The position numbers were made by a program, and so were the translations under genes. The notes below the pieces were generated by a model. It did not search any database and was not told the origin of the DNA. It saw nothing but the letters and a program-made list of their open reading frames with translations. Positions 1-54,535 of a stretch of DNA of 54,535 nucleotides are shown in pieces. Within the stretch, counting starts at the first letter, position 1. The number at the start of each line of letters is the position of its first letter. The DNA is taken from positions 1 through 54,535 of the IMG/VR virus record IMGVR_UViG_3300043430_000111. The stretch is one strand, 5' to 3'. Origin of the DNA: a virus. Taxonomy: Duplodnaviria > Caudoviricetes.

Positions 1-176
1 GTGACGTGCTCAGGGCTCAGGGCTCAGGGCTCAGGGCTCAGGGGCTCGGCGTGACGTGCTCAGGGCTCAGGGGCTCAGGGGCTCGGCGTGACGTGCTCAG
101 GGCTCAGGGCTCAGGGGCTCGGCGTGACGTGCTCAGGGCTCAGGGGCTCGGCGTGACGTGCTCAGGGGCTCAGGGG
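1..176. repeat. Nested tandem repeat: GTGACGT(GCTCAGG[G])n..GGCTCGGC units
   Basis: GTGACGTGCTCA at 1, 51, 88, 124 and 153, separated by variable numbers of GCTCAGG/GCTCAGGG heptamers. Confidence 0.95.
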
Positions 177-425
177 AGGGGGTATGGTTCAACAAAAGCG
201 CCAAAAACTGACAGAAACGGACAGAAAACCGGCCGGAAGATGCATAGAGTGCTCAATTTTCGAGCAAAAAAGGGGAAAAAATAGGGGTTAACCCCTAGAA
301 AATACCCCCACGGGTATGAAAAATCACCCACCACGGGAACAAGGCCCCACCACACCCGTCGCTCGAAAAACCACCACCCCCTCGATCCCAGGCTCGCGCC
401 ACCAGCGTACAGCACGCCGCGCAGA

Positions 426-499
426 ACCCTGGGGTACACCCCCTCGCCCGTTCAAATTTTTTCTCCACGCACCCTGGGGTACACCCCCTCGCCCGTTCA
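426..499. repeat. 29-bp exact direct repeat
   Basis: ACCCTGGGGTACACCCCCTCGCCCGTTCA at 426-454 and 471-499. Confidence 0.95.
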
Positions 500-553
500 T
501 TTTGCTACAGGCGATTTCCCCTATGCGTCTGTCCTTTCCCATCCCTCCAACGG

Positions 554-883
554 GTGATGAGATTTGTAACAAATCGCGCGTATCGTGATCGCCTTGTTAC
601 AACTTGCATAGCAGTACCCATGCCATCCGAACTCGAAATACTGACCCGATCCATCGTCAACCAAGAGCCCGAAGCGGATGTGATGCGCGTAGCCTGCGCC
701 GTCACCTTGGCAAAAGCGCACTTCATCACGGTCGGTGTGCACGAACTGATCGACCTGCTGGACAAGAGTGCAGCCCTCTACATCGAGAGCATGAGGCTCC
801 CCCCAGATCGCGTGGAGGCGGCGATCCAAGCCCTACAGCGCGCGTCAGAGACCTACCAGTACCTCCAGAGCCTGCCGGAGTGA
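554..883 (+). CDS. Hypothetical phage protein
   Basis: 109-aa ORF with protein-like composition. Confidence 0.6.
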   Translation: MMRFVTNRAYRDRLVTTCIAVPMPSELEILTRSIVNQEPEADVMRVACAVTLAKAHFITVGVHELIDLLDKSAALYIESMRLPPDRVEAAIQALQRASETYQYLQSLPE

Positions 884-967
884 TCGGCGCCCCCTGGGAC
901 CGCCCAGGGGCCTTGCTGGCGCAGTCTGAGGTCTTTGGTGCAGCACCCCGCCCACTCTACGCCCGCA

Positions 968-1204
968 TCAGTGCAGCGGCGGTCCTCCAACCCCAGCCTC
1001 AACGGCTGCGGAATCGACCACCTCGTTGACAGCACGCCGGACGGCCTCGACCGAAGTCTCGTTGCTTGCCAACAGCAGACTGAACCTGTCCTCGGCGCCT
1101 ACGCGCGCCAGGACCATGAACTTGACCCCTGGGTGCTCATCCATGAGACATGCGAGCGCGGCATCAATCGTGTCGTTGATCTCACCCAGGTCATGCTCGC
1201 CCAT
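968..1204 (-). CDS. Hypothetical protein
   Basis: 78-aa ORF overlapping the end of the upstream minus-strand gene. Confidence 0.5.
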   Translation of the reverse strand: MGEHDLGEINDTIDAALACLMDEHPGVKFMVLARVGAEDRFSLLLASNETSVEAVRRAVNEVVDSAAVEAGVGGPPLH

Positions 1205-1712
1205 TTTTCACCCCGCTTTTTGCTGCCGATTTTTCACCGGGATTTTTCACCGGGATTTTTCCTGCGGATTCTTCACCCGGATTTTTCGCCCATGCTTTTT
1301 CCAGTGATTTTTCACCATCATTCTTCACAGGCATGTTTTCTGTTCGTTTTTCAACCAATCCGAGTAAGGCCAATTCTTCGATGATCTGTTCCACCCGGCG
1401 AACCGACATGCCCAAGTAGCTCGAAATCTCTCGCTTCTCGAATTTGCACTCGTACAACCTAGCGATCATTCGCTTTCGGGTGCTGACTTCATACGAACTC
1501 AATTTTGGTATTGCCAACCAGTCGCCACCAAACTCCTTGCTCAGGCGCCGAGCGGCCGGCAAGCCGATGAGCCGAGCGATCACCTGCCCTTCCTCGGCCT
1601 GCTCGGGGACGTAGACATTCGAGATGTCCCCGAACCAGGAACTCAGGTTCAGCGTGGCAGTGAAGCCGACCACTGCGGCCACGTCATCGAGCGTGGTGTT
1701 GCGTACTGTCAT
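1191..1712 (-). CDS. Mor/C-family transcription activator (putative late activator)
   Basis: EFGGDWLAIPK...RKRMIARLY...ISSYLGMSVRRVEQII matches the Mu Mor/C pattern (FGG-x-IP plus C-terminal HTH); AGGAG RBS. Confidence 0.75.
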   Translation of the reverse strand: MTVRNTTLDDVAAVVGFTATLNLSSWFGDISNVYVPEQAEEGQVIARLIGLPAARRLSKEFGGDWLAIPKLSSYEVSTRKRMIARLYECKFEKREISSYLGMSVRRVEQIIEELALLGLVEKRTENMPVKNDGEKSLEKAWAKNPGEESAGKIPVKNPGEKSAAKSGVKNGRA

Positions 1713-1815
1713 CACATCTCCTTTCTCCCCGAGAGGGGCTGCAAAATTCTTGAGCGTTTTTTGCTCAACTTTTTTCTTGGGCGTTTTTCGATCAACTTTT
1801 CCGTCCGGCCTCAGA

Positions 1816-2058
1816 GGTAACGGGTAACGGCAGGTAACGGACTTTTCCTATTCCGCTGGCTCCAGCCATATATAAAAAGCGTAGTGTTTCTACTGCGTAT
1901 TTCTCTCTTTTTTCTCCCATTACCTGACGTTTACTACTTCTCTGTTACCCTGTTACCTATAGAGAGAAAGATAAGTAAAATCAACAACTTAGGTCGGTAA
2001 CAGGGCAACCCGACCACCGTTACCTTTGCGGTTACCTTTCAAGGGTGCCGTTACCTTT
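1816..2058. other. Putative replication origin
   Basis: GGTAAC at 1816, 1823, 1833, 1996 and GTTACC at 1944, 1952, 2019, 2031, 2050 around an AT-rich tract, directly downstream of the primase-helicase. Confidence 0.55.
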
Positions 2059-4665
2059 TCAGCCGAACAAATCGCTCACGTCGTCATGGGCGAGCGTTTC
2101 GTCCAGGTGGCACCTCAAAAACCCGTTGGTAACAGATGCCGTCCCGACCGCCACTCCCTTGACCCAAGTGCGCCTCGGCTCGCCCCTCCACTTGATGAGA
2201 TAGGGCACTTTGACCCACCCCATCTTCATGAGCACCTTCGCCACCGAGTACCACTTGACCTCGATTTCCGGGTTGATCTCCCTCACCGCGCGGGTCAGGT
2301 AGGAGGTCACGATCACGTTCTTGCCGATCCCCAAGCCACCTGCTTCCAGGGCTGCGATGACGGCATCTTCCTCGTCGCTCAGGCCCATCGAGATCATGGA
2401 TTTCTTCTCGTCGGTGGCCGGAGCCGAGCCGTTCGGCTTGAAGGATTCGGGGATCGGGAAGTCGAGAAACCACTTACGAATCTCACTACCGAAACACTCA
2501 ATCGCATCAAACAACGCATCGAAGTACGCGCCAGCATCGCCGCCGAGCGCTTCCAGCAACTGCTCCCTATCGGTAAACGGTGTGAACACGATGAACCAAC
2601 GCCGGTCTGTGTCGCCAATCGGCAACGCATCTGAGTGGTTCGTGAAGGCGATGTAGTTCATGGTGTTGACCACGTTGTACTCATCCTTCCCCTTCGCGTG
2701 CACAGGGACGCTGTTGTTTGTCACATACGGTTTGAGCGCATTGAGGATGTCATGCCTGTTGTGGCCGGTGAGCTTTATTTCCTCCAGCACCCCGACACAA
2801 GCCCCGTGTGCCCATCCGGTGAAGTCTGTGCCGAGCACTTTGGGTGAGATGTCCTTGACGTTGGCTTGCCCCAGAGCGGCCACCATGATCCGACCGATGA
2901 CGGTCTTGCCGTCCCCTTCGATCCCCTTGATGAGCGGCGCCCAGCGCACCTTCACACCCGGCTTCTGGACTTGGTGAGCCATCCAGGACAGGATGATCTG
3001 CACAACGTCCGTGCGGCCACCTGCGATGATGTTGAGGTGCCTGCGGATGAGGTTGATGGCGTTTTTGCCACCGGCTGTGAAGGCTTCGGCTGTTTTGGGC
3101 AGGCTCGACGGCTTGAACGAGTTGACGTACTTCACCCCACATGTCTCAAAGAGGCGGTCGGCCCACGGCAGGTACAAGGAGCGCGTCACGGTCTCGATTT
3201 GCACGTCTTCGAGGGCGATCCACGAGGCCGACTTGCTGACCTCACCTTCGTCATTGGCGACGAAGCGGTTGTAGCGCGCGTTGAACGCCTGCATGGTCAG
3301 TCTCTCGTCGGTCTCCAGGTGCACGAACTGATCGCTGTCGGTCTCGTAGACGTAGTTCTCGCACCAACCCGGCGTCTTGCGTTCGGCAGTGAGCCTCACC
3401 GGCGCAACAAGCTGGCGGCAAGCCGCGATGGGCAATTTTTCCCCCAGGCTCAGGAACCGCTCTTTCAGCATCTCCGCAAGAGCGGCCCGGTCCACGTCGG
3501 ACAGCCGCTTGTCCTTGGAGATGCCGTGGCACACCTTCTCTCGCAGTTGAAAGTCATCTGGCGATTCCGCGATGGCTTTTTTCCACGCGGCTTTTGCCTC
3601 GTACTTCTCCAGGGAGCGCACCTCGCGTGCTTGTTCAACCGCAGCCGCAGCCTGCTCGATCACCTCCACTGGCACGTCATCGAAGCCGTCCGCATTGACG
3701 CCGGTGGTGTCTTGCCACCCCGACCTCTCGGCCTGGGCGTAGAGCGTGGCGCGCGTGATGGCACGACCTCGACCTTCGCCACCCTTGATGTAAGGCCACA
3801 CGCGATCTGCAAAGAACTTCTGCTCGTGCTTGGGGTTCTGAGCGGACCACTCGGAGAACAACTCGAAGCCGTCCTCGGAGCCACCAGTGGCTTCGTGCAC
3901 AGCGAACGCGAGGTCGCGCCACTGATCGTAGTCGGGTCCGTTCGCCTCGCTGTCGTTGGGGATGGAGAACAAGGCGTTGCGCACGCGCTCCAGGCTTTCA
4001 CCCCCACCGGTGCCGCTCGCCTCTACGGTGGGGCGCTCCAGCTTGGGGACGGGCTCGCTCGTGGACCAGTCAACCTGAGTAACCCACTCCCGCCCCATTG
4101 GGGTGAGACCGAGCAGTTCGTCCAGCGGCTCGGACTTGCCGGCCAGCGGCAAGATGAACTGGTTGCCATACTCACCAACGGCCACCTCGTCCTGCTTGGG
4201 GAACACCTCAACTTGACCCTTGGCGATGCCACCGGCACCGCTCTTGATGTCGACCGTCGAGAGCACCCCGAACATGGCTTGGCGCACGCAGTAGGCGTCC
4301 TGGGGCTCATCCCACAGCACGTAGATGTGCAAGCCGTTGCCGCCACTGGAGCGAAACGGGATGCCGCGGTAGCCGTCGAGCGTGAGCGCGTCGAGCAGGC
4401 CCTGTGCGACGGTGCACATCTCGTCCCACGGGGTCTGCCCCTTGTGGCTGTCCAGGTCGAACAGCGCCAGCCTCGTCGTGGACTCCCCGGCCTGGATGGG
4501 GCACACGCCACGCGCCGGCCCACCGGTGAGGTGCTGCCGCAAGCGTTCCTTGGTGAGGGGGTCGTTCGTCCAGCGTGATGAGCCGTCTGCGACCTTGACC
4601 GCAGACACGTCCCGTCTGACGCGGGAGAGGATTGGCTTGAGTGCGTCGATGAGGCGGTCTGTCAT
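2059..4665 (-). CDS. Primase-polymerase (AEP) / PriCT-2 / SF3-like helicase (DUF5906)
   Basis: FDLD and SSGGNGLHIY primase motifs, YDQW..L PriCT-2 segment, Walker A GIEGDGKT, Walker B VGVLEE; ATG at 4665 with GGAGG RBS. Confidence 0.9.
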   Translation of the reverse strand: MTDRLIDALKPILSRVRRDVSAVKVADGSSRWTNDPLTKERLRQHLTGGPARGVCPIQAGESTTRLALFDLDSHKGQTPWDEMCTVAQGLLDALTLDGYRGIPFRSSGGNGLHIYVLWDEPQDAYCVRQAMFGVLSTVDIKSGAGGIAKGQVEVFPKQDEVAVGEYGNQFILPLAGKSEPLDELLGLTPMGREWVTQVDWSTSEPVPKLERPTVEASGTGGGESLERVRNALFSIPNDSEANGPDYDQWRDLAFAVHEATGGSEDGFELFSEWSAQNPKHEQKFFADRVWPYIKGGEGRGRAITRATLYAQAERSGWQDTTGVNADGFDDVPVEVIEQAAAAVEQAREVRSLEKYEAKAAWKKAIAESPDDFQLREKVCHGISKDKRLSDVDRAALAEMLKERFLSLGEKLPIAACRQLVAPVRLTAERKTPGWCENYVYETDSDQFVHLETDERLTMQAFNARYNRFVANDEGEVSKSASWIALEDVQIETVTRSLYLPWADRLFETCGVKYVNSFKPSSLPKTAEAFTAGGKNAINLIRRHLNIIAGGRTDVVQIILSWMAHQVQKPGVKVRWAPLIKGIEGDGKTVIGRIMVAALGQANVKDISPKVLGTDFTGWAHGACVGVLEEIKLTGHNRHDILNALKPYVTNNSVPVHAKGKDEYNVVNTMNYIAFTNHSDALPIGDTDRRWFIVFTPFTDREQLLEALGGDAGAYFDALFDAIECFGSEIRKWFLDFPIPESFKPNGSAPATDEKKSMISMGLSDEEDAVIAALEAGGLGIGKNVIVTSYLTRAVREINPEIEVKWYSVAKVLMKMGWVKVPYLIKWRGEPRRTWVKGVAVGTASVTNGFLRCHLDETLAHDDVSDLFG

Positions 4666-4844
4666 CCGACCTCCCCCGCCGCACCGTAGCGGCACAGGTA
4701 GAGCTTGGCGCACAGGCGCACAAAGGTGATGTCTTCTCGGTACTTCTCAACAAGCCCATCGTAATCTGGGCTGTTGGGACTGTCGGCCTCGGCCGCAGCG
4801 ATGCGGGTTTCTTCGGCAACGAAGTCTTCAAAGGAAGGTGTCAT
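4662..4844 (-). CDS. Small hypothetical protein coupled to primase
   Basis: 60-aa ORF whose stop overlaps the primase start (ATGA). Confidence 0.6.
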   Translation of the reverse strand: MTPSFEDFVAEETRIAAAEADSPNSPDYDGLVEKYREDITFVRLCAKLYLCRYGAAGEVG

Positions 4845-4940
4845 GGGCTGGCGGGCCTTTGGGTTACGCCCTCTGGTGGGGACCGTTCAAAAGCGCCAGC
4901 CCTCCCTCGTGCTCAGAACACGAGGTGAACGGCCCCCACC
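4845..4940 (-). promoter_or_regulatory. Structured 5' leader (nested hairpins plus possible pseudoknot)
   Basis: 4875-4889 pairs with 4926-4940; 4905-4911 pairs with 4919-4925; 4894-4902 is complementary to 4845-4853. Confidence 0.55.
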
Positions 4941-4987
4941 GCAGGACTCTGAGGTAGGTGTCTTGTAGGCTGGCTGCGACAATTCTA

Positions 4988-5003
4988 TGTCGCAAACGCC
5001 AAA
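4988..5003. promoter_or_regulatory. Putative operator (degenerate 16-bp dyad)
   Basis: TGTCGCA-AA-CGCCAAA; part of a 21-bp exact repeat shared with 42597-42617; adjacent to a minus-strand TAGAAT. Confidence 0.5.
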
Positions 5004-5013
5004 CGCCAGTTAC

Positions 5014-5283
5014 TTACATCAGAACGCTGTCGTCAATTGGCAACGGGCACATGGTCGCCAATTCTTCGATGCTGATCTTTGGCACTCGCCCGCGTGTGCG
5101 GGCGTGCATGACGGCAATAGCCTCTACGATGCGCAGCCCCTTGAGTAGGGTGGTGCCTGTACGCTCGCATCCCGCGAGTTGGTAGAGGTAGTTGCGCTTT
5201 GTACCCGACATGCGGGCCAACTCGTTCTGTTCATCCACGGTGCACCGACGTAGGACTTCGAGCAGCGGGGTGGGCGTTTTCAT
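5014..5283 (-). CDS. Cro-like HTH protein
   Basis: QNELARMSGTKRNYLYQL HTH; divergent from the repressor-like gene. Confidence 0.7.
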   Translation of the reverse strand: MKTPTPLLEVLRRCTVDEQNELARMSGTKRNYLYQLAGCERTGTTLLKGLRIVEAIAVMHARTRGRVPKISIEELATMCPLPIDDSVLM

Positions 5284-5293
5284 GCTTTACAGT

Positions 5294-5307
5294 TTCGCAT
5301 TTGCGAA
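5294..5307. promoter_or_regulatory. Putative operator palindrome
   Basis: TTCGCA-TT-TGCGAA between divergent HTH genes; recurs at 20946 and 54379. Confidence 0.65.
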
Positions 5308-5376
5308 GCCTATTTACAACCCTGCGCCTAAATGGTAATGTTGCTGAACACATACGCGCGTAATGGAGAGCACCAA

Positions 5377-5805
5377 ATGGACAACAGACTCATCAACCTT
5401 CGGGAGATCGTGCGACAGCGCGGTGGCGTGTCTCAACTGTCGCGGGACATGGGCTACAGCAACCCTTCGTTCCTGTCGCAAATGCTCGGGCCGAACCCAA
5501 CGCGGCTGGTGACGGAGAAGACGGCTCGCAAGTTCGAGAAGCTGCTAGGCATCCCTCTCGGCACGCTCGACCGCGAACCGGGTGAGGCGGCTCAGGCGCC
5601 GGTTGACGCAAGCGTGCAGCACAGCACCTCGGAGATGGTGGCGCACGTCATCCGTGTGGTCGGCAGAGCGTGCGACGAAGAATCTGCCCAGCCGAACACG
5701 GAGAAGTTCGCCAACGCGGTGGCACTGGCTTACCTAGATGCCGCGGAGCACGGCGGGCAGGTTCGGGAGGATCACGTCAAGCAGTTGGTGCGTCTGCTCA
5801 AGTGA
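5377..5805 (+). CDS. CI-like HTH repressor (no S24 peptidase domain evident)
   Basis: GGVSQLSRDMGYSNPSFLSQML...EKTARKFEKLLG; GGAG RBS before 5377. Confidence 0.75.
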   Translation: MDNRLINLREIVRQRGGVSQLSRDMGYSNPSFLSQMLGPNPTRLVTEKTARKFEKLLGIPLGTLDREPGEAAQAPVDASVQHSTSEMVAHVIRVVGRACDEESAQPNTEKFANAVALAYLDAAEHGGQVREDHVKQLVRLLK

Positions 5806-6088
5806 GTCGGCGGATGGCGTTTTCACACTGCCCTACCGGGTACGCACCCACTCGGTCTTGAACGATGGCACCGATACGCTCACATTCGCGCGCTGCGGCA
5901 TCGACACCGGCCTGCCAGCCCCACCACGCCGCGTTGAACATCTGCACACCATAGTTGCCGTTCTCGTCTTTCCAGAACAGAGCATCGGGGGTGCCATCTC
6001 CTTCGGCGTTGTGGTCTGTTTTGCCAGCGGCTTTTCGCTGCAAATAGTGCTCGTATGCGGCCTTCTCGAAGGCTTGTCGGTTGCTCAT
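5798..6088 (-). CDS. Hypothetical phage protein
   Basis: RQAFE...AWWGWQA motif typical of small phage early proteins; coupled to upstream gene. Confidence 0.75.
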   Translation of the reverse strand: MSNRQAFEKAAYEHYLQRKAAGKTDHNAEGDGTPDALFWKDENGNYGVQMFNAAWWGWQAGVDAAARECERIGAIVQDRVGAYPVGQCENAIRRLT

Positions 6089-6321
6089 ATCTTCTCGCTT
6101 TCAACCTTGAGGATCACGCTTTTTGCTGTCGTGTAAGCCTCCCTCGCCCGATCTAATTTTGTCTCGACGTAGTTGCGACCGTAAGAGCCGGCCTGCTTGA
6201 AGTATTCAGCCTCCACCATTTGGAGTGCCATCTTCAATGCGACAAGCAACTCGTCACGTTGTTGCTGCAACCTAGCGATCCGGCTGCTTTGCTGCTGCGT
6301 GGTTGACATCGGTCTGATCAT
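6085..6321 (-). CDS. Hypothetical protein
   Basis: ATGA overlaps with neighbours; QRDELL coiled-coil motif. Confidence 0.7.
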   Translation of the reverse strand: MIRPMSTTQQQSSRIARLQQQRDELLVALKMALQMVEAEYFKQAGSYGRNYVETKLDRAREAYTTAKSVILKVESEKI

Positions 6322-6524
6322 TGGACCTCCTGCGGGTCAAATATCGGCATGGGGTGGTAGTGGGTAAAGAACCCGCTGCTGTCCACAGTGCCGATGGATG
6401 CGCTCTTGGCTTCGCGGTTGATGAGGAAGCACTTCACCCCTCGCGGGGTATCTGAGGTGATCGGCTTCCAGTACGTCTTTGGGTCAACCAAAGCCGTGTG
6501 CGTTGAGTCTAGTTTTTCAGTCAT
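6318..6524 (-). CDS. Hypothetical protein (W-PI--TP-G..THY-P-P type)
   Basis: Coupled ORF with a DUF551-like phage motif. Confidence 0.7.
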   Translation of the reverse strand: MTEKLDSTHTALVDPKTYWKPITSDTPRGVKCFLINREAKSASIGTVDSSGFFTHYHPMPIFDPQEVQ

Positions 6525-6649
6525 GACTGGTTGGGTGTGTAAGGGTGGTCAGGTTCTGGTTGCGGGTATTCTTCCGGCGCATCCAGTTCGTCGTCGCGGT
6601 CGTCTTGCCAGCGGCGGCTCCATGCCGCTTTTGTGTCGGGCTGGCTCAT
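6521..6649 (-). CDS. 42-aa hypothetical protein (not in the ORF track)
   Basis: MSQPDTKAAW...YTPNQS*, with ATGA overlaps on both sides. Confidence 0.6.
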   Translation of the reverse strand: MSQPDTKAAWSRRWQDDRDDELDAPEEYPQPEPDHPYTPNQS

Positions 6650-6804
6650 GGCTTCGGCTCCTTCAGAATCTGCGCTTCCAGCCACGTCACCATGCTGCGC
6701 AGATCGTCATGCAGGTAATCGGGGAGTCGGTTTCCGCTGGAAAGGCCCCACGACTCAAGCGCACTCAGCAGGCGCATCTGGGCGAGTATGTATTTTTTGT
6801 CCAT
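6646..6804 (-). CDS. Hypothetical protein
   Basis: MDKKYIL... ORF coupled to the downstream gene. Confidence 0.65.
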   Translation of the reverse strand: MDKKYILAQMRLLSALESWGLSSGNRLPDYLHDDLRSMVTWLEAQILKEPKP

Positions 6805-6856
6805 GTGTGCTTTCTGTGTGGATGGCCCAGTGAGGGCCATCGTTATCAGGCGGTTT

Positions 6857-6879
6857 GTGACGCCTAATAACGGTTAGGC
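6857..6879 (+). mobile_element. Minimal R-box hairpin / cassette insertion point (attI- or attG-like)
   Basis: GCCTAAT-AACG-GTTAGGC; the GTTRRRY core at 6873-6879 starts cassette 1. Confidence 0.65.
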
Positions 6880-7179
6880 CCTAACATCCCTGCGCACTGC
6901 GGCACGCATCTGTGCCGCGCCATCGGCAATCGTCACCTCACCAAGGCAGTGAGACAGCGCGCCCGTCAGACCGCTTTGCATGGGCATCGTGAGCATTGCC
7001 ACGCGGGCCAGCAGCTCAGGCAGCGGCACTTCAAAGCCGTCGCCAAGATCAACGATGGATTCACAGGCCTGCTGCGACATCTCGAAGTAGGCGTCATCGT
7101 CACTGCGGATGTGCTCGGGGTACAGCAGGCGCAGCAACTCGTGCATTTCCAGATCGTCAAGTGGGTGCGGTTTCTTCAT
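6874..7179 (-). CDS. Cassette 1 hypothetical protein
   Basis: 101 aa; GAGAGGA RBS; TAA stop inside the GTTAGGC core. Confidence 0.85.
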   Translation of the reverse strand: MKKPHPLDDLEMHELLRLLYPEHIRSDDDAYFEMSQQACESIVDLGDGFEVPLPELLARVAMLTMPMQSGLTGALSHCLGEVTIADGAAQMRAAVRRDVRA

Positions 7180-7208
7180 GTTGGTCCTCTCGTCGTTGTG
7201 GCTGCATG

Positions 7209-7262
7209 GCCTAACCGTTCGCTCAAGCGGACGCAGAGCGCCGCTTAGCTGTCTGGTTAGGC
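7209..7262 (+). mobile_element. attC site 1
   Basis: GCCTAAC-CGTTC-GCT(C)AAGCGG(A)CGC-AGA-GCGCCGCTTAGC-TGTCTG-GTTAGGC: R''/L''/L'/R' boxes with two extrahelical bases. Confidence 0.92.
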
Positions 7263-7631
7263 CCCAAACGCATCGCGTCGCATCTCTTCATGCCACTCGG
7301 CCCGCCGATCGTCTTGACGGAGCGATGCCGCGTCGGGCTCGTGCAACTCGGGGGGTTGAAGTTGTGCGCTAGACCATTCTTCGGCGTCAAAGTCGGCCAG
7401 TTCTTCGGCGTGTTCTTCGGCGCCATGCGGCCACTCGATGACTTGCGCTTTGCATTGGTCGACGGTCACCGCCCACTGAGACAATTTCTCGGGGTTTTTG
7501 TCGAAGAACCCCTGCATGTCCTTGTTGTGGCGCGCCGCCATGTGTTCGGCCATGGCGCGGCTTGGTGCAGCGTGAAGATCATCAGGACCGGGGATGCGAA
7601 TGCACCAGAGTCCTTCTGTTGTTTGGTTCAT
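7257..7631 (-). CDS. Cassette 2 hypothetical protein
   Basis: 124 aa; GAGAGGA RBS; TAA stop inside the R' box of attC1. Confidence 0.85.
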   Translation of the reverse strand: MNQTTEGLWCIRIPGPDDLHAAPSRAMAEHMAARHNKDMQGFFDKNPEKLSQWAVTVDQCKAQVIEWPHGAEEHAEELADFDAEEWSSAQLQPPELHEPDAASLRQDDRRAEWHEEMRRDAFGA

Positions 7632-7660
7632 GTCGTTCCTCTCGTCGTTGTGGCCACCAG

Positions 7661-7717
7661 GCCTAACCGGGCGCTCAAGCGGACGCCTTCGGCGCGCGCT
7701 TAGCTGTCTGGTTAGGC
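7661..7717 (+). mobile_element. attC site 2
   Basis: GCCTAAC-CGGGC-GCTCAAGCGGACGCC-TTC-GGCGCGCGCTTAGC-TGTCTG-GTTAGGC. Confidence 0.9.
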
Positions 7718-7975
7718 GTCACTTGGCTTGCCGCCGCATCGCTCACTCATGCAGTACGTCAAGCGGCCTAGTTCCGTCAAGCCGTAGCCTTCCACGGTGC
7801 AGGGCAACGGTCCATTCATGCGTTCGGACACCTTGCGCAACAGACCATCAGCTACCAACGCATCGGCGCGCTTCTTGGCCTTGGTCTGCATCATGTATAG
7901 CGGGCTCTTGTTCATGGCCGCTTCAACTTCCGCCGAAAACGCCCGTTCAAGAAGGTCAAGGTCTTTGCTGTTCAT
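7712..7975 (-). CDS. Cassette 3 protein, possible winged-helix
   Basis: 87 aa; ADALVADGLL...YGLTELGR resembles a wHTH wing; GAGG RBS; stop in the R' box of attC2. Confidence 0.8.
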   Translation of the reverse strand: MNSKDLDLLERAFSAEVEAAMNKSPLYMMQTKAKKRADALVADGLLRKVSERMNGPLPCTVEGYGLTELGRLTYCMSERCGGKPSDA

Positions 7976-8002
7976 CGGTTTCCTCTTCGTTCATCACGTA
8001 AC

Positions 8003-8057
8003 GCCTAACCGCCAGTTCAACCGGACGCCAAGGCGCCGGTTAACTTATTGGTTAGGC
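8003..8057 (+). mobile_element. attC site 3
   Basis: GCCTAAC-CGCCA-GTT(C)AACCGG(A)CGCC-AA-GGCGCCGGTTAAC-TTATTG-GTTAGGC; compensatory changes relative to attC1. Confidence 0.92.
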
Positions 8058-8330
8058 CTCAGGGTCCGTGGCGGGGTTGCTGAAGAAACCGTCATCGCGC
8101 GGGGTCTGGCCCTCCGGCATGATCTTTGTGGGAAAGCCTGCTGCCTGGCACTCAGCGGCCTCATCAAGCGCGTCTTGCGGCGGTTTGGCTGGACATAGAT
8201 GCGCCGAGTTCATTTCCCAGTCGGTGCCCAGTTCCTCGATACCGCAATTGCTGTCAATCCACACCACGAACAGCAAAGGCCTTTCCGGCCGTTTGGTAGT
8301 CGTCGGTTGCTTCTCAATGACGTGGTTCAT
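8052..8330 (-). CDS. Cassette 4 hypothetical protein
   Basis: 92 aa; AGGAG RBS; stop in the R' box of attC3. Confidence 0.8.
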   Translation of the reverse strand: MNHVIEKQPTTTKRPERPLLFVVWIDSNCGIEELGTDWEMNSAHLCPAKPPQDALDEAAECQAAGFPTKIMPEGQTPRDDGFFSNPATDPEA

Positions 8331-8430
8331 CTGGCTCCTATCCGGCCCACTCCGTGAGCCTCCGAATCAAACGCTCGGCCTGGCGGCCCAGCTTGGTGTG
8401 GTGCCCACGGTGGGCGGTGTCGGTGGCATG

Positions 8431-8484
8431 GCCTAACCGGGCGCTCAAGCGGACGCAGAGCGCCGCTTAGCTGTCTGGTTAGGC
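8431..8484 (+). mobile_element. attC site 4
   Basis: Identical to attC1 except the 5-bp spacer (CGGGC). Confidence 0.92.
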
Positions 8485-8485
8485 G

Positions 8486-9454
8486 TTACTTGGCTGCGAG
8501 CATGGCGGCGCGGCAGGCGTTCCACCCCTCTGCATAACCTGCGGCCTGACCGGAACAGTAGTCGTACTCTGTGCCATCTTCAACGGGTGAGGCAATAGCG
8601 TCCGGCACGCTCGGCGCTGGGCGGGTGTATAGCTTTGTTCCTGGGGTCAGCAAGAGCCCTGTTTCAATGATGAACCCATCCCTGTCAACATAAGCCACCG
8701 ACGCACCCGTGGCGGGCTGCTGGGCCTCTGCCTGCGTGGCCTGGGCTGGCTGCGGGGTGGTGTAAATCTTGGTGCCAACAGGGGCTTCGTCTGCTCTGAA
8801 GCAGGCCATCGTGAAGCCCGATGTTCCCGGCATCGTGCCTACTTCACCAATAGGCTCACCCTGCACCTGAGAGCAGGCTTGCAGGGCGAAGGCGCACATT
8901 TGGTCGGCAGTGAAGCCTCGCAATGCTTGCGTACCCACAACGATTACGCCTTCAGGCTCTGGCAGCGGCGGCAGTTGGTTGGTGTCTTTCATCTCTCGCA
9001 TCTGGCGTGCAGAGAATGCAGGCTGATTGCTCTTGTCGGTCTTGATGTCGTGGTGGGCTTCTGCTGCCCATACGCCGCGCATGAATGTGCCTCGGTATCC
9101 ATACGACTTGCTCTGCTTCAGGTAGGCTTCACGGCGCTCATCATCTGTCATCGGCACCCGCTCAGGGCGCAGGGCAAGGATGGCGCGGGCGTAAGCACGG
9201 TGCGCCTGAAGCATTACGCCAATTTGTTCACCCCACTGCTCTACAGTTACGGCATCAATATCAGCATCCGTCACCCCTGCCCATTGTGGAGCGGCTGTGA
9301 GTGACAAAGATGCTTGTGAATCAGATTCGGCGTTCTGTGCTCCACAAACCAGCATGGCCTCCCGCATCTGGCGTGCAGAGAATGCAGGCTGATTGCTTAT
9401 ATCCGTCTTGATGTAGCCAAGATCAGGCTCAGGCAATTGGTTGGTGTCGGTCAT
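8486..9454 (-). CDS. Mosaic hypothetical phage protein with internal repeats
   Basis: NQPAFSARQMRE x2, DTNQLP x2, GTK(I/L)YT x2, C-terminal GWNACRAAML motif. Confidence 0.8.
   Translation of the reverse strand: MTDTNQLPEPDLGYIKTDISNQPAFSARQMREAMLVCGAQNAESDSQASLSLTAAPQWAGVTDADIDAVTVEQWGEQIGVMLQAHRAYARAILALRPERVPMTDDERREAYLKQSKSYGYRGTFMRGVWAAEAHHDIKTDKSNQPAFSARQMREMKDTNQLPPLPEPEGVIVVGTQALRGFTADQMCAFALQACSQVQGEPIGEVGTMPGTSGFTMACFRADEAPVGTKIYTTPQPAQATQAEAQQPATGASVAYVDRDGFIIETGLLLTPGTKLYTRPAPSVPDAIASPVEDGTEYDYCSGQAAGYAEGWNACRAAMLAAK
8997..9397. repeat. 35-bp exact direct repeat
   Basis: CGCATCTGGCGTGCAGAGAATGCAGGCTGATTGCT at 8997-9031 and 9363-9397. Confidence 0.9.
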
Positions 9455-9455
9455 G

Positions 9456-9653
9456 TCAAGCTCCGTTTGTTAAGTGAATGCCCTGCGGCAATGCCCTGCC
9501 GCGTTTGAGCTTTCCGTCGTCCAGGCGGGAAACCTCACCGTTGAAGGTGCTGAACCTGTGCAGGTTGGCGCACTCGTAGCGGCGGTACGTGCCCGCCTTG
9601 CGCTTGCGTGTCTCCAGCACCTCGACCCAGGCGTTGCACTTCGGGCAGTTCAT
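9456..9653 (-). CDS. Zinc-ribbon protein (NrdR N-terminal-like)
   Basis: MNCPKC...VLETR...RRYECANLHRFST. Confidence 0.8.
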   Translation of the reverse strand: MNCPKCNAWVEVLETRKRKAGTYRRYECANLHRFSTFNGEVSRLDDGKLKRGRALPQGIHLTNGA

Positions 9654-9895
9654 TGAATACTCCCGACCCACGCCCACAGCCACCCTCGGCCACCTCGCCC
9701 CGTGGGCTCGCGGGTGCCAACGATGCGAACGAGCTTGTGGTTCGACAGCGAGCGCAAGATGCGACCAACGCTGTAGCGGTGCGCGTCGGTGACCGGCAGA
9801 CCGAGATCGGTGCACAACTCAACGATGGTGTGGGGGCCTGTCAGAAGCAGGGTGATGATCCGCGATACGCGGTCGGCGTAACGGTGTTGGCTCAT
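9650..9895 (-). CDS. Putative winged-helix protein
   Basis: GPHTIVELCTDLGL...VGRILRSL; coupled ORF. Confidence 0.65.
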   Translation of the reverse strand: MSQHRYADRVSRIITLLLTGPHTIVELCTDLGLPVTDAHRYSVGRILRSLSNHKLVRIVGTREPTGRGGRGWLWAWVGSIQ

Positions 9896-11223
9896 ACCGC
9901 AACCTCCATCTTCACGAACGGATGGTGGCGGTATCCCTTGATGTGGAAGTCGTCCAACTTGTAGCCGTCGATGTCGGTGTTATCGGTGAGGATCACCAAC
10001 TGGGCCTCGTCACGGATGATGTCGCGCCCCAGAACCTGCCGCATCTTCTCGACGTGGTTTGAGTAGAGGTGCGCGTCACCGATGTCCACCAGCAGGCGGC
10101 GCGGCTTGAGGTTTGCGGCACGGGCGTACAGGTGCGTGAGCAGTGCGTAGGCAGCTACGTTGAACGGCAGGCCAAGAGCCACGTCCGATGAGCGCATGAA
10201 TAGCTTGAGGTCAAGGTGCCCGTCGTTGGACACGTAGCACTGGTGTGTGTGATGACATGGGGGCAGCGCCATGCGATCAAGTTCGCCAACATTCCATGAC
10301 GTGACAATGTGTCGGCGGCCATGGGGGTTGGTGCGAAGACCCTCGATGAGCGTCTTCACTTGGTCGAACTCCTTGCGTAGCGGTGTGCGAGAAACAAACT
10401 CAAAGCCGTCTCGCCTCTTAGCATTCTTGTTGCCGGTCCACAGATCGGAGAAGTTCTTTGGCTCAATTCCATGTTCATCACAGAACTCGCTCACGTTCGT
10501 AAAGGCGAACCCTTCACCATTGCGGCGCACCACGTAGAGCCACTCAGCCTTGGCCGACGCATTCTCTTTGTCACTCACGAAGCAACAGGTCTCAGGTGCA
10601 TACCTGAACCCGTCCCCGAGAATGTCCTTGTCCAAGACCTTGCGATAACGTCCGAGTTCGAGGCAGTAACCGGGCAAGTTGCTAAGGTCTCCTGCAAAGG
10701 CTCGGAACTCAAGCCAGCGGTCACAAACATGAACGCCTCTGGCTCCGTAGCTCTTATAACTGATGTTCTTCGGGTCGTAGCAACGACCCATCATGCCTTC
10801 CCAGGTCTTGCCAAAGCGGCTCTCACCCTTTCCAGCACCGTTGCCAATTCCAAGATAGGTCGCCTCAACGCCATCGCGCAGACGGGGCTTGGGTTGCGGG
10901 ATGTTGTCCGGCCTTGCGCCCCATCGACGCCAGTTGAATCCATACACAGGGCCGAGGTTTCCATTCTCATCAGCCCAGGCATCCCACAGCTTGCTACCGC
11001 GCTCGTTCAGCCACTTGACGTTTGTCTGTCCACTCAGGAAGAACAGCATCTCCAGGAATGCCGTCAGCCACCGCGTCTCCTTGGCCGTCACCAGGGGGAA
11101 GCGTTCGCGCAGGTCGAACTCCAGGTTGGCACCGAAGACGGCGAGGGTGCCGACTCCGGTACGGTCGTCGCGCAGCTCACCTTCCGCCAAGATGCGGGCG
11201 ACGAGGTTAAGGTACTGTTTCAT
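9892..11223 (-). CDS. thyA: Thymidylate synthase with in-frame HNH-like insertion
   Basis: DRTGVGT, FPLVT, LGPVYG, RRHIV, MALPPCH, RSSDVALGLPFN, GDAHLY motifs. Confidence 0.95.
   Translation of the reverse strand: MKQYLNLVARILAEGELRDDRTGVGTLAVFGANLEFDLRERFPLVTAKETRWLTAFLEMLFFLSGQTNVKWLNERGSKLWDAWADENGNLGPVYGFNWRRWGARPDNIPQPKPRLRDGVEATYLGIGNGAGKGESRFGKTWEGMMGRCYDPKNISYKSYGARGVHVCDRWLEFRAFAGDLSNLPGYCLELGRYRKVLDKDILGDGFRYAPETCCFVSDKENASAKAEWLYVVRRNGEGFAFTNVSEFCDEHGIEPKNFSDLWTGNKNAKRRDGFEFVSRTPLRKEFDQVKTLIEGLRTNPHGRRHIVTSWNVGELDRMALPPCHHTHQCYVSNDGHLDLKLFMRSSDVALGLPFNVAAYALLTHLYARAANLKPRRLLVDIGDAHLYSNHVEKMRQVLGRDIIRDEAQLVILTDNTDIDGYKLDDFHIKGYRHHPFVKMEVAV
10375..10914 (-). mobile_element. About 180-aa homing-endonuclease-like insertion in thyA
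   Basis: WEGMMGRCY...YGARGVHVCDRWLEF...LDKD...YAPETCCFV lies between YGFNWRRW and DQ, which are normally about 10 aa apart; boundaries approximate. Confidence 0.75.
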
Positions 11224-11226
11224 GCT

Positions 11227-11481
11227 TCACTTCGCTTTCTTGAGGGTTATTCGGAATAGGTAGCCTTTGCCACGGGGGCGGGGTAGACGTTCGAGCAGGC
11301 CCGCCGCGTCCAGGGTTTCGGTGTCCTGCCATATCGTGCAGTGCTTCGGGAGCACGCCTGTGATGTACTCGATCTCGGTCATCATGTCGTGGATCGACAG
11401 CGGGCGATCCGCTTGAAGCAGGATGTTGATGAGCAGGCACACGCGCTTGGCCGCTCCGACTGTGCGGTCTTGCTTGCTCAT
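11227..11481 (-). CDS. Putative HTH protein
   Basis: 84 aa; wHTH-like TIWQDTETL. Confidence 0.6.
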   Translation of the reverse strand: MSKQDRTVGAAKRVCLLINILLQADRPLSIHDMMTEIEYITGVLPKHCTIWQDTETLDAAGLLERLPRPRGKGYLFRITLKKAK

Positions 11482-11948
11482 GCTGCTTTCCCCAAGTTAC
11501 AAACGCCATCTCCGCGGGCAAGCCGCTTCTCTGTGCGGTGCTCGGCGTCTTCAATGAATCGCAGTGCGACGTTCTCGATGACCTGTGCGTACAGTGCGAG
11601 AAGCGCCTGCACAACCTCTTGTTCATCGGCTTCGAGCGCCGTGCGGCCGGTCAGTCTGCGACGACCGATCTCTTTGAGCGTGTCGCTGCTGACGGTGCAG
11701 AAGTCACGCGGCTGACCACCCAGCACACCGGGCATCGCGGACAGCGCCAGGATGAGGTTGTGCACACCGAGCACGGCGCGGAACTGCCCCTGGTCGGCGC
11801 GACCTTCGCACAGCGCATCAAACGCCGGCCGGAGAACAGTGAGCCGAGCAAGCTGGTCGTTGGTGGGCATCAGTGCGCTACCAAGCACAGCCACAGCAAC
11901 CGTGTCTGATCTGATTTGGCGCACCTTGCGGTGGCAGAACTTGCGCAT
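11478..11948 (-). CDS. Hypothetical protein
   Basis: Coupled ORF starting MRKFCHRK. Confidence 0.7.
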   Translation of the reverse strand: MRKFCHRKVRQIRSDTVAVAVLGSALMPTNDQLARLTVLRPAFDALCEGRADQGQFRAVLGVHNLILALSAMPGVLGGQPRDFCTVSSDTLKEIGRRRLTGRTALEADEQEVVQALLALYAQVIENVALRFIEDAEHRTEKRLARGDGVCNLGKAA

Positions 11949-12157
11949 CACAACCACTCCTGCAACAGGACCAAGCCGCGACCAAACAGATACCCTCCTG
12001 CGAATGCAGCGACCACCTTGAGCCACGTGCGACCACGCGGCGCGTCTTCTTCGAGCGGCCAGCCGAACGTCGAGAAGACGACGTGGTTTTCAACCTTAGT
12101 CGGATGCGGCAGCGGGTGGTTGCGCGCGTCGAGTTGTTCAATGAGTTCGTCGTTCAT
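11948..12157 (-). CDS. Hypothetical membrane protein
   Basis: C-terminal hydrophobic segment; coupled ORF. Confidence 0.65.
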   Translation of the reverse strand: MNDELIEQLDARNHPLPHPTKVENHVVFSTFGWPLEEDAPRGRTWLKVVAAFAGGYLFGRGLVLLQEWL

Positions 12158-12348
12158 TTGAAACTCACCTTCCGTTTACGTTTGGACATGGCCCCCAAGT
12201 CTCCGAGTGCCTGCTTGCGCACGGCCTCATCGCGTGATGCCAACTGCTGTTGGCGTTGAGCTGATCGCTTGGCCGAAATCTGCGCATCGCGCACCACGTC
12301 GGTCATGTCGATCTGCGCTTTGTAGTTCTTGTCAAAGGGGTTGCTCAT
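12154..12348 (-). CDS. Hypothetical protein
   Basis: MSNPFDKN...; GGAGG RBS, ATGA overlap. Confidence 0.65.
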   Translation of the reverse strand: MSNPFDKNYKAQIDMTDVVRDAQISAKRSAQRQQQLASRDEAVRKQALGDLGAMSKRKRKVSFK

Positions 12349-12653
12349 GCAGCCTCCTGCTTGCGACGTGCACGCAACAGGCGCATACGCTCGGTGTCTG
12401 TCATTGAGGGTCCGGGGCGCTCTGCGTCTGGGGCAGACCCCCAAGCCCACATCGGCACGATCAAGCGACCGGCGCAGTCGGCACCCCACGAGTGGATGTG
12501 CACCTGCTCGCGCATCTGGTTCATCCAGCGGCGGATTGATCGGTCTGGAATGCCGAACATCGCAGAGAGTTCGGTGTAGCTTGTCGGTACTGCCTGGAGG
12601 CGACTCACGATTCCTGCTGAGACCACCAGGGTCATGCGGGTGCGCTGTGTCAT
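12345..12653 (-). CDS. HTH-like hypothetical protein
   Basis: SYTELSAMFGIPDRSIRRWM. Confidence 0.7.
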   Translation of the reverse strand: MTQRTRMTLVVSAGIVSRLQAVPTSYTELSAMFGIPDRSIRRWMNQMREQVHIHSWGADCAGRLIVPMWAWGSAPDAERPGPSMTDTERMRLLRARRKQEAA

Positions 12654-12838
12654 GTCCGAGTACCTTTCAACAGAGCATCCAAACGGCGCACACGCGCCAA
12701 GTTGTAGCCCTCCATCTGTGTGTAGAACTCCTTGTTGCTCTGTGCAGTCAGCAGTTCGCGGCGTGCAAGTTCCAATTCGCGCTCGGCCAGTTGCTTTGCA
12801 TCCGGTTGTTTGAACAGTTGTGTCAGTTTGGAAATCAC
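12650..12838 (-). CDS. Hypothetical protein, first gene of the leftward operon
   Basis: 62 aa; AAGGA RBS. Confidence 0.7.
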   Translation of the reverse strand: MISKLTQLFKQPDAKQLAERELELARRELLTAQSNKEFYTQMEGYNLARVRRLDALLKGTRT

Positions 12839-12991
12839 GTTTTGTCCTTTGTTTGATTCGACGCTTACAAGTTTATGGCAACAATGCCAAACATTTCAAG
12901 CGTTTTGCTAAAACACAACACTTTGCTGTTGCGAAACGCCAAACGATGTTTACACTTCGTTTTGTCAACTTTTAGCAAAGGACGAAACGAA

Positions 12992-13660
12992 ATGTCTCTC
13001 GAACAGACCCTTGAACAAACCAACGCACTCTTGCAGCAAGTCATCACGATTTTGCAAACCGGCGTTTCGGCAGCTACTGAACTCGGCGCACCTGAAGTCA
13101 AGCAAACCCGTGCTCGCAAGACCAAGACCGACGAAGCGGTTGCTACTGAATCGACCTACTGGCTGATTGAAAAGCACAACACGGTCTACGAGCAAAAGGC
13201 CGGTGACTTCACACCGAGCATCGAAGGTGCCGTTGCCGTGACCAAGGAGGTGTACGACGCAAAAAAGGCTCAGTTCGCGGCCCTGGTGAAGACGGCTCCT
13301 GCTGCTCAGACCCAAGCCGCCACTGCCCCTACCTCGCCTACTGCCGAGGTGGTGGTGGACGCTGCGCCCGAGAAGACGGAAAGCGCACCGAGCCAAGCTG
13401 TCGCATCTGCGGAAGCCGCACCCCAAGCCTCGACTGCTGTTGACTTCCAGGCTGTCGTCTCTGCGATGACCGCGCTGTCCAAGAGCGACAAGCCCGGTCA
13501 CGGTCGTGACGGCGTACTTGCCATCTTGAAGAAGTACCTGCCCGGTGAAGAACGCCCGGTGGTGACCAAGCTGGCCCCGCTGAACAAGAACGCCGAGATC
13601 GTGGCCGAAGTCAACGCACTGTTGAACGCCGCCGAAGTCGAGTTCGATCCGCTGGGCTAA
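12992..13660 (+). CDS. Ala-rich conserved phage protein
   Basis: MSLEQTL...; AAGGA RBS; typical position before DUF2800. Confidence 0.85.
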   Translation: MSLEQTLEQTNALLQQVITILQTGVSAATELGAPEVKQTRARKTKTDEAVATESTYWLIEKHNTVYEQKAGDFTPSIEGAVAVTKEVYDAKKAQFAALVKTAPAAQTQAATAPTSPTAEVVVDAAPEKTESAPSQAVASAEAAPQASTAVDFQAVVSAMTALSKSDKPGHGRDGVLAILKKYLPGEERPVVTKLAPLNKNAEIVAEVNALLNAAEVEFDPLG

Positions 13661-13664
13661 GACG

Positions 13665-15038
13665 ATGGGGCATTACCACGCCGTCCTCAGTCCTTCCAGC
13701 GCAGCGCGTTGGACCGACTGCACCGCAAGTCCCGAGGCCCAACGCGGCCTACCCAACGATTCGTCCCCTGCGGCCCGCCACGGCACCTGCGGCCACCAAC
13801 TCTCGGCTGAGTGTCTGGAGTCCGGTGCCGAGCCTCACAGCTACGTCGGCCGCGTCATGGGGTTCCCCAAGGAAGGCCGCGAGGATTGGGTCGAGGCTTT
13901 CCCAGAAGGCACGCAGTTCGAGCACACAGAGACCGTCACCGAAGAACTGGCAGATGCCTGCGTCAAGTACGTCAACTTCGTTCGCCAGCAAGTTTCGCTG
14001 GCCGCTGACCACGAGTTGATTGTTGAGCAGCAGGTGCCCATCGGTCACATCACCGGCGAGCAAGATGCGCGCGGCACGTCCGACTGCATCCTGATCGCAG
14101 GTGACACCCTGACCGTGATCGACCTCAAGCTCGGTCGCTCCAAGGTCACGGGTTACGAGGTGGTCCAGCCCGCGTACATCGACCCGCTCACCGGCGAGGA
14201 CATCGCGCCGGTCTTGCAGATGAACCTGCAAGCCGCGCTGTATGCCCTGGGCGCATACGAGAAGTTCGGCCTGCTGCACGACATCCAACGTGTATGCGCC
14301 GTCATTGTCCAGCCCTACCTGAACTCGGTGTCCGAGTACGAGTGCAGCCTGGACGAGTTGTTGGCTCTGGGCGACTGGCTCAAAGCACGTGGCGAAGCGA
14401 CGCGCAAGAACCCCGAGTTCAAGCCGAGCAACGACAACTGCTGGTTCTGCAAGGCCCGCTTCTCGTGCCACGCCCGCAACGCTGCCGCTTTGTCGGCTGC
14501 GGTGGACGGCTTCGATGACGTGACCACTGCAAAGCCAAAGCCGCTGCCAGTTCACACGCTTGGCGACTGCTACCGCATGGTCCAGTTCGTTCGCAAGTGG
14601 GCTGACGACGTGGAGCTTGAGGCGCATCGCTGCCTCATGGCCGGTGAGAAGGTCACCGACTCTGAAGGCGTGCAGTACGTGCTCAAGCAAGGTCGCAACA
14701 GCCCCGCCGCCTGGGACAACAACGAGGTTGTCGAGGCTTTGGTCAAGGACTTGAAGATCAAGGAGGACATCGCGTTCACCAAAAAGCTCAAGACCCCCAA
14801 GCAGCTCGAAGACCTCGCTGAGAAGCCTGTAGCCCTGGCCGGCCGCAAGCGCAAGAGCGACGAGCCCAAGAAGCCCATCGGAAAGATCAAGTGGCAGAAG
14901 TTGGCCGAGCACATCAAGCGCGGCTCGCCATCCCCTGTGATCGCACCGAAGTCCGACCCGCGACCCAACTACGTCGTGCCTGACACGACCGGATTCGAGT
15001 CTGTACCGCCCGCTGACAACAGCGACCTTTTCTCCTGA
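13665..15038 (+). CDS. DUF2800 PD-(D/E)xK (Cas4-like) exonuclease
   Basis: HAVLSPSSAARW..C, GTSD...IDLKLG, NLQ..LYALG, CWFCKA..C. Confidence 0.9.
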   Translation: MGHYHAVLSPSSAARWTDCTASPEAQRGLPNDSSPAARHGTCGHQLSAECLESGAEPHSYVGRVMGFPKEGREDWVEAFPEGTQFEHTETVTEELADACVKYVNFVRQQVSLAADHELIVEQQVPIGHITGEQDARGTSDCILIAGDTLTVIDLKLGRSKVTGYEVVQPAYIDPLTGEDIAPVLQMNLQAALYALGAYEKFGLLHDIQRVCAVIVQPYLNSVSEYECSLDELLALGDWLKARGEATRKNPEFKPSNDNCWFCKARFSCHARNAAALSAAVDGFDDVTTAKPKPLPVHTLGDCYRMVQFVRKWADDVELEAHRCLMAGEKVTDSEGVQYVLKQGRNSPAAWDNNEVVEALVKDLKIKEDIAFTKKLKTPKQLEDLAEKPVALAGRKRKSDEPKKPIGKIKWQKLAEHIKRGSPSPVIAPKSDPRPNYVVPDTTGFESVPPADNSDLFS

Positions 15039-15066
15039 AAAACCGCAATTAAAAAGGAAATTCCAA

Positions 15067-15669
15067 ATGGCTATCGTGATCCTCAAGAACGTCCGTCTCT
15101 CGTACCCAGACCTGCACAAGCCGGGTAAGCCTCTGAACCCCACTGACACCCCCAAGTACGGTGGTCAGTTCATCTTCGCACCCGACTCTGAAGCAGCAGC
15201 CGCTGCCAAGAACGCACTGACCCAAGCGGCACAGGAGGTGTTCGGCGCCAACTGGCAAGCCATCGTCGGTGCGATGGAAAAGAGCAAGAAGTGCCTGCGC
15301 AAAGGTGACGAGAACCTGACCCGCGACGGCGCCGTGCGCGACGGCTACGCCGGCAACCTGTACCTCGTGGCCCGCAACAAGGTCAAGCCTCTCATCATCG
15401 GCCCGCTCAAAGACGCCAGCGGCAACTTCCCTGTGCTGACCGAGGAATCGGGCAAGCCCTACGGTGGCTGCTTCGTCAACGTGAAGGTTGACGTGAAGGC
15501 GATGAAGGCCAAAGAGCAAATCCCCAACCAAGTCTACGCGACGCTGCTGACCGTGCAGTTCGCGGGCGACGGCGAGTCGTTCGGTGCGGCCCCTGGCACT
15601 GCCGAGGGCTTCGATGAGGTCGCGGGCGCCGAAGCCGTTGGCGCATCCGCCGCCGACGATCTGTTCTGA
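15067..15669 (+). CDS. DUF2815 single-stranded DNA-binding protein
   Basis: NVRLSYP, PYGGCFVN, VQF..DGE.FG, acidic tail DDLF. Confidence 0.9.
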   Translation: MAIVILKNVRLSYPDLHKPGKPLNPTDTPKYGGQFIFAPDSEAAAAAKNALTQAAQEVFGANWQAIVGAMEKSKKCLRKGDENLTRDGAVRDGYAGNLYLVARNKVKPLIIGPLKDASGNFPVLTEESGKPYGGCFVNVKVDVKAMKAKEQIPNQVYATLLTVQFAGDGESFGAAPGTAEGFDEVAGAEAVGASAADDLF

Positions 15670-15674
15670 CCACC

Positions 15675-15690
15675 GGGGCTTCGGCCCCTT
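15675..15690 (+). terminator. Hairpin after the SSB gene (possible weak terminator)
   Basis: GGGGC-TTCG-GCCCC followed by TT. Confidence 0.45.
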
Positions 15691-15710
15691 ACCAAAAAGG
15701 AAAACCTCCT

Positions 15711-15977
15711 GTGAGCTTCACCATTTACTCCAACGTCGAAATCCCCAAGACCCGCCAAGCCGGCCGCACCAGCAAGTACCCGTTGGGTCAGATGGAAGTC
15801 GGTCAGAGCTTCTTCGTTACGCCAGATGACGACGAAACCGTCGAAAAAGCTGTCTCTCGTGTTGGCGGCAGCACGCAGCGGTTCCGTCTGAAGAACAAGG
15901 ACCACAAGTTCTCCGTGCGCGCCACTGTGCACCCCGAGAACGGCCAAGCCGCTGTCGGCGTTTGGCGCGTCGCGTAA
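15711..15977 (+). CDS. Small putative DNA-binding protein
   Basis: KYPL..MEVGQSFFV...GVWRVA, a common phage family. Confidence 0.8.
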   Translation: MSFTIYSNVEIPKTRQAGRTSKYPLGQMEVGQSFFVTPDDDETVEKAVSRVGGSTQRFRLKNKDHKFSVRATVHPENGQAAVGVWRVA

Positions 15978-16044
15978 GCACCCTGGTGTTTTCGCAGACG
16001 GCCTTTTTACAGGGGCCGTCTCCAAAAACAAACAGACCTTCCGA

Positions 16045-18015
16045 ATGAAAAAAGCCCTCGTCCTTGACCTTGAGGTCTACAAAGACTACTTCCTGTGCAT
16101 GTTCAAGTCGGTGGACAGCGGAGTGGTTCGCGCCTACGAGCAGTACGCTGACCGCCCACTCGAAACGGCTGAGATCAAGCAGATTCTGGCGCGCTACACC
16201 ATCGTCACCTTCAACGGCAACAACTTCGACATACCGTTGCTCATGCTCGCTCTGCGCGGGGCGAAATGTGCCGAACTCAAAGCGATGACCGACTGGATCA
16301 TTGTCGGTGATCACCCAGGTTGGGAGGCTTACGACCACTTCGCACTTGAGCGTCCCGATTGGGTTGACCACATCGACCTCATCGAAGTGGCGTTCGGTCA
16401 AGGTTCTCTGAAGCTCTACGGTGGGCGGCTCCACTCTCGCCGCTTGCAAGACCTCCCCATCGAGCCGAGCGCCAGCATCGCGCCGCAGCAGCGAGCCGAC
16501 CTCTTGCGCTACTGCGAGAACGACCTGGACACGACCATTGACCTCTACAACCACCTGCTCCCGCAGTTGGACCTGCGGGCGGCGATGAGTGAGATGTATG
16601 AGACCGACCTTCGCTCAAAGTCCGACGCACAGATTGCCGAGGCGGTCATCCGAAAGCAGGTTGGGCAGTTGCTCGGTGGGCGTGTGTCTCGACCCAGCAT
16701 CCCCGCGGGAACCACGTTTCGATACAAGCCGCCTGCGTTCCTGAGCTTCAAGACAGAGCAGTTGCGCAACAAGTTGTCCGAGATCGTAGAAGCCGACTTT
16801 GTGACAGCGCCCAGCGGAGCGCCCATCGAACCCTCCGCACTTGAAGGCGCCGTCGTCCGCATCGGAGAAGGTGACTACCGCATGGGCATTGGCGGTCTGC
16901 ACTCCAGCGAGACCTGCGCCGCGCACTTCTCCGACGAAGACACCGTGTTGATGGACGCTGACGTTGCCAGCTACTACCCAAACATTGTTCTGAACTGCAA
17001 CCTCTACCCAAAGCATCTGACCGATGCCTTCCTTTTGGTGTATCGCAACATCGTTCAAAAGCGTTTGGCCGCAAAGAAGGCGGGCGATAAGGTCACAGCG
17101 GATGCGCTAAAGATCACAGCAAACGGATCGTTCGGAAAGCTCGGTTCAAAGTATTCTGTTCTGTACGCACCCGACTTGATGATCCAAGTGACCGTCACAG
17201 GCCAACTGGCCTTGCTCATGCTGATCGAGGCTCTGGAACTGGACGGTCTGAGTGTGGTGTCGGCCAATACGGATGGCATCGTCATCAAGTGCGCCCGCAG
17301 AAGGTTACCGGACGTGCGCGAGCACATTGCAGGCTGGCAGAACGCAACGGGTTTTGAGATGGAGGAAACGCACTACAAGGCGATCTACTCCAGGGATGTC
17401 AACAACTACCTCGCTTTGAAAGCAGAAGGCGGCGTCAAGGGTAAAGGTGCATACGCCAGCGTATCCATCGCAAAGAACCCGCAAAACGCCATCTGCGTCG
17501 ATGCTGTGAAAGCCTTTCTTGAGTACGGCACACCCATCGGCCAAACGATCATCGCGTGCCGCGACATCCGCAAGTTCCTGACCGTGCGAACCGTCAAGGG
17601 TGGCGCGATCAAGATCACGCGAACCAACTACGACGACACGCTAACACCGTCCAAGAAGCGTGACGTGCTGCTGGCGAACGGGATGATGCAACTTGAACCT
17701 GGGCCGTTGAACAAAGCCAAGTTCGACTACATCCCGGACGGCTGCGGATACGACGTGGAGACGGCATACCGGATGCTGTGCGGCGAAGACGAGTTCACCT
17801 ACATCGGCAAGGTTGTCCGCTGGTACTACGCAGTCGGTGAGACGGGCGCTCTGCACTACAAGACGCAGAACAAAAGCGGCAATCGAAACAAGGTGGCGAA
17901 CAGCGACGGTGCCAAGTGCCTGATGGAACTGCCAGATGAGTTCCCGAGCGACGTGGATCACGGGCACTACATCAACGAAGCGAATCAAATTCTCAAAGAC
18001 ATAGGGGCGATGTGA
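16045..18015 (+). CDS. Family B DNA polymerase with 3'-5' exonuclease
   Basis: Exo DLE, FNGNNFD, YCEND; Pol DVASYYP, K...NGSFGK, NTDG. Confidence 0.9.
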   Translation: MKKALVLDLEVYKDYFLCMFKSVDSGVVRAYEQYADRPLETAEIKQILARYTIVTFNGNNFDIPLLMLALRGAKCAELKAMTDWIIVGDHPGWEAYDHFALERPDWVDHIDLIEVAFGQGSLKLYGGRLHSRRLQDLPIEPSASIAPQQRADLLRYCENDLDTTIDLYNHLLPQLDLRAAMSEMYETDLRSKSDAQIAEAVIRKQVGQLLGGRVSRPSIPAGTTFRYKPPAFLSFKTEQLRNKLSEIVEADFVTAPSGAPIEPSALEGAVVRIGEGDYRMGIGGLHSSETCAAHFSDEDTVLMDADVASYYPNIVLNCNLYPKHLTDAFLLVYRNIVQKRLAAKKAGDKVTADALKITANGSFGKLGSKYSVLYAPDLMIQVTVTGQLALLMLIEALELDGLSVVSANTDGIVIKCARRRLPDVREHIAGWQNATGFEMEETHYKAIYSRDVNNYLALKAEGGVKGKGAYASVSIAKNPQNAICVDAVKAFLEYGTPIGQTIIACRDIRKFLTVRTVKGGAIKITRTNYDDTLTPSKKRDVLLANGMMQLEPGPLNKAKFDYIPDGCGYDVETAYRMLCGEDEFTYIGKVVRWYYAVGETGALHYKTQNKSGNRNKVANSDGAKCLMELPDEFPSDVDHGHYINEANQILKDIGAM

Positions 18016-18278
18016 TGGGCGAAATGGCTGACTTTTGCAACGACCAAATGCAAGACGCATACCCCGACTGGCTACCACCCGGAAACGGGATGCGGGCGTC
18101 GCCTCGCTACAGGCCGAGCGTTTACGGACCGCCATTGGTTTGCAAACACTGTGGGAGCGCAGACGTGTACTGGCAATCGGTCAAAGGCCAACACAAGCTC
18201 TACGACAAGACCGACTTGACACCTCACATCTGCAACAAGCGCAACATGAACACAGAAGGATTTGATGATGTGGATTGA
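18015..18278 (+). CDS. Zn-finger hypothetical protein
   Basis: MGEMAD...CKHCG...W...PHIC. Confidence 0.75.
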   Translation: MGEMADFCNDQMQDAYPDWLPPGNGMRASPRYRPSVYGPPLVCKHCGSADVYWQSVKGQHKLYDKTDLTPHICNKRNMNTEGFDDVD

Positions 18279-18807
18279 CTTGATGACTGACCTTGAAACG
18301 ACGGGCCTACCACCGGACGGGGCCATCGTTTCAATCGGCGCGTGTTTCTTCGACATGGAAACATGCACCATCGGCCCGACCTTCAACCGGGTCATCAACC
18401 TCGCCACAGCCGTGCGCGACGGTGGAACGATGAACCCCGCAACGATCATGTGGTGGCTCGGCCAGTCAGACTCCGCGCGCAAGGCGATCCTCTACAGCAC
18501 CGAGGACATCCGCGTCGTGCTGACTGACTTCACGGCGTTCATCGCAGAGCACAGCCGCGTACAGGACGTGCGCCCGTGGGGCAACTCGAACAGCTTTGAC
18601 CTGACGCTGCTCAACGGGGCGTACATGCGGGCCGGCATGAAGACGCCGTGGTCACCGTTCCGCGAGCGCGACTTCCGCACTGTCCGCAACATGTACCCCA
18701 GCGTTGAGTACAACACCGACGCGAAGGGTGACTGCGCGCACAACGCTCTCGAAGACGCCATTTTCCAGGCCAAGCATCTTTTTGCCATCAAGAACCGCAA
18801 CAAATGA
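18265..18807 (+). CDS. DEDDh 3'-5' exonuclease (DUF5051-like)
   Basis: DLETTG, WGN..SFD, RDFRT, HNALEDA; start uncertain. Confidence 0.9.
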   Translation: MMWIDLMTDLETTGLPPDGAIVSIGACFFDMETCTIGPTFNRVINLATAVRDGGTMNPATIMWWLGQSDSARKAILYSTEDIRVVLTDFTAFIAEHSRVQDVRPWGNSNSFDLTLLNGAYMRAGMKTPWSPFRERDFRTVRNMYPSVEYNTDAKGDCAHNALEDAIFQAKHLFAIKNRNK

Positions 18808-19091
18808 CTGAAACCGTCCGCGAAAGCGTCATCGAAGCGCACCTCGTCAAGCGTGTGAAAGAGCGCGGAGGTATTGCGTACAAGTTTACGAGCCCGTCTC
18901 GCCGCTCCGTGCCCGACCGGCTGTGCGTCATGCCCGGTGGGCGAATCGTCTTTGTCGAGTTGAAGCGCCCAGGCGGAAAGCCGACAGAGCAACAGGCCCG
19001 TGAGCATCAGAGATTGCGCGACCTGGGTTGCGAAGTAGAAGTTTTGGACAACAAAGCGGCCATCGACGCATGGCTTGAAAGGACCGTATGA
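18804..19091 (+). CDS. VRR-NUC nuclease
   Basis: RESVIE...VPDR...FVELKRPG...Q. Confidence 0.92.
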   Translation: MTETVRESVIEAHLVKRVKERGGIAYKFTSPSRRSVPDRLCVMPGGRIVFVELKRPGGKPTEQQAREHQRLRDLGCEVEVLDNKAAIDAWLERTV

Positions 19092-19513
19092 CATCCGTTG
19101 ACATCTCCACCATCAAATTGTGGTTTGAGCGCGCCGTTCCGACCCCCACCGACAAGAACCGTGCTGTTCAAATCGGAGTGCATTACGAAGAATCCAGTGA
19201 AATGCTAGACGCCACGGGCGACTCGTTCGATGCCGAAGAACTCCACAGCCTCGCGGGACGATACAAGAGTGGTCGTGAAATCGTAATGGTCCGCGACAAG
19301 CAAGAACTACTCGACTCCCTGTGCGACCAGATCGTCACGGCAATCGGCGTTGCCCACATGTTCGGCTTCGACATCACCGGTGCGCTCAACGAGGTCAATC
19401 GCAGCAACTGGTCGAAGTTCCTCGCTGACGGCACGCCGCTGTTCGATGAGAACGGGAAGATTGCCAAGAACCCGCTGACTTACAGCAAGCCTGATCTGTC
19501 TGCGTTTGTATGA
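19088..19513 (+). CDS. MazG-like NTP pyrophosphohydrolase
   Basis: EE..E, LDSLCD, EVNRSNWSK, GKIAK. Confidence 0.85.
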   Translation: MTSVDISTIKLWFERAVPTPTDKNRAVQIGVHYEESSEMLDATGDSFDAEELHSLAGRYKSGREIVMVRDKQELLDSLCDQIVTAIGVAHMFGFDITGALNEVNRSNWSKFLADGTPLFDENGKIAKNPLTYSKPDLSAFV

Positions 19514-20940
19514 CTGCGTTCGTCCCCCGCCCCTACCAACGCCTGATCGAGACCTTCGCACTCAACCACCGCAGGGCGAACATCTTCGCGTCCCCCGGTA
19601 TGGGCAAGACGGGCGCCAGCTACAGCGTCTTCGACACCCTGCGCATGATGGGCGAGGTCAAGCGAGCCCTGGTGTTGGCGCCAAAGCGCGTGGCCGTGTC
19701 CTCGTGGCCGAGGGAGCGGGAGAAGTGGGTGGAGTCGTTCGGCCATCTGAGTGTCGCAGCCGCCATCGGCACGCCGGACCAGCGGCTCGCGGCTCTGCGC
19801 AGCAACGCCGACATCACAGCCATCAACTACGACAATATCGAATGGCTGCTCGAACAGTACGGTGACGAGTTCCCATTCGACATTGTTTTTGCAGACGAGT
19901 CCACACGACTCAAGGGCCTGCGCGTGTCGCTGCAAACGAGTAGCAAGGGCAAGGAGTTCATCAATGGTCAAGGCTCCGGCCGCGCGAAAGCTATCGCCAA
20001 GGTCGCACACTCCAAAGTGCGACATTGGTACAACCTGACCGGCTCACCCGCACCGAACGGAATTGTGGACCTCTGGGGCCAGCAATTTTTCATCGACGGT
20101 GGGCGGCGTCTTGGTTCTTCGTTCACAGCCTTCTCGAACAGGTGGTTCCGATCAGTTCCTGGAGGCGACGGCTACAGCCAGATTGAACCACTGCCGCACG
20201 CACAGCGCGAGATCGAGCAACTGATCGCACAGACCTCTATCACCGTTGAAGCGAAAGACTGGTTCCCACTGGAGCAGGTGATCGAGCGACACATCATGGT
20301 TGACCTACCACCTCGTGCTCGGCAGCAGTACCTGGAGATGGAGAAGGAGTTCTTCACCGAGGCAGAGGGTCACGAAGTCGAGGTCTTCACAGCCGGATCG
20401 AAGTCTCAGAAGTGCCTGCAAATTGCCAGCGGCACGCTGATTCACGACACCGAGAAGCGCCTGTGGGCGAAGGTGCACGATGAGAAGCTGGAGGCGCTGA
20501 AGTCTGTCGTGGAAGAAACCAACGGGGAGAACCTGCTGGTCGCCTACCAGTACAAAGCCGACCTCGAACGCATCCTCAAAGCCTTCCCAAAGGCCAAGTT
20601 CCTCGACGCCAACCCGAAGACCGAAGACGACTGGAACGCCGGCAAGATCAGGATGTTGGTCTGCCACCCGGCCAGTGCCGGCCACGGGCTCAGTCTGCAA
20701 GACGGGGGGCGCATCCTGGTGGACTACTCCAGCAACTACAACCTGGAGTACGACGAGCAGGTCATCGAGCGCATTGGGCCGACCCGCCAGTTCCAGTCCG
20801 GCCACCCTCGCTCGGTGTTCCGCTATCGCATCGTGGCGCGTGACACCCTGGAGGAAACCGCGGTCATCCCCGCTCTACAGCGGAAAATGAGTGTTCAAGA
20901 CTGTATCAAAAACGCGATGAAGGTGCGAAAAACAACTTGA
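19510..20940 (+). CDS. SNF2-family helicase
   Basis: GMGKT, DES, LTGSP, HPASAGHGL, Q...R. Confidence 0.92.
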   Translation: MTAFVPRPYQRLIETFALNHRRANIFASPGMGKTGASYSVFDTLRMMGEVKRALVLAPKRVAVSSWPREREKWVESFGHLSVAAAIGTPDQRLAALRSNADITAINYDNIEWLLEQYGDEFPFDIVFADESTRLKGLRVSLQTSSKGKEFINGQGSGRAKAIAKVAHSKVRHWYNLTGSPAPNGIVDLWGQQFFIDGGRRLGSSFTAFSNRWFRSVPGGDGYSQIEPLPHAQREIEQLIAQTSITVEAKDWFPLEQVIERHIMVDLPPRARQQYLEMEKEFFTEAEGHEVEVFTAGSKSQKCLQIASGTLIHDTEKRLWAKVHDEKLEALKSVVEETNGENLLVAYQYKADLERILKAFPKAKFLDANPKTEDDWNAGKIRMLVCHPASAGHGLSLQDGGRILVDYSSNYNLEYDEQVIERIGPTRQFQSGHPRSVFRYRIVARDTLEETAVIPALQRKMSVQDCIKNAMKVRKTT

Positions 20941-20945
20941 CATGA

Positions 20946-20961
20946 TTTCGCATTTGCGAAA
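20946..20961. promoter_or_regulatory. Putative operator palindrome
   Basis: TTTCGCA-TT-TGCGAAA, intergenic, next to TTGACA (20937-20942). Confidence 0.65.
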
Positions 20962-20999
20962 AACTGAACGCATTGCTAACAACAAACCGTGGACAGTGT

Positions 21000-21389
21000 A
21001 TGCAAATTGCAGTAGGTCAGAAGTGGAAAACCAGAAGTGGTGAGATCGTAACCGTAGTTCAGAACGACAGGCACGAAGACTATCCGTGGGACTTGTCGAA
21101 CGGCGAATGCGTTACCTTTGAAGGTAGGGTGATCGGGTCCGGCATCGAAAGTAGCAGCGATCTCATTGAGTTGATCGAATCGCCACTGGCCGTCCAAGTC
21201 GGCGGTTCGCACTACAAAGACCTCGCCATCCAGCCGGTCGTGTATTGCCACAAGAACGGTCTCGGAACCTGTGAGTCCAACGTCATCAAGTACGTCACCC
21301 GGTGGAGGGCGAAGAACGGCATTGCCGACTTGCAGAAGGCCCGCCATTACATCGACCTGCTGATCGAGATGGAAGGGGGTGCGGTATGA
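21000..21389 (+). CDS. DUF3310-domain protein
   Basis: QVGGSHY...NVIKYVTR...KNG..DL.KARHY. Confidence 0.88.
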   Translation: MQIAVGQKWKTRSGEIVTVVQNDRHEDYPWDLSNGECVTFEGRVIGSGIESSSDLIELIESPLAVQVGGSHYKDLAIQPVVYCHKNGLGTCESNVIKYVTRWRAKNGIADLQKARHYIDLLIEMEGGAV

Positions 21390-21673
21390 GCTGGCTCGTC
21401 CCATACCTCGTAGGCGGTCTGCTGGGCACCATCTGCATGGCGATGCTCTACGTCTCCCGCAACGCCGAAGACTCGGACGCGGTTCGTCTGGACCACCTCA
21501 CCCGCATCAATGGCTCGCTCACCTCGTTCACCGACGACGCCGGCGTGACATGGTGGTCGGTGGTGCGCAACAATGCTGTCATCGGCTGGAGCAGCAAGAC
21601 CCCGCGCGAGGCTATCGACAGTGCGATGCTGTCTTTTCAGACTGCGAAGCTGAAGGAGGGTGCCAATGGCTGA
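21386..21673 (+). CDS. Hypothetical membrane protein
   Basis: N-terminal transmembrane segment; ATGA overlap. Confidence 0.7.
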   Translation: MSWLVPYLVGGLLGTICMAMLYVSRNAEDSDAVRLDHLTRINGSLTSFTDDAGVTWWSVVRNNAVIGWSSKTPREAIDSAMLSFQTAKLKEGANG

Positions 21674-21866
21674 CATCGTTGACATCACCGCTGACCGAGA
21701 AGAACACAACATTGCCCACGCTCTGCGCGCCGCGCGCAAAGTTGAAGCCCCTGCGGCCACCGGGCGGTGCTTCTTCTGCGACGAGATCGTTGCCGACTCG
21801 ATGCGCTTTTGCGACGCGGAGTGTCGGGATATGTGGGACCGTGAGCGGTCTCGCAAGGGGTTTTGA
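21666..21866 (+). CDS. DksA/TraR-like C4 zinc finger protein
   Basis: MADIVD...CFFC...RFCDAECRD. Confidence 0.8.
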   Translation: MADIVDITADREEHNIAHALRAARKVEAPAATGRCFFCDEIVADSMRFCDAECRDMWDRERSRKGF

Positions 21867-22087
21867 TGGCCCAGCGCAACTACCCTGCGGGCGCACTGGT
21901 CCGGGTCAACGACATCTGCCGCAACCCCAAGACCGGCGCGGCCGGTATCCTACCGCTCGGCCGCTCCACGTGGTATCGCTGGATTCAAGAAGGCAAAGTG
22001 CCCGAGGGTGTCAGCCTCGCGGGCACGGCCACGAAGGTGTGGCCCATCGAGACTGTGCTGGCGCTCGCCGGTCAGGCCGACAACTGA
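21866..22087 (+). CDS. AlpA-type excisionase
   Basis: GILPLGRSTWYRWIQEGKVP; adjacent to the integrase. Confidence 0.85.
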   Translation: MAQRNYPAGALVRVNDICRNPKTGAAGILPLGRSTWYRWIQEGKVPEGVSLAGTATKVWPIETVLALAGQADN

Positions 22088-23271
22088 TCTATCCGGTCAG
22101 CCAGGAATTGCAGAGCACGCCGACGCTCGTCCGCGTGCTCTGCGTGCGTATAGGCGGCAACAACCGCACTGCGCTCCTGGTGTGACAGCAGCAACTCCAC
22201 CACCTCCCGCGAGAACCCGTGCTCACGCAGCAGCGTCGCCGCGGTGCTGCGCGTACCGTGTGGTGAGAACTGCGGCACCCCGAAGTTCAGCCGCTTGAAC
22301 ATGTGGTTGAGCGTGACTTCTGCGATGGGCCGACCATTGCCGTTCACAAAGCGCGTCGGGAAGACGTACTGACCGTGACCGGTGATCCGCTTGAGGTAGG
22401 TCAGCAACTCGACCGCCTGCCGAGACAGATACACCCGGTGGGGCTTGCCGTTCTTCATCCGTTCCTCGGGGATGTCCCACAACCCCTTGTCCAAGTCGAA
22501 TTCCGGCCACTCGGCCAGCCGCAACTCCGTCTTTCGCACCATCGTCAGCATGAGCAGCTTGGCGGCGTAGACCGTGATGATGGTCGCCTGCCGCTGACGG
22601 TTCAACTCCGTCCAGAACGCACCCAACTCCACCTCGCTCAAGTGCCGGTGGTGGGTGGCGGGCGGCACGGAGATGGCACCGCGTACTGCCGTCGCCGGGT
22701 TGCCGTCAACCAGCAGTTTGCGAATGGCGAAGTTGAAAACCTGCTGGATGAGTGATCGACACCGGTCTGCCGTGGTCGGGATGTGCTTGTTTGACTCCAT
22801 GATGGCGAGCACGTCGCGCGGCTTGACCTCGGTGAGTGCTTTGGCTCCGATGCTCGGGTTGATGTAGGAGTCCAGAAACCGGATGCACTGTGAGCGGTAC
22901 GCCTCCGACCGATAGAACAGCGTCTCCTTCACCCAGGTCTTTGCGAACGCCTCGAAAGTCGGCACGTCCGGCTCCGGCTCGCGCTCGGCCTTTTTCTCGT
23001 CAGCCGGGTCGATGCCGCGCGCCACGTCCGAGCGCAGCCGCTCATGGAGGGTTCGCGCATCCGCGATGCTGATCTGGGGGTACGGGCCGATAGTGAACTT
23101 GGGGCGCCGGCCCGCCAGCCGGTACGTGTACCTCCACACCTTCGAGCCCCCCGGCAGGACTTCCAGGTACAGCCCGCCACCGTCCGTGAGCACATAGGGC
23201 TTGTCTTTTGGCTTGGATGCGTTGATGACGGTCGGCTTGAGTGTGTAGTTGATGTGTCGTTGCTGTCCCAT
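22072..23271 (-). CDS. int: P4-type tyrosine integrase
   Basis: Arm-binding DGGGLYL...IGPYP; catalytic R (VRKTE), K, HGTR, LSH, Y; ATG at 23271. Confidence 0.95.
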   Translation of the reverse strand: MGQQRHINYTLKPTVINASKPKDKPYVLTDGGGLYLEVLPGGSKVWRYTYRLAGRRPKFTIGPYPQISIADARTLHERLRSDVARGIDPADEKKAEREPEPDVPTFEAFAKTWVKETLFYRSEAYRSQCIRFLDSYINPSIGAKALTEVKPRDVLAIMESNKHIPTTADRCRSLIQQVFNFAIRKLLVDGNPATAVRGAISVPPATHHRHLSEVELGAFWTELNRQRQATIITVYAAKLLMLTMVRKTELRLAEWPEFDLDKGLWDIPEERMKNGKPHRVYLSRQAVELLTYLKRITGHGQYVFPTRFVNGNGRPIAEVTLNHMFKRLNFGVPQFSPHGTRSTAATLLREHGFSREVVELLLSHQERSAVVAAYTHAEHADERRRALQFLADRIDQLSA

Positions 23272-23274
23272 TTT

Positions 23275-23555
23275 TGGCTCCACGATCTTTCCAGAGACCC
23301 CATTGTGGCACCATGCGCGCCGACCGTGGTGCCAACTATGGAGCCTTTGGAGCGGGATGGACATGGATTGTGTGGGACACCCAGGGACAAAAAAGCCAAC
23401 TGGAATCAACAAGTTGGCTCTTAAATGGGACAGTCTGGGATGCTCTGAAACGTCAACCAATGTGCTCGATCATGACATGTAAATTCACGATTTTGCTAGG
23501 AGAGGTTGTCGTTTTGATGCCAAATTACTGCGGCATGGAGCCAATCATGGAGCCA
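23275..23555. other. Candidate attP with arm-type sites
   Basis: RTGGWGCCW at 23326, 23338, 23535 and 23547 (two pairs, 12-bp period) and inverted at 23275 and 23306. Confidence 0.65.
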
Positions 23556-23557
23556 TT

Positions 23558-23776
23558 TCAGACATCAATGATTTCAACCGTCAGCGATGGCGCCGGCCCC
23601 TCAATAGCTCCGTCCCGAACAAATACGCGGTCTCCGACTGTGGCGGCTCCGCGCGCAGGCATGATGCCACCTCCGGGCATCTCAACCTGGGCCACGCCGC
23701 TCGAAATCGAGGTGACGATGCCGATCATCAAGGGGCGCTGCGGCAGCAGCGAGATCAGGCGGGCGTAGGGATTCAT
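23558..23776 (-). CDS. Small tail-associated protein
   Basis: Last gene of the tail operon; coupled ORF. Confidence 0.75.
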   Translation of the reverse strand: MNPYARLISLLPQRPLMIGIVTSISSGVAQVEMPGGGIMPARGAATVGDRVFVRDGAIEGPAPSLTVEIIDV

Positions 23777-25758
23777 GCGTGCACCTCCAGGGTGATTGCT
23801 TGGCGGGTGTCAACGGCAGACGCGCCGACTGTCACCTGTGTGGATCGCACGATACCCATGTGCGTGTCGGCACCGTCCACGTAGCGCACGAACTTACCGG
23901 GCTCGATCACGCCTGTGCTCCCCAGGACCGGCAGGCTCAGACCCACCGTGGCGATGCGGCCGGTGTCTCCGAGCACGGCGATACCCCGCTGGCGACCTGC
24001 CGCGGCAGCAGTGATGAGCGGGTCTGTGACCATCTGCGCCACGAGCGAGCCGTCTGAGTCTGCGCGGGTGACTTGACACAGAACCCCTGCCTGCTGACCA
24101 GAGACGAAGACTCGGTTGTAGGCAACCTTGTCGGCCCAAGACATCGACTCGCGCACAGAGACTGCCGACGGGAGTTGGAAGTCGGGAGTTACGGCGCCCC
24201 ACTCCCACGGTGCCACCGGGTACTTCGGCAAGATTCGCAGCGTCGTCCCGGTTCGGTCGGGTTGCAGATAGCCGCCCACCGACTGAGCGATGGCGTTGAG
24301 CGCGGAGATGTGTGTACCCTGGTGGGCGAACACACCTGCCGGCACCAGCCAATCGGTCAGGCCCCACTGCACATCCCAGCCCAGCGAGACACCGTTGTAG
24401 GTCAGCACATCCTCGGCCAGTTGGTTCGCGGTTCTATCTATCGTGTTTGTGAATGCGATAGCCGGAGCATACGGCGCGTCAAGCACGGCGTTGCGACCTC
24501 GGCCGGCGATACGCAGACTGTTCGCGCCGAACGTGCGCTCGCGGCTCATCGACTCCACGATGAGCCTGAACGCATTACCGTTGACGCTCGCCAACAGCTC
24601 CACGTTACCTGAGCCGTTCGGCTCAACGAGCGATTGCGCCTGCATCGGCAGCGTTGCGTCGAACGACCACGCCCACGAGGATGCGTCAAGCGAAAGAGAC
24701 AGGCTCTTTGTCGTGATGGGGGTGCCGTCAGAGACGCGCACCAGGGTGACGGAATTCAGCACAATGTAGACCCTCTGGATTGGTATGACGACAGTCGCGT
24801 CCGGTTGCTCGGTACTGTAGTCGCCACACTGGAAGACCAGATTGCCGCCGATGACGGGCGGGAAGGAAAACAGCAGGTGAGGGTTCGGCGTGTAGCAGGG
24901 CGTTGGGCCGGGTGGGCCGGAGGGCTTGGACGAGACGCCAGGAGGGGGCGGCACACCCTCTTGCCACGCAGACCACCACGCCACAGGAAGGCGCGACGCA
25001 GGCTGGAAGCTCGACCACTGGCGCACGCCCAGGCCGCTTGCTTGCTGCCAGTAGGTGCGGCGTGCCGCCCGCTTCGTGCGGTCGCCATCTTGATGTCGGA
25101 ACAGCGTGTCGTCCTGCACCCGCGATGCGTTCTCGAACGCCGTGTTGAGCACCCTGCGCACAGCCCTGTCAGCGACCTGATGGGCGAACACCTTGCTGTC
25201 GCGCATCGGCGCGGCGTCTTGGTGCTGCGTGGCGGTGCTCACCCGCAAAGGCTTGAGCGTACCCGCCTGCCGATGCTCGACCCCCGGCGTCAGGCCGGTG
25301 GCGCGTTGCCAGAACGCGGCCCACCCGTGCGGGCTTGCCGTCGTATCGTGCTGCCGGTGCTCGGCGCCTGTCGATGTGGGCTGTGCGACTTGGTGGCTTG
25401 AGCGGGTAGCGGCCACGGTGGGGCGCTGGGTGTTGCTGCGGTACTCCACATCCGCCACCACAGTCAGCGGGGAGAAAGTGCCCGTGACCACCACCTTGTC
25501 GATGGACCTGACGCGCACCGAGACGGTAAGAGGCGCGAATGTGCCGGTGATTGCGATCTCAACAACCGCCGGAACTTCCGGCACATCGCCGGGAGCGCCC
25601 CCGAAAACGAGATCGGTGCTTGCGGGTGCTCCCGCCTCGAAGATGAGGTCAGTCGGAGAACCTGGAACTTCTGGTGCCTCATTGTCATCCGAGACCCCAA
25701 ATAGCAGCGATGTTTCGGCGGGTGCCGGAACGGCAAACAGAAGGTCTCGGCTGTCCAC
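23773..25758 (-). CDS. Tail/baseplate hub-like structural protein
   Basis: 661 aa in the tail operon. Confidence 0.75.
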   Translation of the reverse strand: MDSRDLLFAVPAPAETSLLFGVSDDNEAPEVPGSPTDLIFEAGAPASTDLVFGGAPGDVPEVPAVVEIAITGTFAPLTVSVRVRSIDKVVVTGTFSPLTVVADVEYRSNTQRPTVAATRSSHQVAQPTSTGAEHRQHDTTASPHGWAAFWQRATGLTPGVEHRQAGTLKPLRVSTATQHQDAAPMRDSKVFAHQVADRAVRRVLNTAFENASRVQDDTLFRHQDGDRTKRAARRTYWQQASGLGVRQWSSFQPASRLPVAWWSAWQEGVPPPPGVSSKPSGPPGPTPCYTPNPHLLFSFPPVIGGNLVFQCGDYSTEQPDATVVIPIQRVYIVLNSVTLVRVSDGTPITTKSLSLSLDASSWAWSFDATLPMQAQSLVEPNGSGNVELLASVNGNAFRLIVESMSRERTFGANSLRIAGRGRNAVLDAPYAPAIAFTNTIDRTANQLAEDVLTYNGVSLGWDVQWGLTDWLVPAGVFAHQGTHISALNAIAQSVGGYLQPDRTGTTLRILPKYPVAPWEWGAVTPDFQLPSAVSVRESMSWADKVAYNRVFVSGQQAGVLCQVTRADSDGSLVAQMVTDPLITAAAAGRQRGIAVLGDTGRIATVGLSLPVLGSTGVIEPGKFVRYVDGADTHMGIVRSTQVTVGASAVDTRQAITLEVHA

Positions 25759-25761
25759 GTC

Positions 25762-26160
25762 TCACCCCAGGTAGCAGGATGCAAGGCGCAACAATCCGCC
25801 AGGGTAAAGCGAGGTAGCCTTGAAGATAGCCTCGGCTTCGGAACCTGAGCCCTCCAAGCCCGCATCCAGGTCGAAGCACGGCAGGCCATCCCCGTTGAAC
25901 ACCCGGCACCATGTCGGCAACCCGCCCGCCAGAATCAGCCCGTCCTCAAGCTGCGACAGCGACAGCACGCCAGAGGCGACAGTGCCCGCCGGGGTCGCCA
26001 GCGTGATGATGCACAGGGGCGCACCAGCGGCTGGCGTGGCGATGTTGGACGCCCGTGCTCCCCCGAAGACATACAGCTTCGCAGGGTTTGGCCCTTGGTC
26101 AAGGAACGACACGCGACCGACTAGAGCAGCCTCACGGAATGCGGCGGATTCTTCAATCAC
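25762..26160 (-). CDS. Virion structural protein
   Basis: GTG start overlapping the upstream stop. Confidence 0.7.
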   Translation of the reverse strand: MIEESAAFREAALVGRVSFLDQGPNPAKLYVFGGARASNIATPAAGAPLCIITLATPAGTVASGVLSLSQLEDGLILAGGLPTWCRVFNGDGLPCFDLDAGLEGSGSEAEAIFKATSLYPGGLLRLASCYLG

Positions 26161-27965
26161 GGCATCAGCTCCGGTGTCAGGTTGTCCGCCACCACGCCGC
26201 GATACATGCCGGTGTGGTCGTATGCGAGCACTGTGTAGGTGCGATCCACGGCGATCTCCTTGAACTCGTAGGCGCCCGTGACTGGATCGCTCCATGTTTC
26301 ACGCATGACACGGCTACCCGGCATGGACAGCAGCACCACGCGACGCTTGAGCGGCGTGTTCGCGGGGGTGTTCTTTTCCTTGACCGTGCCCGTGATGCGG
26401 CCCCGGCCACCATCGTAGATGTCGAGCGGGGAAGGTAGTGATGCGGTGACGGGCTGCGTGGAGCCGATGACATCCTCACCGATCAGCGTTGGCTGCGCTT
26501 GTGCGCCACTGCGAAGTGGGGTGGGGTCATAGTTGGCCGGAAGGACACCCGCTCCTGCAACGGAGAATGGCGTCCACGCAACGGTGTACCCCGTGGATGT
26601 TGGGAGGGTCGCGGGGTTCGGCAGCTTGGTGAACGTGTCCCCACTGCGCTCGTACACGGACACGAACGGGGTCGTGCCCTCCGCGACGGCGAGGTGGTTT
26701 CCATCTGGGCTGAACGCCGCCCTGTAGGCGCCACCTGGAGCGTCGAGGTCAGCCAGCAACGCGAATGCACCTCCACTGAGCTTGTAAACGCGCAGACCTC
26801 CAGTTGTGCCGACAGCTAAGTAGGTGCCGTCCACGTCAAAAGCGACATCTAAAGCAATCGAAGAAGGTGGCGATGCAGGATTCGGCAGTTTGGTAAACGT
26901 ATCCCCACTGCGCTCGTAAATTGTCAGGTAGGGCGAAGTCGAATGTGCGCACGCAAGGTATAACCCGTCTGGACTGAACGCAACACCTTGACCCGCACCC
27001 GGAGGCAGCGATGCAGGATTCGGCAGTTTGGTAAACGTATCCCCGCTGCGCTTGTAAATTGTCAGGTAGGGCGAATAGCCGCCTGCGAGAGCAAGATAGG
27101 CCCCATCGGCACTGAACGCAACTTGTTCTGAGTAGGGGGCAGGCTGTTCGCTTCCGTTCGTGAGAAAGGTGTAGGTGCCGCCAGTCTTCTTGAAAACACT
27201 TAGGTATGGAGTGTAGTTGCGAGCAACCGCGAGAAAAACCCCATCGGTGCTAAACGCTACATTCTTTGCATCGCTTAATGCCGAGAGATCAGGGGCACTT
27301 GCACGAAAGAGCTTGTTGCCACTGATGGCGTAGAGGAGCACCTTGCCACCGCCGCTGTAGTCGGCTTCCGAAGCTGCAAGAAAAGCACCATCACTGGAGA
27401 TGTCAACTGAATTCAACCGCCAAGTGGGTTTGGATTCCACAGGCGGTGCCGCACCTAGCGCAGACCCGTCGAAACCGTAGGTGGTCAGGAAGTCGCCCGC
27501 AGCGTGCCCCACAGCCAATCCTCGCCAATTATCACTGGCCATTGCAGCGTCGAGCGTAAAGAACGCCGACGTACCAGGGTACTTCGATGCCACCGGGGTG
27601 CGATACCGCGTCTCCCAGGCCGCGCCGTCGCTGCTGTATTCCAGAGCGAACTTGTGCGCGAATGCGACCTGCCCTGGCCCCGCAACTCCCACGCTCGTCA
27701 CGTCCTTGGTGACGCCTGCGCCGAAGTCCCACACGACAGCGAACCCAGGCAGGCGCACAGCGTCACCGTCCCACCGAGCCGAAGTGCTGAAGCTGGCGTC
27801 GCCAAGGTCGGTCAGCGACCCGCTGACTGGCGCCACGACAGCCGACACCGTAGCGGCCCCATCCACGCGGGTCGCCCCCTCGTAGAGCGCCACCTCTGAC
27901 AGCTCAAGGTCGCCGCCTGCGAAGGTTTCGATTCTGGCGATGCGCCAGTAGCGTGCTGCTGGCAT
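26157..27965 (-). CDS. Tail protein with WD40-like beta-propeller (putative receptor-binding)
   Basis: Repeats VAFS.DG.YLA and PYLTIY.RSGDTFTKLPNP. Confidence 0.8.
   Translation of the reverse strand: MPAARYWRIARIETFAGGDLELSEVALYEGATRVDGAATVSAVVAPVSGSLTDLGDASFSTSARWDGDAVRLPGFAVVWDFGAGVTKDVTSVGVAGPGQVAFAHKFALEYSSDGAAWETRYRTPVASKYPGTSAFFTLDAAMASDNWRGLAVGHAAGDFLTTYGFDGSALGAAPPVESKPTWRLNSVDISSDGAFLAASEADYSGGGKVLLYAISGNKLFRASAPDLSALSDAKNVAFSTDGVFLAVARNYTPYLSVFKKTGGTYTFLTNGSEQPAPYSEQVAFSADGAYLALAGGYSPYLTIYKRSGDTFTKLPNPASLPPGAGQGVAFSPDGLYLACAHSTSPYLTIYERSGDTFTKLPNPASPPSSIALDVAFDVDGTYLAVGTTGGLRVYKLSGGAFALLADLDAPGGAYRAAFSPDGNHLAVAEGTTPFVSVYERSGDTFTKLPNPATLPTSTGYTVAWTPFSVAGAGVLPANYDPTPLRSGAQAQPTLIGEDVIGSTQPVTASLPSPLDIYDGGRGRITGTVKEKNTPANTPLKRRVVLLSMPGSRVMRETWSDPVTGAYEFKEIAVDRTYTVLAYDHTGMYRGVVADNLTPELMP
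26870..27075. repeat. 68-bp direct repeat (2 mismatches)
   Basis: 26870-26937 versus 27008-27075. Confidence 0.85.
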
Positions 27966-27968
27966 GGA

Positions 27969-29135
27969 TCAACCCCACGGGCCGGTAATGTCGAAGAACA
28001 CGACCGCCGCAGACGCCGTGCCGCCAGGATCTCCGCATTTTACAGCCATCAGCTTTCGGCCTGCCATACCGCCCATACCATCAATCTTGTTGCGCCAAGC
28101 AAAGGCTGAGTGGCAGTTCTGTGGCGTTACATACAGGCCCCGCGAGACGCCGCGCAGGGTAGCCCCCCGCTCAACAATCAGTTTCCTGCTGAGAATAAGA
28201 CCGTTGTCCGCGCCGTTCGGGTATTTGGGTGTGATTTCACTACCACCAGCCCCTGACAATACATTTCTTGTAAAATACGCCTCCCCCGCATGGTCGGCAA
28301 ATACTGCGCCGCCAATACCTGTGTACGACCGGGCAACGTATGGCCCTGCTACATTTTCCAGAGCAACAAACTCCGCAGATAAGTTCGAGGGTCCGTAGCC
28401 GCCAGTGATATCAGACAATGCACACGTAAGTTCACATGCGAAGGGGTCCGAAGACTTAAACGAGTCGAAGTCCCCAAACCCCCAAATCGCACCGGAACTA
28501 CCGGGGTTATACGGACTTGCGTGCGTGTGAAGCCAGATCCGTGTGCTGTCGGCCACGACTGTCCAAGCTCTGGCATTGGTAGGCAATGAACTGCTCGCCT
28601 TGGGCCACCACCCAGGATCACCAGAAGGGAACGGCCCAGTACCTGTATCCAGGTCTGACATCGACTCATATCCCTTCACTCGACCGTTGTACACATTTGT
28701 GTCGTCTACGCGCAAGAACATGCGCGTGCCGGTCACATCGGTGGATCGGTACGCGGCCAAGTTCGTTCCTGAGAACGGCTTGGCCCACCCAGCGGGGGCG
28801 ATCTTGAACGTGATCGTGCCCGTCGCGGTGCCGTCAGCGATGTCGGTGGCGTCGAACGTGATCGTGTTGGTGCTGGTAGTCAGCACGCGCTTTTCGCCGT
28901 TCAGGCCGGAAGGCGTTGCGCCTGTAACCAGCGCAATCACGTCAGGCTCGAAGCTGTGCCCGGCGCTGAAGTTGGCCGTGCCGACGCCGCCCGACACGGT
29001 AACGCTGTCAGCGGATTTCAGCCCGAAACCGTCAACCAAGCACGCATCGAGAACCGCGATCAGCGACCCGGCTGTGCCGTTCAGGGTGGGCGCGCCACTC
29101 ATGGCGCTGTGAAAGTGTTTTACGGTTGTGCTCAT
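27969..29135 (-). CDS. Tail structural protein
   Basis: GAPTL.G..GSLI.VLDACLV.G N-terminus common in siphophage tail proteins. Confidence 0.8.
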   Translation of the reverse strand: MSTTVKHFHSAMSGAPTLNGTAGSLIAVLDACLVDGFGLKSADSVTVSGGVGTANFSAGHSFEPDVIALVTGATPSGLNGEKRVLTTSTNTITFDATDIADGTATGTITFKIAPAGWAKPFSGTNLAAYRSTDVTGTRMFLRVDDTNVYNGRVKGYESMSDLDTGTGPFPSGDPGWWPKASSSLPTNARAWTVVADSTRIWLHTHASPYNPGSSGAIWGFGDFDSFKSSDPFACELTCALSDITGGYGPSNLSAEFVALENVAGPYVARSYTGIGGAVFADHAGEAYFTRNVLSGAGGSEITPKYPNGADNGLILSRKLIVERGATLRGVSRGLYVTPQNCHSAFAWRNKIDGMGGMAGRKLMAVKCGDPGGTASAAVVFFDITGPWG

Positions 29136-32100
29136 GGTGTGTCCACGTCTCCGCGAATCAAGATGGTGAATGAGTCATCAGGCACGGTTTCCGGCCCTTG
29201 CTGAACGGTGCGGACGACCCACACCGGGAACTCAGCACCGATGGTGTTGAACCGCAGCAGATTGCCGGTGCTCCACCCCAGACCCCAGCCCAGGGCAGGG
29301 ATCGAGAAGTAGGGTGCGCCCGTGTTCGGGTTGAGCGGCGCGCAGTCGGCACTGGTGTTACCCGACGCGATCACACCCACGTTCTCACCGATGACATTGA
29401 ACGATGTGCTGTTGGTGAACTGCACGGCCCATCGCTCTGTCAGCGCACCACGGTTGGTCACCGCGATGGGGTGGGCAACAGCGTTGAAAGTGCCGGTGGC
29501 CGAAGACCCAACGACCGAATCTGTCCACGAGCCGTTCCAGGTGGCTTGATCAAACACCACGCTGGTACGGGCGAAGCGGTCACCGGCCACCAGTGCGCTC
29601 GACACATAGCTGCCCAGCGGGTAGGTGTGGGTCAGAGCGCGGGTGAAGGTGATCTGGCCGGTGATCTGCGCCTCGCGCACCATTGCCATGTCTTCAATTC
29701 GATGCTCAATGGTGACGGGCTGGCTGTACCCTGCCACGTTCGTGAACGTCACCGTGCCCGCTTCCAGGTCGGTGGTGTAGCCGCTGTTGATCACCAAGCC
29801 GTCGGCACCGATCACGCGCACGCGGCTCAGTCGCACCCGAGCGCAGTCGATGGTCTGAGCGTTGCTCACCGTAGCGGTGAGGGACGCCGTGTGCCCCACC
29901 ACGGCAAACTCACCGCTACGGAAAATCGGCACGCGACCGTCCTGTGGCAAGCGCACCGGGTCCAGACCCAGAATGTCCGCATCCAATGGCAGGTAGGTGT
30001 ACGCCGTGGCGTTGTAGCGCAGCGTGTCAGCCAGCGCACCCGCTGCGCCGAACTCGACCTCAACCACGCCGGTCTCGTAGTTGACCGTGCCGGTGACCGT
30101 GGTCGGGTTGGACCAGGAACCCGGAATGCTCAAGGGAAGACCGCTCGGCACCCACTGAGAGTTCACCACGGTGGCATTGATCACCCCCGCAGAGTCTGCC
30201 GTGATGTTGAACGTCTGCCCGCTTTGCATCGTCCCGACCAGCGAAAACGAACCATTGCGGATGGGAGCCACGGCTGTGCGAAACACGATCCGGCTGGTCG
30301 TCTGCGTCACCCCTCCAAGCGGTTGCGTGATCAGGCCCGCGCTGTAAGTGAATGACGGTGCGATCCCAGCCGTCCACTCGGACAGCCTGACGTTGCCGAT
30401 CAGGGAATAGTTGATGTCGTAGGTCCAGTAGGAGGCGATGTACCCCACAACCGTACCGATACCGGTTCCCGGCAAAGGGTCACGCTGGATGTTGTCGCCT
30501 GATGTCACATAGACGCTGCCACCCATCTGGAAGCGACGCCACACACCCTGAGCAAAGATCATCTCAGGCGTGAAAGTCGTCACCTCTGGACCGCCGTCAG
30601 CAGCACCGTACTGAGCCTTCGCCGCAACCGAGAGCTGCCCCGTCCACCATGCCCACGGCGGCGCATTCAAGGCGTCTGCCGGGCCGTTGAGGATGGTCAG
30701 AGTCAGCGTGCGAGTCTCGTCCGACCGCTGAGTCCAGATAGCAGGCTGACCATCATCAATCGGGTTGTAAGCGGTCCAAGTGCGCTGCACGTCCTTGAAG
30801 CCCGCCACCGACTTGACCAGTGTGCAAGCACCCGTGACATAGTTGATCGTGCCGACGACAAGGTTGCCCGTGATGTTGGCAATAACGAGGTTGCCCGTGC
30901 TGTCATCGAACACCCGCAGCACCCGAGGCGTCACGCTGTCGATGTCGGGGAAGTTGCGCACCACATGCTGACCTACGACGGCGAACTCGACGGCCCCGCT
31001 CTGCGCGTAGCCGCCCAGCGAGAACGACCAGTTCGCCCCCGAGTCCGTGAACGTGTTGACATCAACCTGGGTCAGCACCGTGTCCGTGATGGAGACCGTG
31101 ATCTCCGTGCCTTTGGGCGGCAGCGTCGTAGGCGACAGCCGGATCACGCCACCCTGGTAGTTGACATTGCCAACCCCGTACCCGCCGAGCACGCCCAGGC
31201 TGTTGTCCGTGACGGTGCGCTCAGTGCCATCGTTCCAGGTGATCGACAGAGACCCCGGCTTGATCGGGCGCGGCAATGGCCCGTCGCGCAAGGCCAGCGT
31301 GAAGTAGAAGCGGTCCTTGAGCGGGTCCGTCGATCCTGCAATGACTGTGCTGATGGGAGTCGATGACTCCTTCGGCGCCCACCCCAAGATGATCTTGGTG
31401 CCCACATCAGGCAACGCGCCGAGCGTCACCGTCATCGTGCCGCTCCCATAGTTCAGAGTGCCCACGCCGATGCCGGTCGCAGCACCGCTGATCTGGCCGG
31501 TGCCGTTTTCCTTGAGCACGTACCAGCGCCCGCCAGAGCGGTAACTGATGTCCAGGCTACCCGGCGCCGGTGGCGGGTTGAGGGTCACCACGTAGCTCAG
31601 TCGCTGCGTCTCTTGCTCAACCGGGATGCCGAAAGACTTGCTGATGACAGTGGGCGCCTCGGCAGGCGTGAAGGTGACCGTGAACGTCCCGGCACCAGTG
31701 CCCCACACGTTCGTGGTCAGCGACATGACACCGTTGGCATAGTCGCATGTTCCCACCTCGCCCAGGTCAGCGGCATTGATCAGCGCACCGCCCTTGTCAG
31801 TCAGCGTGATCCCGTCGCGCACGACAGAAAGTGACCCCGGCAGGAAGCCCCCGCCGATGAACATGCTCGATGCCGTCGTGAACGCATGGCTGAGTGTCTG
31901 CACCACCGGGCCACCCGAAGCGGTCAGCGCACCCATCTGCTGATTCGTGCGGGCGTCTGCGATGGGCGTCTCCACCTGGGCGCTCGGCACGAGCTGCGTG
32001 TACACACCCGAGGCGTTGATGGTGAAGTCGCCCAGCCCTGCGGCCTCGGTCAGCGGCACAACTCCGAAGTACCTCGCGGCATCGGCCACCACGGTCTCAA

Positions 32101-32767
32101 AGACGCGCGTGCGGTTCGTGTAGCTGATGTTGCTATCGACGAAGTAGGCTTGGTCGTGCCCCGGAAAATCGAAACGCAGGGCGTCGCTGATGTCCACCGT
32201 GATCTGGTTGCGCTTGAACTCGACGGTCTCGGAATGCGTGAACGTGCGCACGGTGGCCGACACCGCTGTCAGGCGCACGTACTGCTCACGCATCGCCCCG
32301 CCCACCGTTGCGCGCAGCACCAGCGTCGTGCCAACCGTCGGCAGGGGCTGAGACTCGCGCCCCAAAAGCGTGATCGTGCGCTGACCGGTGAGGTGGTCAC
32401 CGTACAGGTACTGCTGCATCGGCGGGCCGACTGTCAGGAACGACTCGATGCGCGTGCGTGCGTCGTCTCGGTCATCAAAGGTGCTCTCGGTGCTGAACAG
32501 CGTCACCGACACGCGAGGGTCGGAGGGTGGCTCGGCCACGATGACGTTCGTGCCCATGTAGGTGTCTACGTCGTCGGTGTCCACCTTGGCGAAGACCTTG
32601 CGCAGATTCACGCGGCCACCAGCCCGGTCTAGCTCGGAAACGTCGGGGAAGATGGCGTTGCTCACCCCGTCTGCGATGACGGTGCCGGTGGGGGCGCCGC
32701 CTCCTTCCGGCACGTCGGCCATGACGGCGGATTTCAAGAGTTTCACATCGCCGGATTGGATTGGCAT
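29132..32767 (-). CDS. Large tail tip / virion structural protein
   Basis: 1211 aa, beta-rich, downstream of the tape measure gene. Confidence 0.8.
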   Translation of the reverse strand: MPIQSGDVKLLKSAVMADVPEGGGAPTGTVIADGVSNAIFPDVSELDRAGGRVNLRKVFAKVDTDDVDTYMGTNVIVAEPPSDPRVSVTLFSTESTFDDRDDARTRIESFLTVGPPMQQYLYGDHLTGQRTITLLGRESQPLPTVGTTLVLRATVGGAMREQYVRLTAVSATVRTFTHSETVEFKRNQITVDISDALRFDFPGHDQAYFVDSNISYTNRTRVFETVVADAARYFGVVPLTEAAGLGDFTINASGVYTQLVPSAQVETPIADARTNQQMGALTASGGPVVQTLSHAFTTASSMFIGGGFLPGSLSVVRDGITLTDKGGALINAADLGEVGTCDYANGVMSLTTNVWGTGAGTFTVTFTPAEAPTVISKSFGIPVEQETQRLSYVVTLNPPPAPGSLDISYRSGGRWYVLKENGTGQISGAATGIGVGTLNYGSGTMTVTLGALPDVGTKIILGWAPKESSTPISTVIAGSTDPLKDRFYFTLALRDGPLPRPIKPGSLSITWNDGTERTVTDNSLGVLGGYGVGNVNYQGGVIRLSPTTLPPKGTEITVSITDTVLTQVDVNTFTDSGANWSFSLGGYAQSGAVEFAVVGQHVVRNFPDIDSVTPRVLRVFDDSTGNLVIANITGNLVVGTINYVTGACTLVKSVAGFKDVQRTWTAYNPIDDGQPAIWTQRSDETRTLTLTILNGPADALNAPPWAWWTGQLSVAAKAQYGAADGGPEVTTFTPEMIFAQGVWRRFQMGGSVYVTSGDNIQRDPLPGTGIGTVVGYIASYWTYDINYSLIGNVRLSEWTAGIAPSFTYSAGLITQPLGGVTQTTSRIVFRTAVAPIRNGSFSLVGTMQSGQTFNITADSAGVINATVVNSQWVPSGLPLSIPGSWSNPTTVTGTVNYETGVVEVEFGAAGALADTLRYNATAYTYLPLDADILGLDPVRLPQDGRVPIFRSGEFAVVGHTASLTATVSNAQTIDCARVRLSRVRVIGADGLVINSGYTTDLEAGTVTFTNVAGYSQPVTIEHRIEDMAMVREAQITGQITFTRALTHTYPLGSYVSSALVAGDRFARTSVVFDQATWNGSWTDSVVGSSATGTFNAVAHPIAVTNRGALTERWAVQFTNSTSFNVIGENVGVIASGNTSADCAPLNPNTGAPYFSIPALGWGLGWSTGNLLRFNTIGAEFPVWVVRTVQQGPETVPDDSFTILIRGDVDTP

Positions 32768-32769
32768 CG

Positions 32770-33168
32770 TCAGACTTCCATGAGTCGAATGGTGCAGCGG
32801 TAGTAGTCCCCTGCTTCCACATCAGAAAAATGCACGACAGGCTCGGCGTCGATGGCGTTGCCGTCGTGATGCCGGAAGATCACAGTCCGGGGTGTCGAAC
32901 GCAGTGTAAGCACCAACTCTTTGGCGGGAACTGCGGCCCAATTTCGCAACTGCTCAACAGTGCTGCGTGGGTGCCACGCGCTCTTGTCGTCTTGCGGCTG
33001 GAGGGTGATCGGCCTGCCGCCGATACGCGCAGCCACGTTAACGATGAGGGCGCCGGTGATCGTGCGCTCGACCGTCTGCTCGACCGGGTGCCACGAGTTC
33101 TCGTCTTCCCAATACAAGTCCGGGTGCAGTGTGACGGTGGTAGTGCCGTCGCTCAGTGTGATGCTCAT
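32770..33168 (-). CDS. Distal tail-like protein
   Basis: Follows the tape measure gene; coupled ORF. Confidence 0.7.
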   Translation of the reverse strand: MSITLSDGTTTVTLHPDLYWEDENSWHPVEQTVERTITGALIVNVAARIGGRPITLQPQDDKSAWHPRSTVEQLRNWAAVPAKELVLTLRSTPRTVIFRHHDGNAIDAEPVVHFSDVEAGDYYRCTIRLMEV

Positions 33169-36100
33169 GATGCGGTCCCTGCTGCTGACTCAAGCTGCTT
33201 GAAGATGTCGGCCAACTTGTCTGCGTCGGCCTGGGATGCGGTGTTGACGCTAGACGACTTGCTGCCGAACTTGACGACGACTGTGGTGGAGCGCCCGACG
33301 CCGGAGACTTTGCTGCCTCCGGTTGAGCCTCCCGTGGCGTCCATAGCCGCCATCGCAGCGGCGACCATTGCGCGAGTGTCTTGCTGCGCCTGAAGCGAGA
33401 AGGCCGCGGGGTTCAACTTCATCGTCCCCTCCATCCAGTTCTGTGCGGCCAGAGCCTGCTTGTATGCGGCCTGCGCCTGCTCCTTTGTCACGTCACTCAG
33501 CTTCCCTGTGTTGACCGCCTCCAGCACCGCAAACGCTTGGTCAACCGGCAAGTTGTTGTTGAACGTGCCCGCTGCCGACCCGTCTTTGTTGGCGATGAAG
33601 CCATCGCTGGTGTATCCGTATGGCGCGGGGTCTGTTCCACCCCCACCACCTTGCAATTGCCGCCGCCGTCGCATTGCGTCCGTTTCCTTGTCGATGGCCC
33701 CGGCGTTACGCTCTCGGTCGTCTGCCTCCTGGCCTAGTGACCGGCCGAGAGAGTCCGAACTATTTCGGTTTGCGTCTTTCAGCGATGTGCTGTTTTGCAG
33801 CGCCCGAATCTCAGACTCCAATGCCCCGACCGCTTGACCGCGAGCCTTCGCTTCGATGATCTTGGCCTCGGCCAACTTGATGCTGGTCTCCAACTCGATC
33901 TGAGCGGCCTTGTTCAGCGGCTCTGTGCGGCGCAGTTCTTCCAACTTGGCCTTGGCAACCTCAATGATCGACTGCTGTTCGATCATCTGCGCCTGTACCG
34001 TGGCTTTGATGATGGCGATTTCAACGCGCTTTTGCTCGATCTTTGCGTAGCGAACCGCGTTCTCGTCACCCATAGCTTGAGCGGTACGCAACATCGCCTC
34101 GACCTCTGCTTTACGAGCGCCGAGGCTTGCGGTCGCAAGGGTGATGTCGGCCTGCTGAGATTTTGCAGAAACCTCTTGCAGCTTGATCTTGTCCTTGAGC
34201 GCATCGTTGTACAGCGCGACCGCAGCGGCCGCATCCTTCTCTGCCGCAACCCATTCACCTTGCGTGGCGCGACCATTTCGATAGGCTTCGGCCACCTGAG
34301 CGGCGGCTTCTGAAGTAGCGAGCATCGTCTGCCGGTATTGCTCCAGGGACGCCGAGTTGTCTCGGTTCATCTGCTGGTTCAAACGCGCCTGCTCCAGTTG
34401 CAGTTGCGCCGCCATCGCGGCGTTGCGAGACGATGCCGCCTCCGCATCCAACTTCTCAACCTTCTGCTGGATGGCTTGAATCTCAACCTCGCGCCCCTTG
34501 GTGGACCCGTCCTGTGCGATGGCAAGTTTGACCATCTCGGCCAACTGAACGCGCATCACCGCGGCTTCGTTTTCACGCGCGGTTGCGACACGCCCGAGCG
34601 CGCCAGCCTTCATGTCAGATGCGGTCACTGCGGCTTGCAGCGACGCGGTTTCCTGACCGCGCAAACCAGCGAGGCGTTCGATAGCTTGCGACTCCAACTC
34701 GACCGCCTTCGCCTGCTTCTCGGCCACCGTCACGGCTTGCGTTTGCTGGGCTGCGAGTTCCGTCAACCTCCCGGTGAGTGCGACCCAGGAGCCCGTTGAC
34801 GCATCCGCCGATCCTTTGGTGATGCGCTGTGCTTCTGCGAGTGCGAGCGCCCCAGCCTCGGTGGTTCTCGCGGTCTCTCCGTTCTTTGCAATCTCGTCCG
34901 TGTTGAACTTGATGGCGTCTTTTGTTGAATTTGCCGCCGACCCCAGACGACCTTGCGCATTGGCGGCTCGCATCATCGCTGCCGCACCTTCTTCGGTGGG
35001 GTTTACCATCTGCGACATCGCATCGGATACGGCTGCGATTCGCTCCCCGCTCTTTCGAGCTTCCTCGTTGAAGAACCCCCAGGCTTCCTTGAAGTCGCCT
35101 TTGAGCGCTGCGTTCAAGGCCACCAAACCCTTGACCATCAGTTGAATACCCTCGTATGCAGCTACGAGAGTTTGGGCGACCGCCCCAACAATAAATCCGA
35201 AAACCTTAAGAGTCCCGGAGAGTAATGCGAGTGCTCCGTTAGCCTCAGCGGTCTGCGCCGAAACCGTCAGTACGTTCTTGAACCGCTCCCAGGTCTGACG
35301 AACGCCGTCCGTCTCACCTTGTAGCGTCTGCAACCCCTTGGTGAACGCAGGGAAGAAGTCGCGCGCAGCGAGTTGCCCAGACTCCACCAACTTGATAAGT
35401 TGTGCGTCTGTCACACCAAGACCCTGGGCAGTCAAACTCAGCGCGCCTGGAACTGCATCGCCCAACTGCTGCCGCAGTTCTTCCATTGAGACGGTATTGT
35501 GGTGCTCAAAACCTTGCGCATCCAGATACAGGTGGTCTCCGGAAATCAGGAACCCGTAAAAGTCACCTTCGTTTTCGTATGCAACAGAAAACGCAACTTC
35601 ACCAAGATTTGCGTGTCGCAACGAATACTCGGCCTGCGCATGTTGGCTCAACCGCAGGTACTCAGCAACTGTCAATGTCTCGGCCGCGCCCGCGCGGTTC
35701 ACCCGCATCTTGTGTTCTTCGTTCACAACGAAGGATTCACCAACCTGCGGGGCGATGCGGTACATCGCAGACTTACCGTGCGCCAGCATCAGAACTACGC
35801 GCGCTGACCCATCGGGACCGAACAGCGACTCTCCCACACGCACCTGTTCGACCGTCTTGGTCGATCCGTCAGCCATGCGGATTAGAGTGCCGGGGGCGTG
35901 ACAGCCCTTGCTGGCAATCTGCCCCAGAGCATTGAGCGCAAGGCTCGTCTTGTCGGCGCCGAGGCCCAGCGACGACGACGCGCGTGTCAGAGCGGTGAAC
36001 AGCGCATTCGTGTCACCGAGCGGGATGTTCGACGCCTTCGTGGCCGCGGAGAACCGAACGAAGTCGGTTACCAGCCCAGAAATGGAGACGCCGGCCCCGA

Positions 36101-37670
36101 CTGCCGTGCGGCGCAAGAATTCCATCTGCGAAGCGGCGACGGCCGAGTCCTTGTAGATCGCCGTCAGACCCTTGCGCATCGACTCGGCTTGCAAGGTCAC
36201 TTCAATGAACGCGCGGCCCATCGCCTTGACCTTCTCCACCACCGACGCAATACCGTCAGCGATCAGATTGCCTGCCGCGATCTGACCCATCGAGTTCTTG
36301 AGCAGGCCGGCCGCACGGTCAGCCAAGGTGATCTGCCCCGTGGCCGCGCGCATCTCGCGCTCCAACTCTCGAATTTGCACGGAGCCGGACGACATCGCCA
36401 CCTTCAACTCCGCACCGGTCAGACCAGCCTGCGACGAGAGCGTGTCCATCGCCCCGCGCACTTTCTCGATCTCGGCGCGAAGCTCGTTGGCCCCGCGCAT
36501 CCCGACCGTTGAAAAGGCGTTAGTGATCGCCTGGGCGTTCTTGTTGGCACTCTGCTGGATCGCCGCCGTCTTCTCGGCTTCGAGTCGCACTGTCAGTGCC
36601 GCAGCCTCACGCTGGGCTTGGTTCTCGGCGGCGAGAGACTGCCGAGCCTGAATCTCCAAACGCTCACGGGTCTGACGCTGAAGCTCGTATAGCCTGTCCG
36701 ACTCAGCCTGCTCGCGTTTGCGCTCCGCAATGATCGCGTCCGTCTTGGCCTTCTCGATGGCGCGTTCTTCCGCCGCAGCCTTCTCGCGCGCCGCCGCAGC
36801 CTGCTGGCGCAGACGAATCTCAGCATTGAGCGACGCGATTCGCTCGGCTTCGCTCTTGGCTGTGCGCTCGGATTCTTCGCGCGCCTTGCGCTCCGCAGCA
36901 GCAGTATGCTCGATGGCCTGTGACTTATCGCGGGCCGCGGCACCGGTGTTGTTGAACGCCTGGATCAACTGCGCTTGCGTCTGTGCTAAGTCCTGAGTCG
37001 CCAGTCCGGCCTGCTCGGTCTCCGTGCGCGACTTTTCCAACTCCCGACTGGCCTTCGCCAGTTCATCGTTGCGCTTGCCGAGCTGTGTGAGCGAAGCGTT
37101 GTACTGCCGCTCCAGTCGCTTCTCTGCGGCTTCAGCCTCGCTCAGAGACTGGTTGGCTGTGCGCTGTTCGGCCTGGAGCCGCTTGGTCTCCTGCGTCGCT
37201 GCGGTCTTGGCGTCGATCAACTCACGCAGACGAGCCTCGTACTGCTTGGTCCCCTTCTCCGCATCCCCCACGCCACCGCGCAACTTCTGCAACTCACCTG
37301 CGAGGCGCGAGACCTCCTGCTGAGATGCGAGGTATGCGGCGCCCGCCCGCTCTTGGCTGTCTGCGGCGGTCTCGGTCGCGGTGCGCGAGGCGGCGAGCCG
37401 CTGCGCCAGCTCATCGACCTTTGTGGCGGCAAGCCCCTGCTTATCGGCCACCTTCTGCGTAGCGTCGGCCAACTGCTCGAACGCACGCAGCGCCTCGGCC
37501 TGGGAACCCAGGCGACCGATCTCGTCCGCAAGTTTCTGGAACTCCGGTGCGGCATCGCCACCCTCTTGGGCGAGCTTTTGCACCTGATCCTGAAGTTTCT
37601 TGATCTCGTCGGCCCCCAGCGTTTCCACGCTCAGGGTCATCTTCACATCGCGGTTGTTGCCTGCTGCCAT
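33165..37670 (-). CDS. Tape measure protein containing an intein
   Basis: 1501 aa, Ala/Gln-rich helical; tape-measure motif ALGQIASKG|TVSMEELRQQLGD is split by an insert. Confidence 0.92.
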   Translation of the reverse strand: MAAGNNRDVKMTLSVETLGADEIKKLQDQVQKLAQEGGDAAPEFQKLADEIGRLGSQAEALRAFEQLADATQKVADKQGLAATKVDELAQRLAASRTATETAADSQERAGAAYLASQQEVSRLAGELQKLRGGVGDAEKGTKQYEARLRELIDAKTAATQETKRLQAEQRTANQSLSEAEAAEKRLERQYNASLTQLGKRNDELAKASRELEKSRTETEQAGLATQDLAQTQAQLIQAFNNTGAAARDKSQAIEHTAAAERKAREESERTAKSEAERIASLNAEIRLRQQAAAAREKAAAEERAIEKAKTDAIIAERKREQAESDRLYELQRQTRERLEIQARQSLAAENQAQREAAALTVRLEAEKTAAIQQSANKNAQAITNAFSTVGMRGANELRAEIEKVRGAMDTLSSQAGLTGAELKVAMSSGSVQIRELEREMRAATGQITLADRAAGLLKNSMGQIAAGNLIADGIASVVEKVKAMGRAFIEVTLQAESMRKGLTAIYKDSAVAASQMEFLRRTAVGAGVSISGLVTDFVRFSAATKASNIPLGDTNALFTALTRASSSLGLGADKTSLALNALGQIASKGCHAPGTLIRMADGSTKTVEQVRVGESLFGPDGSARVVLMLAHGKSAMYRIAPQVGESFVVNEEHKMRVNRAGAAETLTVAEYLRLSQHAQAEYSLRHANLGEVAFSVAYENEGDFYGFLISGDHLYLDAQGFEHHNTVSMEELRQQLGDAVPGALSLTAQGLGVTDAQLIKLVESGQLAARDFFPAFTKGLQTLQGETDGVRQTWERFKNVLTVSAQTAEANGALALLSGTLKVFGFIVGAVAQTLVAAYEGIQLMVKGLVALNAALKGDFKEAWGFFNEEARKSGERIAAVSDAMSQMVNPTEEGAAAMMRAANAQGRLGSAANSTKDAIKFNTDEIAKNGETARTTEAGALALAEAQRITKGSADASTGSWVALTGRLTELAAQQTQAVTVAEKQAKAVELESQAIERLAGLRGQETASLQAAVTASDMKAGALGRVATARENEAAVMRVQLAEMVKLAIAQDGSTKGREVEIQAIQQKVEKLDAEAASSRNAAMAAQLQLEQARLNQQMNRDNSASLEQYRQTMLATSEAAAQVAEAYRNGRATQGEWVAAEKDAAAAVALYNDALKDKIKLQEVSAKSQQADITLATASLGARKAEVEAMLRTAQAMGDENAVRYAKIEQKRVEIAIIKATVQAQMIEQQSIIEVAKAKLEELRRTEPLNKAAQIELETSIKLAEAKIIEAKARGQAVGALESEIRALQNSTSLKDANRNSSDSLGRSLGQEADDRERNAGAIDKETDAMRRRRQLQGGGGGTDPAPYGYTSDGFIANKDGSAAGTFNNNLPVDQAFAVLEAVNTGKLSDVTKEQAQAAYKQALAAQNWMEGTMKLNPAAFSLQAQQDTRAMVAAAMAAMDATGGSTGGSKVSGVGRSTTVVVKFGSKSSSVNTASQADADKLADIFKQLESAAGTAS
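35496..35903 (-). mobile_element. Mini-intein (136 aa)
   Basis: C1 CHAPGTLIRMADGS, block B VNEEH, block F FYGF, terminal HN followed by +1 Thr. Confidence 0.9.
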
Positions 37671-37684
37671 GTCGGTTCCTGCTC

Positions 37685-37722
37685 AAACAAAAACCCGCCA
37701 AGCCTCTCGGTCATGGCGGGTT
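37685..37722 (-). terminator. Rho-independent terminator after the major tail gene
   Basis: AACCCGCCA/TGGCGGGTT stem followed by TTTGTTT on the minus strand. Confidence 0.75.
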
Positions 37723-37758
37723 CGGTTCGCGGGTTACCCCGCCGCGCCTGCGAAGGGC

Positions 37759-38508
37759 TTACTTCTGGAGCACCACGTTGAAGGGCTCGGTGAAGCCGGC
37801 CGGGGTCTTCATGCGACCGGGCAGCGAGACGCTGGCGAAGTCGTCTTGCAGGAAGTCGAAGGCCGAGTCGGCGGCGATGATCGCCTCGTGCACCGTCACG
37901 GTGTACGGCAGGTCGTCCGCGAAGTTCTTGCCGACCAGCTTGAACTTGGCGCGCAACTGCGCGTTGGTCATACCTTTGATCTCGTCGCCGGTCGTGGTGG
38001 CGTAGGCACCGGACACCTTGATGGTGCCGCCGGCAATCACGCTGTTGTCGTTGGTGGACAGCACCTTGATCCAGCCCAACTGTTTGTCGGTGATGAAGTC
38101 GATACCTTCCGTCAGAACTACGTCGGCGGAAGTATCTGCGGTGATGCTGGTGAAGCTGGCCTTGGACAGCGGAATCCAGGTGTCCAGAGCGGTCACAGTG
38201 ACCACTTCGTCGGTCAAAGTGCCGCCCGTTTGCGACACGGCGGCGACGGTGCCCAGCAGTGCAATCGCCAAAGACTCACGGTTCACTTCCGGCAGGTCAA
38301 CCGTCAAGTCGGCAGGCTGGGGAATAGCAACCGATTCGATCACTTGACCGTAGGTGTTACGACCCTTGGAGGTCATCTCCTTGAGTTCGACGTTCGGTTT
38401 GATCTCGAACTTCGTGCACTCATAGGGGCCTTGCCAAGCCTGTACAACACCACCCGCGTAGCGCGCAATGTAGAGGTCGCCGGCACCCAAAAAGCCGCGT
38501 GCTGCCAT
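37759..38508 (-). CDS. Major tail tube protein
   Basis: 249 aa; AAGGAG RBS; position after the tail terminator. Confidence 0.8.
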   Translation of the reverse strand: MAARGFLGAGDLYIARYAGGVVQAWQGPYECTKFEIKPNVELKEMTSKGRNTYGQVIESVAIPQPADLTVDLPEVNRESLAIALLGTVAAVSQTGGTLTDEVVTVTALDTWIPLSKASFTSITADTSADVVLTEGIDFITDKQLGWIKVLSTNDNSVIAGGTIKVSGAYATTTGDEIKGMTNAQLRAKFKLVGKNFADDLPYTVTVHEAIIAADSAFDFLQDDFASVSLPGRMKTPAGFTEPFNVVLQK

Positions 38509-38578
38509 GAATTTCTCCTTTTCAGATGCCGAATGGCCCAATTTTGCTAAGAGTCTGCCAACAAAACGCTAAAGCGTT

Positions 38579-38596
38579 CTGCGGGACAATTTCGCA
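38579..38596 (-). promoter_or_regulatory. Late-promoter activator motif
   Basis: CTGCGGGACAATTTCGCA exact copy, upstream of the major tail gene. Confidence 0.7.
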
Positions 38597-38598
38597 AG

Positions 38599-39063
38599 TC
38601 AAGGGTTGCTCAGGTCTTCTGCGAAAGAGACTTCGATAGCGACGCGCGCCTGCACCAGCGCAACGCCGTCTGCGCGCGGGCCGATGTCCTTACCCTGGTA
38701 GACCACCTCGACCACGGTGCCTCCAAGAGTGCGGCCATCCTTGAAGATGACCTTCTTGATGTCGCGGATCATCGCGTGAGCCTTGTCGTTCGGGTTGTCC
38801 GGGTCGCAGGCGTCGAAGCCGTCGATCAGGTATGGCTGGCGGACCTTCACCAATGCGCTCTGGCTGCGGCCGGCTGTGTCTTCCACGTCGTCGTTACCCT
38901 CAATGAGCACGCAGCAGGGCACCTCATCATCGACAGGCATCTTGCGGCGTCCACGCTTGATGTTCTGGCCGACGTTGGTCTCAAAGCCGTTGGCGACCGA
39001 GATGGTCGAAAGGCGAGCGACGATGGCTGCTGCCACATCGGAGGACTTGACGTACACGGTCAT
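38599..39063 (-). CDS. Tail terminator protein
   Basis: L.TI...NGF.T motif; synteny. Confidence 0.7.
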   Translation of the reverse strand: MTVYVKSSDVAAAIVARLSTISVANGFETNVGQNIKRGRRKMPVDDEVPCCVLIEGNDDVEDTAGRSQSALVKVRQPYLIDGFDACDPDNPNDKAHAMIRDIKKVIFKDGRTLGGTVVEVVYQGKDIGPRADGVALVQARVAIEVSFAEDLSNP

Positions 39064-39782
39064 TCGATTGCCTTCCTGAGTTCTTCTTCAACTCGGTCAA
39101 CGATGGCGCGTTCGAGTTCGTCACCCACGTCGTCTTGGATGGCCGCGCCAACGGTCTTGAAAAGTTGATAGACGGACGGGCCGTGCAGCGCCTTAACACC
39201 CTGACGTGACTGCTTGCGGTTGCGGTCCATCTTTCCGGAGCCACCGACACCCGTCCCGACGAACAGTACGGGGCTACCGTCGTTGTGCTTTTTACCGGGG
39301 ATGGTGAAGACCGAGCGCATGGTCTTTCTAGACCCGCGCGTCACCGCGACGCTGAAGCCGGCCTGTTTGTCGCCTGCATCAATCCCACGGTCGGCGCCAC
39401 CCTTTCGGTCTTCCCACTTAGGCCACGGGCCGATCTTTCGACCTCGCTCAAGACCGTCTTCCTTATCCCACTTCGACGCTTTGACCTCTTGAAGCGCACC
39501 GTAGTGACCCAAGCCTGTCAGGAAAGGGTTGCCACCCTGGGCGACAATCTCCGCAATAGGCTTACCTGCCGATGCTTCACGCACCCGCATTCTCGACCTG
39601 ACGTAGGCGTCGTCCAGGTTGATCGTCTTGATCATTCGACCTCGCGCAAGCTCGTAGGTCTCGTTCGTGATGCGGTTGATTGTTTCGACCACGGCTCTAC
39701 CGAGGTCTTCCGCGCGGATTGCACCGAGCCGGCCTTGCAGTGCCTCGATCTCGCTCATGTCGAGCTTGATGTCGAACGCCAT
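39060..39782 (-). CDS. Minor tail protein (lambda Z-like)
   Basis: LHGPSVYQ C-terminal motif; synteny. Confidence 0.7.
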   Translation of the reverse strand: MAFDIKLDMSEIEALQGRLGAIRAEDLGRAVVETINRITNETYELARGRMIKTINLDDAYVRSRMRVREASAGKPIAEIVAQGGNPFLTGLGHYGALQEVKASKWDKEDGLERGRKIGPWPKWEDRKGGADRGIDAGDKQAGFSVAVTRGSRKTMRSVFTIPGKKHNDGSPVLFVGTGVGGSGKMDRNRKQSRQGVKALHGPSVYQLFKTVGAAIQDDVGDELERAIVDRVEEELRKAIE

Positions 39783-39783
39783 C

Positions 39784-40086
39784 TCAGACCTTCACGACGA
39801 CAAACCTGCGGATGAATCCGCTGTCAACTACCAGCGCATCGAGCTTGTACTTCGCCCCGTTGACGGTGAGCGCATCGCCCACCTTCGGGTCGAGCGAGGA
39901 TTCGATGCTGGCGATGTCTTGTGTGACCGTCGTGTAGCGTTCGACGGTAGGGTTGAAGTCCAACCCTTCCAAGTGAACACCGCGTTCGATGTTCACTTGG
40001 CAGGGCACACCCCCGCGCAAAAGGGCACCCCCGCCCAGGAGGGCGAGAGCGTCCTTTGCTGCTTGCGCGAAGATGTCGTTCATCAA
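39784..40086 (-). CDS. Head-tail joining protein (FII-like)
   Basis: P..GD.L.V.G..Y motif; follows the major capsid gene. Confidence 0.7.
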   Translation of the reverse strand: MMNDIFAQAAKDALALLGGGALLRGGVPCQVNIERGVHLEGLDFNPTVERYTTVTQDIASIESSLDPKVGDALTVNGAKYKLDALVVDSGFIRRFVVVKV

Positions 40087-41096
40087 GAGGCTGCGGCAGA
40101 CAGCTTGATGACGGCTTCAGGCAGGGTGTTCAGGTGAACCGGGTTCGATTGCGACTCCAGCATCACACCCTTGTTGAAGGGCAGAACTTCCTGCTTGGCG
40201 TAGTACGGCAGGCCGTTGGTGTTGACGGTCTCCATGTAGTCGGCCGGAGCGAAGGCGGTTTGGAACATGCCGCGCACGCCTTCTGGGTAGGCGTAGGCGA
40301 AGCCGTCTTCGATGAAGTCCGTGCCACCGACGCCGCCTTCGTAGATGTGGAAGACCACACCGCCGAATTCAAAGTCAGACTCGGACTGGTCGGTGCGACC
40401 GAACTGACCTTGCTGCCACAAGTCCCAAGCCTTCTTCATGTTGGCGTGAGCGATCAGCTTGTCGAAGAAGCCGACCGAGCACTCGACACGCACGCGAGCG
40501 AAAGAGCGTCCGCCCAACTTCTCGCGGATGGCTCGCTTGAGCTTGACACACAGCTCCTTCGGGTCTGCGGTGGTGCCGGTGGTGGCGATGTTCCAGAACT
40601 GCGTCACCTGCGTCATGCCAAACAGCGTGTACAGGTTCAGGATGGTGCTCGAACCATCGGCGTCCAGGATCAGACCCTTCAGGGCACCGACACGCTGGTA
40701 CTCGTGGGTCAGGTCCAGGTTGGCCTTCATCTTGTCCAGACGCTGACGAACCACTTGGCTCATAGCCTGCACTTCGGTCTCGGAACCGAAGGCGCGCACA
40801 CCCTGAACCACATCGGCCAGGATGGAGTCGCGCTGCGGCAGGTGGACCGTCGCCACAGGGATGAGCTTGCGGGTTTCGCTCTCCAGCGTCTGACCAACGC
40901 CGCCGCGCGGAGCGGTGGGCACCAGTTGCAGATTCGAGCCCTTGCGCTCGATCATCATGGTGGTGGTCGTGATGCCGTACTCTTGGAAGATACCAAGATC
41001 ACCCAGGCGAGTGGGCACGCGGGGGATGTCAACGATGGTCTGGGTCAGTTGGCTGACCTGAAACGCATCGTCGTTGAAGATGTCAAACGTAGCCAT
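40083..41096 (-). CDS. Major capsid protein (lambda E family)
   Basis: T.EYQR.GALKG.ILDADG, FAPADY.ETVNT.GLP.Y, SQSNP. Confidence 0.92.
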   Translation of the reverse strand: MATFDIFNDDAFQVSQLTQTIVDIPRVPTRLGDLGIFQEYGITTTTMMIERKGSNLQLVPTAPRGGVGQTLESETRKLIPVATVHLPQRDSILADVVQGVRAFGSETEVQAMSQVVRQRLDKMKANLDLTHEYQRVGALKGLILDADGSSTILNLYTLFGMTQVTQFWNIATTGTTADPKELCVKLKRAIREKLGGRSFARVRVECSVGFFDKLIAHANMKKAWDLWQQGQFGRTDQSESDFEFGGVVFHIYEGGVGGTDFIEDGFAYAYPEGVRGMFQTAFAPADYMETVNTNGLPYYAKQEVLPFNKGVMLESQSNPVHLNTLPEAVIKLSAAAS

Positions 41097-41127
41097 GTTC
41101 AGTGTGCTCCTGAGTCAATGTGTTGGC

Positions 41128-41523
41128 TCACAGAGCCGGGGTTGCGATACCGGCCGTGTCGATGCCGCGGACCTTGATGCCCAGAGCCAGCAGGTCGGCT
41201 TCACCAGCGGTGTCCAGGCCGGTCAGCTCGAAGCGATTGAACTCGGCGTCCTTGTTCAGGATCACAGACTTCACATCACCAGTCACAGCGTCGGTGGCGC
41301 GGTACAGAACGCCGGCTGCGACTTCAGAGCCGTCAGCGGCGACGTTGCTGTAGGGCTTGTACTTGCCGGAGGCAGTCACCTTGCCCAGCACGGTGCCGGA
41401 CTTGATGACGCTACCTGCGACAATCACAGTCACGTTGTCGCGGCTGCGTTCGCCAGGGGCTTCGGAGAGGATGAACGGCTTGACCTTCGGGCCGTTGTCG
41501 TAGATGTGGCCGGATACGGGCAT
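41128..41523 (-). CDS. Head decoration protein (lambda D-like)
   Basis: SEA.G.RSR, GTVLGK.TASGKY, DGSE.A.GVL. Confidence 0.88.
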   Translation of the reverse strand: MPVSGHIYDNGPKVKPFILSEAPGERSRDNVTVIVAGSVIKSGTVLGKVTASGKYKPYSNVAADGSEVAAGVLYRATDAVTGDVKSVILNKDAEFNRFELTGLDTAGEADLLALGIKVRGIDTAGIATPAL

Positions 41524-41532
41524 GGTGGCTCC

Positions 41533-42567
<1,035 letters not shown>

Positions 42568-42616
42568 GAGCGGTTCCTTACCTAATTGGAACGCACTCTA
42601 TGTCGCAAACGCCAAA

Positions 42617-42913
42617 CTACCCCTGCGGGACAATTTCGCAACGTGTCAGGTCGATTTCATTACCCAATCGGGTTTTGAGATACGCACGAGCGCACGCGGC
42701 GAGTGGGTCAGGGTCGATCCCGGATTTCCACGCGCTCAAACCTGCGATCTTGTAAGGGAGCCTGACGTGGACCACGTAGACCGGCCCCCACCGCTCCATC
42801 ACATCGGCCTCACGCAGGAATAGATGCCACGGGTCAATACCTCGACCCTCTAATTGCGCGACGATCAGATGCAGCATCTCGCTGCTCATGTCGTCAACGC
42901 GGACGGTGGTCAT
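42617..42913 (-). CDS. Hypothetical protein
   Basis: 98 aa, coupled to the Rz-like gene. Confidence 0.6.
   Translation of the reverse strand: MTTVRVDDMSSEMLHLIVAQLEGRGIDPWHLFLREADVMERWGPVYVVHVRLPYKIAGLSAWKSGIDPDPLAACARAYLKTRLGNEIDLTRCEIVPQG
42623..42640 (-). promoter_or_regulatory. Late-promoter activator motif
   Basis: CTGCGGGACAATTTCGCA; TAGAGT 22 nt downstream on the minus strand. Confidence 0.7.
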
Positions 42914-43217
42914 TTTCTAGGCCAGGATTCGTAGAGCTGGCGGGACTCCGCAGCATGGCGGTCAGCTTGTCGCGCGACTTCTGCACCGCGTTCAGCCATG
43001 CCTCGACCTCGCTCTGCCAAGTCGTTGAGTACGTCTGTGCAGGCGCTGGCGTAGGCTCGAACGCCGGCGTCGGAAGCGGCGTCGATACGCTCGGTGAGAC
43101 CGGCAAAGTCCCCCCGCATCCCGGCAGTAGTGCTGCGAAGATCAAGCAGCACACGCGCGAGTTTGTCGGCCGCTTCGTCGTTGGCGTGCTGCGTGCGCTG
43201 GAACTTGTCGAGAGCAT
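42894..43217 (-). CDS. o-spanin (Rz1-like lipoprotein), overlapping the i-spanin
   Basis: Lipobox ALLPG-C followed by a Pro-rich segment in an alternative frame; start uncertain. Confidence 0.65.
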   Translation of the reverse strand: MLSTSSSARSTPTTKRPTNSRVCCLIFAALLPGCGGTLPVSPSVSTPLPTPAFEPTPAPAQTYSTTWQSEVEAWLNAVQKSRDKLTAMLRSPASSTNPGLENDHRPR

Positions 43218-43407
43218 CGGTCATCCCCTTTTGGTGAGCGACCATCTCAGCGACAGCCGCGTTTGTTGCTGACAACTGCTGACTGGTTTTTCGCTGCTCG
43301 ATGCGTGCGATCTCGGCGCCGAGCCTCCATCCGTTCGCCGCCCAGCCGCCGAGCGCGCCTGTGGCGATTGCCGCGGCAATGGGGATGAGCGTAAAGCGGT
43401 CGATCAC
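42910..43407 (-). CDS. i-spanin (Rz-like)
   Basis: N-terminal transmembrane segment, GW.ANGWR, coiled coil; follows the endolysin. Confidence 0.8.
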   Translation of the reverse strand: MIDRFTLIPIAAAIATGALGGWAANGWRLGAEIARIEQRKTSQQLSATNAAVAEMVAHQKGMTDALDKFQRTQHANDEAADKLARVLLDLRSTTAGMRGDFAGLTERIDAASDAGVRAYASACTDVLNDLAERGRGMAERGAEVARQADRHAAESRQLYESWPRK

Positions 43408-43940
43408 GGCTTGACGAACGCCACCGCGGCGTTGTGGTTGCGTTGGAACTTCGAGCGCAACTCTCGGCGCTGCTCATCCGAACCCCGCTCGTGTGCACCT
43501 GGGCGCCAAGTTCGCAGGTACAGGCGCCACGCGCTCTCTGCGTCGGTCGGCATCGGCAGTTCAAGTGGGTCGGTGTAGATCAGCAAGCGGGCGAAAGCGG
43601 CCCCCAGCACATCGTCAAATGCCATGCGCTCCCAGACTGCTCTGCTCTCGGCGTTGACACCACGCGCAGTGCAGATGCGACCGGCGTGGCCGCGGCTGGC
43701 CTTGTGTTGGAGTACACCCAGCACGCCGCCTGCCCGCTCAAACTGCCAGAACGACAGCGCCGGCCCGAGGGTGGTGTTCTTGCCACCCTTCTCCAACTGG
43801 TCGCGGTGCTCGAAGCGCGACTCTTGCATCCCGAAGGTCAGCAGCAGCACGCGGGCGCTCGGCGTGTCCATGACTGATGGCAGCAGAGCCAGAGCAGGCT
43901 CGATGGCCGTCTTGGTGATGTGTTCAAACAGATCGCTCAC
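43404..43940 (-). CDS. Endolysin (lysozyme-like fold)
   Basis: QES catalytic motif, GPA.SFWQFE, Y.RTWRPG; lysis cassette context. Confidence 0.8.
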   Translation of the reverse strand: MSDLFEHITKTAIEPALALLPSVMDTPSARVLLLTFGMQESRFEHRDQLEKGGKNTTLGPALSFWQFERAGGVLGVLQHKASRGHAGRICTARGVNAESRAVWERMAFDDVLGAAFARLLIYTDPLELPMPTDAESAWRLYLRTWRPGAHERGSDEQRRELRSKFQRNHNAAVAFVKP

Positions 43941-44230
43941 GAGCGGCCTTTCTTGAGCGTGTAGTCCGGCGCTCCGGTGCGCCAGTCCGACGATGTTGCG
44001 AGTTGGCTGGCGACGAGCGCGGTCAGCAAGATGAGTTGCCCGAGGTCTTCATGACGGGGGAAAAGCCAGGGTGACAGCGCCGAGCAAAAAGCCCCGACGA
44101 ACACAAGCAGGTATCTCAACTGGAAGGCCACACGGGTGTGGCCCATCCTCGATTTGTTGAGGCGACACAGAGACACGTAGCTCAGTGCGAACGAGAAGAT
44201 CGAGATGCCCACGTCTACCGTCGTCATCAC
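43937..44230 (-). CDS. Holin-like membrane protein
   Basis: Three hydrophobic segments, upstream of the endolysin. Confidence 0.65.
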   Translation of the reverse strand: MMTTVDVGISIFSFALSYVSLCRLNKSRMGHTRVAFQLRYLLVFVGAFCSALSPWLFPRHEDLGQLILLTALVASQLATSSDWRTGAPDYTLKKGRS

Positions 44231-44610
44231 TCACCTCGCTTTGGTAGCATCGCCAGCAATCTCTCAGAGCCCCAGGCGACGACGCGCGGCCAGTCGTGAC
44301 CTATACCTGCGATGGAGACGGAAACCGGAGCCAGGAGCCAGTGCACAGAGTCAAGCTGCGCCCAGATGTTGATGATCTCGGCCACCCCTGTTGTCACCAG
44401 AGAGGACAGCCCGATCATGAGTGTCACAAAGCCGATGGCGCCGAAGCGCGGAAGCTCTTGGATGCGCAAAAGCGCGATACCCGAGCCCACGGCCGCGCCG
44501 ATGATGATGACCGAGTAAGCACCGAGAAAAGTCGCCAGAGTTGGGCCAACGAAGACCGTGAACCCAGCTATCAAGGCACTCACCGGGTCGAGTGAGTTCG
44601 GTTGCTGCAT
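44227..44610 (-). CDS. Holin-like membrane protein
   Basis: Three to four hydrophobic segments. Confidence 0.65.
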   Translation of the reverse strand: MQQPNSLDPVSALIAGFTVFVGPTLATFLGAYSVIIIGAAVGSGIALLRIQELPRFGAIGFVTLMIGLSSLVTTGVAEIINIWAQLDSVHWLLAPVSVSIAGIGHDWPRVVAWGSERLLAMLPKRGE

Positions 44611-44667
44611 AGACTGCTATCCCATTTTCAGGTTTAGCGCATTGTCCGTTGGCAACCTTGATCGTTT

Positions 44668-44685
44668 ATGCGGGACTTTTTCGCA
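44668..44685 (-). promoter_or_regulatory. Late-promoter motif variant
   Basis: ATGCGGGACTTTTTCGCA upstream of the lysis cassette. Confidence 0.6.
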
Positions 44686-44784
44686 ATATGCCGCACTCAC
44701 AGTGCTGCGTCCACCTTGGTCTGGATCTGGAAGATGGCTGTCAGCTCGGCGTGCAACTCAGCGCGAACAGCAGCGCGGTTTTAT

Positions 44785-45021
44785 TTATATAATTGAGGCC
44801 AATACCGGCACTGCAACTCCTAATACGTTTGAAGCCATATCCTGCCAACTGGGTTCACCACGTTTGAGATACCAGTCGTGAATAACTTCCTTGGAAGCTG
44901 CAACGATCAAAGTAACGGCAACCGCATAAACCAGAGGAAGCACCAGCATCAGCAGGGTACAGATCACTGCACAGTACAGAGCATGGTTTGCCTTGTCTTG
45001 TGGGAGCTGTGGAAGATTCAT
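44785..45021 (-). CDS. Small membrane protein
   Basis: DKANH...KE..D...D motif, hydrophobic, AT-rich; AGGAG RBS. Confidence 0.7.
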   Translation of the reverse strand: MNLPQLPQDKANHALYCAVICTLLMLVLPLVYAVAVTLIVAASKEVIHDWYLKRGEPSWQDMASNVLGVAVPVLASII

Positions 45022-45030
45022 AGGTACTCC

Positions 45031-45348
45031 TTATGCCCAAACTCGGGATGGTGTTGATGGGTAAACAGTGTAGGGCTCAAGGGTTGAGCCATCCTCGTCC
45101 GGCATGAGGAATACGTTGACGTGCCAACCATCGAGCGTCTCCGTGATGGGCTGGCCTTGGTCGTCCATCTCGCCGGTCAGCTTGGTGATCTGGCCGATGG
45201 TGTCGATGTTGCGGAAGTTTGGCGTGCTGTACGCCTCGTTGAGAATATTGCCATCAGCATCCAAGATAGCCAGATGCTCGGTGTATAGGGCTGACTTGGC
45301 TTGAGCTTCGTCAGTGAATTTTAGGCAGATGTTCATGATGATCCTCAT
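45031..45348 (-). CDS. Fibre-associated small protein
   Basis: GWHVN...P.TPSRVWA, typically found after fibre genes. Confidence 0.7.
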   Translation of the reverse strand: MRIIMNICLKFTDEAQAKSALYTEHLAILDADGNILNEAYSTPNFRNIDTIGQITKLTGEMDDQGQPITETLDGWHVNVFLMPDEDGSTLEPYTVYPSTPSRVWA

Positions 45349-47066
45349 GCTGTAAGGGCTTGCAACTCGGTATTGCTCAGACGCTTAGGGTAGTAAGAGA
45401 GTTTCTTGATTGTCCCATTTAAGCTATAAGAACTTCCCGACAAGATCCCAACACTAAGTGCTGATGCATTTCCATAAGGAGTAGAGAATGAGCCAGCTAC
45501 GGGGATACTCCCAGATAGGGAGATTGAAAGACTTCCACTACCATATGCAGTTGTGATTTTAGCCCCTGGAAAGTACGTCCCCGTGGCAGTTATTTGCGCA
45601 GTATCAAAACAAGATACAGTACCGTTTGGGTTTATAAATGCAATGTGACCATTGCCATCTATTCCAGCAATCCCCCTGACGTTTCCACCATACTCAGCAT
45701 ACGAGTCCATAAAGAATGTACCCTCATCCTGCCGAAACCAGCTACTGAAATTCGCACCCGCCATTACCGCAGCATCAGCAGCACGAGTTACCTGTGCTGC
45801 GGTTGTGGGGATGTAGGAGGTTGGGAAAGCTCCCGCTTCTAATTGAGCACCCCATACATTGAGGGTTTCGCCCCCAGTTGCAACCATTGCACCATTACCA
45901 GATGCATCCGCAAAATACACCACAAAGTAGTCTGTGACAGAGGCTGTTACATAAGTAGACACGCAACGATACCAACCACCACCAATATCAGTAATTGTTG
46001 CGCTGCCTCCAACAACAGTTTTCATGACTGTTCCGTTGGACACATTGAAGGCAGACCCGCCCATGTAAAGGTAACCGTAAGTTCCAGCTCGCGCATACAC
46101 TGAAGCGGTATATTTTGCTCCTGCTGTTACTGTTATGGCTTGGTAATACCCACGGTTTGCCCACGCCCCAGCAGTCGCTTGCAATGTCGTGCCAGCAAGA
46201 ACCCCATCCGGCGCAACAATGTTGTTCGAGTAGCGGGTGACATTGCTCGAAATCCAGCCAGAACCGACTGCGCTCTGAGTAACAAGGTTCGTCCTCTGCT
46301 CCTCAATCAACAGCCCCAGGCTTTCACCCGTCACAGGGTTATGGTCGAAGCGAGGGACGCCAGATGGAGCAGTCTGAAGAACTGGCTGGTACTTGGTGAT
46401 AGGCCGGTCTGTGGTGGGGATGTAGGCTGTTACTTGACTGCGTTGTTCTAGTTGGGCGCCCCAGATGTAGATTCCCGATATGCCGTCACCCGTTACAGAC
46501 TGGTTGGCTACGGTGATAGAGGCAGTTGACGCAAAGATTCGCACTCGGTCACTGCCGCCTGCAACAGCGACGGCGATCCGATGCCAACCACCGCTCATTG
46601 ATGCCGAAGTGACAACGCATCCCGTGCCTTGCAGCGTGACCGTGCCAGTAGAAAGGTCAACACCAGCTAAGACGCCAGTGTTTCCGAGGGACACACCAAG
46701 ATGATTTGCGGTGTTTGCTTTCGCATAGATTGAGAACATCGCAGGAGCTGCAACAGCCGGGATTTGTTGCAAGTACCAGATACCGCTTGAGCCGCTGGCG
46801 GTAACAAGCGAATCAGCAGTAGACGTACCATCTGGCGCGGTGGTTGTGTTGGCCGTGACCGTTACGGACACTTGACCCCAAGCTGCATTATCAAAATCCT
46901 GACTGTACTTCAGCAGGTTCTCTTCAGCCTTCGCCTGCGTCACGCCATCCCAATAAGTTGCCGTGGATGCACGGGTGAACGTGATGCGAGGATCGAGCTG
47001 CTTGGTATTTGCAAAGTCCAGATTCAAACTTGGCTTGATATTCGGAAACTTAGATTTAATACTCAT
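45345..47066 (-). CDS. Fibre/spike protein with duplicated carbohydrate-binding-like module
   Basis: FTRASTATY, GLLIEEQRTNL, WGAQLE...YIPTT twice. Confidence 0.8.
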   Translation of the reverse strand: MSIKSKFPNIKPSLNLDFANTKQLDPRITFTRASTATYWDGVTQAKAEENLLKYSQDFDNAAWGQVSVTVTANTTTAPDGTSTADSLVTASGSSGIWYLQQIPAVAAPAMFSIYAKANTANHLGVSLGNTGVLAGVDLSTGTVTLQGTGCVVTSASMSGGWHRIAVAVAGGSDRVRIFASTASITVANQSVTGDGISGIYIWGAQLEQRSQVTAYIPTTDRPITKYQPVLQTAPSGVPRFDHNPVTGESLGLLIEEQRTNLVTQSAVGSGWISSNVTRYSNNIVAPDGVLAGTTLQATAGAWANRGYYQAITVTAGAKYTASVYARAGTYGYLYMGGSAFNVSNGTVMKTVVGGSATITDIGGGWYRCVSTYVTASVTDYFVVYFADASGNGAMVATGGETLNVWGAQLEAGAFPTSYIPTTAAQVTRAADAAVMAGANFSSWFRQDEGTFFMDSYAEYGGNVRGIAGIDGNGHIAFINPNGTVSCFDTAQITATGTYFPGAKITTAYGSGSLSISLSGSIPVAGSFSTPYGNASALSVGILSGSSYSLNGTIKKLSYYPKRLSNTELQALTA

Positions 47067-47075
47067 AGGTATACC

Positions 47076-48812
47076 TTATGCCAGCGTGATGGTTGCCGAG
47101 CGTGTCACCCCATCAGAGCCACGAACCAAGACTTTCAAGCTGGTGTTGCTTTCAAGCTGGAACGACATATCCCCATTGGTGCCAAGCATCGGGGCTGCGG
47201 CAGTTGGTTGGCAAACCATGTTGCCAGATACTTCCAACTTACCCCCGGACGACTTGGTTGATCTACCAACAAGCACGTCACCCGCAAAGTAGTTGATATG
47301 GTCAGCCTTGGTTTGGTAGACCCCGTACTTGTTTGTTACTACTCCAGCTCCTGACACTGTTACGCCATCTAGGTAAGCATCATAATAAGAGCCTACTGTT
47401 TGCGTTCCGGTGGCGTTTCCAATAGTTGCATTGGTGTATAAGCCACGGGCATTTGTAATAACTGCCGTTGTTCCAGCAGCTACCATATTGATGGTTGAGT
47501 AATACCCAGTTGCTTCGACAATTGTTCCAGATTGGTTTGCGATTGTTGAGCTTACGCCAAACGCTTGCCCGGTAGCTACAGTAGATGGTACTGCAATGCT
47601 GTGCTGGACTATAGACCTGAACCCCGCCAAGTAACTAGAGGGATTAGTATTATTCCCTACATCTAGCGCATTGTTTCTCCGCACAATGGCCTGGAAACCG
47701 TTCAAGGCTACTCGACCTCCAGGATCGAGAGTGTAGCCGTTGAGGACGGATTGGTAACCGGTAGCAAACATCGACCCCCCACCAGCAGGGATTCGATCAT
47801 CAACAAAAGTACCGTAGAAGTAGTTACCCGCAGCAGTCTGCGCTGCATTTGCTGATGCCGAGAGCTTAAATTCCGGTGGAAATACAAAGCTACTGATAGG
47901 CACCACAATACCATTCACCACCCTGCTCCCAAAAGGCCCAGTCAGTGACAAACCACTCAGAGTAGGTGAGTCCGTACTGAAAGCCAAAGGCCCAAGATAC
48001 TGATTCAACGGGATCTGGTTCGGCCCTGTGCCAATGTCAGACTGGATCACAGCATCCACACCACCTTCTTGCAGGGTGGTGGGATTGACTGTGCCACCAG
48101 TGATCGTCTTGTTGGTCAGCGTGGCGACTGCTGCGCGCTCTGCAAAAACGTGCGCTGTCGTGGCTATCTGCGTGGTATTGGTGCCAACCGCTGCTGTCGG
48201 GGCGGTCGGTGTGCCAGTCAGCGCGGGTGACGTGAGCGGTGCTTTGAGGACTAGCGCTGTCTGTGTCGCGGTGCTGACGGGCTTGTTCGCATCGCTGGTG
48301 TCGTCCACGTTACCCAGCCCAACGTCACCCTTAGCCAGCGTGACCGCCCCGGTCTTGCCTGCGACGCTTTGCACGGGTGCAGCGGCTGCGGCTTCTGCTG
48401 TGGTGGCGTACTGAGGGTGCGGGTCTGATGCGGCTGTGTGGGCAGTGACTGCGGCGACTGCGGTGCCTGCGGGATCGGCCCCTGCCTGTTCCGCGTCGTG
48501 GGTGTGGGTGCTTGGTGGGAAGGTTGCGGGCTTGCCGGTCACGCCATCCCAAGGCACTGCATCGGCGCTGTCGGCGGCGCCTACTTTTCCGTCTCCGTCG
48601 GCGTCATAGCGGGACGCCAGCATGTCGCCGCGCTGCGCCCACTGCGCGGGGGCAGCAGACACCAGCATCCACTCGCTGTTGTTGTCTTGTTGCAAGCAGT
48701 ATTTGCCCACGTCTTCGGCAAGCACGGCGATGGCCGCGCGTGCTGCGGCGTTGGCTACGCGCCAGTTTTGCGGCGCGTGAATTTCACCCGCAGGGATTTG
48801 TACGTGTTCCAT
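47076..48812 (-). CDS. Fibre protein
   Basis: VQSVAGKTGAV, VGLGNVD, SPALTGTPTAPT...IATT fibre repeats. Confidence 0.8.
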   Translation of the reverse strand: MEHVQIPAGEIHAPQNWRVANAAARAAIAVLAEDVGKYCLQQDNNSEWMLVSAAPAQWAQRGDMLASRYDADGDGKVGAADSADAVPWDGVTGKPATFPPSTHTHDAEQAGADPAGTAVAAVTAHTAASDPHPQYATTAEAAAAAPVQSVAGKTGAVTLAKGDVGLGNVDDTSDANKPVSTATQTALVLKAPLTSPALTGTPTAPTAAVGTNTTQIATTAHVFAERAAVATLTNKTITGGTVNPTTLQEGGVDAVIQSDIGTGPNQIPLNQYLGPLAFSTDSPTLSGLSLTGPFGSRVVNGIVVPISSFVFPPEFKLSASANAAQTAAGNYFYGTFVDDRIPAGGGSMFATGYQSVLNGYTLDPGGRVALNGFQAIVRRNNALDVGNNTNPSSYLAGFRSIVQHSIAVPSTVATGQAFGVSSTIANQSGTIVEATGYYSTINMVAAGTTAVITNARGLYTNATIGNATGTQTVGSYYDAYLDGVTVSGAGVVTNKYGVYQTKADHINYFAGDVLVGRSTKSSGGKLEVSGNMVCQPTAAAPMLGTNGDMSFQLESNTSLKVLVRGSDGVTRSATITLA

Positions 48813-48815
48813 TTT

Positions 48816-49421
48816 TCAAGTCACTTTCACATATTCGCCATTCACCATCACGGGCTCGCCGTCCACCGTGACAGAGCCGACTGGCAGGCCGCTCGGGAAC
48901 CACGCTTGCATCTGTGCGTAGCTGGCGCGCGCCCATTGCCCGCTCTGTTGCACCAGGAACTCAGCAGGCACAGCGGATGTGGCGGCGGGCAGGCTGTCAA
49001 TGTCAAACGGCGGCACCGCACCAGCAGCGCCGCCGGCGCCACCAGGGCCACGGTCGCCGCGCGCGCCTTTGGGGCCGCGCAACTCCACCAGATCGCCCCA
49101 GCCGCCTTCGGGCTTTTCAAAGCGCAGCTTGGTGCCCTGCCACTCGTGGGCGGGCATGGGGCCGGTGTCGCCTTTTTCTCCCTTCTCGCCCTTGGCTCCG
49201 CGAGGGCCAACCTCGCCTTGCGGGCCTTGCGCGCCGCGTGCGCCGCGTGCGCCGCGTGCGCCGGGTAGGCCGTCATCCCCGTTGCGGCCATCTTTGCCGT
49301 CTCGCCCCGCAGGACCAGGGTCGCGCGCCAGTTTGTCAAAGCGCGAACGCAGGTCACACAGACCTTTCGTGAGCAGCGCGATGAGGTCCAGGTCAGAGTT
49401 GCGCATTTCCAACCACCGCAT
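48816..49421 (-). CDS. Collagen-like protein
   Basis: Gly-X-Y runs; start at 49421 or 49406. Confidence 0.8.
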   Translation of the reverse strand: MRWLEMRNSDLDLIALLTKGLCDLRSRFDKLARDPGPAGRDGKDGRNGDDGLPGARGARGARGAQGPQGEVGPRGAKGEKGEKGDTGPMPAHEWQGTKLRFEKPEGGWGDLVELRGPKGARGDRGPGGAGGAAGAVPPFDIDSLPAATSAVPAEFLVQQSGQWARASYAQMQAWFPSGLPVGSVTVDGEPVMVNGEYVKVT

Positions 49422-51102
49422 CTACGATGCGCTCAGTCAACGCGAGGCGCTGACGCTCGATGTCGGATGTATCTTTGGGTTCGCGCCGCAAGACTTCGGT
49501 CTGCGCCTCAAGTGCGGCGACCTGAGCGCGCTCCAGCACGTTCGGCGGGGCGCTGTACTCGTCATCATCAATCGCGTCTTCTTCCGGGTCGTCTTGCGGC
49601 TCGGTGGGAGTGCCTGCCGGCACGACTTCCCCTTGAAGCAGGCCGAGTTCTTCTTCGCGCTCGCGGTCGGCCGCGCGTTCCTCGTCCACCATGTCGGGGT
49701 CTTCACCCCGCTCACCGATGACGCTGGAGCGGCTGCGGAAACCTGCATCCACTTCGAGCTTCTTGCCTTGCGGGTCTTGCACCGGGTGAATGTGAGCCCA
49801 GCCGTGCGGCGCCCACTCGACGCGACGCACCGAGTCGGCCTCATCGAGGTCAATCTTGCCCACAAGCACTGCGGCATCGACGCCCCAAACGAGCGTCTTC
49901 TGGCAGAACTGCGGGATGATGATTTGCCACTGTCGCTGCTCTGCGTGGCGCCGGAACTCGTTGATGATGACGCGCAAAGTGCGGTCAGACACATCCTTGA
50001 TGTCGCCCGAAAACACCTCATACGGCAGGCCCGACGCTGCGGCGGTCCCGAGGTGTTGGGTTCGCATGTAGTCGGAGTAGTTCGTACCGGCCTCTGGCGG
50101 GTTACTCCACTCCACCCCTTGCCCGTCATCCAACTCCTGCACCAATCCAGGTTGCAGGCCCACCAATGGGGTGCCGTCGCTGCCGTGATCGAAGGGCTGA
50201 CCTGTCAGACCGTCCAGTTCCTCGTCACCGGTGAGCGCGGGTAGCTTGCGCGTGATGAACGCGACAACGAGGTTCGCCAACTGCTGACGTGTCAGCGTGG
50301 CGTCGTCGTAGTTCTCGATATTGCGCAGACGTGCCAGGATGGGTGCCAGCATCGAGACGCCGCGCAGTTGGCCTGGGCGGATCGGCTCGAAGACGTGGAT
50401 CATGTCGGACGCGGCCACGCGCACCAACTCGTCGGCGCTCACGCTCCCGCCCGTGTTGTCGCCGGGGTGCTCTTTGTAGACCCAATACGCGATGCGTCGG
50501 CCGCGCTTGTTGAACTCGATGCCGGAGCGAATCTTGTTCCCGGCAGGCAAGCCGTTGTAGGTGTCTGCGTCCAGCAGCGGCACCATGTCAGCCTCGATGA
50601 CTTGGTACTGAACCGGCAGTACCAGACCTTCATCTGCGAAGCGCGCACGGCGGCGCACGAACACTTCGCCGCTGTCCAACCAGGAGCGCACGGCGAGCGT
50701 TTGCAGACCGAAGTAGTTGAGCACGCCGTCTGCGTCGCACTCAGCCCAATGGTCGTTCATCAGGTCGATGATTTCCTGCTTGCGCTTCTTGTCGAGCACA
50801 CGCTTGAAACGCGGTGTGATCCCGATGCCGATGAGGTTTGTCGTCCACTTCTGGACACCACTGGCACCGGACCAGTCGTTGCGCGACGAATCGCGTGCAC
50901 GGTTTCTGATGGTCTGAAGTCCGGCGATAGCCCGGTTGGGGCCACTTGCCGGAGGGTTCCAACCTGCCATCCGACGACCGTGCGAGGCTGCGTCGTAGCG
51001 TGCCTTCACATCGGCGGGGGCCTGTTGCCTCTGGAACGCCTCGACGGCAGCACGCGCCACCAACGTCTCGGGCTTCGGCGGGCGACCGCGGCGTGCTGCC
51101 AT
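49393..51102 (-). CDS. Lambda-family portal protein
   Basis: RNRAR...RND, GEVF, RPGQLRG, HP..D motifs. Confidence 0.93.
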   Translation of the reverse strand: MAARRGRPPKPETLVARAAVEAFQRQQAPADVKARYDAASHGRRMAGWNPPASGPNRAIAGLQTIRNRARDSSRNDWSGASGVQKWTTNLIGIGITPRFKRVLDKKRKQEIIDLMNDHWAECDADGVLNYFGLQTLAVRSWLDSGEVFVRRRARFADEGLVLPVQYQVIEADMVPLLDADTYNGLPAGNKIRSGIEFNKRGRRIAYWVYKEHPGDNTGGSVSADELVRVAASDMIHVFEPIRPGQLRGVSMLAPILARLRNIENYDDATLTRQQLANLVVAFITRKLPALTGDEELDGLTGQPFDHGSDGTPLVGLQPGLVQELDDGQGVEWSNPPEAGTNYSDYMRTQHLGTAAASGLPYEVFSGDIKDVSDRTLRVIINEFRRHAEQRQWQIIIPQFCQKTLVWGVDAAVLVGKIDLDEADSVRRVEWAPHGWAHIHPVQDPQGKKLEVDAGFRSRSSVIGERGEDPDMVDEERAADREREEELGLLQGEVVPAGTPTEPQDDPEEDAIDDDEYSAPPNVLERAQVAALEAQTEVLRREPKDTSDIERQRLALTERIVDAVVGNAQL

Positions 51103-51323
51103 CAGTACCCCCGACCCGTCTGCACGAGGTAGGTCTGCTTCGGACGGCGTTGGCCGGTCGCAGCAGCGTTCTGTGCGTTGAGTTGCGCCTGGAGGTTGTC
51201 GCGTGCGCGGATCAACGACTCCGAGGTGTTGTAGATGACTGTCTGCCCACCGACCGTGACAGAGCGAACTCCGCGCTTAATCGCGTCGTTGAGGTTGTCG
51301 ATGTCGAGTTGGGTCACTGCCAT
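51102..51323 (-). CDS. gpW-like head completion protein
   Basis: L..AI..G.RSV..GG..V.Y; between terminase and portal. Confidence 0.85.
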   Translation of the reverse strand: MAVTQLDIDNLNDAIKRGVRSVTVGGQTVIYNTSESLIRARDNLQAQLNAQNAAATGQRRPKQTYLVQTGRGY

Positions 51324-51360
51324 AGTGACGCGAATGTAGCGTTTGGCAGTCCGCAAAGCC

Positions 51361-51378
51361 CTGCGGGACAATTTCGCA
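51361..51378 (-). promoter_or_regulatory. Late-promoter activator motif
   Basis: CTGCGGGACAATTTCGCA; TACATT 22 nt downstream on the minus strand. Confidence 0.7.
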
Positions 51379-51413
51379 GAAAAAGAAAAGGACTTTCTGC
51401 GGAAAGTCCTTTT
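51379..51413 (-). terminator. Rho-independent (possibly bidirectional) terminator
   Basis: AAAAGGACTTTC-TGCG-GAAAGTCCTTTT with T-tracts on both strands. Confidence 0.8.
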
Positions 51414-51789
51414 GGCGTTTGGCACCGGGGCCGTTGCACCCGGTTCGGTCGTCAGGACTTCCACCTGCCCTTGGTGTGCGGAATTTCACCGCAGCGATAG
51501 CCCTACTGCTTCGGCCTATTGGCTCAACGTCTGCCCGGAGGCAACTTCAGACACTCTCACCATCATCTCAGCGGGCCAGATCGTCTGGCCGGGGGCCGCT
51601 ATCGGCGCGTAGCATCCATGCCCCTCGGGTAGCTCACCCGTACACATCGCGTCAGTGCACGCCGCTGAGATGATGGCCCGCTGCAAGCGGTTCATCATCG
51701 TCGGTATTTGGAGCCTTGCCGACTGGCTCACCGTGGGGCTTTGTTGGAGAACGCTGCTGCCACTGGTCAAATGTATGGCAAACGCCAAA

Positions 51790-53970
51790 CTATCGCAAGT
51801 AGGGTGACGGCGCAGAGCGACGCTTTCGCGCAACACCGCGCGGCGGAAGCACCTGTACTTCTTGCTGTTTTTCCTCAACCGCTATGTTGGCCTTCATCTC
51901 GCGTCGGTCTTCGACTGCGATGACCTCGCTGTTCAACTCAAGCGGCGCAATCCAGGCCGGCACGCGGCTCCAGTCGGTCACCTTGTCCAGCCCCAGGCGC
52001 AGCAGCCCCGCGCGGATCATGCGGCACAAGTCGAACGATTCGTTGCGCTTTCTGATCTGACTCCAAGTGCCGTTCGGTTGGCGCACTTCCGATTTCAGTT
52101 CATCGTAGAACGATCCGGGCAACCACCCATCCGGGTTCTTGGTCGGGTGCTTCGCGGGAGGGAAATGGATGTACCCCGGCCCAGGCGTGTCGCGGCGCAG
52201 ACCTGCGTCAACCGCGTCAGACAGCAGGTGAGGGTTGCAAACAAACAGCGGGATGTCAGGCTTGGTCTTGCCACCCCGCGCCCCGACCATCGACTCCTTG
52301 ATGATGGGTGCGCTCTTGAGGCTGGCACCCTTGTAGAGCATCACCCGGCCGGCCATGCCCGCGCGGCGCACGCGGCGATACCACGAGTAGGCGTTGAAGG
52401 TCACGCCGTCTTCGCCACCGGTGTCAACCACCACCAAGCGAGCGCGAATCTCACGACCCTCGACGGGGGTGCGCCACGTGGCCCGCAGCAGCTTCTCGGT
52501 CAGCACGTCCCAATCCTCGGGGTGGGATGCGGGGTCGATGGGTGCAAACTCGTCACCCATCCCCTCGCGCGCAGACCGCTTGATCTCGTGGCGGTCCACC
52601 AGGGCTTGCTCCATATGCGGGCCAACTGCGTGCACCTGGGCGACAAAGCGCGACGTGATGCCGCCCTGCACGTCCACTGAGACGATCACACAGCGCGTCC
52701 ATTCCGGCACCACGTATCGCTCCAGGTCGTCATTGGCCTTGTCCTCAACCGCCCCGCCACGGCTCTGGGACTCGACCAAGTGGCGCGAGATGTACGGCAT
52801 CCCTTGATCGGTGTTGACCGTGGTCTTCAAAGTTTCCTCGCTGCCGGTCAACGAGTAGTCTCGAAGCCCCTGCAAGTACCGCTCCACCAGGGACGACCAC
52901 TTCTGGTAAGTCGCCGCCACCCCGCCGAGCCAATACCCCGCGATGGTGCTGGGTGCGGCATCACCGACGATCTCGCGCTCTGGCGTGAGGCTCTGGCCTT
53001 CGGCCAGCCAGATGCCGCCTTTGTTCAGGTCCGTCTTGTGCTTGGCGTCTATGAGCGACCCGCAATGCGGGCAGACGATTCGTGCGCCCCACTCCGCGGC
53101 CATGCGGGGGATGCTCATGGTGCGAACAGACTCCAACAACTCCTGCTCGGTTGGCAAGTGGAACAGATCGAGCCCTGGTGCGGCCTCGAAGTGGTCGCGG
53201 CAATCTGGGCATTGCCAGTACCACCGGCGTCGGTCGGACCTGTTGTATAGACCGAGGATGCCGGTGACAGGGGGCGCTTCGTGCGGCGTGCTCGGGCGCC
53301 AATTGGGCACCTCAATCTCAATGCCGGGGCTGGACTCGGCCAAGCACATACCTCGGCTCAAGAACGTCGTCGTGCGTTTGCGCGCGAGGTCGAACAGCGG
53401 GCCTTCGCCGTCCACGTTCTCGGCGTTCTCGATTCGGTCCAGGTCGGTGATGGCGACGTAGCGGTAGGTCGAGCCCGAGACGTTGGAAACCGTAGGCCAC
53501 GCGATGCGCAGGAACATCCCATGCCGAAACATCGTATCAAAAGTGTTCGAGTCGATGGCCCGCTTCGACTTCATCGCAGTCACGTTAGGGCTGTTGCGAA
53601 TCGCTCTATCTACGTCCGTCTTTGAGAACTCACGCGCCTTCTCGCGCGACATCTGGATGAACAGCATGTCGCCAGGATCATTGACGACGTTGTGCGCCAT
53701 CCAACCCAACAAAAGCCCCGCAGTTTTGCCGGTGCGCGCCGGACCAACGAAAACAGTAGCTTCGTGCCGCCTACTCGACAGCATGTTCATTGGCTCGACC
53801 ATGTACGGCGTCTCTGCGCTGCTCCACGGACCACCGGGCGCCCCCGGCTGCTTGATCTCAAGGTTGCTCTCGGCACCTTCGGCCACGCTCACCCGCTTGG
53901 GTGGCTTGAGGGCTTGCCAGCCAGAGCACAGGTCGTTGAGTGCGACGACGAAGTGGTCCTGCTCGCTCAT
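51790..53970 (-). CDS. Terminase large subunit (lambda GpA family)
   Basis: ETPYM.EP, GPARTGKT, CPDC/CPHC zinc finger, VDVQ, RNE.FD. Confidence 0.95.
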   Translation of the reverse strand: MSEQDHFVVALNDLCSGWQALKPPKRVSVAEGAESNLEIKQPGAPGGPWSSAETPYMVEPMNMLSSRRHEATVFVGPARTGKTAGLLLGWMAHNVVNDPGDMLFIQMSREKAREFSKTDVDRAIRNSPNVTAMKSKRAIDSNTFDTMFRHGMFLRIAWPTVSNVSGSTYRYVAITDLDRIENAENVDGEGPLFDLARKRTTTFLSRGMCLAESSPGIEIEVPNWRPSTPHEAPPVTGILGLYNRSDRRRWYWQCPDCRDHFEAAPGLDLFHLPTEQELLESVRTMSIPRMAAEWGARIVCPHCGSLIDAKHKTDLNKGGIWLAEGQSLTPEREIVGDAAPSTIAGYWLGGVAATYQKWSSLVERYLQGLRDYSLTGSEETLKTTVNTDQGMPYISRHLVESQSRGGAVEDKANDDLERYVVPEWTRCVIVSVDVQGGITSRFVAQVHAVGPHMEQALVDRHEIKRSAREGMGDEFAPIDPASHPEDWDVLTEKLLRATWRTPVEGREIRARLVVVDTGGEDGVTFNAYSWYRRVRRAGMAGRVMLYKGASLKSAPIIKESMVGARGGKTKPDIPLFVCNPHLLSDAVDAGLRRDTPGPGYIHFPPAKHPTKNPDGWLPGSFYDELKSEVRQPNGTWSQIRKRNESFDLCRMIRAGLLRLGLDKVTDWSRVPAWIAPLELNSEVIAVEDRREMKANIAVEEKQQEVQVLPPRGVARKRRSAPSPYLR

Positions 53971-54362
53971 TCGTCGCCCGCCAGCATGTGCAACTCATCG
54001 CCCAGCCCTTCGAGGATCGCGTCAATCTGAAGTCCGATTTCCTCTGCGGCGTCCGGCGAAAGGTTGATCTTGCGTTCCAGGGTGTCCGGGATCGACCGAA
54101 GGGTCTGAGCGATGGATGCCAACATCGTTGCAGCGGCTTGTTGTACGGCCTCGCGGGACACGTACTCGCCCGACTTGACCTTGAAGTCCAGCTCATTGAG
54201 GTCGGCCTTTGCTTTCTCGTTACGGGCCTTCTCGCGCTCGTAATCAACCACCTCCTGCGGCTTCACATAGCCGGCAGGTTTGCGGCCCCCGTTCTCACGG
54301 TAGCCCCCTCGCCCGCTTGGGCGGACGGAGCCGTTGCTGTCCAGGTCGAAGTCTGCGTGCAT
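53967..54362 (-). CDS. Terminase small subunit (Nu1-like)
   Basis: GG.RENGGRK, Y..EKAR.E..KA...EL......GE; coupled to the large subunit. Confidence 0.85.
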   Translation of the reverse strand: MHADFDLDSNGSVRPSGRGGYRENGGRKPAGYVKPQEVVDYEREKARNEKAKADLNELDFKVKSGEYVSREAVQQAAATMLASIAQTLRSIPDTLERKINLSPDAAEEIGLQIDAILEGLGDELHMLAGDE

Positions 54363-54378
54363 TTTAGCATTATGCGTC

Positions 54379-54394
54379 TTTCGCACTTGCGAAA
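54379..54394. promoter_or_regulatory. Putative operator palindrome upstream of the small terminase gene
   Basis: TTTCGCA-CT-TGCGAAA. Confidence 0.6.
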
Positions 54395-54535
54395 CAAGGG
54401 GGCTCCACGCTACTTTTGTCAATATCGTTTAGCTATAAGAAGCGGACGCCTTAATAGCCGCAGGTTATAAGGCGGCGGAATTTGTACCTAAGTTTGAAAT
54501 TTTGCCAATAAGCGTTCCTCGGGCCTCTCCGTCCC

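What the first reader, a model, noticed from the sequence alone, without database searches (positions are those of the whole stretch)
6857..8495. Integron-type attC gene-cassette array embedded in a phage early operon
Seen: four 54-57-bp sites (7209, 7661, 8003, 8431) separate single ORFs. Each has R'' GCCTAAC, a 5-nt spacer, an L'' arm with extra C and A (the canonical extrahelical G and T on the bottom strand), a tiny loop, L', a 6-nt spacer and R' GTTAGGC. attC3 shows compensatory changes (GCT.AAGCGG/CCGCTTAGC to GTT.AACCGG/CCGGTTAAC). The base flanking the R boxes pairs within each reconstructed circular cassette (G/C for cassettes 1, 2, 4; extended GTAAC/GTCAC for cassette 3) but not in attC2-4 as they stand in the array. 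That is what recombination at G|TT predicts. Established: this is attC anatomy, normally described from bacterial chromosomes and plasmids. Inference: the phage has a shufflable accessory-gene platform.
Basis: partly seen in the sequence, partly recalled or inferred. Interest (0 to 1): 0.95.

Follow-up and report, generated by a model that had tools for sequence, protein, structure and literature searches.

The report
Reversed integron cassette array in phage
A temperate phage carries four genuine integron recombination sites between small early genes, but the genes point the opposite way to bacterial integron cassettes, which suggests that phages keep their own swappable cassette pool.

Summary
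Four 54-57-nt sites (7209, 7661, 8003, 8431) have full attC anatomy. A covariance model built only from attC sites of integron-integrase (IntI)-linked bacterial arrays hits all four (40.6-53.1 bits, E 6e-12 to 1e-8) and nothing else in the 54.5-kb phage.

The window is a complete temperate tailed phage without IntI, so the array is a CALIN (a cluster of attC sites lacking an integrase).

The same holds in 50 other IMG/VR contigs (198 opposite against 8 same flank calls). Bacterial arrays of the same attC family are canonical (154 same, 27 opposite).

Evidence for exchange at the R boxes:
- R boxes co-vary across cassettes (49 against 20 informative cases; 0 of 5000 permutations).
- Five syntenic relatives share a conserved anchor mini-site but none of the window's cassettes.
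- The cas1 gene sits beside different attCs in six other contigs.

Two related phage records encode IntI next to such reversed arrays. Cargo includes DNA methyltransferases and the CBASS inhibitor Acb3. attC arrays in phages are already published (Qi 2023). The reversed orientation and this phage family appear new. IntI catalysis is inferred, not shown.

The parts
6862..6879 (+). Anchor mini-site: an R''-like box, 4 nt, then an R' box (GCCTAATAACGGTTAGGC), with no L arms. It is the fixed left end of the array. The TTA of its R' box is the stop codon of cas1.
   Evidence: Weak R2 hit, 13.6 bits, E 0.18. The same site plus the downstream leader is conserved in L033, L049, L052, L053 and L211.
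6874..7179 (-). cas1 ORF, 101 aa, unknown function. Cassette 1 spans 6874-7256 (383 bp).
   Evidence: Codon LLR +0.238 per codon against -0.057 for the antisense ORF. Six homologs in IMG/VR contigs L205-L210, 66-95% identity, in different attC contexts. Contigs of 4 of 4 other metagenome runs cover it.
7180..7208 (-). Leader with ribosome-binding site (GCCACAACGACGAGAGGA) between attC1 and cas1.
   Evidence: The same leader precedes cas2 (7632-7660) and ORFs in L052 and L205.
7209..7262 (+). attC1 (the top strand is the + strand).
   Evidence: R2 51.3 bits, E 1.8e-11; - strand 20.3 bits; fold z -5.99.
7257..7631 (-). cas2 ORF, 124 aa, acidic, unknown function. Cassette 2 spans 7257-7711 (455 bp).
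   Evidence: LLR +0.107. 13 homologs, all unnamed. Contigs X5 record 21 and X9 record 32 start at 7255 and 7257.
7661..7717 (+). attC2.
   Evidence: R2 40.6 bits, E 1.3e-8.
7712..7975 (-). cas3 ORF, 87 aa. Cassette 3 spans 7712-8051 (340 bp).
   Evidence: LLR +0.158; phrog_2239, E 1.2e-6.
8003..8057 (+). attC3, with compensatory changes in the L stem.
   Evidence: R2 53.1 bits, E 6e-12.
8052..8330 (-). cas4 ORF, 92 aa. Cassette 4 spans 8052-8478 (427 bp).
   Evidence: LLR +0.216. Contig X12 record 7 covers 8051-8393 with 0 differences and has 61 unlike letters before 8051.
8331..8430 (-). Long non-coding leader between attC4 and cas4.
   Evidence: Similar leaders lie next to attCs in L009, L017, L027, L034, L039 and L052. 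Function not tested.
8431..8484 (+). attC4, the right end of the array.
   Evidence: R2 48.8 bits, E 8.2e-11.
8486..9454 (-). Backbone gene upstream of the array in the direction of transcription, 322 aa, unknown function.
   Evidence: ORF list; LLR +0.206. Its 3' end (GCAGCCAAGTAAC) also precedes an attC in L211.
6646..6840 (-). Backbone gene downstream of the anchor, 64 aa.
   Evidence: Homologs follow the anchor in 5 of 5 syntenic relatives, 53-89% identity.
12870..12899 (-). Promoter-like site that could drive the leftward operon holding the array.
   Evidence: Consensus scan, 9 of 12 matches. The region's total of 2 sites is no more than in shuffles (mean 2.3), so this is weak evidence.

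Best explanation
The four sites are genuine integron-type attC recombination sites. Together with a core-less anchor site they delimit four single-gene cassettes (383, 455, 340 and 427 bp) in the leftward early or accessory operon of a complete temperate tailed phage that has no integron integrase. The - strand is both the coding strand and the attC bottom strand. When single-stranded, it would fold into the hairpin with extrahelical G and T that IntI recognises. IntI would cut at GCCTAA|C, directly after each ORF's TAA stop codon. Cassettes would then be excised as circles and reinserted at another attC or at the anchor. The integrase would come from the host chromosome or from a co-resident phage of the same group. 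Unlike bacterial cassettes, each ORF is antisense to its attC top strand, so the attC and a ribosome-binding leader precede the gene. The array is therefore read from a phage promoter, not from an integron Pc promoter. SHOWN: family membership by sequence and structure; the reversed gene orientation; variable cassette content at a conserved locus; the R-box exchange signature; IntI next to such arrays in two related phage records. INFERRED: catalysis by IntI in this phage, the strand used, the timing, and the source of the enzyme.
For: 1. Membership.
- Model R2 was built from 14 attCs of five bacterial genomes. These attCs do not match the phage-derived pattern, and each genome has an IntI hit (5 of 5 genomes; 2 over the cut-off).
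- R2 scores the four sites at 53.1, 51.3, 48.8 and 40.6 bits on the + strand and 15.5-20.3 bits on the - strand. The next best hit in the window is 13.6 bits.
- R1 (34 sites) gives 33.1-36.9 bits.
- The bacterial model alignment has 8 of 11 L-stem pairs with compensatory changes.

2. Orientation.
- Codon LLR is positive for all four - strand ORFs and negative for all + strand ORFs.
- Flank calls in 50 IMG/VR loci (158 sites): opposite 198, same 8, ambiguous 100, no.
- The same test on 211 bacterial sites: same 154, opposite 27, ambiguous 229, no.
- In 42 bacterial cassettes the longest ORF is on the top strand in 38.

3. Exchange at the R boxes.
- In 111 phage cassettes the R'' box matches the R' box at the other end of the cassette better than its own: mean mismatches 0.85 against 1.39.
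- Of 71 informative cases, 49 favour the box across the cassette, 20 favour its own, and 2 tie. 0 of 5000 permutations reach the observed value.
- R' keeps GTT but departs from the consensus afterwards in 13 of 39 sites.

4. Variable content.
- Five syntenic contigs (L033, L049, L052, L053, L211) share the anchor and the downstream gene (5 of 5) but none of cas1-4 (0 of 5).
- cas1 homologs sit beside different attCs, a mini-site or no site in 6 other contigs.

5. Other metagenomes.
- Contigs from four other studies' metagenomes carry cas1, cas2 or cas4 and leave the window at 6872/6873, 7255/7257 and 8051.

6. Integrase.
- L013, a record rated 100% complete that has a portal gene, encodes a 341-aa IntI (461.8 bits, cut-off 265).
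- The phage-like contig G011:C33 encodes an IntI split into two ORFs (237 + 169 bits).
- In both, the attC top strand points away from intI while the ORFs read towards it.
- 10 of 10 bacterial genomes tested that carry this attC type have IntI hits: 7 at full length over the cut-off, 3 only as fragments below it.
Against: - No experiment shows recombination, and the window has no IntI.
- 0 of 5 other viral records with large arrays have IntI, though those records are only 33-75% complete. Only 1 of 79 viral sources has an IntI hit.
- The host is unknown. The closest capsid relatives in 401 genomes of the order of G011 are at most 52% identical.
- Breakpoints occur at both edges of the core. 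Pairs with left flank and core the same but right flank different number 16; pairs with the left flank the same but the core different number 14. Pairs are not independent.
- One site (L050:69) is a chimera of two core types. The canonical bottom-strand reaction does not predict either finding.
- The R-box covariation cannot tell a crossover in R' from one in R''.
- The bacterial arrays used for the models were found through a phage-derived pattern, so the models cover one attC type only. IntegronFinder's own model could not be run.
- No empty anchor site was found.
Confidence: 0.7

Rival explanations
1. The repeats are attC-derived but now act only as short homology blocks for the phage's own homologous recombination. 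Genes are shuffled without any integron integrase, as proposed for boundary sequences in mosaic phages.
For: The phage encodes an exonuclease and a Gp2.5-like single-strand annealing protein. Breakpoints occur on both sides of the core, and one core is chimeric. The cores are near-identical between unrelated contigs and are very abundant in other metagenomes.
Against: Homologous recombination needs neither a hairpin nor extrahelical bases, yet the stems are kept by compensatory changes. The R boxes co-vary across each cassette (49 against 20; 0 of 5000 permutations). R' changes directly after GTT in 13 of 39 sites. IntI genes lie next to such arrays in two phage records, in the canonical intI-attC geometry.
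Confidence: 0.15
2. The hairpins work mainly at the RNA level, as intercistronic processing, stabilising or translation-coupling elements of the operon. Their likeness to attC is incidental or ancestral.
For: One site lies in every intergenic gap of a co-directional operon, on the transcribed strand, each followed by a conserved leader with a ribosome-binding site. They fold strongly.
Against: No Rfam family matches. No terminator-like site lies on the - strand. The sites score 20-33 bits higher in the orientation antisense to the mRNA. An RNA role would not explain R-box exchange or variable content. An added RNA role is not excluded.
Confidence: 0.05
3. The array is a relic: cassettes were captured once by IntI and are now fixed and no longer mobile in this phage lineage.
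For: There is no IntI in the window, no empty site was found, and some relatives show decayed sites, such as the truncated attC in L208.
Against: All four sites have perfect R boxes and intact stems. cas1, cas2 and cas4 occur at 97-100% identity in other studies' metagenomes, in contigs that leave the window at the cassette borders. Cassette content differs completely among five syntenic relatives.
Confidence: 0.08
4. Artefact: a bacterial integron fragment mis-assembled into, or mis-binned as, a viral contig.
For: Some short IMG/VR contigs with many sites (for example L019, 4.5 kb with 12-13 sites) could be bacterial fragments.
Against: The window is one record rated 100% complete. It has terminase, portal, capsid, tape measure, tail, replication and integrase genes on both sides of the array. 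Four runs hold 96-99% of the words of this stretch. The gene orientation is unlike that of bacterial arrays.
Confidence: 0.02

Closest known systems
Integron attC sites (59-base elements) in bacterial chromosomal integrons, and CALINs (clusters of attC sites lacking an integrase; Cury et al. 2016, PMC4889954; Neron et al. 2022, PMC9024848; passages read)
   Same: R''/R' boxes fit RYYYAAC/GTTRRRY. There are L arms with two extrahelical bases on one arm, an asymmetric 5/6-nt spacer and a variable loop. Models of IntI-linked arrays detect the sites. The array holds single-gene units, has no intI nearby, and shows R-box exchange between neighbours.
   Different: The ORFs are antisense to the attC top strand (bacterial control: 154 same, 27 opposite). 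The sites are shorter (median 60 against 87 nt). The array sits in a phage operon and ends in a core-less anchor, not an attI.
Integrons and CALINs reported in phage genomes (Qi et al. 2023, PMC9892861; abstract and sections 2.1 and 3.4 read)
   Same: attC clusters occur in phages without intI. Methyltransferase cargo was noted there too. A few temperate phages carry complete integrons. IntI1 recombined 5 of 6 phage attCs tested.
   Different: That survey found 21 phages among 10,705 NCBI genomes (Vibrio, E. coli P1, Shewanella, Tetrasphaera, Polaribacter, Pseudoalteromonas). 'Betaproteobacteria' and 'Burkholderia' each occur 0 times in its main text. I found no statement there of reversed ORF orientation. 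Its supplementary tables could not be opened.
Reverse integrons of Treponema (inverted integron-integrase group; PMC7691350 and PMC4889954, passages read)
   Same: [quoted passage not shown]
   Different: [quoted passage not shown] Here intI is opposite to the attC top strand (the canonical relation) and it is the ORFs that are flipped.
Short two-extrahelical-base attC sites such as attCaadA7 (Nivina et al. 2016, PMC5027507; passages read)
   Same: Both have two extrahelical bases and are about 55-60 nt long. A 60-nt site of this build lies within 1.1 kb of intI in bacterial genome G004 (L176:402-461). The paper reports that sites with only two such bases choose the bottom strand less strictly, and that top-strand recombination occurs at R''.
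   Different: That weaker strand choice could explain breakpoints at both R boxes here. This is an inference and was not tested.
Promoter-stem-loop and boundary sequences that mediate modular shuffling in T4-type and lambdoid phages (recalled from memory; no paper was looked up)
   Same: Short conserved intergenic elements flank variable small early genes.
   Different: Those elements act by homologous recombination and carry promoters. The sites here have attC anatomy and R-box exchange, and no promoter consensus was found within the array on the - strand.

Membership tests
integron attC site | Inverse core and core boxes RYYYAAC ... GTTRRRY at the two ends | tested here: met
   GCCTAAC and GTTAGGC in 4 of 4 sites; 0 of 100 shuffles give any match.
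integron attC site | Imperfect inverted repeats (L''/L') that fold as single-stranded DNA, with extrahelical bases on one arm only and an unpaired central spacer | tested here: met
   Fold z -4.2 to -6.0. Unpaired C and A lie on the 5' arm of the + strand (G and T on the - strand). Spacers are 5 and 6 nt.
integron attC site | Structure conserved while sequence and loop length vary | tested here: met
   attC3 and many IMG/VR sites carry compensatory L-stem changes, and loops give site lengths of 45 to 127 nt. In the bacterial alignment 96.4% of cells pair and 8 pairs change on both sides.
integron attC site | Detected by an attC covariance model | tested here: met
   My own models from IntI-linked arrays: R1 33-37 bits, R2 41-53 bits. 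The IntegronFinder and HattCI models were not available, so that exact test was not run.
integron attC site | Recombined by an integron integrase at G|TT of R' on the bottom strand | not testable with these tools
   Indirect only: R-box covariation across cassettes, R' departing from consensus after GTT, and contigs leaving the window at the cassette borders.
canonical integron gene cassette | The ORF lies on the attC top strand, upstream of its attC, and is expressed from Pc | tested here: not met
   All 4 ORFs are on the opposite strand. 198 opposite against 8 same calls in 50 viral loci; the bacterial control gives 154 same against 27 opposite.
complete integron | An intI gene (TIGR02249) next to the array, with attI | tested here: not met
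   The window's only tyrosine recombinase is a P4-type integrase (Arm-DNA-bind_3; its best NCBIfam hit is not IntI) at 22072-23460. tblastn with IntI finds nothing in the window. The feature is met in the relatives L013 and G011:C33.
CALIN | At least two attC sites on one strand less than 4 kb apart, with no intI | tested here: met
   Four sites on the + strand within 1.3 kb; no IntI in the 54.5-kb record.
reverse integron (Treponema type) | [quoted passage not shown] | tested here: not met
   In L013 and L110 intI is on the strand opposite to the attC top strand.
intrinsic terminator or REP-like intergenic hairpin | A GC-rich hairpin followed by a T run on the transcribed strand | tested here: not met
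   No terminator-like site on the - strand in 4800-13200; no Rfam match.

The most novel reading that the evidence does not exclude
Phages of integron-bearing Burkholderiales-type hosts run 'mirror-image integrons'. Their cassette pool has each gene antisense to its attC, so each cassette carries attC, leader and ribosome-binding site ahead of the gene. The pool is read from phage promoters towards an anchor site or towards a phage-borne intI. It is exchanged among phages by the same integrase that shuffles the host's cassettes. The flip would keep the two pools mutually unexpressed: a phage cassette caught at a bacterial attI faces away from Pc, and a bacterial cassette caught in a phage array faces away from the phage promoter. 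Both pools would still share one recombination machinery. The phage pool would be a store of counter-defence genes (methyltransferases, Acb3), mirroring the defence cassettes of chromosomal integrons.
Probability: 0.4. Interest if true: 0.9.

Novelty: new variant of a known kind. Interest (0 to 1): 0.8.

Why it matters
Integrons are known as bacterial gene-capture devices. Recent preprints (search listings only) describe chromosomal and mobile integrons as stores of anti-phage defence cassettes.

If phages hold a parallel, mirror-oriented cassette pool, then both sides of the arms race draw on one site-specific recombination system. The pool seen here includes anti-restriction methyltransferases and an anti-CBASS gene.

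This would give:
- a concrete, testable route for rapid turnover of phage early accessory genes;
- a way to find new counter-defence genes, namely any small ORF between reversed attCs;
- a natural experiment on attC strand choice, because here the bottom strand is the non-template strand of an active operon.

It also shows that attC-based surveys which assume the canonical gene orientation will mis-annotate phage cassettes.

Tried and rejected
- Rfam at gathering thresholds: no match in the window.
- INPHARED phages, blastn of 5000-10000: only four 33-39-nt chance-like matches in Klebsiella phages.
- PLSDB plasmids, blastn of attC1: nothing below E 2.
- The search for related loci with the 322-aa backbone protein: no relative. 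With cas2: one partial 20-residue match.
- tblastn of 18 window ORFs against the first 170 loci: only the 64-aa backbone gene and one zinc-ribbon ORF matched.
- My first heuristic site finder was too strict and missed the window's own sites. The revised one recovers 67 of 162 model hits, all on the same strand. I used it only for the bacterial control.
- ESM Atlas on cas1: best scores 0.77-0.78, below the tool's lead level.
- cas2: 13 unnamed homologs. The AlphaFold2 model had mean pLDDT 71. Foldseek against the PDB gave no match below E 4.8. Function stays unknown.
- Pfam and PHROGs on cas1, cas2 and cas4: no family.
- Capsid search in 401 genomes of the order of G011: 27 with a match, best 52% identity, so no host could be named.
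- L069 was called 'opposite' but showed no clear phage genes.
- Read laying: parts of the stretch without cover in runs X5, X9, X12 and X13 (for example most of cas3) are not used as evidence of absence. The joints listed (such as 7202 to 8430 and 7685 to 8032) are readable as other attC variants and were not counted as excisions.
- No empty anchor site turned up among 5 pattern hits.
- The supplementary tables of Qi et al. 2023, which list all 17 phage CALINs, could not be opened. They may hold a related phage.
- Searches behind the statement that the reversed orientation is not in print: (full-text library only).


Full report
OBSERVATION. The pattern GCCTAAC-N20-50-GTTAGGC occurs four times in the window, at 7209-7262, 7661-7717, 8003-8057 and 8431-8484. 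It occurred in none of 100 shuffles. Read on the + strand, each site has:
- an R'' box;
- a 5-nt spacer;
- an L'' arm G[C/T]T-C-AA[G/C]CGG-A-CGC, whose C and A have no partner;
- a 3-7-nt loop;
- L';
- a 6-nt spacer;
- an R' box.

As single-stranded DNA the sites fold at -17.6 to -21.6 kcal/mol, z -4.2 to -6.0. attC3 differs from the others by paired changes that keep the stem. The base outside the R boxes pairs in 4 of 4 reconstructed circles and in 1 of 4 sites as they stand. A fifth, core-less site (6862-6879) closes the array on the left.

MEMBERSHIP.
- Rfam has no match.
Most are Betaproteobacteria MAGs such as Rubrivivax, Casimicrobiaceae and Rhodocyclaceae.
- In the five genomes with multi-copy hits, TIGR02249 (integron integrase) matched in 5 of 5. 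Two matches are full length at 488 and 482 bits. Three are fragments at contig ends or frameshifted.
- In all five genomes the arrays lie beside intI in the canonical divergent geometry.
- From these arrays I took only sites that do not match the phage-derived pattern and built two covariance models. R1 uses 34 sites with the RNAalifold structure. R2 uses 14 sites with a hand-set 18-pair structure.
- On the R2 alignment 96.4% of cells pair, against 81.7% in shuffles. Eight pairs change on both sides, and 0 of 500 shuffles reach the covariation score.
- R2 scores the four window sites at 53.1, 51.3, 48.8 and 40.6 bits (E 6e-12 to 1.3e-8) on the + strand and 15.5-20.3 bits on the - strand. The next hit in 54.5 kb is the anchor at 13.6 bits. 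R1 gives 33.1-36.9 bits.

So the sites belong to the attC family of IntI-linked arrays, and the + strand is the top strand. Two limits apply. The bacterial arrays were reached through a phage-derived pattern, so the models cover one attC type. IntegronFinder's own model could not be run.

CONTEXT.
- The window is a whole IMG/VR record of 54,535 bp, rated 100% complete, with GC 0.60.
- It encodes terminase, portal, protease, major head, tape measure and tail proteins.
- It also encodes primase, exonuclease, a Gp2.5-like annealing protein, DNA polymerase and helicase.
- It has a thymidylate synthase and a repressor-like protein.
- It has one tyrosine recombinase with an Arm-DNA-bind_3 domain. 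This is not an IntI.
- The array lies in a run of about 17 co-directional - strand ORFs between 12.5 and 5.8 kb, beside the divergent replication module. A promoter-like site lies at 12899-12870, and there is no terminator-like site on that strand.
- 'Early' timing is inferred from this position.

REVERSED GENES.
- A codon model trained on 14 long genes of the window gives +0.107 to +0.238 bits per codon for the four - strand ORFs and -0.05 to -0.62 for the overlapping + strand ORFs.
- cas3 matches phrog_2239. cas2 has 13 conserved homologs.
- Each - strand ORF has a ribosome-binding site and ends with the TAA formed by the TTA of an R' box.
- In canonical integrons the ORF lies on the top strand. 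In 42 cassettes of the bacterial arrays the longest ORF was on the top strand in 38, on the other strand in 3, and tied in 1.
- The phage-derived pattern also hit 50 IMG/VR contigs, in which R2 finds 158 sites.
- A coding-strand test on the 330 nt on each side of each site gave opposite 198, same 8, ambiguous 100 and no.
- The identical test on 211 sites in the bacterial loci gave same 154, opposite 27, ambiguous 229 and no.
- Pfam and PHROG hits confirm the opposite-strand ORFs: DNA methyltransferases, Acb3 and a DHH phosphoesterase.
- Phage sites are also shorter, with a median of 60 against 87 nt.
- In 37 of 85 phage cassette ORFs the stop codon is the TAA of the R' box.

EVIDENCE FOR SITE-SPECIFIC EXCHANGE.

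(a) R-box covariation. In 111 phage cassettes bounded by two model hits, I compared the R'' box on one side of the ORF with two R' boxes: the one on the other side of the ORF, and the one of its own attC. It is more complementary to the former. Mean mismatches are 0.85 against 1.39. Of 71 informative cases, 49 favour the box across the ORF, 20 favour its own attC and 2 tie. 0 of 5000 permutations reach the observed total. Examples are GTTATGC with GCATAAC, GTTGGGC with GCCCAAC and GTTAGAA with TTCTAAC. The bacterial control gave 16 against 10 of 27 informative cases. This is the classical cassette signature: part of an R box travels with the neighbouring unit.

(b) R' degeneracy. Among 39 sites anchored on the 5' arm, R' fits GTTRRRY in 23. 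It keeps GTT but departs afterwards in 13 (for example GTTCGAC, GTTCAAC, GTTAAAA). It lacks GTT in 3, one of which is cut by a contig end. Among 18 sites anchored on the 3' arm, R'' departs in 4, each by one base.

(c) Variable content at a fixed locus. The anchor and the leader of the 64-aa backbone gene are conserved in L033, L049, L052, L053 and L211. The backbone gene is present in 5 of 5 (53-89% identity) and cas1-4 in 0 of 5. Each relative has other cassettes there. L052 has three, and in all three the two R boxes that flank the ORF match, including a GTCTAAC/GTTAGAC pair.

(d) One gene in many contexts. cas1 has six homologs in other IMG/VR contigs, 66-95% identical:
- L207 and L210 have an attC upstream, and L208 has a truncated one.
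- L205, L208 and L210 have an attC downstream.
- L206 has a mini-site downstream.
- L209 has neither.
- L205 keeps only the GTTAGGC box plus the same leader upstream.

(e) Other metagenomes. Runs from other studies (wastewater, activated sludge, groundwater) hold 20-26% of the words of 6300-9300. I laid four of them on the stretch.
- Contigs cover cas1 in 4 of 4 runs, starting at 6872, 6873 or 6882.
- Contigs cover cas2 from 7255 (X5) and from 7257 (X9).
- A contig covers cas4 from 8051 to 8393 with no difference, after 61 letters that do not fit the window (X12).
- Two contigs join an attC 5' arm, through other loop and 3'-arm letters, to 6872. There, cas1 follows a full attC instead of the anchor.
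- These are short assembly-graph contigs, so they show presence and junctions, not absence.

SOURCE OF THE INTEGRASE.
- None of 5 further viral records with large arrays has IntI. Those records are 33-75% complete.
- tblastn with IntI against 79 viral sources found one hit, in L013.
- L013 lies in a 42,927-bp record rated 100% complete that has a portal gene. Its 341-aa ORF scores 461.8 bits on TIGR02249, whose cut-off is 265.
- The 38.6-kb contig G011:C33 of a Rubrivivax MAG carries portal, capsid, tail, tape measure and integrase genes. It also carries an IntI split into two ORFs (237 and 169 bits). The split is possibly an indel error of a long-read assembly.
- In both records the attC top strand points away from intI, as in any integron. 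All cassette ORFs are on the intI strand and read towards it.
- Both records share TAAC|TTGAATTC at the junction next to intI.
- IntI hits were found in 10 of 10 bacterial genomes tested that hold this attC type. Seven are full length over the cut-off and three are fragments below it.

COMPLICATIONS. Comparing sites between contigs, I counted:
- 16 pairs with the left flank and core alike but the right flank different;
- 4 pairs with only the right flank alike. Both of these classes mean a break at R'.
- 14 pairs with the left flank alike but the core different;
- 1 pair with the core and right flank alike but the left flank different. Both of these classes mean a break at R''.

The pairs are not independent: most of the 14 come from six contigs in which one methyltransferase gene with an identical leader follows four different cores. 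L050:69 joins the 5' arm of one core type to the 3' arm of another. The canonical bottom-strand reaction predicts only breaks at R'.

Nivina et al. 2016 (passages read) report that top-strand recombination takes place at R'', and that sites with only two extrahelical bases choose strands less strictly. That could account for both classes of break. Homologous recombination by the phage's own annealing system could also contribute. The covariation test in (a) cannot separate the two R boxes.

MECHANISM PROPOSED.
- Transcription runs leftwards through the backbone gene, then attC4-cas4, attC3-cas3, attC2-cas2, attC1-cas1, the anchor and the next backbone gene.
- Each unit is TTAGGC, the gene (antisense), a leader with a ribosome-binding site, and the attC up to its G.
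- The - strand is both the coding strand and the attC bottom strand, so it is exposed as the non-template strand during transcription and during replication.
- Folded, it would bind IntI and be cut at GCCTAA|C, directly after the stop codon.
- Excised circles could reinsert at any attC of a co-resident phage array or at the anchor.
- Family membership, reversed orientation, R-box exchange, variable content and IntI in related phages are shown here.
- Catalysis, strand choice, timing and any link to the SOS response are inferred. The SOS link rests on the known LexA control of many intI genes, which I recall and did not look up.

COMPARISON AND NOVELTY.
- attC clusters and a few complete integrons in phages were reported by Qi et al. 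2023. They found 21 of 10,705 genomes, and IntI1 recombined 5 of 6 phage attCs. The kind is therefore known.
- Treponema 'reverse integrons' have intI co-directional with the cassettes, but there intI is inverted and the ORF-attC relation is canonical. Here the ORFs are inverted.
- Six full-text searches found no description of a phage cassette pool with reversed ORFs, of the anchor site, or of this Burkholderiales-type phage group.
- Cargo in 86 cassette ORFs includes N6_N4 methyltransferases (5) and Acb3 (1; L039:5483-6340, E 7.6e-70, between two attCs). It also includes DUF1643, an AAA_33 kinase-like protein and HTH_17 proteins. The rest have no Pfam match at E 0.001 or better.

VERDICT.

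Noticed in passing
window 9892-11223 (- strand): The thymidylate synthase (443 aa) carries an in-frame insertion of about 140 residues (about aa 130-270). The insertion matches HNH endonuclease PHROG families (phrog_2081, E 1.9e-36), and the ThyA Pfam match is split into two stretches. It may be an intein-like or domain-inserted homing endonuclease.
   Followed up: no
window 1-196 and 426-499: The left genome end holds tandem units of 29-37 nt built on GCTCAGGG and GTGACGT. There is also an exact 29-nt direct repeat, 45 nt apart. These may be terminal or packaging-related repeats.
   Followed up: no
window 8331-8430; also L009, L017, L027, L034, L039, L052:6411-6506: A non-coding leader of about 70-100 nt lies between an attC and the next gene. 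It recurs with similar sequence in several unrelated phage contigs, always on the R'' side of an attC. In the direction of transcription it contains a hairpin followed by GTTT. Its function is unknown.
   Followed up: partly
window 7180-7208 and 7632-7660; L052:6829-6857; L205 upstream of 2501: A shared leader with a ribosome-binding site (GCCACAACGACGAGAGGA) follows the attC in front of unrelated genes. It looks like a portable attC-plus-RBS module.
   Followed up: partly
window 8993-9048 and 9359-9414, within ORF 8486-9454: The 322-aa backbone protein has an internal duplication: 56-nt repeats 91% alike, and the peptide DKSNQPAFSARQMRE occurs twice.
   Followed up: no
window 26601-27122, within ORF 26157-27965: Three copies of a unit of about 110 nt (71-95% alike) lie inside a 602-aa ORF next to the tail genes.
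   Followed up: no
window 7257-7631: cas2 and one homolog carry a C-terminal extension of about 30 residues that runs to the TAA in the R' box. The other 12 homologs end about 25-35 residues earlier. The gene appears to have been extended to the cassette border.
   Followed up: partly
L013:3578-4603 (IMG/VR record of 42,927 bp) and G011:C33 (L110:1204-2192): Two phage or phage-like records encode an integron integrase beside reversed cassette arrays. Both share TAAC|TTGAATTC at the junction next to intI.
   Followed up: yes
L050:69-124: A chimeric attC: its 5' arm is of the GCTCAAGCGG type and its 3' arm of the CCGGTTAAC type, so the L stem no longer pairs.
   Followed up: partly
L057 and L082 (G001:C2, 856-868 kb): A bacterial chromosomal integron holds 14 near-identical cassettes spaced about 296 bp apart, each with an 88-nt attC and only a 54-aa ORF. 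This looks like an amplified mini-cassette.
   Followed up: no
L039:5483-6340 (- strand): A full-length Acb3 (CBASS inhibitor) homolog (E 7.6e-70) lies as a single cassette between two attCs in a phage contig.
   Followed up: partly

Follow-up and report, generated by a model that had tools for sequence, protein, structure and literature searches.

Integron cassettes are already known in phages, and their route of entry into a phage genome that encodes no integron integrase is an open question. Phage CALINs, which contain several attCs and no IntI, have been reported, with five of six phage attCs said to recombine with attI1 under IntI1, and inverted GTTRRRY motifs are reported at the boundaries of phage attC clusters in the same study (Qi et al., 2023; PMC9892861). 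The consulted sections of that paper describe no conserved acceptor common to phages, no mapping of a boundary crossover and no reversed gene orientation, and a literature search over parts of the published record returned no description of a conserved acceptor site common to phages. The phage genome considered here raises the question in a concrete form, since a 23-nt site with two inverted integron-type boxes stands at the head of its array of four cassettes. Is this site a place at which cassettes are joined to the phage, is it what is left of an attC, or does it serve some other function?

This genome, called the window below (the whole 54,535-bp stretch of DNA that was analysed), is a complete-looking virus record with a CheckV completeness of 100. 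It contains structural and packaging genes (large terminase, portal, head protease, major head protein, tape measure and tail proteins) as well as replication genes (DNA polymerase, primase, exonuclease, Gp2.5-like single-strand-binding protein and helicase), and the P4-type tyrosine integrase that it encodes shows the phage to be temperate. With four attCs, no IntI and these phage structural and replication genes, the window belongs among the CALIN-bearing phage genomes. The 23-nt site, or mini-site, lies within a block of small genes that are all encoded on the minus strand, from ~12.5 kb down to 5.8 kb (Table 1). The P4-type integrase gene is 15 kb away from it, and the encoded protein has a local match of only 27.7 bits to bacterial IntI. 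A blastn search of positions 5800-9500 against a phage collection returned only matches of 33-39 nt, in four Klebsiella phage records, and was uninformative. Elsewhere in the window, a thymidylate synthase gene (9892-11223, minus strand) is interrupted in frame, with its Pfam match split into two stretches and residues ~130-267 matching HNH endonuclease families; the insert may be a homing-endonuclease domain or an intein-like element.

Table 1. Positions in the window of the mini-site, the cassettes and neighbouring features
Feature	Position	Strand	Details
64-aa gene	6646..6840	-	first gene transcribed after the array; likelier start ATG at 6805
Conserved 8-bp hairpin	6821..6841		between mini-site and start codon of the next gene; GATGGCCC-AGTGA-GGGCCATC
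Conserved left half, constant phage-side part	6835..6872	+	ends ...GACGCCTAATAACG, then the putative crossover G at 6873
Mini-site	6857..6879	+	GTGACGCCTAAT-AACG-GTTAGGC
CCTA, proposed counterpart of the attI L box	6863..6866	+	-11..-8 from the putative crossover G
Cassette 1	6874..7256	+	ORF 6874-7179 (-), 101 aa; attC-a 7209-7262
Cassette 2	7257..7711	+	ORF 7257-7631 (-), 124 aa; attC-b 7661-7717
Cassette 3	7712..8051	+	ORF 7712-7975 (-), 87 aa, matches phrog_2239; attC-c 8003-8057
Cassette 4	8052..8478	+	ORF 8052-8330 (-), 92 aa; attC-d 8431-8484
Sequence right of the last attC	8479..8510	+	TTAGGCGTTACTTGGCTGC...; 3' end of 322-aa ORF 8486-9454 (-)
P4-type phage integrase	22072..23460	-	phrog_1, E = 6e-68; Pfam Arm-DNA-bind_3, Phage_int_M, Phage_integrase

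The cassette array and the 23-nt mini-site

Four full attC sites lie 3' of the mini-site on the plus strand, each 54-57 nt long and each consisting of GCCTAAC...GTTAGGC around an imperfect inner stem. By a covariance model built from seven attCs, these sites score 77.7-84.6 bits on the plus strand and 23.7-28.4 bits on the minus strand. Their minus strands fold at -16.7 to -20.5 kcal/mol (z -1.8 to -4.2), and every one has two bulged bases, G and T, on the minus-strand 3' arm, which is the pattern of an attC bottom strand. All four copies of GCCTAAC and all five copies of GTTAGGC in the 54.5-kb window fall inside the 1.6-kb array, with ~3.5 of each expected window-wide from composition.

The four cassette proteins gave no Pfam match, neither they nor the neighbouring proteins gave an NCBIfam match, and a tblastn search with the four cassette proteins and the 322-aa protein encoded to the right of the last attC returned self-matches only among all loci compared; a search for relatives with the 322-aa protein found none. 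Within the ORF for this last protein a stretch of ~45 nt occurs as a direct repeat (near 8985-9030 and 9355-9410). The ORF has only its last 33 nt in common with cassette starts of other phages, and it may be a fusion of former cassettes from which the attC was lost. Cassettes 1 and 2 encode unrelated proteins and have a common 28-nt leader between attC and start codon (7175-7202 and 7627-7654), which reads GCCACAACGACGAGAGGA...ATG as its reverse complement, and the attC seems to be accompanied in its movements by a conserved module for translation initiation.

The mini-site itself contains an R''-like left box, GCCTAAT (6862-6868), the spacer AACG and an R' box, GTTAGGC (6873-6879); the R' box is perfect and the left box ends in AAT instead of AAC. 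The two boxes are 4 nt apart, the site has no L'' or L' box, and it falls short of the ~55-nt length of an attC. Its scores in the attC covariance model, 15.7 bits on the plus strand and 16.1 bits on the minus strand, are those of R boxes without L boxes, so that both the letters and the model agree with the initial annotation, which had described the array as starting with an R-box-only site. As a folded structure the mini-site is weak, with a 7-pair stem at -4.4 kcal/mol (z = -0.73), and shuffled sequences folded as well in 43 of 200 cases and, in a second test, in 26 of 500. The case for regarding it as more than a chance arrangement is therefore one of context and conservation, not of folding energy.

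Conservation of the left half and junctions at G|TT

The left half of the mini-site is common to eight phage or metagenome records (the window, G001, G002, G003, L012, L013, L108 and L109), in which it forms part of a conserved module. Relative to the window, identity is 95.6% over 45 nt in L013, 92% over 78 nt in G002 and G003, and 91-94% over 128-237 nt in G001 and L012; the flanking genes differ, and the remainder of these eight genomes has almost no DNA in common and few distant proteins. An exact 20-mer of the site occurs in three viral contigs and two metagenome contigs, variant forms are found in L109 and L108, and none of 185,579 species genomes contains the 20-mer, which leaves this sequence without a known bacterial attI counterpart. 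A 24-mer from the left part of the module is confined, among viral contigs, to five, and the mini-site accompanies it in all five; a full attC at this place, by which the initial annotation would have recognized a simple deletion, is found in none of them.

The position of the site relative to the array is also constant. In all seven records that contain both the module and an array (the window, G001, G002, G003, L012, L108 and L109), the mini-site is on the attC top strand and 5' of the first attC, and among 45 sources scanned there was no window-type site inside an array or at the 3' end of one. Because all window-type copies are homologous, this polarity could stem from one inherited event.

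Several properties of the module would fit a mosaic boundary. It spans the 5' untranslated region and the start codon of the next gene, and homologues of the 64-aa gene found there are 91% identical in L012, 89% in L109 and 56% in L108, with only the N-terminus present in G001. The left homology ends at different points among the phages (45, 78, 118-128 and 237 nt), as is typical of mosaic joints. In three other runs (X5, X9 and X13, which are contig sets from wastewater, groundwater and activated sludge), window positions 6689-6942 are covered far deeper than the flanking genes, which suggests a wide range of module-carrying phages in those communities. These properties could be explained if the conserved 45-78 nt were a linker for the swapping of modules by homologous recombination, with the R' box belonging to the neighbouring array and no recombinase acting on the site, and it is the sequence on the right-hand side of the site that bears on this explanation.

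After G|TTAGGC, the eight records contain seven different sequences, one of them common to G002 and G003. Six of the seven are cassettes that end in a full attC, and the seventh, in L013, is without an attC. The first cassette of G001 is the fifth cassette of G003, where it stands behind a full attC, and the start of cassette 1 of the window is found behind the 3' ends of full attCs in runs X13 and X5, with the change in sequence at 6873 and 6872. The base that follows the 7-nt box complements the R'' flank of the first cassette's own attC in six of six arrays, and the left flank of the mini-site in only two of the six; in L108 the box is GTTAGAC, which matches the R'' sequence of its cassette, GTCTAAC. 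Taken together, the flank complementarity, the L108 box and the presence of cassette 1 behind full attCs place the crossover between G and TT (6873/6874). This is the footprint expected of strand exchange at that point, and it assigns the letters from 6874 onwards to the cassette, leaving no more than the left part to the phage. Homologous exchange does not create junctions of this kind, of which at least six between module and cassette must each have been made once, exactly at G|TT and with a flank complementary to the cassette's own attC, and we regard the linker explanation as distinctly improbable.

The right-hand partners also bear on the possibility that the mini-site is a collapsed attC, in which an attC at the edge of the array would have lost L''-loop-L' by slippage to leave an R''-4 nt-R' scar that recombines poorly or not at all. 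Two inverted R-type boxes only 4 nt apart are what such an event would leave, and the minus strand of the site begins GCCTAACCGTT, identical to the first 11 top-strand letters of attC-a and of two other attCs. Precedents are on record as well, since replication slippage is reported to delete folded attCs easily (bioRxiv 10.1101/2022.09.11.507474, discussion), and truncated attCs that keep little beyond R'' are described as a recognized class (PMC12901181, citing Partridge, 2009). However, an inert scar would leave a single frozen first cassette, and seven different partners are seen instead, six of them cassettes and one an array-less sequence. Collapse also sits poorly with the lack of a full attC in place of the site in the five module contigs, with the confinement of window-type sites to the 5' end of arrays, with a left box that ends in AAT rather than AAC, and with a CCTA that lies at the distance found in attI, not at the L' position of attCs, and has no YCTA counterpart in attC matches (see below). 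A collapsed attC is, in our assessment, an unlikely origin for this site.

The reading that we consider probable, jointly with the mechanism by host IntI that is outlined below, is that the 23-nt feature is a junction between a phage-borne attI-type half-site (...GACGCCTAATAACG-G) and the first six letters of a cassette (TTAGGC). Judged from the junctions compared here, the site has been used repeatedly. The earlier suggestion that it is a fixed boundary for the joining of cassettes, and acts as an acceptor, is backed at the level of sequence by the seven partners, the mapping of the crossover to G|TT and the lack of a full attC in relatives.

A further explanation for the conservation of the left half lies in the transcript. 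An alternative minus-strand hairpin that overlaps the left half is stronger than that of the mini-site, with an 11-pair stem between 6842-6852 and 6861-6871 of the window, so conservation could serve an RNA or DNA structure instead of a recombination site. If this structure were an element of the leftward transcript (a processing, stabilizing or terminator hairpin), the likeness to R boxes would be incidental, or would have attracted one attG-like off-target insertion. When folded, the 86-nt minus-strand segment 6800-6885 forms a pair of neighbouring hairpins (-34.3 kcal/mol, z = -4.5); in the stem of the longer one, a position that pairs as U-G on the minus strand would be an unpaired C/A on the plus strand. 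A terminator-like hairpin with two inverted GTTRRRY motifs is reported upstream of a phage attC cluster (PMC9892861, section 3.4). Yet a promoter and terminator scan found nothing at the mini-site and no T-run follows the hairpin. The consensus fold of six module sequences has 18 pairs and no compensatory changes, which gives a transcript element no support from covariation and by itself decides neither way. The conserved 8-bp hairpin is present in seven of the eight module-bearing records and absent from L013, which keeps the core of the site without the second hairpin. As a single off-target insertion cannot give seven different partners, an RNA element with no part in cassette joining appears very improbable.

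The predicted empty site and likeness to known attachment sites

The initial annotation had removed all four cassettes in silico and read the result as either an empty acceptor site or a collapsed attC, and the 6873-to-8479 join does form the predicted 12 pairs, at -9.0 kcal/mol, with none of 500 shuffles folding as well. The relatives do not bear out this 28-nt hairpin as the empty site, since the 20-mer to the right of attC-d (8478-8497) is found at five other places, four of them behind full attCs and one type behind the 3' half of an attC, and behind a mini-site at none of the five. In L100 and L109, 33 letters identical to the right-hand sequence of the window begin array-internal cassettes. 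The GTTAC that lengthens the hairpin to 12 pairs recurs in this way at the starts of internal cassettes, so it is cassette sequence and not the right half of a primary site. Of the prediction, the acceptor thus stands, with its seven partners and G|TT crossover, and the 12-bp empty hairpin does not. The 6873-to-8479 joint is not among the 15 joints listed, out of 39 in the runs, which, as the runs are contigs, is no evidence of its absence.

The only copy of the site without an array is that of L013 (5596-6996), a metagenome contig in which no attC is present in the 11 kb of sequence examined. It has other letters 3' of the site and forms 7 pairs at -4.7 kcal/mol; no more than seven positions pair in this copy and in the L108 variant, and the 20-mer to the right of the L013 site has no viral matches. 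Here the stop codon of the last leftward gene is inside the GTTAGGC box, and block X, which adjoins the site in G001-G003, is on the other side of that gene. As L013 comes from another phage, it shows that the site can stand alone but does not serve as an isogenic empty allele, and the records compared contain no isogenic pair of an occupied and an empty site. In L013 a P4-type integrase gene terminates ~50 nt (54 nt) short of the core. Action of a P4-type integrase on the site, or identity of the site with attP, was considered and rejected, given the distance of the integrase gene in the window, the G|TT rule and the presence of attCs of this family in bacterial integrons that encode IntI.

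A comparison with bacterial integrons provides the polarity of the locus. In two of these, intI is on the minus strand, a GTTAGG box lies ~220 nt beyond the intI start and the model places the first attC on the plus strand; by this layout the plus strand of the window is the canonical top strand and the mini-site occupies the position of attI. The left box also has an attI-like feature, the CCTA listed in Table 1. When YCTA was counted at -11..-8 of GTTAGG over the phage loci (five redundant loci omitted; background 0.26% per position), it was found at 11 of 75 top-strand boxes outside attC matches and at none of 48 inside them, with 1 of 46 and 0 of 65, respectively, on the other strand. Six of the 11 sites are window-type and the other five (L070, L072, L087, L105 and L110) are in unrelated contexts; among these non-homologous sites, those of L070, L087, L105 and L110 are 5' of the first attC and that of L072 is not. 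A clean single case is provided by L087, in which CCCTAAC-TGGG-GTTAGGC is followed by a DNA methylase gene and then a full attC. L111 has TCTA at -12..-9, and YCTA is missing near this position in 6 of 17 candidate left boundaries (L079, L082, L085, L089, L096 and L102).

Bacterial sites have similar letters at this distance. attI1 (plasmid locus L112) ends ...gtcgccctaaaacaaag|ttagcc, with CCTA at -12..-9, and four bacterial attI regions that adjoin IntI genes read ggggtctactt(t)(a/t)(g/a)(c/g)g|ttagg, with TCTA at -11..-8. A fifth reads tccatttaacg|ttaggc, so TCTA is found there in four of five regions, all of which were assigned as attI by their position next to intI and not by experiment; for G004 only the core was used, with low-complexity sequence and an IS coming after it. 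On the evidence of these letters, the site is a member of a loose family of short attI-type cores that head phage arrays, and it resembles a double-stranded attI-type core more than a folded mini-attC.

The likeness to the attI1 simple site includes the location at the top-strand 5' end of the array, the G|TT crossover within a GTTRRRY box and an imperfect inverted copy of the box at the left; the repeats of attI1 are named DR1 and DR2 in a figure legend (Qi et al., 2023; PMC9892861). A GTTAY motif is 32 nt from the crossover in the window and 33 nt from it in attI1. In the phage site the inverted left box, GCCTAAT, is present as a putative L box at a box spacing 1 nt below that of attI1, and compared with attI1 or a folded attC the two boxes stand 1-2 nt closer together. 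Unlike attI, the site has no intI gene or Pc promoter beside it, the phage operon that contains it is transcribed in its direction and not away from it, and its sequence is not homologous to that of any bacterial attI found.

Two other classes of short site offer comparisons. DeltaattI sites, of 14-18 nt, contain the last 8-12 nt of attI plus GTTRRRY and are reported to be active IntI1 substrates (PMC12901181). Like these and the truncated attCs of 'unusual' cassettes, the mini-site is very short and has no L'' or L' box; it differs from DeltaattI in that it belongs to phages, heads an array and has a conserved left half of its own. attG sites are reported to be duplex genome sites at which IntI inserts cassettes in trans outside the integron, with G-W-T at the cut; the description sets them apart from attI and attC and gives hotspots a CRGM motif at +6..+9 (bioRxiv 10.1101/2022.09.11.507474). 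The phage site is distinguished from attG by a full R box and an inverted left box, and by being conserved across phages and reused. In L013, GTT is present and positions +6..+9 are CAAA in place of CRGM.

Candidate enzyme, reversed cassettes and implications

Which enzyme could act at this site? IntI (TIGR02249) had no match in 10 of 10 viral records, three of which are 100% complete by CheckV; as the same search missed the P4-type integrase of the window, it excludes only IntI-type enzymes. The attC half-site motif was found in 48 stretches of species genomes, mostly from Burkholderiales and other betaproteobacteria, and in 45 viral stretches, and IntI was above its curated cut-off in five of the nine genomes searched. 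With no IntI in the viral records, and with the motif and IntI in bacterial genomes, a host IntI that acts in trans is the most economical enzyme, and we infer that it is the catalyst. This is made plausible by the reports that short DeltaattI remnants are active and that duplex attG sites are targets. The site would then act as duplex DNA, with the left box as a putative protein-binding box, and the comparison suggests that phages borrow a host enzyme to swap small genes in and out.

In the mechanism that we propose, the half-site would be the fixed top-strand 5' end of an array which the phage, lacking an integron integrase gene, has no means of servicing on its own. The IntI of the host, probably a betaproteobacterium with attCs of the same family, would bind the duplex site both at the R box GTTAGGC and at the inverted left box GCCTAAT with its CCTA at -11..-8. 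Cleavage would take place between G and TT, one strand would be exchanged with the folded bottom strand of the attC of an incoming cassette, and replication would resolve the product, as in recombination between attI and attC. The small hairpin would then be a side effect of having two boxes in inverted orientation and not the form in which the site works.

A second property of these arrays is the orientation of their genes. The four cassette ORFs of the window are on the minus strand and have ATG starts and strong ribosome-binding sites, and the alternative plus-strand ORFs are arginine-rich and look like antisense artefacts. Across the phage loci (window 6874-8478, L009, L010 and L071-L111), 24 of 34 cassettes have their gene on the strand opposite the attC top strand, one has it on the top strand and nine are unclear. 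In contrast, bacterial arrays with the same attC family have the gene on the top strand in 46 of 72 cassettes, opposite it in 12 and unclear in 14; all of these strand calls are heuristic, made from ORF length, ribosome-binding site, start codon and arginine content. In the reversed orientation each mobile unit is an attC followed by a gene, and the array is transcribed from its far end in the direction of the docking site. The cargo found in relatives includes an N6/N4 DNA methylase (L087, reverse strand 1487-2289) and an RNA ligase (L010, 12424-13056), which are plausible phage counter-defence functions.

From these observations we tentatively advance a wider proposal, which we hold to be possible rather than probable: that temperate phages of betaproteobacteria keep an attI-like docking site without an integrase, together with a mirror-image cassette pool in which each gene is preceded by an attC and recombination takes place through the coding strand. 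If so, host IntI would shuffle accessory genes of phages, such as those for DNA methylase and RNA ligase, and the reversed orientation would stop the host and phage pools from expressing each other's genes.

A reusable and conserved acceptor of the attI type would offer a concrete, testable route for the entry of cassettes into phage genomes, by the action in trans of host IntI on a site that the phage maintains. It would also widen the range of short sequences known to be accepted by integron integrases, beside attG and DeltaattI. Combined with the reversed orientation, it would point to a cassette pool that is owned by phages and run by bacterial recombination machinery, which is relevant to the way counter-defence genes are traded among phages and to gene flow between them and integrons.

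Follow-up and report, generated by a model that had tools for sequence, protein, structure and literature searches.

An integrase-less attC array in a phage genome carries its cassette genes on the attC bottom strand

Several lines of evidence indicate that a phage genome carries an array of attC sites with four cassette genes, every one of them on the bottom strand, rather than in the canonical arrangement of a top-strand gene followed by its attC. The array is part of a 54,535-nt stretch of DNA, analysed as a whole and here called the window. The reversed anatomy of the cassettes, their polarity, the reality of their genes, the identity of their sites with a family linked to intI, the cassette-wise complementarity of their ends, and the generality of the layout over viral contigs are direct observations. 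We consider it reasonably probable that the locus is a genuine integron-type array without integrase (a CALIN), set within a leftward early or accessory operon, with cassettes that are built in reverse and a proposed mechanism that relies on the integron integrase (IntI) of the host.

The window is the whole virus record and encodes head, tail and terminase proteins, a P4-type integrase, and replication genes of its own. We take the phage to be a complete temperate siphovirus, the nearest cultured relatives of which infect Acidovorax; its DNA polymerase shares 59.5% identity with Acidovorax phage polymerases. A search of the whole 54.5-kb record for intI (TIGR02249) returned nothing, so the locus is not a complete integron, and the sole recombinase of the record is the P4-type phage integrase (22072-23460).

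The array region (6862-8484) contains one collapsed attC site besides four full ones. The pattern GCCTAA-N30-60-TTAGGC has four plus-strand matches (chance about 0.01; 0 of 100 shuffles gave four), and GTTAGGC occurs nine times in 54.5 kb, never outside 6873-8484 (2.94 expected; nine were reached in 1 of 100 shuffles), with five copies on the plus strand (6873, 7256, 7711, 8051 and 8478) and four on the minus strand. Mutually complementary R'' and R' cores, GCCTAAC ... GTTAGGC, bound all four sites, in agreement with the attC consensus of RYYYAAC for R'' and GTTRRRY for R'. The sites, whose top strand is the plus strand, are attC1 (7209-7262, 54 nt; minus-strand fold of -17.8 kcal/mol at z -4.65, in which the 3' arm bulges at a T and a G), attC2 (7661-7717, 57 nt; a pattern match; z -2.76), attC3 (8003-8057, 55 nt; a different L-box variant; z -4.87) and attC4 (8431-8484, 54 nt; z -3.55). 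Folded as DNA, the minus strand forms an R stem of 8 bp and an L stem, with an internal loop between them, and a loop of 3-4 nt. On the 3' arm of this L stem, one T and one G bulge out in all four sites (z -2.8 to -4.9), and the plus-strand arm adjoining GCCTAAC has one additional C and one additional A. This imperfect L''/L' stem with extrahelical bases on the R''-L'' arm, G and T in the bottom strand, and an unpaired central spacer is a hallmark of attC. Four such sites within 1.3 kb without intI make the locus a CALIN, for which two or more neighboring attC sites lacking an integron integrase suffice. At the left end of the array (6857-6879, plus strand), an R''-like core, GCCTAAT (6862-6868), is followed after 4 nt by a lone R' core, GTTAGGC (6873-6879); this stretch alone folds weakly (-4.7 kcal/mol, z -1.55). 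The two array ends are complementary to each other, 6857-6867 with 8479-8489, at 10 of 11 pairs, one of them G-T.

The first-pass annotation took the plus strand to be the attC top strand because of the extrahelical bases, and both the minus-strand folds and an array of the same type linked to intI agree with this. Passages of Bouvier 2009 give the rule by which extrahelical bases identify the bottom strand, with the conserved G of L'' deciding strand choice, and the bulge anatomy of the minus-strand fold is the bottom-strand anatomy described there. Among the matches listed, Burkholderiales/Rubrivivax-type genomes contain the same attC type. In one betaproteobacterial genome (G001), a 25-nt pattern of this type, which consists of the R'' core, a 5-nt spacer, and the L'' box with the additional C and A, lies in an array beside intI (478 bits, cut-off 265). 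There, intI (211694-212638) is on the plus strand and the array top strands are on the contig minus strand, at or below 211153; because this is the textbook divergent layout, we regard the strand assignment as validated. Sequence evidence thus supports the minus strand as the likely recombinogenic, or bottom, strand of the window sites.

Could the rule instead fail at short phage sites, so that the plus strand recombines, the cassettes are ordinary, and there is no reversal? The minus strand does read in the textbook order of core, ribosome-binding site, gene, stop in the GCCTAAC core, hairpin, and core, and the symmetric R-core extension test leaves the strands indistinguishable. At one locus (L217), an ORF2-like gene and the site downstream of it also resemble a single ordinary cassette inserted at a stop codon, but the identity between L217 and the window extends 7 nt beyond the crossover point that this reading requires. 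It further has to contend with the bulged G and T on the minus-strand 3' arm of every window site, with the deciding role of the L'' G in Bouvier 2009, and with bacterial sites of the same 25-nt pattern, which have their genes and intI on the sides that the rule predicts. We consider a failure of the rule quite improbable.

The four cassettes are contiguous and all encoded on the minus strand. Cassette 1 (6874-7256) holds ORF1 (6874-7179, 101 aa), a leader with a ribosome-binding site, and attC1 up to the G of the R' core; cassette 2 (7257-7711) holds ORF2 (7257-7631, 124 aa) and attC2; cassette 3 (7712-8051) holds ORF3 (7712-7975, 87 aa) and attC3; and cassette 4 (8052-8478) holds ORF4 (8052-8330, 92 aa), a 100-nt leader, and attC4. 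The earlier claim that all four genes are on the minus strand behind good ribosome-binding sites stands, as motifs resembling such sites, GAGAGGA, AAGAGGA and TAGGAG, were found 5-8 nt before each ATG. The same is true of the claim that their stop codons are the complement of the TTA in R': each ORF coordinate opens one base past the G of a plus-strand GTTAGGC, and all four stops are thus TAA made by the R' core, right at the crossover point.

Since their codon scores are positive and homologues exist in databases, the minus-strand ORFs are real genes. Their log-odds per codon are +0.31, +0.15, +0.22 and +0.27 versus -0.03, -0.03, -0.13 and -0.04 for the longest plus-strand rivals. ORF1 found 152 proteins in a database search; at a pLDDT of 91, its AF2 model matched no PDB fold at E<=0.001 (top Foldseek E 0.85). 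ORF2 has 13 homologues with 27 invariant columns. ORF3 matches phrog_2239 (E 1.2e-6) and has 166 representative homologues; a 76% identical protein at the locus L021 is flanked by two other attC sites. Fold comparison of ORF3 gave weak winged-helix/PadR-like rows only (E >= 0.045). ORF4 found 18 proteins, the window's own among them. A Pfam search with the four cassette ORFs gave zero matches. The plus-strand ORFs (6949-7248, 7290-7703, 7797-8198 and 8068-8436) are long, and their codon-position GC content mirrors the minus-strand frames, which might suggest that they are the real genes; yet they have negative codon scores and zero Pfam or PHROG matches, and it is for all four minus-strand ORFs that conserved protein families were found instead. 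We give that alternative virtually no credence.

The array is embedded in a leftward operon. Just upstream of it in the direction of transcription is a 322-aa backbone gene (8486-9454, minus strand), whose stop lies 1 nt past the last R' core, and just downstream is a 64-aa backbone gene on the same strand (6646-6840). The cassette genes run in the same direction as the backbone genes on either side and are tightly packed against them. No terminator-like sites were found on the minus strand between 4700 and 12600. From the co-orientation and the lack of such sites, we infer that a phage promoter may drive the cassettes. On the plus strand there was one sigma-70-like match (6021-6048) versus 1.6 expected, which is chance level, and the left end of the array is the collapsed pair of R''-like and R' cores. 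GC skew gave no replication direction, and AT skew tracks transcription only. Close relatives of the phage with this locus were found neither through the 322-aa neighbor nor, in viral_contigs, through the DNA polymerase; a ThyA search for them gave 80 loci that were too distant for use. Against cultured phages, blastn with 6600-8700 returned only chance-like matches of 33-40 nt, in the 322-aa gene, and tblastn returned nothing for ORF2 and one weak match for ORF3; blastn with attC1 against plasmids returned nothing.

The first-pass annotation had suggested a survey of ORF and attC orientation in phage versus bacterial arrays. In such a survey, among the matches listed, the genes are inverted at 34 of 35 viral loci and canonical at 29 bacterial ones. 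Gene strands were called from an in-house codon score, and the viral samples of our two surveys overlap. In survey 1, among the matches listed, the counts of canonical, inverted and ambiguous genes were 0/46/13 on the left and 1/49/11 on the right of viral sites, and 33/4/51 and 37/6/46 for bacterial sites. In survey 2, one identical strand-specific pattern, the 25-nt pattern described above, was run over the viral and bacterial collections, and 87 of 139 bacterial and 27 of 87 viral intervals were ambiguous. Here the corresponding counts, again among the matches listed, were 1/27/16 and 1/31/11 for viral sites and 22/3/45 and 24/3/42 for bacterial sites, which gives flanking-gene totals of 2 canonical versus 58 inverted in viruses and 46 versus 6 in bacteria (Fisher p = 1e-10 on the left and 3e-12 on the right). 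Summed by locus among the matches listed, the 35 viral loci with a strand call comprise the 34 inverted, 0 canonical and 1 tie, and the bacterial loci comprise the 29 canonical, 3 inverted and 3 ties. The right-hand viral ORFs stop exactly in R' in 24 of 31 cases, and 9 of 33 bacterial genes stop in R''. Mimicry of a stop codon by the R core was considered as the cause of the polarity and rejected, being symmetric (as the bacterial R'' stops, 9/33, indicate) and needing repeated loss of antisense cargo.

The phages surveyed are diverse, because the window terminase matched in only 1 of the 31 viral records, and none of the 31 has an integron integrase above cut-off. Among the matches listed, viral attC sites have a median length of 57 nt and bacterial sites one of 90 nt, and lengths of up to 72 nt are found in 39 of 46 viral and 12 of 73 bacterial sites. 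The array of Tetrasphaera phage TJE1 is canonical, and reversal is therefore not universal among phages. For the attC type of the window, the reversal appears to be general and points to a separate phage cassette pool.

The cargo differs as well. Of the bacterial canonical ORFs, 41 of 62 match Pfam families typical of integron cargo, and the bacterial arrays contain GNAT, cupin, SnoaL and toxin-antitoxin genes; the nine inverted bacterial ORFs include one MqsA/HTH_3 antitoxin-like protein. Viral cassette ORFs are mostly phage ORFans, with 22 of 76 matching PHROGs and 6 of 76 matching Pfam, and include Lar-like, Mom-like, HNH and RNA-ligase genes. The survey and the differing cargo support the earlier suggestion of a phage-specific cassette class for the window's attC type, and TJE1 shows that the class does not extend to all phages. 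These data also bear on whether the array is merely a piece of host integron, acquired by chance capture or misassembly and without special relation to the phage. The attC type is indeed the host clade's own, and short-read contigs break at every attC. However, bacterial arrays have the opposite polarity, the same layout recurs at 34 viral loci among the matches listed, and the genes fit tightly with the backbone on both sides. The cargo is phage-like (phrog_2239, and relatives of ORF2 in plain phage operons) and unlike that of bacterial arrays, and we regard a host origin of this kind as very improbable.

Complementarity beyond the cores follows the cassette, not the site as it stands. The base adjoining R' pairs with the base adjoining R'' of its own cassette unit in 27 of 29 viral units; for the partner that belongs to the adjacent site, the figure is just 8 of 29. 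At the ends in the window, cassette-wise pairing holds in 3 of 3 cases and site-wise pairing in 0 of 3, as befits attC. The R-core extension test is symmetric and therefore blind to strand. Between the window and L021, homology is limited to the cassette body (72% of 285 columns) and does not go beyond the R core at either end; the two attC interiors, at 42% and 44% identity, show no visible co-inheritance. A single R' crossover predicts co-inheritance of one attC interior, unlike what is seen in this pair. Five further pairs gave one weakly favorable comparison (0.67 versus 0.53), one that was about equal (0.38 versus 0.41), and three single-site comparisons. Contigs of other metagenomes contain single cassette bodies: a 404-nt contig corresponds to 8051-8393 with zero differences, and another carries a body like that of cassette 1 behind a full attC. 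Several joints between attC sites in such contigs are explained by near-identical sites and do not count as deletions.

Some of these patterns would also arise if the sites were attC-derived hairpins that are no longer integrase substrates and persist as linkers for phage recombination or as intergenic RNA hairpins, with a polarity that is simply inherited, since homologous exchange preserves orientation. An exonuclease and a Gp2.5-like annealing protein of the phage could carry out the swapping, attC1 and attC4 share 97% identity over a span of 59 nt (repeat family D4), and cassettes 1 and 2 have a common leader that is conserved beyond attC (repeat family D1). The stop of the homology with L021 at both R cores, with attC interiors that are not common, and the absence of IntI from all 31 viral records fit the same view. 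The cassette-wise complementarity (27/29 versus 8/29), however, fits crossovers within the core and circular intermediates, not exchange by 50-nt homology. In addition, very diverse viral sites among the matches listed have kept their unpaired spacer and extrahelical bases intact, which suggests selection for integrase recognition, and passages of Qi 2023 (PMC9892861) report that IntI1 recombined some attC sites of other phages experimentally. We therefore judge the linker reading unlikely and prefer that of an array that a host integrase could still recombine.

In the direction of its gene, each cassette comprises an attC hairpin, a ribosome-binding site, a small phage gene, and a TAA from the R' core, and the bottom strand is the mRNA-sense strand of the hairpin. 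Because none of the 31 viral records has an integron integrase, activity of the array would depend on the host enzyme. Under the preferred reading, a host IntI would recombine the R' cores of the folded minus strands, excise and insert cassettes, and trade them among phage arrays of like polarity. As no T-tract lies behind the hairpins, the cassette genes could be read through from a phage leftward promoter. Host cassettes in phage arrays would be antisense and silent, as would phage cassettes behind a host Pc, and owing to this reversed polarity two mutually silent pools, of phage and of host, could coexist on one recombination chemistry. We infer that IntI acts on the window sites and that the genes are expressed from a promoter of the phage, and the reason offered here for the polarity has the same standing. 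More tentatively, as an idea that we hold possible and short of probable, phages of integron-bearing hosts may keep a pool of reverse-polarity cassettes that the SOS-induced integrase of the host shuffles during induction or infection. The reversal would set the recombinogenic strand on the coding strand, probably the lagging-template strand, and would also keep the pools mutually silent, and phage arrays may give birth to cassettes. The relatives of ORF2 in other phages are found some with and some without attC, and 3 of 4 viral relatives belong to ordinary operons, in which genes overlap by ATGA and no attC adjoins them. Genes of this type are therefore not bound to cassettes, and because the family occurs both as operon gene and as cassette, phage arrays may be a birthplace of new cassettes.

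Arrays of attC sites without intI are known from phage genomes. Passages of Qi 2023 (PMC9892861) describe such arrays, with small inverted core-like repeats at one array boundary and a cargo thought to be helpful to the phage, and present TJE1 and PH101 with the typical bacterial layout, whereas the window and 34 of the 35 viral loci called, among the matches listed, have their genes on the bottom strand. The outline, section 3.4 and further passages of that paper do not discuss gene polarity relative to attC, and no description of a reversed polarity of phage cassettes was found in the literature searched. The chromosomal integrons of Burkholderiales/Rubrivivax type (L219-L353; G001) share the 25-nt pattern, an R' of GTTAGGC or a near variant, and the same fold shape, but have longer attC sites, top-strand genes and typical cassette cargo, in contrast to the short sites and bottom-strand genes of the viral arrays. 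Promoter-bearing toxin-antitoxin cassettes are often inverted. They are described from sedentary chromosomal integrons in parts of Richard et al. 2024 (PMC13108822) and, like the window cassettes, are independent of Pc; however, they are exceptions within canonical arrays and have their own promoter, whereas every cassette of the window is reversed and, because the gap from attC to start codon is only 25-100 nt, would need outside transcription. Insertion of cassettes at genomic attG sites, with the formation of SALINs (passages of Loot et al. preprint 10.1101/2022.09.11.507474), offers a possible route of entry for a first cassette at a short GWT site without an integron platform, and a small core-like palindrome of this kind surrounds the window array. 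In those passages no strand bias is reported for attG insertion, and by itself this route leaves a uniform reversed polarity unexplained.

The reversal matters for how integrons are understood, and for phages in particular. Integron biology assumes that attC strand choice serves to orient promoterless genes correctly behind Pc. Phages, as a whole class of elements, would use the same recombination sites systematically the other way, with an operon promoter on the far side taking the place of Pc. Should host integrases move these units, phages would gain modular exchange of accessory and counter-defence genes, gene flow between the phage and bacterial pools would be functionally gated by polarity, and pipelines that assume co-orientation would miscall phage cassettes. 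The ORF2 family, which pairs members inside cassettes with members outside them, could serve in studies of the origin of cassettes, and if phage arrays do give birth to cassettes, the old question of cassette origin would become testable.

PHROG matches show the window, an entire IMG/VR record rated complete by CheckV (54,535 bp), to be a temperate siphovirus. It encodes the terminase small and large subunits, portal, protease, major head, tail and tape-measure proteins, a P4-type tyrosine integrase (PHROG match; 22072-23460), and a PHROG replication set of primase, family-A polymerase, helicase, exonuclease and Gp2.5-like protein. The Acidovorax phages ACPWH and ACF1 have polymerases 59.5% identical to its own, and ACF1 shares its gene order, that is, primase, repressor-like gene, leftward small-gene block and rightward replication block. 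The tail-fibre region (44000-48800) appears to be a host-range module that was exchanged recently, with a GC content of 0.52 versus about 0.60 and low GC3 (0.47-0.57). In the leftward block, the thymidylate synthase (9892-11223, minus strand, 443 aa) has an in-frame HNH-endonuclease-like insert at approximately residues 130-267 that splits the ThyA domain halves, Pfam matching two stretches and PHROG HNH families the middle. The 322-aa gene that adjoins the array (8486-9454, minus strand) contains two direct copies of an approximately 30-nt sequence, at about 9000-9029 and 9369-9398, that encode a repeated NQPAFSARQMRE motif. Many short skips near 8628-8705 in wastewater contigs point to a variable region in this gene.

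Four full integron sites are present, namely attC1 (7209-7262), attC2 (7661-7717), attC3 (8003-8057) and attC4 (8431-8484), all with GCCTAAC...GTTAGGC ends and 54-57 nt long, compared with 0.01 expected by chance. A fifth plus-strand GTTAGGC (6873-6879), with GCCTAAT and four bases ahead of it, is a collapsed site at the array's left end, and every one of the nine GTTAGGC heptamers of the window lies inside 6873-8484. The cassette genes ORF1 (6874-7179), ORF2 (7257-7631), ORF3 (7712-7975) and ORF4 (8052-8330) are all on the minus strand. Since their coordinates begin one base past the G of the plus-strand GTTAGGC, each stop codon is the complement of the TTA in R'; the stops sit precisely at the crossover point, and the last residue of each of the four proteins is an alanine encoded by GCC. 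The first-pass annotation, which had described four minus-strand ORFs with stops in R' at GTTAGGC, was correct in coordinates and description. Its claim that the inversion matches the leftward operon also agrees with the genome, given that the cassette genes lie inside an all-minus block running from about 12026 down to 5798. Across 4700-12600, the minus strand has no terminator-like site. Cassettes 1 and 2 have in common a conserved leader that comprises the RBS and the start region and lies outside attC, at 7175-7208 and 7627-7660; this repeat family, D1, spans 60 nt at 87% identity, and the ORF1 and ORF2 proteins are unrelated.

Several lines of evidence assign the strands. On the plus strand, the GCCTAAC-side arm exceeds the opposite arm by a single C and a single A. 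As minus-strand DNA the sites fold (z -2.8 to -4.9) with an R stem of 8 bp, then an internal loop and an L stem closed by a 3-4 nt loop; one T and one G bulge out from the 3' arm of the L stem. According to Bouvier et al. (2009), L'' holds a conserved G that lacks a counterpart in L', the first extrahelical base sets strand choice, and cleavage takes place in the bottom-strand R' box. This rule and the bulge positions make the minus strand the bottom strand. A 25-nt strand-specific pattern modelled on the window's sites (R'' core, 5 nt, and L'' with the extra bases) matches at least 136 stretches in bacterial genomes, mostly, among the matches listed, from Burkholderiales, Rubrivivax and other betaproteobacterial MAGs. 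One genome encodes an integron integrase (478 bits, cut-off 265) at 211694-212638 on the contig plus strand, and the adjoining array has its pattern-defined top strands on the contig minus strand, with coordinates no higher than 211153. Such an arrangement is the textbook divergent layout of intI and cassettes, and checks the rule on the window's own attC type. Extrahelical bases, minus-strand fold and intI-linked bacterial array therefore agree with the earlier claim that the plus strand is the attC top strand.

The cassette genes had been taken to be the minus-strand ORFs, and coding signal bears this out. With codon log-odds derived from a training set of 15 long window ORFs, ORF1-ORF4 score +0.15 to +0.31 per codon, and the overlapping long plus-strand ORFs, which have no Pfam or PHROG match, -0.03 to -0.13. 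ORF3 matches phrog_2239, and searches found 152 proteins for ORF1, 13 for ORF2 (27 invariant columns), 166 representative clusters for ORF3 and 18 proteins, itself among them, for ORF4.

In integron arrays, pairing past the 7-nt cores follows the cassette and not the site in its present position. Within the window, the nucleotide that comes after R' in one site is complementary to the one preceding R'' in the next in 3/3 units, and the nucleotide preceding R'' is complementary to the one after its own R' in 0/3; among the viral arrays in the matches listed, pairing is cassette-wise in 27/29 and site-wise in 8/29. For cassette 3 the pairing extends to 13/15. This test is symmetric, giving the same result for either strand. 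Because the array's outer flanks (6857-6867 and 8479-8489) match each other as complements at 10 of 11 positions, with one G-T, the array looks inserted in a small core-like palindrome, its putative insertion place between the 322-aa and a 64-aa gene; genomic cassette insertion has been described at GWT sites (Loot et al., preprint 10.1101/2022.09.11.507474). Contigs of wastewater and activated-sludge runs accumulate on attC bins and contain individual cassette bodies: one of 404 nt matches 8051-8393 with zero differences, one of 292 nt matches 7255-7529 with two, and a cassette-1-like body has a full attC ahead of it, not the collapsed site. Loose ends by common attC cores in these samples likewise correspond to starts and stops on the minus strand.

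For the orientation survey we wrote an attC finder (cores and fold), took orientation from the arm with the extra bases, and called ORF strands by codon score with our own caller, which left numerous intervals ambiguous. ORFs were scored within 300 nt either side of attC in de-duplicated loci of GC at least 0.55, and counts are given as canonical/inverted/ambiguous, with canonical genes on the top and inverted genes on the bottom strand. In Survey 1, the matches listed gave 0/46/13 (left) and 1/49/11 (right) for viruses, found with a palindromic pattern and from at least 35 loci with calls, and 33/4/51 and 37/6/46 for bacteria. Survey 2, which applied the identical strand-specific pattern to both collections and whose viral sample (complete scan, 78 stretches) overlaps that of Survey 1, gave 1/27/16 and 1/31/11 for viruses and, among the matches listed, 22/3/45 and 24/3/42 for bacteria (Fisher p = 1e-10 left, 3e-12 right). 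By locus, the comparison of phage with bacterial arrays that the first-pass annotation had proposed finds 34 of 35 viral loci inverted (none canonical, one tie) and, among the matches listed, 29 of 35 bacterial loci canonical (three inverted, three ties). This shows that, for this bona fide attC type, cassettes on viral contigs are as a rule reversed, as they are in the phage operon of the window. The stop lies exactly in R' in 24/31 viral right-hand ORFs of Survey 2, and in R'' in 9/33 bacterial left-hand ORFs among the Survey 1 matches listed. By terminase, the viral records are unrelated to the window, 1/31 giving a weak match; an integron integrase above the cut-off was found in 0/31. Within the same sequence type, viral attC (loci L363-L440) have a median of 57 nt with minimal loops versus 90 nt for bacterial sites (L219-L353, among the matches listed). 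One betaproteobacterial MAG contig (L220, L221, L270, L271) has at least 13 near-identical 88-nt attC spaced at a constant 296 bp; these form a tandem row of very small, almost identical cassettes.

Phage CALINs, that is, clusters of attC without an integron integrase, have been published (Qi et al. 2023, PMC9892861). One of these phages, Tetrasphaera phage TJE1, has attC at 1016-1075 and about 1463-1518, with extra bases and genes on one and the same strand and one gene stopping in R''; its polarity is canonical, in contrast to the window. In the literature searched as full text, we found no statement of systematic reversal of phage cassettes. Of the four viral relatives of ORF2, three belong to ordinary operons whose genes overlap at ATGA, with no attC next to them. 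The fourth (L217) has an attC site past its stop codon, with the bottom strand as sense strand, and upstream only a core remnant, 21 nt of which are common to the window. Viral locus L021 encodes a protein 76% identical to ORF3, flanked by two other attC sites. Its cassette body is 72% identical to that of the window and both neighbouring attC interiors 42-44%, neither interior being visibly co-inherited with the gene, which may reflect rapid sequence change in an element conserved only in structure, or else exchange at each of the two cores.

Among the matches listed, 41/62 bacterial canonical ORFs match Pfam families (GNAT, cupin, SnoaL, glyoxalase, SMR, DsbA, methyltransferases, HicA, BrnT and MazE), homology that backs the strand calls. 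Viral ORFs match PHROGs in 22/76 cases and Pfam in only 6/76, the former including Lar-like, Mom-like, HNH and RNA ligase families. Reversed viral cassettes with such cargo (L047, 1211-1450, minus; L055, 1134-1673, minus; L023, 1404-2406, plus) contain Lar-like restriction-alleviation, Mom-like DNA-modification, RNA ligase and HNH endonuclease genes, which hints at a counter-defence cargo.

We hypothesize that host IntI would recombine the folded minus strands. IntI is expressed under SOS, and its expression would coincide with prophage induction. The cassette genes would be expressed by read-through from the leftward phage promoter, and their polarity would leave host and phage cassette pools silent in each other. 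Alternatively, the polarity may arise because it makes the bottom strand the non-template strand and, if genes run with the fork, the lagging-strand template. Richard et al. (2024, PMC13108822) report that attC sites fold and are excised more readily on the lagging template, and that in chromosomal integrons it is the leading template that holds the bottom strand.
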